From assembly GCA_026770705.1 (NCBI GenBank), contig JANJGN010000021.1, positions 30,132,001-30,196,000 on the forward strand: DNA of 64,000 nt. Direction: 5' to 3'. The position numbers and the translations under genes are program-made. The DNA comes from Isurus oxyrinchus (Eukaryota). Positions 1 to 64,000 of this stretch are shown one piece after another. Numbering within the stretch: position 1 is the stretch's first letter; every line of letters begins with the position of its first letter. The notes under the pieces are model-generated. The model saw only the letters and a program-made list of their open reading frames with translations, had not been told where the DNA came from and made no database searches.

Positions 1-1310
1 GCCTCCTCCTCCAGAGAGTTGCCATTTACAACTGGATGTGGCAGGACCGCAGAGCTTCGATCTGACCTGTTGATTGTAGGATCGCTTAGCTCTGTCTATC
101 ACTTGCTGCTTAGGACTACTTGCGTGCCAAGCAGCATGTGTCATAGCTTCACCAGGTTGACATCTCATTTTTTTAAGGTAGGCCTGGTGCTGCTCCTGGC
201 AGCCCTCCTGCACTCTTCAGTGAACCAGGGTTCATCCCCTGGCTTGGTGGTAATGGTAGAGTGGGGGATATGCTAGGCCATGAGGTTACAGATTATGGTT
301 GAGTACAATTCTGCTGCTGCTGATGGCCCACAGCACCTCATGGATGCCCAGCCTCGAGATGCTAGATCTGTTCGCAATCTATCCCATTTAGCATGGTGGT
401 AGTGCCACCCAACACAATTGAGGATATCCTCAATGGTGAAGGCAAGACTTCGTCTCCACAACAACTGTGTGGTGCTCATTCCTACCGATACGGTCATAGG
501 CAGATACATCTGTGGCAGGCAGGTTGGTGAGGATGAGGTCAAGTATGTTTTTTCCTCTTGTTGGTTCTCTCATCACCGCTGCAGACCCAGTCTAGCAGCT
601 GTGTCATTTAGGGCTTGGCCTGTGGTGCTACCCAGCCACCTTTGGTGATGGATGTTGAAGTTCCCCACCCAGAATACATTCTGCACCCTTGCCACCCTCA
701 GTGCTTCCTCCAAGTCGTGTTCAACATGGAGGAGCAGTGATTCATCAGCTGAGTGAGGGCATTGCATGGTAATCACCAGGAGGTTTCCTTGCCCATATTT
801 GACCCAATTGTTTGAAACTTCATGGGGTCCAGAATCAATGTTGAGCCGCCACCACTACTGGGTCTGTCCTTCCAGTGGGATGGTGGTGTCTAGGACATTA
901 TCTGTAAGATATGATTCCGTGAGGATGACTGTCAGGCTCTTGCTTAACTAGTCTGAGAGACAGCTCTGCTAATTTTGGCACTAGCCCCCAAATGTTAATA
1001 AGGGGGACTTACAGGGTCAACAGGGCTGAGATTGCCATTGTCGTTTCCAGTCGATGCTGGGTGGTCCACTTAGTTTCATTCCTTTTTTGAGACTTCGTAG
1101 CAAGAGCATTTAAGAGTCAACCATATTACCGTGGGGTCTGGAGTCACACATAGGTAAAGAACATTAGTGAACCAGATGGGTTTTTACAACAATGGACATC
1201 ATTAATCCAGATTTTTATTGAGTTCAAATTCCAACATCTGGGGGATTTGAACCCACAGAGCATTACCCTGGGTCTCTGGATTTAGTCCAGCGACAATACC
1301 ACTACGCCAT
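1..1310 (-). mobile_element. 5' part of a CR1-group non-LTR retrotransposon ('LINE family B'): tRNA-like head plus decayed AP-endonuclease domain
   Basis: Minus-strand translation gives APE motifs (NIWGLVPKL; ILTESYL; LLHVEHDLEEALRVARVQNVFWVGNFNIHHQRWLGST, ORF 573-776). The 5' end has Pol III A-box TGGCGTAGTGG (1299-1309) and B-box GGTTCAAATCC (1243-1253). Confidence 0.85.
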
Positions 1311-1829
1311 TGCATGTCTAACACATGTAGTTCTTTTTATACTTAAATCAAAGCCACTGACCTATCCAAGCTGAAACTACATGCTATTTTTAAATAAAAT
1401 TTTACTTTTTCCATTCAGCATTATAAAAGTATAGTTTTAATAATATCAATATTCAGACTAGCTTTGCTAAACTTCAGATCTTCTCAATTTTACTAAAATA
1501 GCTCCAACTAGTGAAACAAACATTCAGTCACATCTCTCAATTGAAGTGTTCTAGTGGCCTCCAATGGCAAAAATTATGCACTGCAATATGACCATGATCA
1601 CTATGATCGTTGGTGCAGAGAGGAAAAAATAAAAAAATTTCACTTACACCAATATACTTCAGTGCCGAACCAATATACTCCCTTTGTGAAACCCTTATTC
1701 ACTGTCTCAAATAGCCATTGCCATTATAAGTGGCTGGCCTGTAATCAGTAATAGTACAGCCTCATACAGGTCAAAAACAACCCATATAACACCAATAAAA
1801 TGGAAGGATGAAAATCAGTAATTGTAGGA

Positions 1830-2135
1830 ACATGAGAATATAGGGACAGAAATAGGCCACACAGGCCCTTGAACCTGTTCCGCTATTCGGTTAGGTAATG
1901 GTTGATCTGTTGATAGATCGACTCTATCCTTTGCTCCAAATCCCTTGATGCAGTTACCAAAGAATATATTAATCACAGTCTTGAGAAATTCAATTGACTT
2001 AGCTTTCACATATCTTGAGGGGAAAAAAAAGGAGTTCCAGATTTCCACTGCCCATCGTGTGAAGAAAACGCTTTGATTTGATTGGCCTAATTCCAATCAT
2101 AAGATGATGTCTCTTTGTTCCGAATTCCCTCAAAA
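1830..2135 (-). mobile_element. CR1 LINE 3' fragment
   Basis: FFTRWAVEIWNS motif (ORF 1815-2096), similar to the CR1 ORF2 C-terminus FFTQRVVxxWNxLP seen in other copies here. Confidence 0.7.
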
Positions 2136-2139
2136 GGGG

Positions 2140-2403
2140 AATTATTGTCCATCCCTAATTGCCCTTGTCCAGAGAGCATTTAAGAGCCAACCTCTGGAGT
2201 CACATGTAGGCCAGATTTCCTTCCCTGAAGGATTTCAGTGAACTATATGGGATTTTATGACCATGGTTTCATTGTCATATCAGGCTTTCAATTCCAGATT
2301 TTTACTGAATTCAAATTTCACCATCTGCCATTCAAATCCAGGTCCCAGAGCATTACCCTGGGTCTCTGGAATACCAGTCCAGTGACAATGCCACTACCCC
2401 ACT
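2140..2403 (-). mobile_element. tRNA-headed SINE-like derivative of LINE family B
   Basis: Same head and body as 1100-1310 (cagagcattaccctgggtctctgga...), joined to the family-B tail motif ccatccctaattgccctt also seen at about 16200-16220. Confidence 0.8.
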
Positions 2404-2530
2404 ATCAAATCCTATTATTATTTTAAAACACTGCAATTAGACCATCCTTCAATAAATCTAACATAAGTAAATAAAAACTAAGTTACGCAGCCCTTTAATC
2501 CCCAACATCATTTACCAGAATCTTGCCTGG

Positions 2531-3400
2531 TGTTATGACGTGGCAGATGTGTGCCAGGCAGATCAAATCTACGAGGGAAACTTGACCACGCTATCATACC
2601 AGTTTTGCAATTTGTATTTATTTCAAGATGCATGTCCTGAATTCAGAAGTAATATGTCCACCGAGAGATTTTTTTTAGAAAACTAAATTAAACATTAACT
2701 AAAGAAAAGACTTTGACCACACGCATAGATCTATAAATTACATCTATAATAGCTCCTAAAACCCCTAATTAATCTGGCTTCCAGTTACGCCCCCATTAAG
2801 GCAACAGTAAAAAAATATATAGATTTTAAATTGATTCCGGCAAGTTAACACAGTACCTTGGACAGTAGAATTTAAAGTGGCTTTTCCCAGCTTCGGTTTC
2901 TGTACACAGGATTAATTCACAAATACTGGAAGCTTCTCAAACTTCTGGTGGATCTTACAATGCTTTACCTAACACATAGCCTCATTTTCTTTTATATATG
3001 TTTTTCCCATTTTAATGTAAATTCCATTGTTCCCATATATCTTTGGAACTTTACCTTTCTCAATATAAATCTTTTTCATGTTGTCACTAGATTGTTAATA
3101 AACCTTGAGAAAAATAAACACATTCCTCAGCTTGCTTGTTTAGCTGTTTGTCAACAGACTCAGATCCCTTTGAAAACCAAATCCCCCTTCATCTATCTAC
3201 AAATGTAAATTCATGCTAAGACCCCAACATGTTTGCTCATTAAAATATTAAAGGTACTTCTACACCTTACTTCTTTTGACAACTTCAACCTACAGTCTAC
3301 TTGGCTACAAGATGCAATTAAAATCACACACAAACTATCCAAAACCCACTATTAACCTACTTTTACAATAAATCACAATAACATGATGAGAATTATTATA
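2531..3400 (-). mobile_element. Solo LTR (family with 37153-37828 and 56114-56983)
   Basis: Begins tgttatgac (reverse complement of the ...cataaca end at 56983). Blocks are shared with both other copies. Right boundary is approximate. Confidence 0.65.
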
Positions 3401-3409
3401 CTTTTGTGA

Positions 3410-3825
3410 TACTGGGATGAGGGATTAGTTGCATGGGTAGACTGGAGAAGGTGGGGTTGCTCTCCTTGACTTTTGCTGCTTTAAGAGGAGATTTGATAGA
3501 TGTGCTTCCCATGGCTGAAGGAGCAATAACCAGAGGGCACAAATTTAAGGCAACTGGTAAAAGAACGAGAGGCAACATGAAGAAAAACTTATTTGACATA
3601 ATGAGCAGTTAGGATTTGGAATGCACTGTCTGATAAGGTGGCGGAGGCAGGTTCAATAGTAATGCTTAAAAGGTAATTCGATAACTGCTTGAAGGAAAAA
3701 AAACTGGAGGGATATGGGAACAGAATGGGGGAGTGGGATTAACTGAATTAATCTTACTTGCACTGGCACACACTCGAAGGACTGAATGGCCTCTTGCTGA
3801 GCTGTACTGATCTATGATTCTATCT
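3410..3825 (+). mobile_element. CR1 LINE 3' end
   Basis: Decayed RLEKVGLLSL...RGDLI and WNALSDKVAEAG-like coding, followed by the CR1-type tail ctatgattctat. Confidence 0.8.
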
Positions 3826-3839
3826 TTCTGGTGATTTTT

Positions 3840-4862
3840 AAATATTCATTTACAGGATTTGGGCATTGTTGACTAGACCAGCATTTATTGCCAATCCCTA
3901 CTTGCCCTCGAGGTGGTGGTGGTGGTGAACTGCCTTCTCGAACTGCTGCAGTCCCTGTGGTGTAGGTACACCCACCGTGCTGTTAGGGAGGGAGCTCCAG
4001 GATTTTGACCCAGTGACAGTGAAGGAACGACAATATATTTCCAAATCAGGATGGTGAGAGAATTGGAAGGAAACTTCCAGGTGGTGGTGTTCCGATGCAT
4101 CTGCTGCCCTTGTCCTTCTAGATAGTAGTGATCATGGGTTTGGAAGGTGCTGCCCAAGGAGCCTTGGTGAGTTTCTGCAGTGCATCTTGTAGATGGTACA
4201 TACTGCTGATGTTGTTTGGTGGTGGTGGAGGGAGTGAATGGGCTGCCAGACAAGCGACTGCTTTGCTCTGGATGATGTCAAGCTTAGAGTGTTGTTGGAG
4301 CTGCAACTCATCCAGGCAAGTGGAGTGTATTCCATCACACTCCTGACTTGCGCCTTGTAGATGGTGGACAGGCTTTGTGGAGTCAGGAGATGAGTTACTT
4401 GTTGCAGGATTCATCTCTCACCTGCTCTTGAAACCACAGTACTTATATGGCTAGTCCAATTCAGTTTCTGGTCAATAGTAACCCCCAGGATGTTGATAGT
4501 GGGGAATTCAGCGATGGTAATGCCATTGAGTGTCAAGGGGTGATGGTTAGATTTTGCCTTGTTGGAGATGATCATTGCCTGGTACTGGTGTGGTGCAAAT
4601 ATTACTTGCCACTTGTCAGCCCATGCCTGGATATTTGTCCCGGTCTTGCTGCATTGGACATGGATTGCTTTAGTATCTGAGGAGTCTCAAATGGTGCTGA
4701 ACACTGCAATCATCAGTGAACATCCCCACTTCTGACCATATGATGGAAGGAAGGCCATTGATGAAGCAGCTGAAGGTGGTTGGGCCTAGGACACTACCCT
4801 GAGGAACTCCTGCAGTGATGTTCTGGAACTGAGATAATTAACCTCCAGCAACCATCATCCTT
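3840..4862 (-). mobile_element. LINE family B, RT C-terminal region and 3' end
   Basis: Homologous to 16160-17200; MEYTPLAWMS motif; gtagtgtcctaggcccaaccaccttcagctgcttcatcaatg (GSVLGPTTFSCFIN). Confidence 0.85.
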
Positions 4863-7329
4863 TGTACTCTACCCCCTCCAAAGCCAAGTACATCTTCACT
4901 GAGCTACAGTGCCCACTACTGATTGCAGCACTCATGTCTGAGCAAGGTTCTATACAACTGAAGCTTCATTTCCTCACTTTTGCATTCCAGTTACTTGAGA
5001 TAAGGCCAATTGGGGTCTTGGCCTTTTGATTACCTTGTGTACACTTGTACCAGCTTCCAGTTTCTCAACATTAGGAAAACATTCCAAATTGTCTTTCTCA
5101 AACTGAAATTGAATAACACTTTCCCACACTGATGTTCATGTGCCATAGTTATGCCCATTCACTTCATCTGTCTATGTCACTTTGTAACTTTTAGCTCCTA
5201 TTAATAAAACTACTAAGTCTCCTAACTCAGTATTAACTACACACTTAAACAACTCTTGGTCATTCATCCAAATCATTGATATCTATTATGAAAAACTGAA
5301 GCACTGCTGCCTATTCTCAAAACTCTAAGTGGGCATGTGAAAAAAAAATCATGCCCATAAAAATCCTAATCACCAATTATACATGTTTTCCATTGGCAAT
5401 TTGTACTTTAATTGCTTTGCAGGATTTTGAAACAATAGACAACTAAATTAAAAGACGCAAGGTCCAGCTTCTGTTCTTTGATTCGAATCATTACCACTCA
5501 TTTAGCTTAATGCCTGCTCGACACACTGCGGATTCAGGTAAATATCTTGCACTAAACAGAGAACTGAAGAATCTCAATGCAATACGCTAACCAGCCTTCT
5601 TTCAGTTGTTAGTTATGTATTTTCAATTTTTATTTCAAATTTCCAGCTTTCCCATTTGTAATCTTGATGGAGTTTTATCTTGTTGGGAAAGGCAGAGGCA
5701 AGAAAAATATCATTTTATGATCCAGGTTCTACATCTACATAAAGAAAATTTAAATGAACTATAATTTTCATGCCCTTTAGTACCTTTTGCAACAATTAAC
5801 TTCCACTGACAATGTGTGAGCTACTGCTGGAAAAATATAATGTCCAATAATATAAAAGCATAATTATTAGAGCTCAGAACGTGTGGGATGCTCATTTAGC
5901 ACATACAATGAAGTGGTGGCAAAATTCTCTTCCAATGAGGTAGAAAATTATTTAAAAAACAAGGGGTGAGAAATGGGATTGACTGTGAAATGGCATCCAT
6001 GGCGTGTGCGCACACATTTGGGATGGTTCACGGCAGATGCAATATTGGAGAGAGCATTACCGCACACAGTGAACTTCTGCTAGATGTAGAGCAGCCAATC
6101 AGCGTGCAAAGCTGATGAGACATCAACTGTGTCATTTTGGAGCTCATTGCTCCAGCCAACATCCTCTCAACCTCACACAGCTGAGCGTGTATTCAGTGCC
6201 AGGGAGGACCCCATCCAGCATTATTTAAAGGGGTTATCAACTAAGTTGTTGCTGATTGATTTATTTTTCTAGCTGTTGCTTCAATCCCACAAGTGTTTGG
6301 TGCTTTGTACAGTTGTTTGAGGTTCCAAGCGTCTCCAGGGGGTGGTGCGGCAGAAGCTGAAGGAATCTTTGGTGACTTAAGGACTCCTGCACAAACCAGC
6401 TGCTGCCAGATATGAGAACGATAGTAGGCCTGAAATATAGCCTGAATTAGAGAAAGAACATAAAACAGAAAACTTTGGAACCTGAGCTCTCCCATATCAT
6501 GCTATTCTTAATAATACTCAATAAAAGTGGACATTTTAATCATGTGTGATTGTGCCATTCTTCAATGTCTCCCATGTCAAATTCACTTCCTGAATGACTG
6601 TCAGCACCTACTGCACTCATAACATAACTGTCCTTTAAGAGGTACAGTCTGGCTCGAAATGGTGCTAGCCACTCATGATATTGGTCCTCTGCTGATGCAC
6701 GCAGCCAAACAACACATGTTAAGCACTGGCTGAATGCTGAAATCAGTAGGCATGCTACTTGCATGGCAAATAACAGGTGTGGGTTAATCATACATCATGA
6801 TCCCTGTGCCCATTTTTGGGAGGTATTGCATTTAACCCCCAAGATGCCTTATACAGAGTAAAATTCCTCTGCCCACCAAATTTGTACATTTATCAAACTT
6901 CTCAAATGGTTTTGAGGATTTACCTAGTTAGTTCAACACGAAACACCATCCCATAGGAGAACCACCCATTCCTTAAAACGGCAGCGTAATTTGAAGTACC
7001 TATTATCTACTGATGTAAATGTAGCTCAGATTGAACATAAATCCTGGTTTTACTTAGCATTCTGCATAGGCCACTAGCTTTCTCAGATTTGTAAAATAAC
7101 AATTAATAGAATACAGCTTATTCAAACTATATAGTAACAGATAAACAATAATAATCAGATTCTGTGACTGAAAACAATTGAAGTTTATAGCATACAAGGG
7201 GGGCATTTGGCAATTCTTTGCTTTCCTAATTGTTTCAATGGGTATAGAATTACAAAAAATAAGATATTAATGGATGCAGTGAATGGGAGAAAAAAAACAA
7301 TGGCAAATGGATTTTGATGTAGGCAAGTT

Positions 7330-7900
7330 ATTCTTTCATAGGATGTGAGCATCATTGACAAAAATCAGCATTTAATGCCTCTAATTGTCCTCGAAACTGT
7401 AGTGGTGAATTGCCTTCTTGAATAGCTACAATATTTGTAGTGAATCCCACACTGCTCATAGGGAGTCCCAGGATTTTACTCAATGACAATGAAGGAATTG
7501 CAATATATTTCCAAGTCAGGATGATGAGATGAGCAGGTGATGTTGCTGTACACTTGCTGCCTTCTAGTTGGCAGAGGTCACAGGTTTAAGTTCTGCTGAA
7601 GAAGCCTTGGCAAGTTGCTGCAGCAGACCTTGTAAATGATGCAAAGCAGACATGGTGCTCCAGTGGTGGCAGGAATGAAAGTTTAAGCTGCTGCATAGGA
7701 TGCCAATTAATCAGACTGCTTTGTCCTGGATAGTGTCAAGCTTCTTGAGTGTTGTTGGAGCTACACTCATGCAGGCAAGTGGAGGGTATTCCATCACACT
7801 CCAGACTTGTGCTTTGTAGGTGGTGGAATGGCTTTGGGGAGTCAGGATGCGAGTTACTCCCACCCTTTGACCTGCTCTTGCAGTCATAATATTTATGTCT
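7330..7900 (-). mobile_element. LINE family B, older 3' fragment
   Basis: Diverged alignment by eye to 3845-4450 (e.g. caggcaagtggagggtattccatcacactcc). Confidence 0.75.
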
Positions 7901-9391
7901 AATTACTGGTGGTTGGTGAATCTAGGACAAGGTCTAAAAATTAACCACAGGTCTTTTCTCCTACAAACAGAACTTTAGAGCTCTCTTTTGCAAACAGCAG
8001 TCGATGCTAGGTCAATTGTTAGATTAAAGTCTGAGATCGAGGCATTTTTGTTAATCTTAAAGGCATATCAGACAAAGGTTGATGTGTTGGATTTTCATCT
8101 CCTCAAAGACAGGAATTGGCTTGTAAAACACAGAATATAGTTTTTTCTTTTGCAGGAGAAACAATTTTCCTATTCCTTCCCAACTCCACACCCTTTTCAT
8201 GTAGCGTTTTTGCAGACTGAGAAAGCCTCAGGTGCAAAATGTAAAACGCACCTCTTCAGAGGTTCCCATTGTGAGGGCCACAAAAAAAATTGCATTTCCT
8301 GCCCATACTATTTTCGTGTCTTGGTGCATTCAAAATAAATGCACCTCCTTGGAGAGATTGTTACTACTGGGGAAGCCTGCGGAGGAGTCAGGAATATGCT
8401 GGCAGGTAAGTATAAAATGTTTTGACATCTTAAATTGTCACTATGAGATGCTGTATTGTAATGTGGATGTGTTTTTAATGCAGTGACTCATCTTAGGGCT
8501 CTGTCCTACAAAGGTGAGTTGACCATTACATTACAGAATTGTGCATGTGTTGCAATGCATTAGAGCAGAAAGTGCCATAATGCATTCATGAATGTGGAAA
8601 AATGTGTTGGTAAACCCTCCCATCATGTTTGGTTCTGTGATTTAAATGTACAGATATGACTTTGAAATCCACCACCCCCACTGTTGAACGTTAAAAAGTA
8701 AGCACCTGCTCCCCATTAATTGTCAGACAATCTGCTTCAAAATGGAAAGGTAATGTCATCTATTCTTTCCATTTCAGGGTCTTTTGACAGTAATGATTTG
8801 TTTTGATAGCTCTGGCCATTATGAATGTTTGACTGAGTTTCAAATGCTACAAATACCTTAAGCTCAGCAGGTGGACTATTGACAAAACTACTCAGAGGAA
8901 TGACTGACAGTTTAAAGAGGTTGTAATAACATTCTTCCTTTGGTGCAGTTGAGTACATGGCTGTTTGTTTATGGCAATTAAGGGGATGAATTTTTTTTCT
9001 GTGGGAGTACAGATTTTTCTTTGCAGTATCAATGACAGATTTCTGAATGAGAGTTTTATTAGATTGTCACAGGTTTCATTTTTTTTTTTACACCTGCATT
9101 TAAAAGAGTTCACATAGTTATTGTATGGCTCCTGAGCACTGTACAGACTGGATAACGGTAAGTGACTAGGTACGATATCCGGGGGGATTGGGGGGGTGGG
9201 GGGGTGCTCTGAGCAGGTATGAAGTGGTATGGGTGGGCAGTGGGAGGCAAGGGTGACATTTAGGAGGCATTGATTCAATTTTGGGCTGCTGTCTCCGAGA
9301 ACTGAGGCGGGCCTTCCAGCTAGCCTGCCTCTGCACCCACACTGTCCTCGCGCTGCACTGCAGCTTGAAAACGGCGCTGCAAGCCTAAACT

Positions 9392-10310
9392 CTGTTGGGA
9401 CCTCAATTATTTACAATCTATATCAATGACCTGGATGAAGGGATCAAATGTATTGTAGCTAAATTTGCTGATGATACAAAGATAGGAGAACAAGTTGTGA
9501 AGAGGATACAAAGAGTCTGCAAAAAGGATATAGATGAGTTAAGTCAATGGGCAAGAAATTGGCAGATGGGGTATAAATGTGAGAAAATGTGATGTTGTCC
9601 ATTTTGGCAGGAAGAATACAAAAGCAGAATATTACTTCAACGGAGAGGGACTGCAGAACGTCGCGTACAGAGCAACCTGGGTGTTTTTGTACATGAATCA
9701 CAAGAAGTCATCTTGCAGGTACAACAAGTAATGAGGAAGGCAAATTAAATTATGGCCTTTATTACAAAGGGAATGGAGTATAAAAGTAGGGAGGTCCTGC
9801 TACAACTGTACAGGGCACATCTAGAATACAGTAGTAACTTAATTTAAGGAGGGATATACACTTGCATTGTAATCAGTTCAGAGAAGGTTCCCTAGGCTGA
9901 TTTCTGAGATAAAGGGTCTGCCTCATGAAGAAAGGTTGAGCAGGTTAGGCCTGTACTCTTGAATTTATTGAAGCATACAAGATTCTGAGGGCGCCTGACG
10001 AAGTCAATGCTGAGAGGCTGCTTCCTCCCATGCGGGAAATCTTGAACTAGTTTCAAAATAAGGAGTCTCCCATTGGAGAGAGATGAAGAGGAATTTCTTT
10101 TCTCAGCGGGTCATTGGAATTCTCTTCTCCTACAAGCAGTGGAGACAGATTTTTGATTGACAAGGGAGCCAAAGGTAATGGGGCGGGAAAGAGGAGAAAG
10201 AGTGCAAGCAAGTAGGTAGAGTTAAGGCTACAGTTAAGTCAGCCATGATCTTATTGAATGTAGAGTAGGTGCGAGAGGCTAACTGGCATACTCCAAATCC
10301 CATCTCTAAG
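9392..10310 (+). mobile_element. CR1 LINE RT fragment and 3' end
   Basis: LGPQLFTIYINDLDEGIKCIVAKFADDTKIG RT motif (ORF 9395-9592); frameshifted downstream. Confidence 0.9.
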
Positions 10311-13149
10311 GTTACGAAAACACAAAAATCCTGGGCAAAGTCAGTGAAGAATCAGATGTATGTTCGGGAGGTCGGTAAAGGGCCTGACGCATGTTTCGCA
10401 CACTAACATGAAAATTCCCTTCATGGAGTTAGGTCATAAATCAGCCATGATCACAATGAATGGCAGAACAGGCTCGAGGGGCTAAATAGCTTACCCCTGT
10501 TCTGATATTCCTAATTCTACAGACAATATGAATATAGAGTAATTTGGAAAAGAGTAAGGCGATACCAGACATTTCCACTGTGTGTGGCATTTGATCAGGC
10601 AGCTCAAAGAATACAGTTCAATGATTTATCAGGCACACCAGTGCACATGGGGCCAAATTAAATGAGGCAGCTTGGTTCCCCCCGGGAAGAACAGCCATCC
10701 TGCAGTCCTTTAATGGCTAATTGGCTGGGAGGTGGGATTTCCAACCCTCAGGGACAGGAATCTAGCTTTGGAGAGCTGCTGGCAAATCAGAAGCCAGCAG
10801 CTCTCAAGTACTGCTGCCATGAGCGGTGGCCACTGCCAGTTCTGCACTCAGAATTTGAGATGACATTCAGCGGTGGATTGGAACATTTAAGTATCTGGGG
10901 GCTGGGGTTTTAGAAATCATAGAGGGGAGGGGTGGGGGAAGACAGGATTCTGGGATGGTTATACCTTGCAGGGAGGGCGGGGGCAGCACCAAGGAGCCCA
11001 GGGGGCCACAATGAGGGACACATCCATGCCCATGCAGGGAATCCTCCTAGGTTGCCCACTTGGCTTGGGCCTCTCACCCCACTGGTTTAACTGCAGTGGG
11101 GGATGAGCCATTTAAGTGGGCATTACTTATCCACTTAAGGGTCTCGATTGGCCTATGTCAGGCAGGCTGCCTGATGCCACTCCCACCGCTGGTAAAGCTG
11201 AGGTAGAGACAGGAGCAGCCAGGTAGGTGGGCAGGCACCCATTGAATACAATGTGCTCATCCCACTCCATTTAAACCCACCAGCAGGGGAGCATTTTACA
11301 GCATGGCAGGGGGCAGGGTGAAAAATGCACGGCAGGTATGCAATGGGGGAGGGGAAGCATCAGAAGAAGGGCTGGGATGGGGATGACATGAGGGGGATGA
11401 AAGGAATCAGATGGATATGGCAGGAGAGGGATGCCATGGGAAAGATGGAATGGAAAGTAGTACTGCTTCAATAAAGATACTAAATTCACCATAATAAGTG
11501 TTTGATGGGTCTCTACTGGTTTAACGCAATTAATTTATTTTAAACATGCAGACAAGTAATTGGCAGAAGCAGTCATGGCAACAGTGGGCTAAATTGTACT
11601 GCAGGCTTTGGGATCCTGATATCAAGGCCAATGGAGGGCTTCAGCCTGCTCTTGTCAAGAGCTGGGCCAGCAGAGCCATTTTCCTGGAGGTACTCCTCTT
11701 GATGGCTCATTGGGGTCAGGGACACTGCCTTCCCTGCCCACAATTCCCTCTTTGGAGAACGGAACCTCTGGCTCGATAGCCCTCCAAACAGCTGATAGGA
11801 GGCCTCGTCCATGAAGCTACACAGGCTGGGGGTGGGGTAAGGAAAGGGGCTGCTCCGCTGCTAACGAAATGCAGGCATGTGAAAAATCACCCTGATTGGA
11901 GCTTCAATTACTTGAATTTGCTACCACCTTCTCTGAGCAGGAAGTCAATGCACATAATGCCCCACCCTCAGGAGACTTACCCAACAGCGGAAATGCGTCA
12001 GGAAGGTGTCCCAGCATAGCTCCCCACGATTTTTCCCCCATTCCTGCCTCCTAGCCCACCACCCTAGAACCAGAAAAACTCTGCAAGTTGCAGTTGTCTT
12101 AGACCAGTCAACTCATTCCAGACTTACCAGTTTCGTTGGATGGATGGCTAAGGATTTTTGACAGCTGACAGTTCATCAAAAATTAAGCATAAATTGCTGA
12201 GAAAATGCATTATGATATGAATTCTAACCAGTGATCCTGTGGTTACCGTTACTGCTAACGGCACGTTACAGCCCCAGTTCACCTTAATGCATCTATGAAC
12301 AGAATGGAAGGTCAGCCACCTTTGTAAAAGAACATCCTTGATGAACAACTGCTTTTCTTAAAACATGGTGGATTGTTGGTTTCCAACATAACTACAGGTA
12401 GTGATATCACTGTACATCACTCAAACATTTACTGATACCCAAGCAACCACCCAAAGAATAGGGTGTGTGCAAAATGGGTATGTTGGGAAGGAAGAATCTT
12501 TTACATGTAAAAGAATATTGGAGTGAAAATGTACAGGTCATGGAATGAGCAGAATGATACCAATATTAAAGCAACTAGGTATTTGACAGTCAAACCGAGG
12601 AAGTGCTTAACTGTATTAAAGCCATACTTGGAATAACATCTACAATTTTGGATGTAATTTTGAACCTATACAATTATTTTGATGGGCCACAATGGTAATA
12701 CTGCCTTCATGCTTCAAGGGTATCGGTGTTAAGGAAAGTGAGTTTGGAGCAACTGAGATAATTCTGAAGTTCAGATTTACAAGCCATCTAGATGAAGTGA
12801 AAGAGATTAAATAATAAAAGCAAAGAATATTGGGAGTTACAAAATTATTTATGTGAGCAATTGATAAAATTAAAACTTAATACCTGTATTGCACGAAACA
12901 CAATCTTTTAGCCTATGAGATACATACATTAGAAGAAAGAGTATGATGGTTAAAATTTAGAGGAGCAATTTAAAAAGGAGAAAACTATTAAGATAAGCAG
13001 AATGTTCCTTCCCAACCCTATCCCCTCACACCCCTCCCCAATTTTTGGTCACTGCTGGGTCTTTAATTCTCTTTTGGTAATGTTTTTCTCGGCATAGTCT
13101 TGAAGAACGATTAAATTTAAATAATATACTGAATCTATATTACACTTAC

Positions 13150-13341
13150 CTTCTGTTTTTCATCTTCATAGACTGCTTCATGCACACAGCAAGCAAACAG
13201 AGATGTAGGAATGTTGCTCAAATCCACACCCTGGGAATCCAAACTGTCATAGTTCTCAAAGATCAGACCTTCTTGATCATTGTCACAAAGGTTGGAGTGG
13301 TTTGAAGTCTCAGGCCAAAGCTGTGCACTCTCTCTTATCAT
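13150..13341 (-). CDS. RCAN3: RCAN3 (calcipressin-3, regulator of calcineurin 3), first coding exon
   Basis: MIRESAQLW...DQEGLIFENYDSLDSQGVDLSNIPTSLFACCVHEAVYEDEKQK matches the RCAN3 N-terminus (MLRDTMKSW...[25 protein letters not shown]). It ends at a phase-0 donor AAG|GTAAGT at 13150/13149. A strong acceptor ttttctctttttag sits at 13411. Later exons were not recognised in the window and presumably lie left of position 1. Confidence 0.93.
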
Positions 13342-14589
13342 TGTGTCACTGGCTGAATTGTTCTCATATAAAAACCCTTATTAAAAAGGCACCAAATTTA
13401 AAATACCCACCTAAAAAGAGAAAATACAACTTAGAGAAGAGTAAAAATTGTGACAAACCTTTTCCTACTTAAAACTGAAGGTGTTTTATACAACCCACTT
13501 ACACAAATAATTTTATATTAGAAACCAATTTTCTATCCAAGCCATTTCAAAAACAAAATCAAAAGTCAGACAAGACAGTATTCAAGGTAACCTAAATTCC
13601 AATATAGTTAAACACAGTGACAACATTATGTCTAAGTAACATTGTATTTGGAAGTGTCTTGGAAACAGATCAACATGTAGCAAGTTATGATAATTCTTTT
13701 AACATTCCTATTAAAATGGGTACACAACACAAAATCAAGAAATAGATTTTTCACATTCAAAATTCATACTTCAACCTAAGCATTTTATTTGATTGATTTT
13801 GGTCTAATAATGGCTGCAAACCTCTATTACAGCTCACCCCACTTGGGTCATGTAAAGATATTTTCTAAGATTAAAGCACATACTATTATGACAAACTCAT
13901 TCTCCCTCAGAGAAAGCACCTGGTCTCTACTGGAAGCTCATACTGAGATCAAAAATGCACAGGTTGTAGCACTCCATGGCAAAATGCATCAGTGCACTTG
14001 TATGATTCACAATCCACATGTCTCCAGGTAGCATCCTTTTTTTAAAAAAAACGTGAAAAATTAAACAAACTCTAAACCAATTAAAGCCAGGTAAAACTAT
14101 TCGGAACGATTAGTTATTGCAGCCCTGAAAAGGTCAACAGCTGTGCCGTGGACATTTGTTAACAGGAATTGTTGGATGCAGCCTTCAGATTGATGCAGAA
14201 GCTGTTGCACAATTCTTATATTGTGTTGTAGTTTGCATGACAGCAGTGTCTCTTTTGAGGATAACTCAAAACGGTTGGACCCATTTCTGGATCTTATCAG
14301 AACAGCAGATACAATCCTCAGAAACTAATTGAAATAACGGTTAAGATAAAAAAAAGTATTTTTAAAAGCAAACTACAAAAATGCTTTTTGCCCCATGTGC
14401 AGCATTTCAAATGCAATCTGTGTCAGAAATCATACATTAATTAAAACGTTTAAACTAAAAATTAGGGAGGGGAAAATAGGAGATACATTTTTTAGGACTA
14501 AACTCGACTGCCCATTCCTAACGATACTCTTCAATTAAATTAAACAAGGAACAGAAGGTATAAGGTTTCAAATTAATCCCCAGACAAAC

Positions 14590-14660
14590 CTGCAGCAGCT
14601 TCACTTGTTCCCACCCTCACGGCACCTTTCGCAGCTCTGGTTGCTAGCGAACAACCTAAC
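14590..14660 (-). other. RCAN3: Probable non-coding first exon of RCAN3
   Basis: Donor GCAG|GTTTGT at 14590/14589 on the minus strand, next to a promoter-like CpG-enriched segment. The TSS position is approximate. Confidence 0.55.
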
Positions 14661-14900
14661 GTGACTGGTGAGTTGATTGACATCAATTCCAACCAATCAA
14701 AGAGCGAAGAAGTTGGACGTCTTGTTGATGATGTCATTACGGGCGAATCAGGGCCCTGGGGTGGAGCAGGAAGTAGCAGGTTCGGATGAGAAGCAGCAGC
14801 AGCATTCTCTGCGTTGCCTGAACTGCTGCCCCGTGGTTCAGCCTTCTTTCCTGTCACTTTCTTTCCTTGGGCTGTGGTCCCGCGAAGTTCGAGCTGTTCC
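14630..14900. promoter_or_regulatory. Candidate RCAN3 promoter, possibly bidirectional
   Basis: Local CpG enrichment; X-box-like GTTGCTAGCGAAC (~14640), CCAAT (~14693), CRE/ATF-like TGATGTCA (~14729), ETS CAGGAAGT (~14767). Confidence 0.55.
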
Positions 14901-15014
14901 CTTATGTTGTGATGGCCTCCACTGAAAATATGTGCAATGATTGCATTTCTCCTTCAGTGTGAAACATTTGCATGGTTACCGAGTTGCTGCGCAACATGAA
15001 CAAACGTTGAAGTC

Positions 15015-15660
15015 TGGCACAATGGTAGCACTTTTTTCTGAATCAACAGGTTGGGAGTTCAGGACTTGAGCACATCATGTAGGCCTGATTTTTTTTATTA
15101 TTCAGCCATGGGATGTGGGCTTCACTGGCTGGGCCAGCATTCATTGGTGAGCTGCCTTCTTGAACCACTGCAGTCCCCATGTGGTATAGGTACACCCAAT
15201 GTACTGTTCCTTTTTTGTGACTTTCTGGCCATTGATTACAACTGAGTGGCTTGTTAGGTCATTTCAGAGGGCAGAGCCAACCACATTGCTGTGGGTCTGG
15301 GGTCACATGTAGGACGACAGATTTCCTTCCCAGAGGGGCTATTACAACAATTGATAATGGTTTCATGGTCATCCTTAATATTTTAATTCCAGATTTTAAT
15401 TAATTCCAATACCACCATCTGCCGTTGCGAGATTCGAACCCCGGTCCCCAGAGCATAACCCTGGGCCTCCAGATTATTAGCCCAGTGACAATACAACTGC
15501 GCCTCCCCTGACACTCCAAATAATGCAGCCTTGAGTGCTTGAGGTACCATATATCAGATGAGATGTTAGATTGAGTTGCTACCTGTCTCTCAAGTGCATT
15601 TGAAATATTCCATAAATGAAAGACTATCGGCTTTAGCAACAGAAAACATGGAAGCTGGGC
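15015..15660 (+). mobile_element. Old tRNA-derived SINE (DeuSINE-like), interrupted by the 15089-15506 insertion
   Basis: Head tggcacaatggtagcac...ggacttgagcacatcatgtagg|ctgacactcc...cagatgagatgttag resumes after the insertion. A similar body lies at about 54590-54710. Confidence 0.6.
15089..15506 (-). mobile_element. Bipartite SINE-like internal-deletion derivative of LINE family B
   Basis: B-box GGTTCGAATC (15431-15440). The body matches 1078-1310 and the other end matches the family-B 3' end (16160-16290). Flanked by cctga direct repeats (15084-88 and 15507-11). Confidence 0.85.
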
Positions 15661-16159
15661 CAATTTAATCAGGGGAGACCCCGCATCAGTCCCTTGTCAG
15701 CAAGAGGACATTCCCTAATTAAGTTGGAGGGTGGGAGGGGCTGATGTGGGATTCCTGGCTATTGATGGTGGGATGTCAATTAGGCTCATTAGTAATCATA
15801 TTGGCACCCATTATCCCAGAGAGTACCACAATTTAGTGGTACCTCAAGGATTTAACAGGAGCCTTATGATTTTTCCGCACACTCGGAAGGCCACTCTGCT
15901 ACCCTACCAGGCCTTCCAGGAGGTCTCTCTTTATCAGTCACTCAGTGCCTGATCAGGGTACCCAGAATTGGGGACTGCTGAAAGCCTCTCTTAAGCCCTT
16001 GTCTCCGACTCCCCTGTCCTCCTGTCTTGCAACCTCAAGTCTATTCTCACTCACTTTTGTACTGGGGTCCCACAACGTTCCTGGGCTGGCAGCTCTTGGC
16101 GAGCAGGTCTTCTGCTGCTGGAGACCTCAATCATGGGGGAGGCCTGACAGTGGCCATTT

Positions 16160-17842
16160 TTAAAATTCATTTACAGGATGTGGCTAGTCCAGCATTTATT
16201 GCCCATCCCTAATTGCCCTTAAGAAGGTAATGGTGAGCTGCCTTCTTGAACTGCTACAGTCCCTGTGGTATAGGTACACCCACAGTGCTGTTAGGGAGGG
16301 AATTCCAGAATTTTAACTCAGTGACAGTGAAGGAACTGAGATATATTTCCAAGTCAGGATGGTGAATGACTTGGAGGGAAACTTGCAGGTGCCTTCTTGA
16401 GGTATCTGCTGTCCTAGTATTTCTAGATGGTAGTGGTCGTGGGTTTGGAAGGTACTACCTAAGGAGCCTTGGTGAGTTTCCGCAGTGCATCTCGCAGATC
16501 GTACACACTTTTGCCACTGTTTGGTGGTGGTGGTGGAGGGAGTGAATGTTTGTGCATGTGGTGCCAATCAAGCAGGCTGCTTTGCGCTGGAGGGTGTCAA
16601 GCTTCTTGAGTGTCGTGGGAGTGCACTCATCCAGGCAAATGGGGAGGATTCCATTACACTCCTGACTTGTGCCTTGTAGACGGTGGACAGGTTTCGGGAA
16701 TTCAGAGATAAGTTACTCATCGCAGGATTCCTAGCCTCTGACCTGCTCTTGTAGCCACAGTATATAAATGTCTAGTCCAGTTCAGTTTCTAGTCAATGTA
16801 ACCTCCAGGATGTTGATTGGGGGTGTGGGTGGATTCAGCGATGGTAATGCCATTGAGTGTCAAGGGGCAATGGTTAGATTTTCTCTTGTTGGAGATGGTC
16901 ATTGCCTGGCACTTGTGTGGCATGAATGTTACATGCCACTTGTCAGTCCAAGCCTGGATATTGACCAGGTCTTGCTGCATTTGGACATGGACTGCTTCAG
17001 TATCTGAGGAGTTGCTAATGATACTAAACATTGTGCAATCATCAGTGAATGTCCCCACTTCTGACCAAATGATGAAAGGAAGGTCATTGATGAAGCAACT
17101 GAAGATGGTTGGGCCTAGGACATTACTCCTGCAATGATGTCCTGGAGCTGAGATGATTGACCTCTAATAACCACAACTATCTTCCTTTGTGCTAAGTATG
17201 ACTCCAACCAGTGGAGAGTTTTCCCCCGATTCCCATTGACTTCAGTTTTGCTAGGGCTCCTTGGTGCCAAGTGCTGTCATTCACACCTCACCTCTGGAGT
17301 TCAGCTCTTTTGTCCATGTTTGAACCAGGGCTGTAATGTGGTCAGAAGCTGAGTGACCTTCGTGGGACCCAAACTGGGCATCAATGAGCAAGTTATTGCT
17401 ATGCAAGTGCCGCTTGATAGCACCATTGATGGCCCCTTCCATCACTTTACTGATGATGGAGAGTAGACTGATGGGGTGGTAATTGGCTGGGTTGGATTTG
17501 TCCAGCTTTTTGTGTACAGGACACACCTGGGCAATTTTCCATATAGCTGGTAGATGCCAATGTTGTAGCCGGACAGGAACAGCTTGGCTAGGAGCGCAGC
17601 AAGTTACGGAACACAGTCTTCAGTACTATTGCTGGAATATTGTCAGGGCCCTTAGCCTTTGCACTATCTAGTGCCTTCAGCTGTGGAGTGAATCAAATTA
17701 GTTGAAGACTGGCATCTATGATGCTGGGGACCTCCAGAAGAGGCCGAGGTCGATCATCCACTTGACACTTCTGGCTGAAGATTTTTACGAGCACTTCAGG
17801 CTTATGTTTTGCATTGATGTGCTGGCTTCTTCACCACTGAGG
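16160..17842 (-). mobile_element. LINE family B, RT domain and 3' end (decayed)
   Basis: CPVHKKLDKSNPANYHPISLLSIISKVMEG...AQFG; GTFTDDCTMFS...QQDLVNIQAWTDKWHVTF (ORFs 17281-17526, 16789-17058). Confidence 0.92.
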
Positions 17843-18019
17843 CCTAAGGGCTCTGGATTCTGTCAGGCCTCCCCTACAGAACTGATTAGGTTCCCCCCTG
17901 GCCCCACAAAATCCAACTTGTATTTATACAGCACCTTTCACAATCTCAGGGTGTCCACTTACGGCCAATTAGCTACTTTAGAAGCATGGTCACCTTTTTT
18001 TTGAGCATATCTTCGCACA

Positions 18020-18345
18020 CACTTCTCCCTTTGGGGAATAGTGGGGCTGTGTTGAAAGGATTCCTGGGCTGATCATCAGCCGTCAAGACATGTCATGAAT
18101 GTTCCCTTTGTGGCTGGCACCGGACTTGCACCCAGAGGTAGGGACACTACCATTGTGCCACAGGATCTTTGGTCACTGTTGGCAATATAGAAAATGTAGC
18201 AGCCACTACACCCACAGCAAAATCTCACAAATAGCAGTGAAATAAATGTTGGTCGAGGATAAATGTTGAGCAGGAGACAAGGAAAACTCCCTTCATCAGA
18301 GAGTGCCAAAGAATCTTCTATATTTAGCTGAAAGGACAGATAAAA
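18020..18345 (-). mobile_element. Decayed tRNA-derived SINE fragments
   Basis: Minus-strand head tgtggcacaatggtagtgtccctacctctg near 18160; Deu-like body at 18170-18345. Confidence 0.5.
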
Positions 18346-18408
18346 CCTAAATCTAGCATTCTTATTTTGGGATTTCTCAACAGCCAGTGCTGAAAGGGTT
18401 AGTACAGT

Positions 18409-18417
18409 GGGCGTGGC
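18409..18417 (+). promoter_or_regulatory. GC/KLF box upstream of the TMEM54-family distal first exon
   Basis: GGGCGTGGC about 120 bp upstream of ATG 18533. Confidence 0.4.
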
Positions 18418-18532
18418 TTGACTGCATTCCCTGGAATTAATGTGGCTCCGAAATGCAATGGATTTTTTATTCGGCATTGAAGAAAGGAGCCGGTAATCAA
18501 TTGAAGTGAAACACAGGAGCTTGTGATTGAAG

Positions 18533-18545
18533 ATGTGCAGAATAG
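18533..18545 (+). CDS. TMEM54: TMEM54/KRTCAP3-family gene, distal first coding exon (MCRI-)
   Basis: gaagATG TGC AGA ATA G|gtaagg. The phase-1 donor fits the acceptor phase at 36881, giving MCRIDNLLDRKQLMKVG. This resembles the mammalian TMEM54 start MCLRLG. Confidence 0.65.
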
Positions 18546-19489
18546 GTAAGGTTCCTTTCGGGCGTTCGTGAGCGTTCATTAAAAAGGGAATTAAGGAAGT
18601 GAGGGAAGCAAGTGTCAGAAAGTTTTCTAAACCAGCAGGCAAAGTGGAGGATCCAACAAAGCAAATGTTCAGTCGGAACAGCTAAACATGCAACCAACGC
18701 CCTTAGCTCCAAAAGAGCGAAGAGGTCTGCAACTTGGTTAAATCTGATCTTTTCTTCGTTGTACTCTATGTACAAATGCGCAGTTAGATTTCCAAAATCC
18801 CTGGCGGAAAAATGTGCTGCACAGTGATCCACGAGGACATTACCCTAAACAAATAAACTCCATGCAGCCAAAGCACGCTGATCTCACCAGAGTTAGAACA
18901 CTGCAGCACGTTACTGCTCAGCACCAAATGTTGGTTAAATGTATGGCCTTTTGGTGAATCTAATACTCCCACTATCTTTATGTAAGGTATAGTTTTTGTT
19001 ATCATCTATATTTTTGCGTTCAGATTCAGATGGACAATGTTAATGATTATATGACAGATTGACTAAACTATTCCTCAAGTCTGATTTGCCAATACACCTT
19101 ACTGCAGGAATGAGGATTGCACTCAGCAGGTTCAAAATTAACCAAAGATGTTTTAAATATATGCTATCTGGCAAGAACCTTGTGCCTTTTTGCTGTTTGC
19201 AACTAACATTTATTTTCTCAGGCTACACTCAGATCATGCCCACAGCAGGCAGTACTTTTTAGTATATTGGCTGTACTTTCTAGCCAAAGGGTGGAAAGCA
19301 ATATCAAGTCAAGGCACATCATCCAGTAGACATTTGGAGCCAGATAGCGAGGTGGTGCTCATTGTAAATGGGCTGCATTAATGATAAGCTATTTCAGCAG
19401 CAAAACCAAAGGTAAACGTATGGGTTAATTTGTCAAACGCACTAACATAACACAGGAAAATATTAAATAAATTTAAGGCTACTCAAATA

Positions 19490-20460
19490 ACAACAACTTG
19501 CCTTTATATAGCATCTTTAACATAAAACACCCCAAGGTGCTTCACAGGAGCATTATAAAGTAAATAAAGATACTGAGTGACATAAGGAGATACCAAGTCA
19601 GATGACCAAAAGCTTGGTCAAAGTGGTAGATTTTAAAGGAGGAAAGCAAGGTTGGAAGGTGGAGAGAGAAGATATAGCGTGGTATTTAATGGAGATGAAG
19701 GGGGTCTCCCTGCTGCTTGAAGATGCCAGTAGAAGCCCCGTGTCACTCCTTTAAAGGAAGGTCCTTGGAATTAAGAGCCACTTGACTGGGGGGGCTTTCC
19801 CTGGGATCAAGGATCCTACGGAGAAATGTGGGTCATCTCCCAATGTGGTTCCTCGATCAAAGGCACTCAGAGTTTGATCACGAGACCTGACCTTGGGAAG
19901 GGGGCACCCGCTGATAGTACCCCCGCTGCCCTTGCTGCTGACTCCCATCTCCTGTGACCCCAGCCCCTCGATTCCCTCCCAGGTTACATGGTGGGAGGGA
20001 GATTGTGGGTTGGGATCACAGGAGATGGGAATCAGCGGCAAGGTTGGCGGGGGTGGCTCTCAGCGGGTGCCCCCTTCCCAGTGTCAGGTTCCTTGATTTA
20101 GACACTGAGTTCCTTTGAATGAGGGACCACCCTGGGACCTGGCAAGCAACACCTCATGAGTTTCCTTGTTGTGCTTCCCGCATGTCATGACATTGGGTTA
20201 ATATCAGTGGCGCGCAGGATGAGGCTCTTAAATGGCATTAATTGCCCATCCACAGGCTGTCCCACCACAGACTTAATGAGGATGGAGGTGAGAAGGCGGT
20301 GGACCCATCACTAAACTTGCAACAGGGGAGGGCATTAAATTCCACCCATAAGGAAGGAATTTCAGAACTAAGGGGCTAGGCAACAGAAGACATGGCCATC
20401 AGTGGTCGAATGATTTATATTGGGGATGCTCAAGAGGTCACTATTAGCTGAGTGCAGATA
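19490..20460 (-). mobile_element. L2-type LINE 3' fragment interrupted by a MITE
   Basis: caacaacttgcctttatatagcatctttaac... end shared with 24258, 26910 and 43130 copies; resumes after 20350. Confidence 0.65.
19677..20347. mobile_element. MITE (Harbinger-like) with internal inverted repeat
   Basis: Imperfect TIRs gcgtggtatttaat / attaaattccaccc, flanked by 3-bp ATA duplications (19674-76 and 20348-50). Internal IR about 19925-19965 versus 20007-20053. Confidence 0.65.
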
Positions 20461-21797
20461 TCTGGAAGTAAAGTAACCTTTATTTGAATGTAAAGCTCCA
20501 GTCTGCTGGATCATATATACCTTTGTTATTTGTGACAACTTACCATTGTGTGACCCAAGCCATACACTTGCTCTTGATTTAGAAAGAAATTCAACAGTTT
20601 TTTTTTCATATTTGCATTTTATTTAAAGTTCTTTTTGCAAATATCAATCAAATCAGTTTCAAACAGTTAATGCAGCCTCTGTTTTGCAAATGATTGGTTA
20701 GCGTTTCATGGAATAGCTTAGGGAAGAATAAAAATCAATTAATTGGTGAACTGGAATTTCATATTCATTTATACTTTGAAATAATTGCTGTTATAGGAAG
20801 AGAACCTGAGCTCAAAGTAACACAACTTTCTGGTCGTGAAATTTGACTTCCAGTAGGGCTTAACATCTGTAATTGTCAGTAGGGTACAATAGATGGGAAG
20901 TTTCTTTATAAAGCTTCAAAGAAATTTGAATTTTCCTTTCTAGAACTAAATATGTTTTAAAGAAATGATTAGATCCTCAAGTAAAGTATGTAAGTATTTT
21001 GCACATCGACACAATGTTTACAATGTGTTTATGCAAAGGGGAAGAATGAGCAATATTCTATTATTCCTTCTGCTAAGAGCTATTTCATCCTTGCACACCC
21101 TGTTTGGCCCTCATGTAAACTTCAATATACTTATAGTGGTAATTTGGTTTAGGTACTGATGGGTCCATAAGGATGGTCTTTGCTATTTTTAGTAGTTTAC
21201 TGCAAAAACAAAGTTTGTGCAACATGTGTAGTACAAACACGTTATTTTTCATTCTTCAGAGAAAATGTACAGCGTTAGAAGACCTAAACCCAAGGGTGCC
21301 TTGCTCCATTTAAGTACTATTTCATTTCATTGACATAAGAGAATTACAAAAAGGAAAAGACTTACTGCTCTATCCAGTCTGTTGCACAGAATTATGATAC
21401 CCCTACTGCATCACGTCCACTCTCCAGAGCCAAAAATCCCCTGGCAAACAGGGGTCTATCTCAGCTGTCCTGTACAATGTGCTCTACCCTATTTTTCAGG
21501 ACCTTTAGATTATTTTAGTTGCATCATTGTCCAGTTTCATGATTCTGTTATAACAATCATGATATTATCTGTTGTCCTACAGCACATTGTCATATTTTGA
21601 CCTCTTTAGAGTTGAATTTTGTTCAGTCAAATAAAATTGTTTAAATCAATGATTTGTTTAATGGATTTTTGCTGAAAAAAGAGACATGTCTAAACTTTTC
21701 ATCTTGCACTCACTAGGACACTCACAAGAATGCCGTTATAAGGGGGAAAGCAACAATTTATACTGTATGTGAATTCACCATTTCCCTTCCTCCCTTC

Positions 21798-22863
21798 TTG
21801 AAGCAGAGGGTGATGGTCAAGGGGTGTTTTTGTGACTGGTTGCCTGTGTCCAGTGGGGTTCCACAGGGATTGGTGTTGGGTCCCTTGCTGTTTGTGATAT
21901 ATATAAACAATTTAGACTTGAATGTAGGAGAGTTGATCAGTAAGTTCGCGAATGACACGAAAATTGGTGGGGTGGTAAATAGTGAGGAGGATAGCCTTAA
22001 ATTACAGGAGGATATAGACAGGCTGGTCAGATGGGCTGATCAGTGGCAAATGGAATTTAATCCAGATAAGTGTGAGTGATGCACTCAGTCAGGACAAACA
22101 AGGCAAGGGAATACACGATGAATGGTAGGACCTTGGGAAGTACCGAGGATCAGTATATGTCCACCAGTCCCTTAAGGTAGCTGGACAGATAGATAAGGTC
22201 ATTAAGAAGGCATATGGGATACTTGCCTTTATTAGCTGAGGCATAGAATATAAGAGCAGGAAGGTTATGCTGGAACTGTATAAAATGCTAGTTAGGCCAC
22301 AGCGAGAGTATTGCGTGCAGTTCTGGAATCTGCATTATAGGAAGGATGTGTTTGCACTAGAGAGAGTGCAGAGGAGATTTACCAGGATGTTGCCTGGGCT
22401 GGAGAGTTTTAGTTATGAGGAGAGATTGGATAGACTCGGGTTATTTTCCCTGGAGCAGAGGAAGGTTAAGCGGGGACATGATTGAGGTGTATAAAATTAT
22501 GAGGGGACATGGATAAGGTAGACAGGAAGGAACTTTTCCCCTTGGTGGAGGGATCAATAACTAGGGTTTAAAGATTTAAGGTAAGGGGCAGGAGGTTTAG
22601 TGGGGATGTGAGGAAGAATTTTTTCACCCAGAGGGTGGTAGGAATCTGAAACTCACTGCCTGGAAGGGTGGTAGAGGTAGAAACCCTCATAACATTTAAG
22701 AAGCATTTGGATGTGCACTTGCTTTGCAATGGCATTCAAGGCTATGGGGCCTAGTGCTGGAAAATGGGATTAGAATAGTTAGGAACTTGTTTGACTGGCG
22801 TAGACTCGATGGGCCGAAAGGCTTTTTACTGTGCTATAGACCTCTCTGACTATGACTCTATGA
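21798..22863 (+). mobile_element. CR1 LINE, 5'-truncated RT region and 3' tail
   Basis: KQRVMVKG...SGVPQGLVLGPLLFVIYINNL...KFANDTKIGG...WQMEFNPDKCE; LYKMLVRPQREYCVQFW; tail gactatgactctatgac. Confidence 0.95.
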
Positions 22864-22955
22864 CCATCAGGGGTGCATGCTCCATGGCAACACCACTTGG
22901 CAGCTTCACATACTGTATAAATTGTTGTTTTCCCCTTATATTGGTATTCTTGCGG

Positions 22956-22991
22956 ATGTCCTGATGAGTGCAAGATGAAAAGCTTAGACAT
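22956..22991 (+). ncRNA. Minimal type-I hammerhead ribozyme motif
   Basis: atgtc-CTGATGA-gt gcaag at-GAAA-AGCTT-A-gacat: stem I atgtc/gacat, intact core, palindromic AAGCTT stem III, UUA cleavage triplet. Confidence 0.7.
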
Positions 22992-24011
22992 GTCTCTCTT
23001 TTTTCCAGCAATGCTCAAGTTCTATGCTGCCAAATGGCCATTGGATTATTGTTATTGAGACTGTTTCTAAGTGGTAGAACTCAGACATTGTCACAGCCTC
23101 AATAATTAGCAAATACATAATGGACAGTCATAAAAAGAATTCCTATCCAGGGATGAATAGTTATTAAGAGATAGAAATAATAGAATATTCCTAATTATCT
23201 TCTTTCACCCTTTACACAAACATCTAAAATCCTTTATAGTACAGTATAGTATATACGTACAGAAAATTTCTTGCCTCTGAAGCTTTATGCCATAAGGTTT
23301 AGTCCCCTTTGTCATTTACTAGCTTACCTGGGAAACATAGTCAGACTGTGGACTCAGGCTGTTTAGTCTGACCATCCAGTCTGACTATGTGTGAAATGCT
23401 GAAAGGCTGGTTTGAGAAAGGAAAAGTTCTAATGCAATGTGTCAGGCTGGACGACAGTGTGAATTTTTTTAGTGTTCTCCAAGGACAGAATAATAATCAT
23501 AATCGGGATCAGTGCAGAAGAATCAATTCCCTTTCTTAATTAGTTAGATTTTTAAAGATATTTTGCTTTTATTTGTTGTGCTTGGAGGATGGGGCAATCT
23601 GGGCTCAACATTTTGCCAGCAGAGGTTCAACTGAAGCAAGATCAGGGCTATATTTCTGTCCTCCGCCTTAATTCTACTTGGGACTCCATGTGTTAGTTTA
23701 ACAGAAAATAGGCAATGTTCAATGAGTGCCTAAGAAAGTATGAAAAACTAACAGTAGAATCATCACTATGATGATAACTGATTTACTGCTGTATCGGTAT
23801 CCAGGGAAAGTGTATTTGCAACTATTCAAAGTATGAACTTTATTCAAAGGTATAGAAGTCTGGGATTTTGCAAGCAAATTTCTTTTGTTGATGTATTATT
23901 GTGATTGGGTTTAGATTTTAGGTATATTTTTTTCAATTACCTAAGAATTCTGACTAAAGCTATTTCATAAAGTTGTGCTATCAAATCCTAACCCACTATA
24001 ATAGTACACTT

Positions 24012-24100
24012 TGAAGGGTCATGAGGACTCGAAACGTCAACTCTTTTCTTCTCCGCCGATGCTGCCAGACCTGCTGAGTTTTTCCAGGTAATTCTGTTTT
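24012..24100 (+). mobile_element. Short Penelope-type element with a truncated hammerhead-like motif and 15-bp TSD
   Basis: Flanked by tataatagtacactt (23997-24011 and 24101-24115); nearly identical to the reverse complement of 52213-52301. Confidence 0.85.
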
Positions 24101-24254
24101 TATAATAGTACACTTGCTTATTTTCATGGGGTAAGTTTTACCAGTTCTTATACCCATTTCTAAATGAAACTTAATGTAGCATAACTCAATTTTAAGGAAC
24201 AGAAGGGGAAAAAGTGATTGCATTCAACCTGTCTTGCAGAAGTCAGACAGGAAC

Positions 24255-24675
24255 AACAGCAACTTATATTCAATAATGCCTTTAACATAATAAAACGTCC
24301 CAGTCCACTTTACAGGTGTATAATAAAGCAAAGTATGACACTGAACCACATGAGATGACCAAATGCTTGTTCAAAGACATAGGATTTAAGGAATGTCATA
24401 AAGGACGAAACCAAGGTAGCGAGGCAGATGGGCGTGGGGAGGGAAGTGCAGAGCTTAGGTCCTAGGCAATGGAAGGCACGGTCATCATTGGTGGAGTGAC
24501 TCAAGTTGGAGAGACCAGAATTAGACGAGCAGAAAGATCTCGGAGGATTGTGGGGCTGGAGGAGATAACAGAGACAAGGGAGTGTGAGGCCGAGGAGGGA
24601 TTTGAAAACAATTATGAAAATTTTGAAATTATGATATTACTTGACGCGGAGCCAAAGTGGATCAGTGATAACACT
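24255..24675 (-). mobile_element. L2-type LINE 3' fragment
   Basis: RAFHCLGPKLCTSLP...SSFMTFLKSYVFEQAF (ORF 24310-24504), the typical L2 ORF2 C-terminus. Confidence 0.75.
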
Positions 24676-25664
24676 ATCCTGCTCTCCTAGTTGAAAGATG
24701 AAGTTTGGCTCTAGGAGGTGTCTGACAAGGTGAATGAAGAACAAATATGTATTAATATAGTTTCTTTCACAACCAATTAAGCATTTTTGAAGTATTATCA
24801 TAGTTGTAATTAATGTAAGAAACATGGCAGCCAGTTTGCGCACAGCAAGATCCCACACATAGCATCATAAATTACCAGATTTTCCAGTTTAGGTTATTTG
24901 ATGTTTGCCAGGAAAAGAAAATCAGGCCAGGTTTAAAATAAGCATCTGATTCACTATCACCTGTTTCTTTGCCCCACAATAAAAGTTGAAATTATCCCTG
25001 CTGTTGTCAGCAGAGGAGGAGTTAAAAAGTTTAATGGAGAAGAACTGGCATTGTCAGCCTTATACTAAGCCAAATTATTGCAGTAGTCAGCTAAATGATC
25101 ATCTAGATTTTGTAGATGACAGTTTATGTCAGCTGGATTTGATTTGAAGAATGTATTGTGGGAAAACATTGGTGGTAGCAGCCTGAGCTTGCCTGGTGTG
25201 CAGTTGTTTCATGCCATCACCATCAAAGCATTGCATTTCCTTTGCATGTTGTGGCAAACACAAACATGTTTTCACCATTCCACATCTAAAGAAATTACAA
25301 CACTGCCCTATCATAGTCCAAAAACCCTTAGGATGAATATCTTCCCACCTGCATTGCCGGTGTCTTACTTGAAATGTTCTTTATTAAGTAGTTCCTTTTG
25401 ATTTGTGGCTTAAAGTATTTGCATTTGTGGGGCCTTTCATTTCTTAAAGCATTTCAGAGCCAACAAATTACTTTTAAAGCACATTCACTGTTACTTTGAA
25501 GGCAAATGAAGCAGTCAATTTTTACAAACAAAATTCTACACTCAAGAAAAAGGAGCGGTTAATCTGTTTTGGTTATGGGATGAGTGTTGGTTAGGATACC
25601 AGGAGAACTCCAAACTATCCTTTGGAAAAAGTCTACCTAAAAAGGCACAGAATATCTATAATTA

Positions 25665-26655
25665 TGAGGTTTATAAGATTGTTTTGTTTTAGGACTGTCT
25701 TTAATTTAAGGTAAAATGAATGTTCTGAAATCTGCCTGACAGCAAGCCTGGGTAATTTGATTGTTAGAGATTAAAGGGGGCCCAGAGTGTTTTACTGGGA
25801 AAAAGATGCAAGGTGTTTACATTTGGAGGTTTTGGCCTGTGTGCTAACAGTGGATCTCCAAGGTCCCAGAAAAATGTTGAGAAAGTTGGGTTGTAAACAC
25901 TTGTGCTTTAACCTGTCCATTTACTTCCAAGATAAAAGAGAGTTGGAGTCTCAAGGATGGCTAATCAGCATCTATACCTGGATACAAGGCCCATGTAATT
26001 CACTTTGGTGAACCTCATGGTGGTTGATAGGCTTTGAGGTGGGAAGGGTGCTGAAGAAGCCATTGTGATATCAGGTTAGAGGCTTTCCTAAAACATCACT
26101 GACTATCGCAGACAGGTTAATCTGCCAGGATCCAGGAGAAGAAGAGTAGCCAAAAGCAGCAAGACATTGTGATTCATTGCACAGGAATGCGGGCGGGAGC
26201 TGATGCTCAGATCAGAAAGACTAGATTCATGAGGAGTTAAAATGAGGCAGGAAGATTTGCTTTTAGCTTTATCTAGAGAAAGAAGTCTCCAGGAAAACTT
26301 GCATGGTGAGATGCAGTTCTGGAGTTAAAAGTTTCCAGGCTGGGAAAGGAAAAGATTGGAAGTAAATCCTCAGGAGCTAAGACTGATTTTGGATTGATTC
26401 TGTGAGAATTGAATGTCTACTTAAAGGACATCATAAAGTATTCCTGTGAAGTGCATTTTTTCAGTGTGCTATAAAGGGAGAAGTTCTGTATTGTGTTTTA
26501 AAGTATAAGTTGCCTACAAAAATAGTGTTTAGTCAATAGTGTTTTAGTTGGTGTTACAGTAGAAATCTTAAAACATCAAATTGTGTCATCCTTTCGGCTA
26601 TTAACTGGAAGTTCAAATTTCTTTTAAAGTTAACAATCTCTACAGGAATCGCAAA
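25665..26655 (+). mobile_element. Probable solo LTR (unrelated family)
   Basis: About 1 kb non-coding block with LTR-like composition; boundaries uncertain. Confidence 0.35.
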
Positions 26656-26719
26656 TGTCTTGTTGGTAGAACTCCCTCAGTATCATACTGAAAAGTCAAC
26701 CAAATTATGTGTTCAATCA

Positions 26720-26842
26720 CAAACAAAAAACAAAAAATGCTATAAAAGTTCAGCAGGTCTGTGCAGGCAGCATCTGTGGAGAGAGAAATGGAGTTAATCT
26801 TTCAAGTATGATTCTCTTTCAGAACTCAGTTCTGAAGAAGAT
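26720..26842. mobile_element. Older Penelope-type palindromic remnant
   Basis: cagcaggtctg..gcagcatctgtggagagagaaatggagttaa is related to 52210-52300; central palindrome ttcagaact-c-agttctgaa. Confidence 0.6.
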
Positions 26843-26909
26843 ATGTGCTCAATTATGTTGTGTTGGAACCTGAATGTACAACTTTGTGAGGTGACTGCTG
26901 TTACATTAG

Positions 26910-27630
26910 TTACAACAGCAACAACTTGCATCTATCAAGTGGCTTTTAACATAGTAAAACATCCCAGATGCTTCACTGGACCATTATTGGACAAAAAAGA
27001 CTCATCTCACCATAAAAGGAAACATTAGGACAGGAAACCCAAAGCTTGACTAAAGAGGTAGGTTTTAAAGAGCATCTTAAAGGTGGTAAAAAAGATGGAG
27101 AGGGCTTATGGAGCGAATTCCAGAGATTAGGGCTTAGATAGATGTTGGCACAGCTGCCAGTAGTGTCAAGAATGAAGTGGGAAATGCATAAGAGGCCATA
27201 GAGAAACACAGAGTTCTTGGAGCGTTTTAGAACTGAAGGAGTTTAAAGAACAAGGGTCTGCAGAGCAATTTCAAAAGGAGGATGATAATTTTAAAATCGA
27301 GGCATTGGTGGATCATGAGCCATGGTGGTTCAGCAAGCATGGGGGTGATGGGTGGATGGGACTTGGTGCAATTTAGAATACATGCAACAGAGTTTTGACT
27401 GAGCTTCAATTTATAAAAGTTGGAAGGAGGAATACTGGCCAGGAGAGCAGTGGAATTGTTGAGTCTGGAGGTAACAGAAGTATGGATGAAGATTTCAGCA
27501 GCAGACAAGGTAGGGTCAGAGATGGGCAGTATTATGGAGGGAGAAGTAGATGGTCTTGGTGATTGACTGGATATGGAGTCAGGAGCTCAGCTCAGGATTC
27601 AAAAAGGCTCCGATGTTGTGAACTGTTTCA
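26910..27630 (-). mobile_element. L2-type LINE RT C-terminal fragment
   Basis: AAEIFIHTSVTSRLNNSTALL...KLKLSQNSVACIL...HPPITPMLAEPPWL...DFKI (ORF 27227-27508). Confidence 0.85.
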
Positions 27631-28166
27631 CACTGTGTTTTAATACAATTTTGCCCAGCACTTTCTCCCCTGATGTTTTAAACGTATTTATCACTTTATG
27701 AGATTGGTTTTACTGCTTCAGAATTTGAAAAACAAAGAATATCACATTAAGTTATATAGAATCAACCCAACATGTCGTAATGTAGAGATAGGCTGGCAAA
27801 GCAGGGACAAAGGTTAAATGAACACAATTAGGAGGAAAAGTTGACATGTTTGAGGGGGTCATTGTCATTGCATTTGTGCAGTGCTATACCACATGATTTC
27901 AGGACTTTTTAAAAGCTGTTAGTTTCCTTATGTCCTGTAAATAAATCATGTGTCCATAAAAGTACATCACTTGCATTTTACAAAATTACATTAACAATCC
28001 CTGTACACATGCGCTCGCTCACGCGTGCCTTCATTCCTTCTCCATAGAGGAAAAGAATAGTATCGAGTGTGTGTGTTGTAGATATGAAATTGGGAGAAAC
28101 AAATAAAAGCAATAAACATCATGGTTCATTTGCAGTAATGGACTCTGCATTATAAAAGAGAATTGA

Positions 28167-28303
28167 GGTTTGGCCTAAATAGTCAAGTGGTTATGGTACT
28201 GGGTTTGTAACCCCAAGATCAAGAGTTCAAATCTCACAATGGCAAACGATGAAACAATGTTACAAAGATGAAAGAGTTACAAAGGAGCAAGTGCTCAAAA
28301 GAG
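28167..28303 (+). mobile_element. Short tRNA-derived SINE with 17-bp TSD
   Basis: A-box TAGTCAAGTGG (~28180), B-box GAGTTCAAATC (~28223); flanked by ttataaaagagaattga (28150-66 and 28304-20). Confidence 0.85.
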
Positions 28304-28901
28304 TTATAAAAGAGAATTGAAGTCAATTAACTGAAATGAGTTAAAGACTGCCGGCAACCATTACTGTTTACATAACATTTAAAGCAATGAAAACTATTTG
28401 TTCAGGGTTTTAAAATGCTTAGCAATTGTCAAAACGAACAAAAATGCACAGATCTACCAATAACATTTTTTACTTCAGCAAACACTCCCTTCTCATTCAG
28501 ACCTGAATTGTAAATCCATCATGTAGGGAAAAGTCTTCCAAATGCAACATTCTTTTACCAAAAACTCACGGAATTAAAAACCCGTAGAGAATATGCACCA
28601 TCGTTGTACTTTAAGAGTAACTACCAAGGATACTCTGGTTCTGTGCATGTTCATATTTCCTAAAACATGTGATGTTCTTTTATCTTTTTGGCTCGGTTAC
28701 CTAGGGATTCTGTAGGGATAGGCGTATTGTGAAAATTAAAAGTTTTAATGTTTCACATGTTGCTTCAATGGCCTAAAATATATTACAAGCTTCATCACAG
28801 CAAATAATAACAACTCCATCAAGCAGAGCCACATTTAGAATAAACTATTAGATTTTTGGGACAGAATTTTTTAATAAAATGGATTTCAAATGCAACTTAT
28901 A

Positions 28902-31173
28902 GGGCGGAATTTCCCATGGTGGAGACCGGTGGTGGACAGGATAGTCGGCATGATTCCCGCTGGGCGGTGGGGCAAGTGAATACGTGCAATCTTCCGCTTT
29001 TGAGCTTATTCCTTATACATCTGCGAGGAGCTTGGTGAATTTTGTGGCGAAATGGGCAGGATGTCTCACACCCTGCCATTACCTCATGGAGTTAAAGGTC
29101 CTGGCGCCATATTTAAATGGCGCCTAGACAGATATTCATTCACTGCAGGCCAGGAGCTCCGCACTACTCCTCCAGAGCCCTTCTGGCTGCAGCTCGTACT
29201 GGAGAAGTTTGCAAATGCGAGTAACCACCTCTAACATTGCCTTTCGCACATTTCTAAATAAGAGCAGCACCAGTGATTGTGTTTGGGCCAATGCTCGTCA
29301 TTGCAGTGGCCTCTGTTCGTCAGCATCTTGACCTTGTCGAGGCCCCACTGCCTATTCCTGCTTGGGCCCATGCTCCTCATGGTCCTGTGTCGACTGGATG
29401 AGAACCATTATGAAGGCAGGGTTGCCTGCAGCCTGCACCATCAGCTCCTCCAGTGGATCTGTGAACGAATTGAAGTGAAACATTAAGTGAGCATGTCCTT
29501 CACAGGTTTCCTTCCATCCCAAAGCCAGCAGGCAAGTGCCAAGCCCTTCACCTGGCCTCTGTCTAGATATGGCATCTTACCACACCCCTTCGAGGTGAAG
29601 AACATCCTGGAGGACCAGAGATGGGTGTTCCTCCTGTTCATACATGAACGTGTATAGAGACATTGACCAGGGTGATGAGAGAAACCTCACTCAGACACTT
29701 TTCCGCTTGTCTCCACTACCCTCGAAACTCTACAGAGAGACCATTGCCTTGGCAGCATAGAAAGACTAGCCAGATGATCCCTTGTCAGCCAGGATCTTTC
29801 ACCCGGGAAGAGGAAGGTTTGGAGTCACAAGTTGACTGCCCTCCACCAGCCATGCCCTTGGAGGTATTCCATCTCCCTCCCTCCCTCTTATCCTTCACCC
29901 CTGCCTCTGACTGCAGCCAATGTTAAATGGCACAGAATAAACAGCAGCTCCACACCTTGCTGGGAGCTCGATGTTAAAAGATCCATGAGTTGGGAACAAA
30001 CCTGCATTGTGGACTTCACCATAGAGAAGAACACAACTGAGCACCTTTGATGTCCCTCAATTTTAGGGTGTTCCTTTAAACAGCCACTCTTGCTGACCTT
30101 GAACTACACCCACCTGCAAAGACCCTCCTCCTGCCTCCAGGGATCTCACACTGAATAACTGCGTGGTCAAGTTCACTTTGGAAAAATGGTGCACGTTACG
30201 TTCCAGACTCACTCCATTACCTTCTACACTTCCACTGTCACCCACCAACTTCTAATCATCCCCTTAGACCTGCTCAATTTCACCATTCTTCTCCCCTCTG
30301 TCTCCCTTGAAACTCACCCTGTTACCCTGGACTCTTATCATGATCCACCTCCACATGTCTTTCCTCCCCTCAGAGCTAACACCCATTCCCACCCCCTGCC
30401 CACCCTGACCCTGCCCCCATGCCCCCACCCTGTCTGAGCCATCTGTCTGGTCCCCCTCTGTGACCCGCCTGATCAGACCTTCACTACCAGACTCTCGAGC
30501 TGGACCTGCCTCCCTGTGGCATCCCACTACTCCCTCTGACTGTGACTGTTCCCTCCTATCACCAGTACCCTGAGTTCTCTCCCCAGAACCCCACCGTCGA
30601 CACCATCAACCCCAGCACTGACCCCACCCTGTCAAACACTTTTTATTCTCACTCTCCGCACCATTCCTATGTAAGCCTGCCTCCTGTCCACCCTTTCACC
30701 CTACCCCCCATCCATCCTTTCCAGCCTTCACTTGCCTCCCTTGTCCAGCCTTGGCGTAGTGTTTGCTGATGGCACTCGAGTAAAGTTATGCGAGGTCCCC
30801 AAGAAAGAGAAAGCAACATCTACAAACTTCAAGGTTGTGGAAGAAGTGAAGCTCTTCAGGTGCACGCTACTTATTTTTAACTGTAAAACTGAATGTTCTA
30901 AATTCTCGCTAGCAGGGAATTTAATTTGGAAGATGAACCAAATCCTGATGAGGTGGCCTTTTAATTAGTATGCATGAAATGCTAATGAATGCAAATAGGG
31001 TTCCTGATATTGTTCGTTGGGGAAACTTGACCTGTCTTTAACCCGCCTTGAAAGTCGAGAGGACAAATTTGCAGTTTATCCCGCCGTCGGGAAACAGATT
31101 TTTTGCCTCCTGTTAAATTAAGTGCATCAGCCTACTAGGATTTCCGCCATTAGCGGGAATTGAAAATTCCGGC
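28902..31173. mobile_element. Decayed Harbinger-like DNA transposon remnant
   Basis: Termini gggcggaattt / aaaattccggc resemble the TIRs of 38648-42820; internal C-rich low-complexity stretch at about 30190-30750; no intact ORF. Confidence 0.5.
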
Positions 31174-31906
31174 TGTAAAGGGCCGGTTAGTGGGGGGTGG
31201 GGGGGATGGTGGGACAGGAAACATGCTCAGTGCCAACTAACAGTCCATTAAACTCCTAAGGAAGCTTGTTAAGGAGCCCGTCCAGTGGAGAATACAGTTT
31301 TCAACGATAAATTATGCGAACCTGAACAGTCTGGTGCATGGGGTCATTTAAAGTCTGGGGCCAGTTAAAGTTTATTTGTCTTTGCTTTTTTTTTACCTCT
31401 CTTTCCGGAACCTACTTGGACCACTTAAAGCGTTCTTCCTTCATGACCCCTTTCCAGCCCCATCCATGCTGCTGGCCCATGAGGAGCTGCCTGCCCTCTA
31501 TGGCAAGGCAATGGCAGCTGCCAACATGGCTGCTGCCTGCTTGCTGGCACTAGGCAGCTCCAGCCTCCTGGAGACACAAGGCCCCTCTAATTGGGCACTG
31601 AGCTCGCCTCCTGGCCAATTAAGTTATTTGAATCTAACAATGGTGTTGTGAGATTGACCCAGGTCAGGCACAGGGTAGATATCTGGAATTCATCTGGGCG
31701 TCGAGTTCTCAGCCATGCTTTGAAAACCTGGCCCGTACAATCTAATGATTCACTTGTATTTTTTTCAAGCCATCATGGAGTGTAAAGCTGAGATCAAGAG
31801 AAGATCCACTTTTGTACAAGGATATTGTCTTTCGATCCATAGGATTTTTGTATTTTCCAGTATTTGCATATTATTTCTGTTGCTGCGTGCCAATATTAAA
31901 ATGCTG

Positions 31907-32446
31907 AGCAGGATTTTCCTTTGTGGTGTGGGTCCCAACCCCACACCATGGGAAGAATTTTCCCGTTCGCGAGTGGAGGTGAGACCTGCTCGCTGATCGT
32001 AAAATGACGCGGGATAACGTCAGGTGGAACTCCAGACATCACTCTGCATCATTTCCATTTTCAGGTCAGCGGGGGCACAACCAAGTCAGCTGCGCGCCCG
32101 CCAACCTGTCAATGGCGTATTGAGGCCATTGAAAAACTAACCATGACTATGGCTGCCAGTCCACCATTGTGGAGTGGGAGCTTCTCCACAGGTTGGCCTG
32201 TGACCTCAGCTGTAACTAGGTAGATATGGCAGCCACAGGGCGGGGAGGGTGCAGTTCCCACCAGAAAAATTCCAGTCATCCAGTCAACAGCATTAATTGG
32301 CTCCTGAATTGAGTTAACATGCTGCCCACCGCTTGCAAGTGGATAGCCAATCCACATCCTGCCCTGCTTCTAGGAAAGTTGCCTGGGATCTGGCCCAGTG
32401 GACAATGGAGAACCGGCGCGCTGATTGGAGTCAGGAAATTCCACCC
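31907..32446. mobile_element. Harbinger-like MITE
   Basis: Termini gagcaggattttcc / ggaaattccaccc; subterminal sequence resembles the 38648 element. Confidence 0.45.
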
Positions 32447-33013
32447 CTGCCTGACTCCATATTGGCACCAGAATCCTGCCCAGTTAGTAATTTTTCATTT
32501 GGGACTCTAATGCTGCATAGCTCGCCCATTATATTTGGATTTAATGTGAACATTTCAGGTCTGTAGTAGTTAACTATGAGGCTGTCTTGTCAATCATAAT
32601 AGCACTGAGTAGTTTTCGTGATAAAGATGGCAGAGCAAGGACAGTTCCAGCACAACATACTTGTCCAGATGGTTCTATTACAGAGTGTCAACCATTCAAC
32701 ATTTGCACAGATAAATACTGGTATCTCTGGGAGTAATTTTGACTCTGTAACAATTGTAAAATAAGTGATAGCGAATTGGCAGCCTTATTTACTTCTCTCA
32801 GGAGAGGTGTAAAACAGGCTGCCACTTTACTACCACCTGTTTAACACTATCGCACTAAATCAAAATTAACTCCTATTTGGTTTAAATGGTACTCCTGAAC
32901 TGATTAGCCTAGTGAGACCTCCCACTATTCCACTCCCATCCTATTCTAGTCAAGATGCCAGAACTGGATTTCATTCAATAAAATTTAACAGTTGGTGTTT
33001 AATTGGACTCTGT

Positions 33014-33605
33014 GGGCAGAGTTTTGTCTCGTGGGCAGGCAAGTGCCCAACCTGATCAGGTGTGAAGACATTGAGTGAGCGCTTCGATGTTATCGCCTAG
33101 TTGCGTGATATTTCGCTCAGTGAACACACGCAAAAGTCGGAAGCGCCCCCGCCAACAATTAAGCGGGCAATTAAGCCCATTAATGGCGCAATTGTCTTCG
33201 ATTTTTCGTGGCCTGTCCACCCTTATGGTTGACAGACGGGCGAATCAGCCAGGCAGACTTTACATTTATCATCAAACCTCATCCAAGGGCAGGATGAGAT
33301 TTCCGTTGTGAAATTAAAAAAAAATACAAATCTGTGGACGGCGTATTTATCAGGTATGTTTTCGGGTGCTTGATTGTTATGCATGGGCGTTTATAAAACT
33401 TTATTTGAAGATTTTCAGGTCTGCAGCTCCCTGAGGTCTCTGCCTGCCTTCAGGGAGCTTTCTCACAGCGCTCACACACACCCACAGAAATGTCATCATC
33501 CGCCCTCTTCCTGCCCCCACCTCAGCAGTGCTGAGCTTCTCAGTGCGCTTTTCATGCTGGCTGGCCCATCGATCGCTCACACCCACCAAGGGTAAAACTG
33601 AGGCC
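33014..33605 (+). mobile_element. Harbinger-derived MITE related to 38648-42820
   Basis: Left gggcagagtttt versus gggcagaatttt; right caccaagggtaaaact versus caccaagggtaaaatt; shared subterminal attaag.ggc.a.ttaag.ccc block. Confidence 0.7.
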
Positions 33606-35834
33606 TGTGGTTCATGTTTATTGTTGGATAGGTTTAACGAGATAGCGAGGTCATATTGATAACTTTCCTGTTTTATGAGGGAGAGTTAATGTTTAAAACC
33701 TTTTGGTTTTTGTCAAACCCAAATGTCAATAATCTCATGATAGGAAGATTAGTTTTTTCTTTGTCCCCACAAGCATACACTGGAAGTCAGTTATCAGAGA
33801 ACTACCTGTGGCAGGCAGCCATGCTAATAAATCGTTATCCCTCGGGAGGGAGGGCAGCCATACATTGCAAACTGCCATGTAAGCGATACAGTAACATTCT
33901 CGTGACGCTGTGATGCATTCTGATGTGAATAGCCTCATCCGAGCGCTTATCAAGTACAAAACATTGCAAAGACTTTTGGATACTGTTTTATATTTAGATA
34001 GTGGTTTAAGTGGCTCCTACTTGCTTTGAAACTGATTTGCATAGGAATACCTTTGAAATGATATTCTGTGTAAAGACAGTGATCGGCATTTGAAAAAACA
34101 AACTGGAATAACCACATGTAAAGTAATCAACCACATCACACAAATAGACAATAAAAATATGTAGAATTTTTTATGACCTAGATTGTACCAAAACACCTAT
34201 TTATCATGTTTTACTGTTTTTAAAGTCTTTAGGCAAAAATATTTAGTAAATATGGTCAGTGAGGTAACCAGCACTGTCATAGAAAACACACCAGGCACTG
34301 ATTAGTATTACTAATAAAGTTTATATTACATTTTGGCAAGGAATAGGATAAATCCAAAATAAGTTTTAAAAAAAAGTTAGCACCAGTAACAATTGATCCA
34401 TGTTATAGCATCTTTACCATTCGGAGACATCTTAAGGCATTTGGCAGTGGAGCCCCAATGAAATGTGCCATAAAGTGATCGGAAACTGCCACCTAAGTTC
34501 CTGCCCTATCAATGAGGAACAGGTTTAGGGTCAAGGCTAAGTAACTCCCACAGGGCTGGAGAGAAACGCCTGCACCTCTGATTCTCAGCTCGCATGGGTC
34601 CACTCAGTGATGTTGGTAGCGCCCACTTCCAGTCTAATCCATGGGATATAATACAGGACAGAAACAAATAAGATAGCTGAGAACATTTTAACTTGCCAAG
34701 ATGAATTTCCAACCATCTCAATAAAGTCTTAATGTGAGAATAATTACTTTTTTAACCTGAGCATGATTGAATAAAGGCTCCATAGTGTGATAGGGGCCAA
34801 TGAAAGCTGGCCTTATAAAGCAGTAAGACTTCCTGCTGTATTTTTTTTTAGCAAACGAGTTAATATGCAAGTTTCTATTTTAATGAACCAAATATTTCTA
34901 TCCATCTTGCTCTGTCAGCTTAATTGTTTTGCATTGAGAAGCCAAGCTTTCCAGTCGGACTGCTGTGGGTTCAAATGTCAGTATTTTCTGTCCTTTCAAC
35001 CTGCTTATTACCATGAAGGTGAGGCTTATACATTCTTGACTTGCCTGCTGGGCAAGAGCCTCTGCCAGCCACCTGATGTGTCTGAACAAAGAAAAAACAC
35101 AAGGCTGAGAAAAATAAATAAATGGTGACTCATCATCAACCTGAACACTAACCAATTATATTAATACCAAAGCCAGGCATCAATGCCCTTCTCCAAAGGG
35201 ATCTGGACAGTGTGCATCACCTCAGCATGCTTGCTGCACTGTTTTGACTGCAGGGATGGAGAATGTACAGTGTTCCATTGCAGGCATTTGCAAATGGATA
35301 TATTTAAAAACCACACCAGTTCACAAAGATTACTAGATAAATGGGATGCAACAATGGTTATCATTCGTGGTACTTACTTGAAAATTACCTTCACTTTTAA
35401 ACACAGGGGGGCAACAAAAAACTAGATATAAACTGCAGCCACAGGCAGAAAAGAATGCACTGTGCTTTTCACTTAGGCGCTTAGAGAATGCTTTATCTTT
35501 ATCAAAATATCTATAATAATAATATGAAGTTTGTTGTCTGTCCGCACTTTTCTGATTGGTCAGTGGGTTAAATTGGTAAGTGGAGTCAGCACTCAGCAGA
35601 AAGTTTTCCATTTTCCACTGTGATGAGGGTGGTTATGGAAATGTAAACATTTTTTTAGGAATTAGATTTGACTCCAAATGAGAAATTAGGCATGCAGGGG
35701 ATATGTTCAAGATTTCACACGTACAGTCAGAGCCGGAGGCGAGTTTAGTATACAATCAAAAATTTGGCCATTAATCTACCTTAGCAACAATAAAACACAT
35801 GTAGCACAAGCCAGGTAAAATAAAAAAAAACCTC

Positions 35835-36155
35835 TATCCTTACAGTCAGAATTTGAAATTGATGATCCCTCATCATTGACCGCAAACTGAAAGAAATGGT
35901 CTTTCTCCCTGTCCCCTATACTAAAATCCTTGATGATTTTAAAATCCTTCAGTAAATTTTCTCTTAGCCTTCTCTGCTGTTGTGGAATTAGTCCCAGTAA
36001 CTCAAACCTCTTATCATAATTATAGTTTCCCAATCCTGGGACCATTCTGATTAATCTGCAGTTGTAGTCCCTAGGGCTTTAACATCCCTTCTATATATCA
36101 CCCAAATCTGCATACAGTGCTCTTAATGATGACCTCACCAATGCTTTGTACATAT
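35835..36155 (-). mobile_element. CR1 LINE fragment
   Basis: MVPGLGNYNYDKRFELLGL...QQRRLRENL (ORF 35776-36045). Confidence 0.75.
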
Positions 36156-36698
36156 TTATTAGATTCAAACTGGTGAAGGACAAACATAGCACTTAGTTCA
36201 GGAAAAGATTTCTTCAACCAAAGAATAATGAGCACTTGGAATAAAGGTTCAAGAACATTTCATAGCAGAGGTGCAAGTCATACAAGAGCATGTTGAATGG
36301 GGTGACAAGTGGAGTTTTTTTATTCTTTCATGGAATGTGGGCCAGCATTTTTTTTTGCCAATTGCTCTTCCTCTTGGATGAATGAAGGATAATAGGATGA
36401 TTGGTCTTCCTCATCTGTCGTCACCTTGTGATCCTACATAGAAAATATTAAAACAATAATCTCCTATCAAGTAATCATTTTTGAATGAAATGTATTTTTC
36501 CTCCCTAGGAGAGATTTGCCAGCCTTGTCTCTACACATAGCAAAACAAAAGTCTCACAGCTGATGAAAGCTGCAAAGTAAAACAATTTTTTCAGTCTGGG
36601 AGCCGAGTGTAGGCAGTTGATGAAATTAAATTTCAGCATTGCTCCCCAGACTTACTTTCTCATTAAGTAACACGCAGTCTTCTTCATTTAGCCATGTT

Positions 36699-36708
36699 AT
36701 GGCGGAAG
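36699..36708 (+). CDS. TMEM54: TMEM54/KRTCAP3-family gene, proximal alternative first coding exon (MAE-)
   Basis: gttATG GCG GAA G|gtgggt with strong Kozak context and phase 1, giving MAEDNLLDRK. A possible acceptor tttttcctccctag lies at 36508. Confidence 0.5.
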
Positions 36709-36880
36709 GTGGGTCAGCATTGTGTGATAGAAGATCATATACGAATATGAATAAGAAAAGTCATTTGGCTCCTCACATCACTGCATCCAAGTGCTTTTCA
36801 AAAGTGAGGAATGCCTAATGTGTGTACATTTCCTTATCGTTTTTACATTTCACAAGTATTTCCATTTCTTTGTGTTTCAG

Positions 36881-37065
36881 ATAATCTGTTGGATAGAAAG
36901 CAGTTGATGAAAGTAGGAATCGCCTTAATTATAACTGGACATTTAAACTTCATTCTGGGAGCAGTTATCCATGGCACAGTCCTGCGACATGTCACTTTGC
37001 CAGGAGATGGCATTTCTGTTGAATATTCTGTTACCACCATTATGTCTGCAATCTCAGGAATACTG
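36881..37065 (+). CDS. TMEM54: TMEM54/KRTCAP3 (BCLP family) exon 2
   Basis: tttcag|..NLLDRKQLMKVGIALIITGHLNFILGAVIHGTVLRHV...EYSVTTIMSAISGIL|gtacta, with the family motif GH.N...GA..HGTVLRHV. TMEM54 versus KRTCAP3 orthology is unresolved. Confidence 0.93.
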
Positions 37066-37152
37066 GTACTATCAACTAGCTTTTCAAACATCTGGATGTG
37101 TTTTATTCAAACTTGAAGGAATATGCTTAGGCTTTAGAATGATGCTAAATGC

Positions 37153-37828
37153 TATTATGACACAGCCGATGATAAGGGCTGAGTTGTTCAAATCTGAAGG
37201 AAACCTGAAACAACTGTCATAATCCATTTTTGCAATTTGTATGTTTCGAGATGCAGGTTTTGAATTCACTAGTAATAAAACCACCAAGTCTCCAGTGGTT
37301 TTTTATAAAACTAAATTAAACATTTATTAATACAAGAAAAATTATAAGCACATACATATGTCTACAAAATTACTACTATGGTAACTACAAAAATCCCCCA
37401 ATTAATCTGACTCCCAGTTACACCCTGTTAAGGCAACAATAAAACTCATAGATTTAAAAAGACTCCAGGCAAAGCACATTTGACCGTACGAATTCAAAAT
37501 GAGGTTCCTTGCAGACACAGTTGCAGACACACTGACCTTAAATGCCTCTGCCTTATACACACACAAACTCCTTTCGGCTTTTACCTAGCTTTTTCTTTGA
37601 ATGTAAATTTTCAACAAATGCAAATGTACCCCCTTAACATCTATGTTTTTAAACCTCCCCATGTTTATCTAATTACCATTTTAAACCTACTTCTTTCTAT
37701 GCATCAAAGCACCCAGACTAGCTGGCTTTAATCCAATTAAGACATACACACATATAGACAGACACCACTAAACTCTATTTAAAAAAAATAATTTCCAATA
37801 ACATTATGAACATAATCTCTTCATGACA
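37153..37828 (-). mobile_element. Solo LTR with 4-bp TSD (ATGC)
   Basis: tattatgac...tcatgaca termini; atgc at 37149-52 and 37829-32; homologous to 2531-3400. Confidence 0.75.
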
Positions 37829-39163
37829 ATGCTTCCATTTGACAAGCTCTGGAGGGCTTTCAGTGATTCATGAGTTTCAAGTTCATCAGAAAGAAATGTT
37901 GATTGTATTTCAAATTTGATGATAGAAAATGCAAACAGGACATGACTCCAGCAGTGACACTATGACTAACCAATCTAATTTTTATTTTCCTCTGTGTCCT
38001 GATTTGCTTTACAACCTTGTTCTGTAGCCTCCAGCCTCAAACAGACATCAGAAAACATTTAGGACTACATCACGTTATCTTCAAATTTATAGGCTGTATG
38101 TCCACCTACAATATGGAGGGAAACAAGAAGGCAATAACACACTACACTCTGTAAACATGCTCTCACCTAATGAGTCTCCACACCTGTAATTGAATCCCAT
38201 AAGATCTCTCTTGAATGTATTATTTAAATAGAATAATATGCAGTGACTGGTGGTTTATGAATATAAAATCACTCTCTTGCCACTAACATGATTCATTTCA
38301 GCTGCTAGGTTTCCCATGGTGTGCAAAACTAGGCCAGCCGGGGTTAAAACTGGAAGATTGGTTATATGTGAGGCATTCGGCAACATCATATTTAAATAAC
38401 CACCTTGACTTCTGGGAGTGGCTTGATCACCTATTGCCTGTCCTGACTCAGTTAAAACCAGAAGTGGATGAGTTGGAGTTGGGTTTGAGATTTTTAAATT
38501 TTAGTATCCCAATCCCTTTGTTTTTTGCCATCAAAATTAAACCATTAAAATCTATGAAGGTGGTGAATAACTACAGTGGGAATCTCCTCAAAAATAACTC
38601 ATGAAATTTTACCCTGAATCCTCAAGACAATTGCTCAAAAACTCCAGGGGCAGAATTTTTCGCTTGGCGGGTGGGCACGTGCCTGACCCACTCGAGCAAG
38701 AAATGACGCATGTTGATGTCGACCGAGTGTGCTGATGTCAGTGCGCACTCTCGCAATATTTCTCTAGCTGGGCATGCGAGGGAGACGGAGTCGCACCCAC
38801 CATTAATTAAGAGGCCAGTTAAGGCCCTTAACGTAACCAGTTGTCTCCGAGTTTACGTAGCCTGTGCGAATTTTCAGCTGTCGTACGGGCAAAACCGGCA
38901 GACGGGCAGGCCACAATTTGCAAAAGCTCCTCCACGGGAAAGATCAGAAGGGTCAGCAGCATTGTCAATGTGAGTGGTAAGGAGTTTTGGAGATCATGTG
39001 CTGCTGGTTGATTTTGTGAACTCAACAGCTCCATCTCCTTCAGAGCTTTACTCTGAGCATTTCTAAGCTTCATTTCAGGACTCATTGGTTTCTTCCAGGC
39101 CCCTGGAGCATTCACACTGTGTGTGCACTTCCAGGTATCAGACAGCCTTCCATAACCCTGGTA

Positions 39164-40371
39164 ATGGGGATTGTGCTCTCTGCTGGAGGCACCTCCTCTG
39201 AGGTTAAAGAGAGGGGCAGAAGTGAGAGGAGGCCAGGTGTCCCAATGCAGCTACCTGGGGAACGGCCTGTGGGAGGAGAGGCGCAGGCACAAGGGGGGCA
39301 GGGCCAGCTGGCAGTGCAAGGCAGAAAGGGCCACAGAAGACGCCACTATCCTGCTGCCAGGGTTCACAGGCGGCGATGCAGCTACCTCAAAATGTCCGAG
39401 GTGCAATGCCGAAGGAGGCTCCATCTCTCAAGGGAGACAGTGACCCCCATCTGACAGATGATTGGCCCTGAGCTCTGTGCCAACTGTATGGGTGGACACC
39501 CTATGCCAGTAGCTCTGAAGGTCACAGTGGCCCTCAATTTATATGCCTCCAGCTCTTTCCAGGGCTCAGTAGGCTTCCTGTGTGGAGTCTCCAAAGCTGC
39601 GTCACACTGGCGATAGAAGCTCTGTGGTGGGCATTAACTGTCATTCATTACCGTACTGTTGAGGCCAGCCAGGCCGAGCAAGCCAGAGGCTTTGCGGCGA
39701 TTGCTGGGTTCCCCCATGTCCAGAGTGCTATAGACTGTACACATGTGGCCATCAAGTCGCCAGCAAATGAGCCTGGTGCCTTCTTCAACAGGAAGGGCTT
39801 CCACTCCATGAACATGCAGATAGTGTGTGATCACAGGATGCAGATTCTACAAGTCTGTGCAAGGTACCCAGGCAGCTCCTATGATACTTATATTCTGGAC
39901 ACTCCCAGGTCCCGAGGCTCTTCAGTGTTCCAGCCCAACTGGATGGATGGCTGCTGGGTGACGAGGGCTATTCCCTGAAAAGGCGGCTCATGAAGCTTCT
40001 CCACCACCCAAGAACAGAGGCCGAGCAGCGGTATAACAAGAGCCAAACCTCCACAAGGTCTCCACATGGAGAGAACCATAGATCTTCTCAAGATGTGCTT
40101 CCGATGCCAGGACTATTCATGGGACCCTCCAGAGAGTTTGTCACTGATAGTGGTTGCATGCTGCACTCTCCACAATCTGGCACTGGCACGGGAGGTCCCA
40201 GTGGAGGAAGAGGATGTTGATGGAGCTGCGCAGGCCACAGTTGATGAGTCCAGTAGTGAGTCCGAGGATGAGCAGGGTGAGGAGAACACTGAGGGCATAG
40301 ACACTGACCTGGGTAACCTCCAGGGTGGCAGGGATACCCGGGATGCTTTGATCCAAAGCTCCTTCAGCTAG
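39164..40371 (+). pseudogene. Harbinger (HARBI1-like) DDE transposase, frameshifted
   Basis: GFAAIAGFPHVQSAIDCTHVAIK..FFNRKGFHSMNMQIVCD..VCARYPGSSYD; WLLGDEGY; AEQRYNKSQ; ERTIDLLKMCFRC..CCTLHNLA, spread over several frames. AATAAA at ~40476. Confidence 0.9.
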
Positions 40372-40687
40372 CCTACCAAATAAGAACCACCAACACATGC
40401 CAGGGCTGCAGGCTCCATACTCAATCCCAGAAAGGAGCACTTCCTTGGTCAACAACATACATTTTGTGCTTGTGCAATAAAGTTTCAGGCTCATGCCCAT
40501 CATTACATAATGGCTTACCCTGCACCTACAGAACAAATGAAGCATACAGAGGCCAATAGCACAAAATAACATTTAATTATGCATGTGAAACATGCATAAC
40601 ATTATCTGGTGTTCTTAATCACACCATTAAAAATGTTAAAGCACAATGAGGGAACAATATATCACCCACGCTAAGGCTGTCTTGTGC

Positions 40688-42567
40688 TTAAGGCACTTTA
40701 CATTTATGGTTACAGGTGCTACATCGGGGTGCTCCCCCCTCGCTGGCAGCAACATTGGAGACAGGCTGCTCACTGTGCTGTCTTGTTGGCCTTGATGACC
40801 TTGGCGGTCGTCCTCTGGCCACTGGAGCCTGTGAAGGCCCAGCCTGGGAGGGAGCAGCCTGTGCCACGGTTGGCATCTCCCCAGTCGCTGCAGCCTTATC
40901 AGATGCCACGGTCACTAGCAGAGGGACGGAGGAGCTGCTGTCGTTATCCAGAGTGCCCTGAGAGGAGCCCGCAGAGACGACAGGCAGTTTGTGCGCCAAC
41001 GTGAGGTCACTTTGGACCTCCCTGCTCACCACTGATGGATGGGCACCTAGCTGGGATACTGGGTGCCCCATCCATCTCCCACACTGACAGTGATCACCTG
41101 AGGTCATTGCCGGTGTGAGAGTTTGCAGACCCAAGCGCAACCCCAGGAACCCTTGATTGAGTCCCTGGAGTAGCCTCTCCATGAGAGTCGCCACCCTCTC
41201 CATGGAGGAGGCACTATGCTCGGCCATGAGGGTCAGTGCAGTGCTCATGCTCTCCAGGGACTCCTTCCAAACGGAGGCCATGGCACGCATTCCCTCATGT
41301 ATCTCCGCCAGATCCTCCCGCACACCCTGCTGGACTTCCAGCATCTGCTGCCGCAGATTTGACTCCAGAGGCCCATCGTCAGCCATTGACTGAGCATTGT
41401 CCTGGTGTCTAGTAGTCCTTCGACTGCCAGTTCCCTGGGCACTCTCTGCCTCTACCTGTAACTCAAGCGAGTGTGAAGTGCTCTCACCAATGTACACTGA
41501 GATACTAGACGGCGATCTTATGCTCACCGAGGTGCTGGTATCTGCGCTGGTGCCTGCTTGACAGAGAGGGGGTGATGCAGGTATGTGCTCAGCATGGTAG
41601 TCCTCTGGGGTTAGGGGTGGGCCTTCAGGGTCCTCATTGCAATTGCCTGCTGGTGAGCCTAAAAAGGAGAAGAAAGACATGTCATTAATTTAAGTCATGA
41701 CGCTGTCACTGTCCATGCCAGGCACCCTGGTGAGACAGCAGATATCTACCTAATGGTGCCCCCATCTTTTGATTATCAATGGGGACTCCAGTTTCGAGGC
41801 TCACATCAATATAGAGAAAACACTACAATGCTTGCAATAGCCGATGTTCTCACCTTGGTGCACTGCACTCTTGCCTTCGTCTTGCCCCCCAACCTCACCG
41901 TGGCTGGTTGACCATGGCGCCTCTCCAGATCCAGTGCCTCCTGCTCATAGCTTGTCAGGATTAGGAGGTGTGGGGGCCCCCGCCAGTCCGCGACCCCTCA
42001 ATATTGTTATGGGATGTCTTCTCCTGAAAGGATAGAGGAGCATTGATTAGTGCACCCTGTACCTGCAACGCCATTGCAGCCTGGCCATCCCCAGCTGAGG
42101 AACACCTGGCAGGGCTCAGCCAATTCATGGCCCTTGAGCCGCAAGGCACTCAGTCCAAGAAGCCAGGACTCACCCTCTTGGCCAGCTCCGGCGTCATTGA
42201 CAGTTACCACTCTCACTCTAACGCCTCTCAAGTCCACTGGGGTGATGGCCAGCCCTTAACTGTTCTGCACACTAACCCATGCCAACATGGTACTCACCCT
42301 TCCCGATCACAGCAAATCGTTGAAGCACTTCCGGCACTATACCATGTGCGCCTCACCAAGTCATGGCTGCTCACCCTGGATGCCACCTCCTCCCAGGCCT
42401 TTTTGGTGAGGTGCGGGGGGCCTCCTCCCGTCTCTGGGGCCAAGGGCTTCCCTCCCGGCTCCCACCACCTCCAGAAGGGCAATGAGGCACTTATCAGAGA
42501 AACTCGGGACCAATGGCCCCGCCAACCTGCCCCCTCACCTGCCGTGTCCAACTGCACTGGAATCCAT
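40688..42567 (-). pseudogene. Harbinger Myb/SANT-like DNA-binding protein gene (about 3 exons: 42567-42298, 42023-~41854, 41658-40688), disrupted
   Basis: FSDKCLIALLEVV..TKKAWEEVASRVSS..RRTW..CRKRFND trihelix motif across frameshifts; EKTSHN after an acceptor; GT/AG sites at the exon edges; long last exon with a coiled-coil-like stretch (ORF 40688-41680). Confidence 0.8.
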
Positions 42568-43005
42568 CGAGACTTCAGCATCCTTCCATGGCAGCCTTCC
42601 AGAGGCTGCCTGGGCCACTTTTGAATCGACCGCTGGGTCATCATTGGACCCAGTGGACATCTTACCTTTGCCCACCCCTTCCCAGAGCTTCCCCAGCTGT
42701 CTTTCATGCTGGGTGGCCTTAATTGGCCCGCTGGTGTGAAATAGCAGGGCCGTGCCTATTGCGGGCAGCTTTCCAACTGCCCCCTGCCTGAGCCCGCTCA
42801 CCAAGGGTAAAATTCTGCCCCAGGATATGGATTCAGCAGATGCATCATCTCTCACCTGATCGTATTCTACAATTATGTTCTCATTACAAATTAACCAGTC
42901 GAAGTGGTTTCTTTTCTTCAATTCATGAAATTGTTTAATGCTGCCATCACAGAGTTCTAACCAACAGGTGATGGCTGTAAATTCACTTCTAAATCTGTAT
43001 TTCAG

Positions 43006-43065
43006 ACTATTTGTACTGGAATTGCAGTGATTGTATTATCCGGGAACATGCCTCGTATACTACTG
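43006..43065 (+). CDS. TMEM54: TMEM54/KRTCAP3 exon 3
   Basis: tttcag|TICTGIAVIVLSGNMPRILL|gtaagt, 60 nt, phase 0/0; compare TMEM54 VITSGIAAIVLSRYLP. Confidence 0.9.
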
Positions 43066-43129
43066 GTAAGTAGAATTCGTTAATTTTATGCGTCGCATTT
43101 AGTTCTGTATTAATATCACTTTTCCAACA

Positions 43130-43490
43130 ACAGCTAACACTTATGCAGCCACTTTAATAAAGTGGAATAACCCTTTACAAGGGAGAATTGGACACTGAAC
43201 AGGCAAGAGAAATTAAAAGAGGGGAGTAAAGGATGAGCAAAGAGAGAGTTTTTGAGATTTTCTTTCAGGTGGAAAGAAAAGTAGCAAGGTGCTGGATATT
43301 AACAAGAGAATTCCAGAGTGCAGGAGCGAAGATGGTGTCACTGATGCTTGGTTAGAGGGAAAGGGACAGAGAATGAGATGACTGGAGTAAGGAGTACAGA
43401 CTATCAAAGCTGAGATATAAGATTGGAGAAATTTGTGGAGATGAGATTGCATGTGGCTGCAGAGGGCTTTGCAAACAAAGATGAGGATGA
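43130..43490 (-). mobile_element. Old L2-type fragment
   Basis: Similar by eye to 24255-24675 and 26910-27250. Confidence 0.5.
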
Positions 43491-43587
43491 TTCAAGAAAA
43501 GTGAAAGTGTTTTTTTTTACTTTTAACGTGTTCCTCTGTACAGCAACAAAAAATGTTTAAAGAATGTCTTTTTGTTTAATTATGCAG

Positions 43588-43779
43588 CAATACATTGTGT
43601 TCACAAGTAGTATGCTCAATTCCTTCATCTCCATGGCCTGCATGCTTGGTCTGGGAGTCTCGGTGGTGGTGACCATTGGAAATGGTGGAAGAACGTTGCT
43701 GACAGTTTGTCATCTCAGCTCCACTAAGGATATTTTACAAGTAACATACGAATGTCCATTTGACCCAACAAGAATCTAT
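43588..43779 (+). CDS. TMEM54: TMEM54/KRTCAP3 exon 4
   Basis: tgcag|QYIVFTSSMLNSFISMACMLGLGVSVVVTIGNGGRTLLTVC...ECPFDPTRIY|gtaagt, with the family hallmark CPFDPTRIY. Confidence 0.95.
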
Positions 43780-44149
43780 GTAAGTTGAAAATACACATGC
43801 TAAGAATGCCTGCTGTGTATTTGCTAATTGATGTGAATCCATTTACAATTTATTCCCATTAATTCAAAACAAATTTGCTCAAAATATTGGAATTATCCAG
43901 TATTATGAATTTTACAACGTTAATAAAACAGCACAGGGCATGTTTTGATCTATGCTGAGTTCATTGTTCTCGGGCAGCGAGTTTGCAATCTCAGTGCAAC
44001 CAAACAGATCATTTGGTGAAAGCAACTTCAAATTAAAAATGGATTGGCATGTTAGTTTCATTGGCTGCAATTCACAATGTGAAACTTTGTGAAAATGCAT
44101 TCATGTTCCTATTGTATTCATATTTATGCAACATTGTGTAGCAGCAGTT

Positions 44150-45095
44150 TACTGTGTAATAAATGGACTGAAGCAGATGCAGTGTTGTTGTCCACTCTGC
44201 ACCAGATTTTGAAAGCTACTTTCAAACTCTTCAATTCTCTATACAAGCAACTTGGCCTGTCCTTGATTGTTGCCAAAACAAAACTAGTATCAGTCCACAC
44301 CTGGTCAGCCAAATATTTATACCTGCCACCCATGTTGAAGGAGAGACTCTGGAATATGTTGAGTACTTCCCATAGCTTGGCAATGGCCTCTCTCAAAGTG
44401 CCACCATTGATGCGGAGATCAACACTGTATCAGCTGTGCCAGTCCAACCTTCTACAAACTGCAGTAACAAGTGTTTGACAACAACGGCCCCTGCAAGTCA
44501 ACAAAAGTCCTGATATACAGAGCAGTTGTCATCACTGCATTCCTGTACTGCAGTGAGATCTGGACTGTGTATTAGTGACACAAGAGTGCTAGAAAAATTC
44601 TAGCATTAATAACTCCGTAGCATCCTCCAGAATAAACACTAGTGTCCTCCTTGAAGCCAGTTTCCCAAGCATTCAGGTAAAACTCCTGTAAAATCAGTGG
44701 CCACAAAGTGTCTCGCTGCCAGGTTCTGGTTTTCCAACTCTCAAATTTCGTGGGTGGACAAAGAAAAAGCTTCAAAGATATTCTGAAGCTCTCCTTGAAG
44801 AACGGCAGCATTGAAATTAATGGCTGGTGCTTGCCTCCAATTGTTCAAAATGGTGACCACCTGTCCATCAATTTGCATGATTCTTTGAGCTACAATGTCT
44901 TAATGGTGAGGCAGAGAAGAAAGAAAAGGACGCAAATCCTGAACTCCAGATCCCACTACCTCATGGGACATCCTGCCACATGCGCCCAAAAATCTGAGAG
45001 TTGAGAATCAGCCTGCCCAGTCGCATGAAGATCCCTAGCAGAAACTTGTAAGCCTGAGCAGATGTCATCCTTGAAATGAGGAACAGCTAACAAAG
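44150..45095 (+). mobile_element. RTE-clade LINE remnant
   Basis: TKVLIYRAVVITAFLYCSEIWTVY-like and GGQRKSFKDILKLSLK motifs typical of the RTE ORF C-terminus. Confidence 0.75.
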
Positions 45096-46179
45096 CCGAA
45101 AGGCACTATATAAATACAAATTGTTGTTGTTGCTTGTACAGAAATTGGATTCAGTTTGTGTTTTAGTGATCTCCTTTATTCAAACTCACCTGTCTGAACT
45201 GACCAGCAGGTGATGTAACCTGCATAAAGTGATCTGGTGACAAAGGAGGGTGACTACTGACACACATATACAGAATGGCATTTTACAAAGCAGTTAATCC
45301 TGGGAGGGAAGCAGAGTTGTTGAAGAAAATAATTGGCAAAGAACAAGGAAAAAAATCACAAAGGGAGAGACTGTGACACATTGTCAGAGCTGAATGGGAA
45401 CAAATAACACCGCTTTGTTTGGCGAAAGCTTCTCTAAGACTGCCAGGCACCTTATCTTTAATGAATCTGTCTCACTGCTGGTTGTGAAGTGCTGTTCGGT
45501 TGTATCCTGACTAGCTCGATTCGCTCCCTGTCTCACACATCATGTTTGTGCTTCTGTTTTGTTTGATCTTCCTGTCTTGCCTACTCCACTGAGGATCGAT
45601 AAATGACAATGATTTTAGGTAATTCATTTCAGTTAACGATGTCTGAATGCAGAGAGGACCCAACAATATTCAACCTTTTGTTGCTCAATGCTGACACCAG
45701 TGACTCCTTTTCTGTCTTGGTTTTTCCTTTCTGTCATGTCATTTTTCCTTTTTCCGTATTTTCTCTGTCTACCTCCATTTTCTAAGGGCTGAAAATGCCT
45801 AATTGTCAGCAAAAGTGGTTTTCCTGTAGGTCACAAAAACGCAACAATTCTTTCTGCATGGACTTGAGTGGTGAGATTCAGAAGGGCTGTTCAACATCAT
45901 ACACCACAACAACAACTTTCATTTGTATTGCATTTGTTTAATATAGTAAAACTTCCCCAGGAGTTCCCGAGAAGTTATCAAACACCGTGTGCTGTGGGGT
46001 TGTATGCAGTAACAGCACCATTCCTGGAGACAATTGGATGATTCCCCTGTCAATCACACTTGGATCTTTGTTGCTGCTAAGGTACATGGGTGTACAGCAG
46101 AGCTGGAGTTAACCATGTAGCACATGTTCCATTATAAATACTATGCACGCAGCCATGCAAAAATAAATGTCATGGTAGA

Positions 46180-48275
46180 GTTCAGGCACAATTAAGGCAT
46201 ATTCCTTGAAAGGGAAAGGTAGGGCAAACAAATCCAGAGCTTTCTGGATGATAAAAGAGATAGAAATTAAGATAAAGAATAAAAAGTGTGTTTATGGAAG
46301 ATGTCAAGTAGAAAATAGAATTGAGAACCAGGTCATATATAGCAGGTTCAGAGGGGAGGTGAAAAAGCAAATAAGAGAAGCAAAGAGGAAGTATGAAAAG
46401 GCACTGGCAGGTAACATAAAAGGGAATCCCAAAGTCTTCTATTGGCATATAAATAACAAAAGGAGTAGGGCCAGTGAGACCATAAAGGGGATTTACACAT
46501 GGAGGCAGAATACTTTGCATCTCTTTTTACTAAGGAAGAAGATGCTACCCAGGCCATGGTGAAAAAGAAGGCAGTTCAGACACCAGAAGGGTTTAAACTT
46601 GATAAGGAGGTGGCATTGGATAGGCTATATGTACGTAAAGTTGATAAGACACCAGGTCTGGATGAGATGCATCCAAGGATACTGAGAGAGGTGAGAGGTG
46701 GAAATCGCAGAGGCACTGGCCATAATTTTTCAGTCTTCCTTATATGGTGCCAGAAGGCTGGAGAATTGCAAATGCTGCACCCTTGTTCAAAAAAAGGTGT
46801 GAACATAAGCCCAGCCAATAAAGGCTGGTCAATTTACCTTTGGTGGCATGGTGGAGAGATCTTCTAGAAACAATAATTCAGGACAAAATTAAGTCACATG
46901 GACAAATTTAGGTTAATTAAGGAAAGCCAGCATGGATTTGTTAAGGGAAAATTGTGTTTAACTAACTTGCTGATGTATTTTTGAAGAGATAGCAGAGAGG
47001 GTTATTGAGGGCAATGCTGTTGATGTGTATATGGACTTCCAAAAAACAGTTGATTCAATGCCAACAACAGACTTATGAAAAAATGTATAGGATTTGGAAT
47101 AAAAGGGACAATAGCAACATGGGTAGTTAATTGGCTGAGTGACAGAAAATAGAATAGTGGTTGGTGGATTTTTTTTGGCTGGCAGAAGGTTTGTAATGGA
47201 GTTCTCGAGGGGTCAGTGCTGGGACTTTTGCTCTTCCTGATGTATAAAAATAGATCTTGGTGTACAGGGCACAATTTCAAAATTTGAAGATGATACAAAA
47301 CTTGGAGGCATTGTGAACTGTGGAGAAGATAGTGTCGAACTTCAAAAAGACATAGAAAAGTTAGTGGAATGGGCGGACAAGTGGCAGATGAAATTCAATG
47401 TGGAAATGTGAGATCATTCATTTTGGTAGGAAAAACATGGAGCGACATTATAAAATAAAGGATACAAATCTAAAGGGGGTGCAGAAGCAGTGGGACCTGG
47501 ATGTATATGCACATAAGCCATTCAAGGTGGCAGGACAGGTTGAGAGAGCAGTTAATAAAGCTTACAGTTTCCTAGGCAATTTTAATAGGGTCATAAAGTA
47601 CAAGAGCAAGGAGGTTATGTTAAACTTATATAAGACACTAATTTGGCTTCAGCTGGAGTACTGTGTATAGTCCTGGGCACCGCACTTCAGAAGGGTGTGA
47701 AAGGATTGGAGAGAGTGCAGAAAAGGTTCACCAGAATAGTTCCAGGAATGAGGAAATTCAATTTTGAAGATAAATAGGAGAAGTTAGGACTGTTTCCCTT
47801 GGAGAAAAGAAGCTGAGAGGAGATCTGATGGAGGTATTCAAAATCATGAGGGACTTGGACAGAGAAGACAAGGAGAAACTGTTCCCTCTCATGAAAGGGT
47901 TATGGGGTAAAGGCAGGAAAGTGTAATTGAGGATTATCAGATCAGCCATGATCTCATTGAATGGCAGAGCAGACTCGATGGGCCAAATGACCTAATTGTG
48001 TTCCTACGTCTTATATTCTTAATGATCGAGAACAAGAGGGCACAGATTTAATGTAATTGGCAAAAGAAGCAAAAGTGATATGAGAAAACACTCAACGCAG
48101 CGAGTGGTTAAGCTCTGGAATGCACTGTCTGAGAATGTGGTGGAGGCAGGTTCGATCGAGGCATTCAATAGGGAATTAGACTGTTATTTGAAAAGAACAA
48201 TGTGTAGGATTGCAGGGTGAAAGGCAGGAGAATGGCGCTAAGTGAAATGCTCATTCGGAGAGCCAATGCAGATCA
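46180..48275 (+). mobile_element. CR1 LINE ORF2 (decayed), with a nested CR1 3' fragment at about 47905-48020
   Basis: IREAKRKYEKALAGNIKGNPKVFY; KTPGLDEMHPRILREV; QHGFVKG; KCEIIHFGRKN..LYKTLIWLQLEYCV. Confidence 0.92.
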
Positions 48276-51200
48276 GGTGATATAGTTGGAGAATTTCTCA
48301 CAAGCCCACATGGCTACAAGATAATTGCATACCTCATTTCTGTGTCAGATAGTGCCCGAGACACATAATAGACTGGTCAATGGCACCTATTCAGTTGCTC
48401 TTGAAACAGGAGTGCCCCTAGTCCTGTAGATGAGGCATCTGCTGCAGTTGTGGTCAGTAAGAATGGGTTGTAGTGAGCCAGGATATCTGGTGAGAGCAGC
48501 ATGTCTTTAATCTGTCAGAATGCTTGCTCCTGGTGCATCTCAGCACCATGCTTGGGCCTTCTTCAATAATTTTGCCAGCTGATTTACCATACCCAGGAAT
48601 CATTGAGGATCTGTAATGGATGATGGGATCAGAAATTCACTGATGGCCCTAGGTTTTGTGAAGGGGAGGTCGTGTCTCACTAACTTGATCGAGTTTTTCG
48701 AGGAAGTGACAAAGATGATCGATGATGGAAGGGCAGTGGATGTTATATACATGGATTTCAGTAAGGCCTTTGACAAGGTCCCTCATGGCAGACTGGTACA
48801 GAGGGTAAAGTCGTATGGGATCAGAAGTGAGCTGGTAGGATGGATACAGAATTGGCTTGGTCATAGAAGACAGAGGGTAGCAGTGGAAGGATGCTTTTCT
48901 GAATGGAGAGCTGTGACTAGTGGAGTTCACAGGGATCAGTGTTGGGACCTTTGCTGTTTGTGTATACATAAATGATTTGGAGGAAAATGTAACTGGGCTA
49001 ATTAGTAAGTTTGCAGATGACACTTAGGTTGGAGGAGTTGCAGATATTGAAGAGGATTGTCAAAGGATACAACGGGATATAGATCGGTTGGAGACTTGGG
49101 CAGAGAAATGGCAGATGGAGTTTAATCCGGACAAATGCAAGGTAATGCATTTTGGAAGGTCTAATACAGGCAGGAATTATACAGTAAATGGCAGAACTCT
49201 TAAGTGCATCGATGGGCAGAGGGATCTGGGTGTACAGGTCCACAGGTCACAAAGTGGCAATGCAGGTGGATAAGGTAGTCAGGAAGACATATGGCATGCT
49301 TGCCTTTATCAGCAGGGGTATTGAGTATAAAAGCTGGGAAGTCATGCTGCAGCTGTATAGAACCTTGGTTAGGCCACACTTGGAATACTGCATGCAATTC
49401 TGGTCACCACATTACTCGAAGGATATGGAGGTGTTGGAGAGGGTGCAGAGGAGGTTTACCAGGATGCTGCCTGGTCTGGAGGTTATTAACTATGAGGAGA
49501 GGTTGGAGAAACTCGGATTGTTCTCACTAGAGCGACGGAGTTTGAGAGGCGACTTGATAGAAGTTTACAAAATTATGAGTGGCATGGTCAGAGTAGACAG
49601 TCAGAAGCTTTTTCCCAGGGTGGAAGAGTTAATTACTAGGGGACATAGATTTAAGGTGAGAGAAGAAAACTATAAAGGTGATCTGTGGGGCAAGTTTTTT
49701 ATGCAGAGGGTAGAGTGTGTCTGGAATTGGCAGCCAGAGGAGGTGGTGGAAGCAGGTACGATAGTGGTGTTTAAGAGGCAGCTTGACAAATACATGAATA
49801 GGATGGGAATAGAGGGATACAGACCCTGGAAGTGCAAAATGTTTTAGTTGACGGGCAAAGTGATCGGCGCAGGCTTGGAGAGCCGAAGGGCCTGTTCCTG
49901 TGCTGTACTTTCTTTGTTCTTTGTTCTTAAGTGTCTCCAGGGCGCTATGACTTGTGCCACATTTGGCAGGAATTTTGCCAGCTGATTTACCATACCCAGG
50001 AATCATTGAGGATCTGTAATGGATGATGGGATCAGAAATTCACTGATGGCCCTTGTTTTTTGTGTGTCTGCCATTATGCCTTTGCTGCTCACAATGTGGC
50101 CTAAAAATTGAATGGATGTTTTAGAGAATTTACACTTTATCGTTAAGTGTCAGTCCTGCTTCCTGTAAGCAGTTCAAGACAGCTTTAAGTCTCAGATTGT
50201 GTTCTTTGACAGTTGCTCCACGGACAAGGATATTACCCATGTGGCAGATTACGCCTTTAAGGCCCTGCAAGAGAGTGGACATTGGCTGAAAATTTCATGT
50301 GCCAAGATTATGCCAAATGGCAAATGATTAAAGCAAAATCTGCCAAAAGGGGTAATAAAGGTTGTCAATAATTTAAATTTTTTTTTATCTAATGGTACCT
50401 GCCAAAAACCACTGTTAGCATTGAGTTTTGAGAAAGTTGTACTCTTGGAGAGCTTGGTCAAGCTGTTGTCCACTGGGAACAATAGGGTGGATTTCCCTCA
50501 CCACAGTTTGTTGAGTTGAGCCAGGTTGACACAGGTGCAAAGGGATTTGTTTGGATTAGGAGCCAGAACCATCCTGGAGCACCATTCTATCGGATTAGTG
50601 AGGGGAGAGACGATTCCCATCTTGGTCATGTTGTCAAGTTGCAGTTGGACATGTTTCATGAATGGATGTGAAATCTTTCTTGATGTGAAAAGCCATACAG
50701 GTTTAGCATCTATTCCTAGCGTTATGCTGTATTCAGTCTTCAGTCAACCAGCCCGATGATTCGTTTTAGAAAATCCTTTTTGAAGTCAAACTGAGATCCT
50801 TGCTGGTTGGTCTCCTTGATTTTTTGGTTGAGGTTAAGGTCGACGCAGGCTTTTTGGACTCAGAAGAGAAAATTCTTCATTGTGAAGCACATATGTTTCT
50901 TGTGTCTGTTTGTTCTTATATTGGTGTGTTGCTTGCAATATACCTTTGACCTGGAGCTTGATTCCTCCTGGGCCATATTACTGGGCTCTAGATGGCTGCA
51001 GGCACTGTTTTACTAGCAGCGTTTCTTTATGGACAAGATTGTGATACTTGCTCCTGCATCCTGTTTGAAATTAGTGATGTGACTATTGACACAAATGTCT
51101 GCATTCCAGAAAGTATATCTTGGATCTTTGTCTGGTCCTTCCATGTACCCACATCAGCCTGGCGAGGTGAATTTGGAATCCATAGCTGTTTTAAGTTCGT

Positions 51201-52054
51201 AGGAGGTTTGCCTGGATTTTTTAAACTTCAGTTGCAGTGAAGGAGTTCTCTCGTGGTGATCAGACTTTTACTCATATCCGCTGCGGTCACTGACCCTCTT
51301 TGGCAGCCATTCCCAAACATCGCAGCATTTTGAAATTAATCACTGGGAGTAATGATTAAGCACAGTTCACCGCTTTGCTCCCATTGCAGAATCGCTTTGA
51401 ACAGCCAGTGTTTTCTTTTGTTTGAATTGATACTATGCTGTTGCCATGTGAAATTGGTGCCAACCTCAGAACCAGGCTGCGGGCTGTGTTGAAGCCTGCG
51501 TTCATTAAAATGGAATTTCTCCCAGTGCTGCCTGCTTACTGCACCATTAATTTGAAGCTTTTAAACCTTTTTTCAAGCTTTGCTCGTCCTTCCTTGATCA
51601 TCGCCAGGTTCCCTGACTCTGCTGCTGGATCAGAATTTTTCATAGGCCACCAGGTACTCTGAACAGTTGATTCTCCACATCTTCTATGGTGGTTTTTCAA
51701 CTATCTTACTGAAGTCTTTAATTTTGGCGCCTGTTCTCTTGTCAGACTTGCAAACATGTTTAAAAGTTAATTTTTGGAGTTTTCAGGGCCCTTCACTGCT
51801 ACCACCATGTTAGATGTTGGTCGTCACTGGCTAAGGAATGATTCCAGAGATATAGATATGTCTCAACAGTAACTGATTTATTATAGGAACACAGCTATTT
51901 ACAAATGTACAAGACTATGGGTATCACTCAGTCTAAGCCATAAGCTTTCTCCTTCTAGACTCCTAGTCATGTGGCTCTCTCTTACATCATGTGGGTGGTA
52001 TTATTTCTCCAGTCCCACACATTAACCCTTTCAACCCTGAACCTTGATACCACA
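48275..52054 (-). mobile_element. Gypsy LTR retrotransposon remnant (5' LTR 51808-52054, PBS, decayed RT and RNase H), split by a CR1
   Basis: FSKLNANSGFWQVPL..TTFITPFGRFCFNHLPFGI (ORF 50249-50482); FLGMVNQLAK; RNase H AADASSTGLGA at about 48410-48450. LTR has TG...CA ends, followed by TGGTGGTAGCAG (iMet-like PBS, 51796-51807). Confidence 0.88.
48651..49927 (+). mobile_element. CR1 LINE, relatively young, 5'-truncated
   Basis: GFVKGRSCLTNLIEFFEEVT..DVIYMDFSKAFDKVPH; LYRTLVRPHLEYCMQFWSP; (ctttgtt)n tail. Confidence 0.95.
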
Positions 52055-52074
52055 CTCATTGACACACTGGTGAC

Positions 52075-52440
52075 TGGACCATCAGAGGTTTATGCCCCTA
52101 GCTCTGGAATTCCCTCCCTAAACCTCTCTGCCTCTCTAGTTCTTTAAGATGCTGCAGAAAGCCTACCTCTTTAACCAAGCTTTTGGTCACACATCCTAAT
52201 ATCTCCTTAACAAAAACAGAATTACCTGGAAAAACTCAGCAGGTCTGGCAGCATCGGCGGAGAAGAAAAGAGTTGACGTTTCGAGTCTTCATGACCCTTC
52301 GACAGTTAGCCAGACCTGCTGAGTTTTTCCAGGTAATTCTGTTTTTGTTTTGGATTTCCAGCATCCGCAGTTTTTTGTTTTTATCTCTAATATCTCCTTA
52401 TGTGGGTTGGTGCGTATATTTGTCTGATAGCATAGACTTA
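52075..52440 (+). mobile_element. L2-type 3' end, interrupted by the 52210-52386 insertion
   Basis: ctctggaattccctccctaaacctctc...aaagcctacctctttaaccaagcttttggtcac is the reverse complement of the ends of the other L2 copies. Confidence 0.7.
52210..52386. mobile_element. Young Penelope-type palindromic element with a hammerhead-like motif and 14-bp TSD
   Basis: Perfect 40-bp inverted arms 52210-52249 and 52309-52348; TSD ctaatatctcctta (52196-209 and 52387-400). Confidence 0.88.
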
Positions 52441-52742
52441 AATTAAGCTCAGCAAGGAAATATGGTCTTCCTATCCTGCGAGTGCAGGGTGGAGGGAGGG
52501 CAAAAACTATCATCTAGCTCACTTATGTTTCAGTTTTTCCTTCTGTTGAACACGCAGGCCCCAAGTGGAAAGAAAAAGATAGAAGTAAAGAAAGTAAAAT
52601 TAAGCCAGATATCACTTACACAGTCAATCTTAATTTGTGCAACTGCACCTTCTCAACATCTTATTTTGCAGCTGCGATTCAGCTAGGATATTAACCTTGG
52701 TTACACAGGAGACAACATTTAATTTAATATTTTGTCTCCCAG

Positions 52743-52877
52743 GATACCACACTCGCGATGTGGATTCCATGTCTGGTACTGTCTGGTGTGGAGGCTTTCC
52801 TGTCTATTAGATGTTTTTTTGTCTCGATGAACTTACTGGGAGGCAAGAAGCAGCAACTCAAAAATGATAGGAGACAG
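52743..52877 (+). CDS. TMEM54: TMEM54/KRTCAP3 exon 5
   Basis: cccag|DTTLAMWIPCLVLSGVEAFLSIRCFFVSMNLLGGKKQQLKNDRRQ|gtagga; compare KRTCAP3 DTALALWIPSLLMSAGEA. This exon is not in the supplied ORF track. Confidence 0.9.
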
Positions 52878-53529
52878 GTAGGAGAGTCAAACAGTAAGCC
52901 TTTCCAGTCTCACTCATTTGGAGTGAGCCTCACTTGATTTGGAAAGCAGCTGTGTACATTTCAATATTTTGATTGTTGTGAATCAAAACTCCTGCTCCTT
53001 CCCTGGTGTTGATAGTTCTTGGTTGTTAAAAGGTTAGCCCTTGTTAACATAGTATAGGGTTCTAAAAAAATTATGTAGAACTAAATGTTTTAATTTGGTT
53101 AGATCACCATTATCTCAGCGTGAATTAACATAAAATTGTTTAGTACTAAATTAAGTTAATTGTTCAAAATAAATGAGACAGCACAGTCCTCCATCTTCAG
53201 ATGGGTGTGTCTGCTTTGACCTTTTTCTGTCACGTCCTACTTGGAGTTCTAACATGTGAGTCAACTGAAATAAAATGCCTTCTCTATAATATACTTAATA
53301 AAATGATTCTAAAGATGGCTAACGTTGAGTTAAAGGAATCTTCAATTAAATAAGACCAAAAAAATTAATGTATTAAACATTCATAAATAAAGCCATAAAT
53401 AAGAATCTAAGCTATATCTGCAACCATATATCCTATGGGGAAGGAAACTCCTCCCAGTTTATCTTTTGTATTTTATCTATTTTTTTAATGTATTTCCAAT
53501 TTTGCTCTTTTTTTCTTTTCACTTCGTTC

Positions 53530-54575
53530 CCTTTTACTTTTCCAAGATCCTCATGCACTGTCATGCCTCTTTTCACTTCTCACACTCAGGTACTCTAGCC
53601 CTTCCAATTCCCAACTCCAACCCTTCAGTACTCCACAACTTTCCTGCTGCCATCTCAGGCTTGACTCCATTAGATAAGTTGATACAGCATCCCTCTGTGC
53701 CTCTCTTGGCATCTTCCATGGAGTTCATCGAAGCAATCGGCGCTGGCTCATTACGAGCAGCAGCCCCAATTGCCCTATCCCACTCTTCGTCGACCGATCC
53801 ACCCAGCCCACCCACTGCAAGCTAACCTTGTTAATCTTCCTGTCCAACTCACCTCTCCCACTGCTGACCCTGTGGACTCTGCCAGAGGACCAGCTCTCAC
53901 CACACTTCCAACCATCTCTGTCCAGAATGCCTGTTCATTGGTGAACATGGCCCTTGCCACCATGAACTCTTATTGTAGATGATTGCATTGACATAATGGC
54001 CTTAGCAGAAACCCAGCTGAAGGATGATGACACCTTCCCCCTAACTGAAGTCCATTCACCTGGCTACATCTTCCACTACTTGTGCCTTCAAGACCATCAC
54101 AGTAGTGGTGTGATGCTTATCACTAGATCACACCTTTCCTGACCCTCTACTCCTCTGGCACTTCCTCCTCCTTTGAGCATCTCACCCTGTTCCATCCCTC
54201 TTACCTCTCTTTCAGAATCATAGTTTTGTTCTGCCTTCCCAAATATGATTAAACATTTCTCACCGAGTAATCTTGATTGAAGTGGGTGATCAGCCAGGAT
54301 TATATTGAATGGCGGAGCAGGTTCGATGGGCTGAATGGCCTATGCCTGCTCCAATGTTTTTATTTCTTTCCACCCCAGCCTCTGCACTAAGCAACTTCTC
54401 ATACTTGGTGATTTCAACCTCCATCTCAACTCATCATGTTCTCTCTCCTCTGAGTTCACTGCCCTCTTATCCTCCCTAAATCCCTCCCTCTATGTAAACT
54501 CCCCATCACATATTCATGGCCTTTCCCTTGACCTTGTCATCTCATCTGGTCATGCTAATGCTATTATATCAACTA
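53530..54575 (+). mobile_element. L2-type LINE 5' ORF2 (APE) remnant
   Basis: ISVQNACSLVN; IMALAETQLK; LLILGDFNLHLN..SPSHIHGLSLDLVISSG. A small CR1 3' fragment is nested at about 54280-54360. Confidence 0.8.
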
Positions 54576-55669
54576 CAGATAATAATTCGGGCCCCAACCC
54601 AATACCTGGACACAGAGTCTAGGCTGACATTCCAATGAAGTACAGAGGAAGCTCTGCATCATTGGAGGTAGTGCTATTCGGATGAGAACTGTTCTTTGAT
54701 TAGTGCCTGTCAGAGTCGCAAGAACAGCAATTTGATACTTACTATAATTCTGCACTTCAAGCAAAAAATAATTTCTCCTGAAGGTATTTTAAGTGTGAAA
54801 ATTAAAACAGTTTAAAAATCTTCAGTACAATTTAAAAGGTTTCTTTCTTTGGAGAGGTAACCTCAGATGCATCATGTTAATGTGGTAATTGAAATCATTT
54901 ATAACACTCAAAAATTCAAAATGTCTATGCAATCTATAACCATAAGAGAAAGCTGTCTCTGCTGTTCCTGTCCCAGTGCTTCTAGGAGGCAATGGCATGA
55001 TTATCTGGATTGAGAATACTCTGGTTTATTTGTTTAATAAATAAATATTTTTTTATTTTTAATAATAAAAATTTCTTGTTTGAAAAAAATGTTATAAATA
55101 CATGGTAATAAAGTGACCACATATAAACTTGTTAAAAGCAGTTTTCAAATTCAAGAAGCAATCAGGTACTAAACAGAGCACAAATAGGCTCACTGTCTCC
55201 TTTACATATCAGTATCCTAAAAACAACTTCCACTCCCTATTTTGTTTTCAGGCTCTGGCAATCCCACAAATGCAGTGACAGAAATATTCAAATAAAGCCA
55301 ATTTGTTCATTCACACCAGGCGGCACCTTAACCTCAAAAAGGAGTGTCACTAATCTTAATGAAAATAAACCTTCACAAGACATGGCTGGGTATGCATCAG
55401 TAAGTCCCTCTAAGCAAAATGAAATTTTAAATTACATTTTAGCATATTGTATGTACAATATAAATTAGTATTAATATTTAATTCAATTAATTTTATATAA
55501 TATAAAGCAAATATCTTATTGAAGAAAGTGGGAAACCCTTCCAGATGTATAATCATTCCCAGTTTTGCATCTTACTCAAGTTACTGTGTTGGGCTTAACC
55601 TATGAGTTCCTTGCAGATAACTTGTCATGAATCACTTCTTACTGGACTTGTCTTTTTGGTCTCTCTTAG

Positions 55670-55756
55670 GCCAGACAAAAAACTTTAGAAGAAATTCAGG
55701 AAGCGGATGAAGACAGTGAACTTCTGGAAGAAACTACAGTGAGATTCTGGGTGTGA
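55670..55756 (+). CDS. TMEM54: TMEM54/KRTCAP3 last coding exon
   Basis: ctctcttag|ARQKTLEEIQEADEDSELLEETTVRFWV-TGA, phase 0. The spliced total is 222-223 aa, consistent with family length. Confidence 0.75.
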   Translation, partial: ARQKTLEEIQEADEDSELLEETTVRFWV

Positions 55757-56113
55757 CTACAATCTACCCGATTGACTGATAAAACAGCTGTGATAAGATA
55801 AAGCATACATTCCTGAAGTATAGGTCGAACATAGGACAGCTGGGATTTTCAAACACTAATATATTCTCTAAAATTCATTCTATGCCTGCCTCAACAAGCA
55901 CAATTGTAAAGATTTCACAGGAATGTGGATATTTTTAAATCTCATATTTGTTCTTGATATATTCAGTTTTAATCTATACATTATTTTCCATCAAATATGA
56001 AACACTTTAATGCAGCAAATTGTTGTGATGTGGATTGCACTGCCTGAAAGGGTGGTAAGCAGATTCCACAGTAGCTTCCAAAAGAGAATTGGATAAAGAC
56101 TTGAAAAACAAAA

Positions 56114-56983
56114 TGCATGAAAATATAATAATTTTAATATTATTGTAATTTATTGTAAAGGTAGGTTAATGATGGGATTTGGATTGTGTGTGTGTGTGTG
56201 TGTGTGATTTAATTGAATTGGAGACAGTTGGTCTGGGGCTTTGATGTATCAAAAAGAAACGAGGTTTGAAATGCTAAATACTTAAACATGGCTGCAGTTT
56301 TAGAATGTGAGGTGTGGGGAAAATTTGTGTTTTTAGATAAACCAGAATGGCATTTCGAAGAGATACAATAATAGCCAGTAGAAGCCAAGCCAGTGTGTTT
56401 AATTTTCCCAAAAGCTACTTATAAAATTAGTACTATGAAAAGATTTATGAGAAAAATAAAGTTGCAAAAACATATAGGAACAATGGAATTTGCATTAAAA
56501 GGGAGAAACATGTATAAAGAAGATGAGATTATGGGCAAGGGGGAGAAGGAATTCTAAGATCTAACACAAGTATGAAAAGCCTCCAGCCTCTCTGCATCAA
56601 GTTGCCGTCTATAGGAACCGAAGCTGAGAAAACTCACTTTGAGTATCATTGTCTAGGGTATTGTGTTAATTTGTCTGGGTCTGTTTAAATCTATTTGTTT
56701 TTATTGTTGCTTTAAAGGAGGTGTAACTAGAAGCCAGATTATTTAGGAGTTATTATAGTAGTAATTTGTAGACTTATGTATGTGCTTAAAATCTTTACTT
56801 TTGTTAATAAATGTTTTATATAGTTTTCTAAAGCCTCTGAGGTCGTGGTATTCTTATCACTTCTGAATTCAGGGCACACAACTCAAAAATAAAATACAAA
56901 CTGCAAAACAGCTGTGGCAGCAGTTGCACATTTCCCTCTGGAATTTGAGCAGCTCGGCATTTATCATCCGCTGTACCATAACA
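56114..56983 (+). mobile_element. Solo LTR (same family as 2531 and 37153)
   Basis: tg(t)catga...cataaca termini; tattgtaatttattgtaaaggtaggttaat matches the reverse complement of about 3350-3380. Confidence 0.7.
56186..56206. repeat. (TG)n microsatellite
   Basis: About 10 TG units inside the LTR. Confidence 0.9.
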
Positions 56984-57389
56984 CTGGCATAAACATTATT
57001 GGTTGAACTACCTCTTTCTTTGTTGTATGATTTGATTATCCAGAAAAATGGATTTTGCAGAGCCCAACAGATTGCAAAGCTGATGTGGATTGTCTTTTAC
57101 TGCAGCAAAGTTTACAATCAGTGCATTGGAATTGATTCCAAACAAATGCTGAAGCAAAGCCTTTGTACAGTAATGTTAAACAACTCACTATTTTGTGGTA
57201 CAAACAGTTAAAAGGGTGAGTCACCATTCATGAAGGGGCAGGACTGCACATGGCAATAACGTCACTTGCAAATGATATAAGGTTCGTCAGTAAATTTGGA
57301 AACTAAATTATTCAATTTCCATTTTTCACTTGGTATTCTTAATTGGTTGTTTTGTAGAATGCATTCTGTGATTCTGTCTGCTTTTGTGT

Positions 57390-58195
57390 GAAACACAAAA
57401 GCAGGTCAAATCCAATACGGTCAATTACCGCCCCATCAAGTCTACTTCGATTATCAGCAAAGTGATGGAAGATGTCATCGACTGTGCAATCAAGCGTCAC
57501 ATACACAGCAATAACCTGCTCACTGTTGCTCAGTTTGAGTTCCGCAGGGCCACTTCAGCCCCTGACCGCAATAAAACCTTGGTCCAAACTTGGACAAAAG
57601 AGCTGAACTTGAGTTGAGGTGAGAGTGACTACCCTTGACATCAAGGCAGCATTTGACTTGAATGTAGCATCAAGGAACCCTAGCAAAGTAAAGTCAATGG
57701 GAATCAGGGGAAACTCTCCACAGGTTGGAGCCATATCTATCACAAAGGAAGATGGTTGTGGTTGTTGCTGTTCAATCATCTCAATCCCAGGACATTGCAG
57801 CAGAAATTCCTCAGGGTAGTATCCTAGGTCCACCACCTTCAGCTGTTTCATCAATGACTGTCCTTCCATCATTAGGTCAGAAGTGGGAGGTTCACTGATA
57901 TTTTAAAATGTTCAGCACCATTCACGATTCCTCAGATACTGAAGCATTCCGTGTCCTTATGCAGCTGGATCTGGATGACATTCAGGCTTGGGTTGATGAG
58001 TGCCACACAAGTGACAGGAAATGACCACCTCCAACAAGAGAAAATCTAAACATCTCCCCGTGACAATCAATGGCATTACCATTGGTCAATCCCCCACCAC
58101 CAACATCCTGGAAGTTACCATTGACCAGAAACTGAACTGGACAAGACATATAAATACTGTGGCTATAACAGCAGGTCAAAGACTGGGAATTCTAT
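57390..58195 (+). mobile_element. LINE family B RT fragment
   Basis: KSNTVNYRPIKSTSIISKVMED..AQFEFR; RVTTLDIKAAFD; ILEVTIDQKLNWTRHINTV. Confidence 0.9.
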
Positions 58196-59184
58196 ATAGA
58201 CCAGGAAGCCAGAAGTCTGATCATTTCTTGGTGCCAAGTTATCTGGAAGCAGCCTAGTGGCAATAAGACTACTGCAATTGACTTAGTACCCCTCAATTAA
58301 GGAAGAGAAAATCAGACAAGCCTCCAATCCCTGATTGCATCCAGCCAGTCCCTGCAGGAACTCAATGGGTGGACATGGTTGGAGAATTAGATCTGGTTAC
58401 AATTCCCCGCCTCTGTGGTCAAATAGCCTGACAACCACTCCCTGATGAGACTCATGGCCTCATTGGCAGGACATCGGAGGGTGATCAGTGGCTGTGAAAC
58501 AATACCCCAACAAAAGGTAAGCAGAGAAAAAGTGAGAAAAGGGAAGAAAATGAACAGGGATGTAACTCATACGACAACGGAGGTGGTGAATATGAGTACT
58601 AGAGTCAAGGAACACAGGTAAATACACCAGTGCTACAAAATGAGAAAATTAGTAGTCTACGTCTGACCTGAAAAATGTTTACCTATTCTTTGTTGATCAT
58701 TACTTGACATTTATTGTCAGATACCTTGAGCTGCCTTCAACTTTATTTATAAGCAGGTTGATGAAAATTACATCCTAGTTCCTCTGATGGCATAGTGGAT
58801 AAATGAACTACTTGACATGGCAATGGTTTTCAATATCATTGCGTCCTTGGAGGATAAAGTGAAGCAGTGGGAGGATTTGTAGGCTGATTAACAGTCTGAC
58901 AGGCTGCATCGATGCTGCTTGCCTGGCTGTAACCATTTTTGTGCAAACCAGTAAGATGACTTGTCTGAAGGTGGGCTTCATGGACTCCCACATGTCACAT
59001 GGTAGGGGAAGGGTTGGGGTGGTGGTATGGGAGGGGATGGGCATCCACACCCACCAAAAATGAATATCCCTACAGCGGTCAACCCGCAATACAGAAATAA
59101 AAGGTTTCCACTCTGGAGCATTGTTCCAACCCTCTACCTTCTGACTCAGCAGTGGGAAGACTGCCATGAAGCCAACTACATTGA

Positions 59185-62100
59185 AATTAAATGGAAATGA
59201 CATAGGTAGAAAGAGGGATGAGGTCTTGCATTAAGAATTCAGGGAGTTAGGCAGTAGACTAAAAAGCAAGACCTCTTGGGTTGTATCCTCCGGATTACTC
59301 CCAGTGCCACATGCTAGCAAGTTCAGAAATAGGGGAATAGTGCAGATGAATGCATGGCTTCAGAGTTGGTGCAGGAGGGAGGGTTTTAGACTCTTAGATC
59401 ACTGGGACCATTTCTGGGGAAGGTAGGACCTGCACAAGCGGGACGGTCTCCTTCTGAAGGAGAGCAGGACTAACATCCTTGCGGGCAGGTTTGCTAGTGC
59501 TGTTGGGAGGAGTTTAAACTAATTCAACAGGGGGAGGGGACACAGAATGTTAGCAGAATAGGGACACATCATAATACAGTAAAACAATCAAGTCAGAGGG
59601 AGTACAACTGCATTAAGTTTCAAGGGAATAAGGCAAGGCTGGATGGCCTCTACTTTAATGCCAGGAGTGTTACAGATAAAACGGATGAGTTAAGGGTGAG
59701 AATTGACACACGGAATTGTGATTTAGTAGCCATTACTGAAACGTGGTTGAGGGAGGGGCAGGATTGGCAGCTCAACATTCCAGGATATAGAACCTTCAGG
59801 GGAGGGAGTAAAAGAGGATGAGGCATTGCATTATTAGTTAAGGAATCCGTTACTGCAGTAAGGGGAGATGATATCTTGGAGGGGGCATCGAATGAAACTT
59901 TGTGGGTAGAGCTTAGGAATAAAAAAGGGGCAGCCACATTGTTAGGTGTTTATTATAGACCCCCAGATAGTCAATGGGAAATTGAGGAGCAAATATGTGC
60001 ACAATTTGCAGAGACGTATAAAAACAATAACAATAGGGTAATTATATTAGGTGATTTCAACTTTCCCAACATTAATTGGGATAGACATAGGGTTAAGGGC
60101 TTGGATGATGTACATTTCTTGAAATGTGTACAGGAGAACTTTTTAGGTCAATATGTAGAGGGTCCAACAAGGGACGGCGCAGTGCTGGACCTAATTCTGG
60201 GGAATGAAGCCAGGCAGGTGGCTGAGGTGGTGGTGGGGAGCATTTTAGTGACATGACCACAACATGGTACAGTTTAAGTTTGTTATGGACAAAGAAATTG
60301 ACAAGTTGCAAAAAATTGTTTTGGATTGGGGGAGGGTAGATTTTAGTAAAATAAGGCAGGATCTGGCCAAGGTAGACTGGGAACAGCTACTTGTGAGGAA
60401 ATCTACAGTGGGGAGGGGGAGGGTACAGGCTCAACATGTTCCCTCTAGGGTGATAAGAAGGAGTAACAAGCCCAGAGAACCATGGATGACCAGGGATATT
60501 CAGGTTACGATGAGAAGGAAAAGAGAGGCTTTTAGCAGGTACAAGGGAAGCAAATCAGCAGAGGCATTAGTGGAATACAGAAGGTGCAGGGCTGAGCTTA
60601 AGAAAATAATTAAGACAGCAAAGAGGGGATATGAGAAAGCTCTGTCTGGTAAAAGTAGGGAAAATCCCAAGATATTCTATAAGTATATCAATGGGAAGAG
60701 GATAACCAGGGAAAGAGTAGGGCCCATTAGGGACCAAGGGGGCAATCTATGGGTGGAGCCAGAGGACATCGGTAGTGTTGAACGAATACTTCACATCTGT
60801 CTTCACCCAAGAGAATGAGGATGAAGGTATCGAACTCGGGGAGAGAGACTGCGAGATTCTTGAGCAAATTGATATAAGTAGTAACAAGGTATTGGAGGTG
60901 TTGGCAGGCTTAAAAGTGGACAACTCCCCCGGATGATTTGTGTTCCAGACTGCTGAGGGAGGCAATGGAGGAGATCGCAGGGGCTCTGACACAAATTTTT
61001 AATTCCTCTCTGGCCACAGGGGAGGTGCCAGAGGACTGGAGAACAGCTAATGTGGTTCCGCTATTTAAGAAGTGTTGTAGAGATAAGCCAGAGAATTACA
61101 GGCCGGCGAGTCTCACGTCAGTGGTAGGGAAACTATTGAAGAAAATTCTGAAGGAGAGAATCTATCTCCACTTGGAGAGGCAAGGTTTGATCAGGGATAG
61201 TCAGCATAGCTTTGTCAGAGGGAGGTCATGGCTAACGAATTTGACTGAATTTTTTGAGGAGGTGACCAGGTGTGTAGGTGAGGGTAGTACAGTCGACGTA
61301 GTTTATATGGATTTCAGCAAAGCCTTTGACAAGGTCCCACATAGGAGACTTATAAAGAAGGCAAAGGCATGTGGGATACAGAGTAATTTGATAAGGTAGA
61401 TTCAAAATTAGCTTAGTTATAGGAGACAGAGGGTGATGACACAAGGATGCTTTAGTGACTAGAAACCAGTGTCCAGTGGCGTACCACAGGGATCTGTGCT
61501 CAGTCCCCTATTATTTGTCATTTATATAAATGACATAGATGACTATATTGGGGGCAGGATTAGTAAGTTTGCGGATGACACAAAGATTGGCAGGGTGGTT
61601 ACAGTGAGGTTGAGTGTCTTGTGCTATAGGAAGATATAGACGGGATGGTCAAATGGGCAGATAAGTGGCAGATGGAAATTAACCCTGAAAAGTGTGAGGT
61701 GATGCACTTTGGAAGGAGTAATTTGACAAGAAAGTATTCAATGAATGGCATGACACTAGGATTTTCTGAGGAACAAAGGGACCTTGGCGTGTGTGTCCAT
61801 AGATCTCTGAAGGCGGAGGGCATGTTAGTGGGGTGGTGAAAAAGGCACATGGGATACTTGCCTTTATCAATCGAGGCATAGATTACAAAAGTAGGGAGGT
61901 CATATTCGAGTTGTATAGAACCTTGGTGAGGCCACAGCTGGAGTACTGTATGCAGTTCTGGTCGCCACATTATAGGAAGGCTGTGATTGCACTGGAGGGG
62001 GTGCAGAGGAGATTCACCAGGATGTTGCCTGGGATGAAACATTTAAGTTATGAAGAGAGGTTGGTTAGACTTGGGTTGTTTTTGTTGGAGCAGAGAAGAC

Positions 62101-62484
62101 TGAGGGACGACCTGATTGAGGTGTACAAGATTATGAGGGGCATGGACAGGGTGGATAGGGAGTAGCTGTTTCCCTTAGTTGAAGGGTCAGTCACGAGGGG
62201 ACATAATTTCAAGGTGAGGGGCAGGAGGTTTAGGGGGAGTGTGAGGAAAAACTTTTTTACCCAGAGGGTGGTGACGGTCTGGAATGAGCTGCCTGGGAGG
62301 GTGGTGGAGGCGGGTTGCCTCACATCCTTTAAAAAGTACCTGGATGAGCACTTGGCACGTCATAACATTCAAGGCTATGGGCCAAGTGCTGGTAAATGGG
62401 ATTAGGTAGGTAGGTCAGGCGTTTCTCACGTGTCGGTGCAGGCTCGATGGGCCAAAGGGTCTCTTCTGCACTGTGATTCTGTGA
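59185..62484 (+). mobile_element. Near full-length CR1 LINE: ORF1 esterase C-terminus plus complete but mutated ORF2 (APE-RT)
   Basis: ORF1 SGNH-type GNDIGRKR..VVSSGLLPVP..NAWLQSWCRREGF..RDG ends at ~59523. ORF2 has YFNARS..AITETWL, LLGVYYRPP, ILGDFNFPNINW, DFSKAFDKVPH, KFADDTKIG; tail ctgtgattctgtga. Confidence 0.95.
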
Positions 62485-63444
62485 AATAAAAAGCATGAAA
62501 TATACATTCTTACACAAAATCAAAATCAACCCCACTGTGTACTCCTGTTTTCAGAAGGTTTTCAGAAAGCAAGTTTCCAGTTGCAAAAAGGCTGCTGTTT
62601 TAGCTGTTATTTGTAATCGCTTAATTTACTCAAGTAATTTGCAGGAACCAGGCTATTTGGGCAGCAAATTGGACATAATTCACAACTCACGTGCCAACAC
62701 ATGATTTGGAAGTGCAGTAATCTAAACAATCCAACCAGATAGTAGACTAAATTACTTAAATAAATCAGTTTAACAGGCAAAGATGAATCGCTTGGGGTTT
62801 GAAACCCAAGTCTTTTCTGTAATTTTCTTCAGCAGAAACAGTAAACACCTTTAATCATAAATCACACTTCAGAGTGATCAGCTAATCATTGAATTGGCAT
62901 TTTTTGAAAAAAGCAAAGCATAGACTGTATCAACACCCACATAATACTCGTCTAAACTTGCTTTATTACCAAATATACAAACCTCAGTCTGAAAATTCCT
63001 GGTCAAAACAAAATTACAAGATATAATCCATTTAAATGGGTTCATGCCTTCATTAAATAAAGGAAAGAATTTTATGTAAAATGTTAATTGGTCAATTCCG
63101 ATGTTTCACAGTTCAGGTTCTGTTATATATTAGAAGGTACTAGTAAAGAGGCAGACACCAATTCGGCCAGATAATGGCCCATAACTTCTGATCTCTGGGG
63201 CATCGCACCCGGGGGATTATCCCATAGATGCACAGAGCTTCCACCCCCTGCTGCCCTGGAGGTCTGCACATAAGGATTGCGTGGCAATCCCCCCTGCCTG
63301 GGAAGTTGGGAAATACTGGGAACCATCTGATGCTCTGATTTAAATCTTCGGATGGCTCTGACTGTCTTACAGGAATAATTACCCAGGAAAAGTTAGAAGA
63401 ATTAAAACCACTTCTAATTCCTGGGTAACTACAGTATTGATGAC

Positions 63445-63632
63445 ACTCCCCCACCCCCTGAGTACCCCCCCGGGGGCCCCCGTCTACCCCCACCACCTCC
63501 CCGACTACCCCAACTACACCCGACTGCTTTCCCAGAACTCCAACTACCTCTGTATCACCCCGCCCCTCCGCCAACTACCCCCCAGCCCTCAACTACCCTC
63601 CCACCCCTGACTAACCCCCACCTCCCCATCCC
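63445..63632. repeat. C-rich degenerate minisatellite ((c/a)actacccc-like units)
   Basis: Repeated ctacccc/ctacacc/ctacctc units; G-rich on the minus strand. Confidence 0.7.
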
Positions 63633-64000
63633 CAGAGTTGGAAGGTCGGGTGAGAAAGGTGTACCTGCATTCTAGTATAAGTAAATAAGAAAGGAGTGGC
63701 AGTCCAATTGTGACTGCTACTCCACAGAGGTTATGGCCCGTGTTTAATCGCACCATCACACACTGGGCATGCTCAAAAGATATGACCACATTACACTGCT
63801 ACCTCCTTTTAAAATAAATACTTTTAAAAAATAAACTTCAAAAACAAATAAATCTTTGAGAATATGCACCCTTGGCACTAATATAACCAACTCGTTTCTT
63901 CTTAAACCATATCGATAAATCAAATGTAACAGCTGGTATACAAAATCTTCCTAATCTTCTCACAGAATTTGGTTTAGAGCCTGTTTTTGGACTGTCAGGA

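Follow-up and report, generated by a model that had tools for sequence, protein, structure and literature searches.

A dead Zenon LINE copy in Isurus oxyrinchus whose family begins with a tRNA-like head, a candidate Pol III promoter

Layout of the Zenon elements in the window

The window, a 64,000-nt stretch of Isurus oxyrinchus DNA, opens within a retrotransposon that lies on the minus strand and has its 5' end at about position 1312. Judged by its resemblance to published consensuses, it is a copy, now decayed, of the elasmobranch Zenon LINE (CR1 group), a single-ORF retrotransposon of ~3.3 kb. Its parts were delimited as follows.

1232..1312, minus strand: tRNA-like head and 5' end of the element; boundary at about 1310–1313, from contig depth and consensus 5' ends
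1299..1309, minus strand: A-box, from a box motif search
1276..1290, minus strand: anticodon-like arm; 2 loop bases are missing here, and the family has AGT in the loop, Thr-like on the anticodon alone
1243..1253, minus strand: B-box; canonical in 6 of 7 published elasmobranch Zenon consensuses, that of HypSab being one base short
1105..1231, minus strand: conserved non-coding body, deleted at several points in this copy; not a Deu or Meta domain
997..1104, minus strand: linker to the ORF, with a 17-nt word at 1095–1079 and, at 1079, a conserved ATG not in the endonuclease frame
1..1005, minus strand: broken ORF2, comprising the AP endonuclease and the region that follows, cut by the window edge

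The A-box (1309–1299) and B-box (1253–1243) formed the sole A+B pair in the window, and no pair was found in 100 shuffles. The codons of the endonuclease N-terminus, NIWGLVPKL, began at 996, which is 247 nt past the B-box on the minus strand; both the boxes and the distance of about 250 bp given by the original prediction were therefore correct. The spacing from A-box to B-box was 45 nt in this copy and is longer in the published consensuses.

The ORF2 of this copy was interrupted by frameshifts and stops, and the window edge places the 3' 60% of the element, along with any TSD, outside the window. A profile made from 13 of 18 full-length relatives (930–1000 aa; three near-duplicates and two distant proteins were excluded) aligned in order over 1023–22, spanning the frameshifts and stops (profile positions 15–376 of 955; best piece 82.9 bits). 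The N-terminal endonuclease piece alone gave a weak profile match (i-E = 0.069), and PF14529 matched the ORF2 below its cut-off (E = 0.012). Pairwise BLASTP of the N-terminal 26 aa against protein P0017 was not significant, neither a protein search with the endonuclease piece nor a related-locus search with P0013 produced a match, and a scan of metagenomes and viruses with a pattern for the endonuclease start gave 0 matches. Upstream of the endonuclease there was no ORF of 60 aa, as expected if there was no room for ORF1; this is not the peculiarity it had been taken for, since published Zenon elements normally lack ORF1. With its ORF2 broken the copy is dead, and 'autonomous' can therefore describe only the Zenon family. 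The proposal of an autonomous, SINE-headed LINE stands in so far as the head is fixed at the family 5' end in the published consensuses, but fails for the copy on which it was based.

The flank of this element was also observed in a second organism, where a contig (run X5, record 24; 1286–1420) ran the same flank into the head with 3 differences in 135 nt; the insertion is thus common to a close relative.

Further Zenon-derived elements were located in the window by sequence match or by their possession of the head.

15089..15506, minus strand: short non-autonomous element; head, body and linker (as far as 15207), followed by the LINE 3' end and an A8 tail
15084..15088, no strand: 5-bp TSD, left copy, flanking the 15089–15506 element
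15507..15511, no strand: 5-bp TSD, right copy, outside the head of the 15089–15506 element
2145..2402, minus strand: second short element; head and body run into the LINE tail start at a different breakpoint, with no linker and the 3' end lost
16157..17830, minus strand: 5'-truncated Zenon copy, with RT region, 3' end and short A tail
3834..4868, minus strand: 5'-truncated Zenon copy, 3' end, by sequence match
7329..7901, minus strand: 5'-truncated Zenon copy, 3' end, by sequence match
57393..58193, plus strand: internal Zenon RT fragment, by sequence match

One long headed form and two distinct short forms are therefore present in the window. The 17-nt linker word at 1095–1079 recurs at 15223–15207 with 16 of 17 positions identical (P = 0.0002 against 5000 shuffles), so the linker does recur in an independent copy near 15.2 kb, as had been claimed. 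However, no endonuclease is present there: past the linker, which is retained as far as the base preceding the conserved ATG, the element scored 75 and 85 against two LINE tails and 14 against 900–1078. It resembles an internally deleted, non-autonomous derivative composed of 5' and 3' ends, rather than a second headed LINE, and so by itself ties the head to the linker and not to the ORF. Like a SIDE, it consists of a LINE 5' end joined to a 3' end, with an A tail and a TSD. The original prediction proposed looking in full-length copies for TSDs outside the head; in this short element the 5-bp repeat had that position (15084–15088/15507–15511). Among the sister pieces the tail was A8 at 15089, A5 at 16157 and near 3834, and degraded at 7329; the Zenon tails in the window finish with an AATAA(A)-like word, and poly-A tails are reported for Zenon of all phyla (PMC13343379).

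The union of AP endonuclease and RT in a single ORF was seen through the endonuclease at 1–1312, the RT of the sister pieces, and the shark proteins P0012 and P0015, which join both regions. P0012, a protein fragment from Heptranchias, matched both window positions 1–111 and the RT piece at 16157–17830. PF00078 (RT) matched the sister pieces below its cut-off (E about 1e-5), and RT homologues were found among Mobula, Heptranchias, Pristiophorus and Heterodontus gene models and marine sequences at 30–48%.

The head in the elasmobranch Zenon family

Assignment to Zenon was made by eye, through identity of the 5' end to consensuses that their authors had placed in this clade. Stuart et al. 2026 (PMC13343379) describe Zenon from elasmobranchs, coelacanth and hagfish, in all cases without ORF1 and with poly-A tails. 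Ten Zenon consensuses, which were grown outward from RT seeds, are given in their Supplementary Table 2; seven of these (CarCar, HypSab, RhiTyp and ScyCan Zenon-1, and SquAca Zenon-1 to -3; 2886–3314 nt) come from five elasmobranch species. When the first 400 nt were compared by eye, all seven elasmobranch consensuses started 4–10 nt before the A-box and proceeded into the same body and linker, whereas the head was absent from all three consensuses of other vertebrates (hagfish, n = 2; coelacanth, n = 1). This distribution argues that the head belongs to the family. As published, elasmobranch Zenon has the same head, body, linker and endonuclease start, with a single ORF, an A tail and a length of about 3.3 kb; the 1–1312 copy showed no family-level difference from this, only decay. 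EptBur Zenon-1/-2 and LatCha Zenon-1, which belong to the same clade and likewise have a poly-A tail and no ORF1, differ from it in being headless and in having T4+ runs within the first 400 nt. We infer that the head is older than the shark–ray split.

Contig depth in public sequencing runs agreed with this assignment. Fourteen of the 24 listed runs had a share of 0.26–0.42, and three organisms were represented. Depth over 760–1420 was taken from three DNA-type runs (X1, X5 and X8), as summed contig depths and not copy numbers. It was ~1e5 in most bins across head, linker and endonuclease, dipping at the deletions of the 1–1312 copy. The A-box bin had a depth of 40,000–106,000 and the next bin 800–2100, while beyond this cover was single-copy or absent; this was a drop of about 50-fold or more past 1312. 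Linker depth matched endonuclease depth in the three DNA runs. No contig spanned head to endonuclease among the 32 pieces listed, and several bridged the linker and the endonuclease start (e.g., X5 964–1085 and X1 933–1051). Hence, the seven consensuses, together with a depth that was high over head, linker and endonuclease and single-copy past ~1312, bear out the claim that the LINE itself starts with this head.

The family is a substantial component of several genomes. The Zenon-masked share given by PMC13343379 is 6.8% in white shark, 4.4% in dogfish, 3.2% in catshark, 0.7% in stingray and skate, and 0.018% in chimaera; short derivatives are probably counted within these shares, and the skate is without a listed consensus. 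Copies with an intact ORF2 are rare by the same authors' count (0/2313, 3/612, 1/1419, 1/294, 0/396 and 0/59). In their Supplementary Table 3 the intact-ORF2 cell for SquAca_Zenon-1 reads 675852, which corresponds to the spreadsheet date June 3750 and is probably 6/3750.

The Zenon family, its lack of ORF1, Zenon-derived deletion elements and RTE-1_DAn's tRNA-like stretch are already known. The head itself is present in the data of Stuart et al. yet undiscussed in the main text (PMC13343379), which contains 0 mentions of tRNA, promoter or polymerase, and one of SINE, in the reference list. Neither a tRNA head on elasmobranch Zenon nor a Pol III-driven LINE was found in the literature by title and abstract, a coverage that excludes most subscription papers, Repbase and Dfam. 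CR1-Zenon-like LINEs are named in a whale-shark preprint, where tRNA goes unmentioned in the passages available, and the published passages on the nurse-shark NSRE contained no link to headed Zenon.

The head is tRNA-like by its A- and B-boxes only. ARAGORN found no tRNA for the head, nor did Rfam on the 1–1312 head; the 15.2-kb head gave an Rfam tRNA match of 15.2 bits (E = 0.88), under the cut-off of 29, and nothing reached gathering level across the whole window. By eye, five of the seven elasmobranch consensuses had a 5-bp stem with a 7-nt loop reading AGT, which by anticodon alone points to a Thr-like tRNA origin. Two letters inserted at 1282 in 60–73 contigs per DNA run correspond to the loop bases missing from the 1–1312 copy. 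Folding was not significant for heads, decayed bodies (z = +1.3, 0.0 and -1.3) or tail, except in the 2.3-kb head (z = -2.8).

Identification of the body as the Deu domain of SacSINE1 was considered and rejected, because the published Deu motif was at background in the body. With one 22-nt motif for each domain, the best matches in the element 5' region were 10/22 for Deu and 12/22 for Meta, i.e., background. A body pattern scan of GTDB genomes and viruses gave 0 matches. SacSINE1 and the DeuSINEs (PMC5499810, PMC4824008, PMC7245038) are alike in being tRNA-headed short shark elements, but SacSINE1, compared through its published motif and description, has an L2-type tail, and the Zenon 5' region is without the Deu motif. 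Around the 15.2-kb element, 15010–15088 and 15507–15620 on the plus strand form an older tRNA-headed SINE that the element has split. The best Deu motif match of the window (16/22, at 15544) falls inside this host, which is for that reason probably a SacSINE1-like DeuSINE.

Terminator runs, translation and the choice of polymerase

By the usual division, LINEs, which are autonomous and coding, use Pol II, whereas SINEs, which are dependent and non-coding, use Pol III; RNA made by Pol III has no cap. Kojima 2018 (PMC5786205) likewise assigns LINEs to Pol II and SINEs to Pol III.

On the sense strand there were 0 T4+ runs in the 1312 nt of the headed copy. Across seven Zenon-derived pieces, which share ancestry and are not independent, there were 3 such runs in 6071 nt of sense strand against 13.6 expected (P = 0.0008), a count that takes in the tails and both short elements; one of the three sits at a tail end (T4 at 16165, beside the 16157–17830 tail). 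A4, C4 and G4 runs occurred as expected in the same 6071 nt. The depletion was also seen in two non-overlapping long Zenon pieces (1 against 6.2 expected, P = 0.012), and under a dinucleotide-preserving null applied to five Zenon pieces with one tail end left out (2 against 7.6 expected, P = 0.005). Five CR1 pieces in the window served as a control and contained 26 T4+ runs in 6153 nt against 25.8 expected. Of 628 overlapping stretches of 1311 nt in the window, the 1–1312 copy among them, just 2 were without T4. The depletion was weaker under a first-order Markov null (P = 0.04), and under a synonymous recoding null T4 occurred 0 times against 2.6 expected (P = 0.054), with P = 0.015 for T3.

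Codon usage was skewed likewise. The ratio of Phe TTT to TTC was 2:9 in Zenon and 24:8 in CR1 (P = 0.003), and NTT:NTC was 22:47 among in-frame Zenon codons, compared with 64:67 for other NNT:NNC (P = 0.025); Phe itself was rarer in Zenon (2.2%) than in CR1 (4.0%). By eye, TTTT was found in the first 400 nt of none of the seven headed Zenon consensuses and all three headless ones. The T-run signal is specific and moderate, and the depletion of T4+ runs on the sense strand fits transcription by Pol III.

The translation start was inspected in the same consensuses. An ATG directly follows the A-rich linker in six of the seven elasmobranch sequences (by eye), out of frame with the endonuclease; it is 92 nt before the Asn codon in the HypSab consensus (counted by hand) and 83 nt before it in the 1–1312 copy. 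Where this copy has an in-frame ATG, at 1038, the consensuses have ACG, so that the ATG looks like a product of CpG decay. Two intact relatives have a predicted start 7–9 residues before the same Asn. As the conserved ATG is out of frame, translation of ORF2 would need a non-AUG start, a frameshift or reinitiation; no canonical slippery site was seen by eye. Because Pol III RNA is uncapped, translation of ORF2 goes unexplained if Pol III is the polymerase.

The best explanation, to which we assign a probability of roughly 0.55, is that the 1–1312 element is a dead Zenon copy from a family whose 5' end is a tRNA-like head, and that this head likely enables Pol III transcription of the whole element. 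The principal alternative accepts that the head is fixed in the family but has the coding RNA made by Pol II, whether the promoter lies in head or body or transcription reads through from host genes; the boxes would then be a relic, a processing signal, or of service to the short derivatives. Pol II is the normal polymerase of LINEs and a capped RNA would solve the problem of translation, while the poly-A tails reported in Zenon of all phyla, the AATAA(A)-like word that ends the tails here, and a T-run signal that is marginal under the recoding null all favour it. Yet it leaves unexplained a depletion that affects T runs alone, on the sense strand alone, and is absent from CR1 in the same window, as well as published consensus 5' ends that lie just upstream of the A-box in five species. 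We consider transcription by Pol II the less probable of the two, though by no means fanciful.

Pol III transcription can be extended to a joint reading of a coding, autonomous LINE that is transcribed from a captured tRNA promoter and recoded against terminators, whose uncapped RNA is translated with no in-frame AUG, and which spawns SINEs by internal deletion. Taken whole this is tentative, its chances being a little under even. Under the best explanation, a headless Zenon would have acquired the head on a single occasion, prior to the shark–ray split. The internal boxes would be bound by TFIIIC, such that each full-length insertion carried its own promoter, and selection against TTTT would prevent Pol III from stopping within the ORF. 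Translation of the RNA would follow a non-standard route, and ORF2 would insert this RNA by target-primed reverse transcription starting at the poly-A tail; through internal deletions, ready-made, SINE-like parasites would then arise in one step.

If Pol III does make Zenon RNA, the polymerase split between LINEs and SINEs would be broken by a family that masks 0.7–6.8% of five elasmobranch genomes, by the shares in PMC13343379. There would also be a natural 3-kb Pol III message translated without a cap, SINEs could be born in a single step, and a conserved SINE body would have a candidate source. Should Pol II prove to be the polymerase, the outcome is a stable SINE-headed LINE that had gone unremarked, and a correction to annotation.

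Origin of the head and other repeats

In each of the three DNA runs, contigs leaving the body end (15150–15320) were of two classes, tail and linker-like, with respective counts of 275/267, 565/412 and 356/337; loose ends of the linker class agreed poorly (0.52–0.55) after the first dozen letters. In run X17 the tail class occurred alone (46) among the contigs listed. At least 15 minor joints linked the body, or a short linker, to the tail with differing letters in between. A separate observation from run X17 concerned record 10, a 2824-nt contig of depth 565 that matched 15232–15311 and in which the sequence after the body resembled neither linker nor tail; loose ends occurred there in 7 contigs. 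This could be another partner of the body or a host transcript.

The origin of the head can be read in the opposite direction, i.e., an older SINE, composed of head, body and Zenon tail, donated its 5' half to a partner LINE. This concerns origin only; it suits either polymerase and is compatible with the best explanation given above. One short form, that of the tail class, dominates at the body end, as a donor might. SINE pieces at the 5' ends of BovB are one precedent for a SINE-like part in a LINE. A further precedent is provided by RTE-1_DAn and elements related to it (Kojima 2018, PMC5786205), LINEs with a tRNA-like sequence that matches many SINE2 elements, although these belong to the RTE clade, unlike Zenon. 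CR1-Zenon LINEs mobilise tRNA-headed SINEs in bivalves (PMC11481361), and module exchange is described as common (PMC5499810).

Against a donor, the short forms have several breakpoints, two of them in the window in addition to the minor joints, and in the 15.2-kb form the linker is kept until immediately before the conserved ATG. Internally deleted elements are also a known product of Zenon. In Persaeus, a SIDE of lepidopteran Zenon, the 5' and 3' ends are joined by internal deletion, with a poly-A tail and variable breakpoints (PMC6740152); as described there Persaeus lacks both tRNA homology and a Pol III promoter, whereas the shark short form has A- and B-boxes and is SINE-like. Finally, Zenon-masked DNA is nearly absent from chimaera (0.018%, against 0.7–6.8% elsewhere; PMC13343379), which leaves no sign there of an older host for the body. 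A SINE donor is possible, with the odds against it. Given the several breakpoints and the published precedent of Persaeus, the common short form is probably a child of the headed LINE rather than its donor.

That the 1–1312 arrangement is a chance neighbour, with a SINE upstream of a 5'-truncated LINE, is very improbable despite the abundance of short elements with the same head, and although any TSD would lie outside the window, since no tail or poly-A separates body from endonuclease, linker depth matches endonuclease depth, and the same join opens all seven published consensuses, which rejects this reading barring identical mis-extension of all seven.

Other repeats were noted in the window. 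The CR1 LINE copies that provided the T-run control, with endonuclease and RT, are at 21700–23011, 46179–47887, 48607–49850 and 59650–62414 (plus strand). A DDE_Tnp_4 transposase fragment at 39472–39978 (plus strand, E = 2e-12) faces GC-rich ORFs at 40688–41689 and 42294–42755 (both minus strand); Pfam gave no match on 40691–41689, and the fragment with its facing ORFs is likely to be a PIF/Harbinger element. Inverted-repeat elements occur at 52209–52349, 24013–24101 and 19838–20137; 24013–24101 and 52212–52300 are 99% identical, which suggests a young MITE-like family. A further repeat family has three copies, about 70% identical, at 2552–3404, 37155–37501 and 56120–56981.
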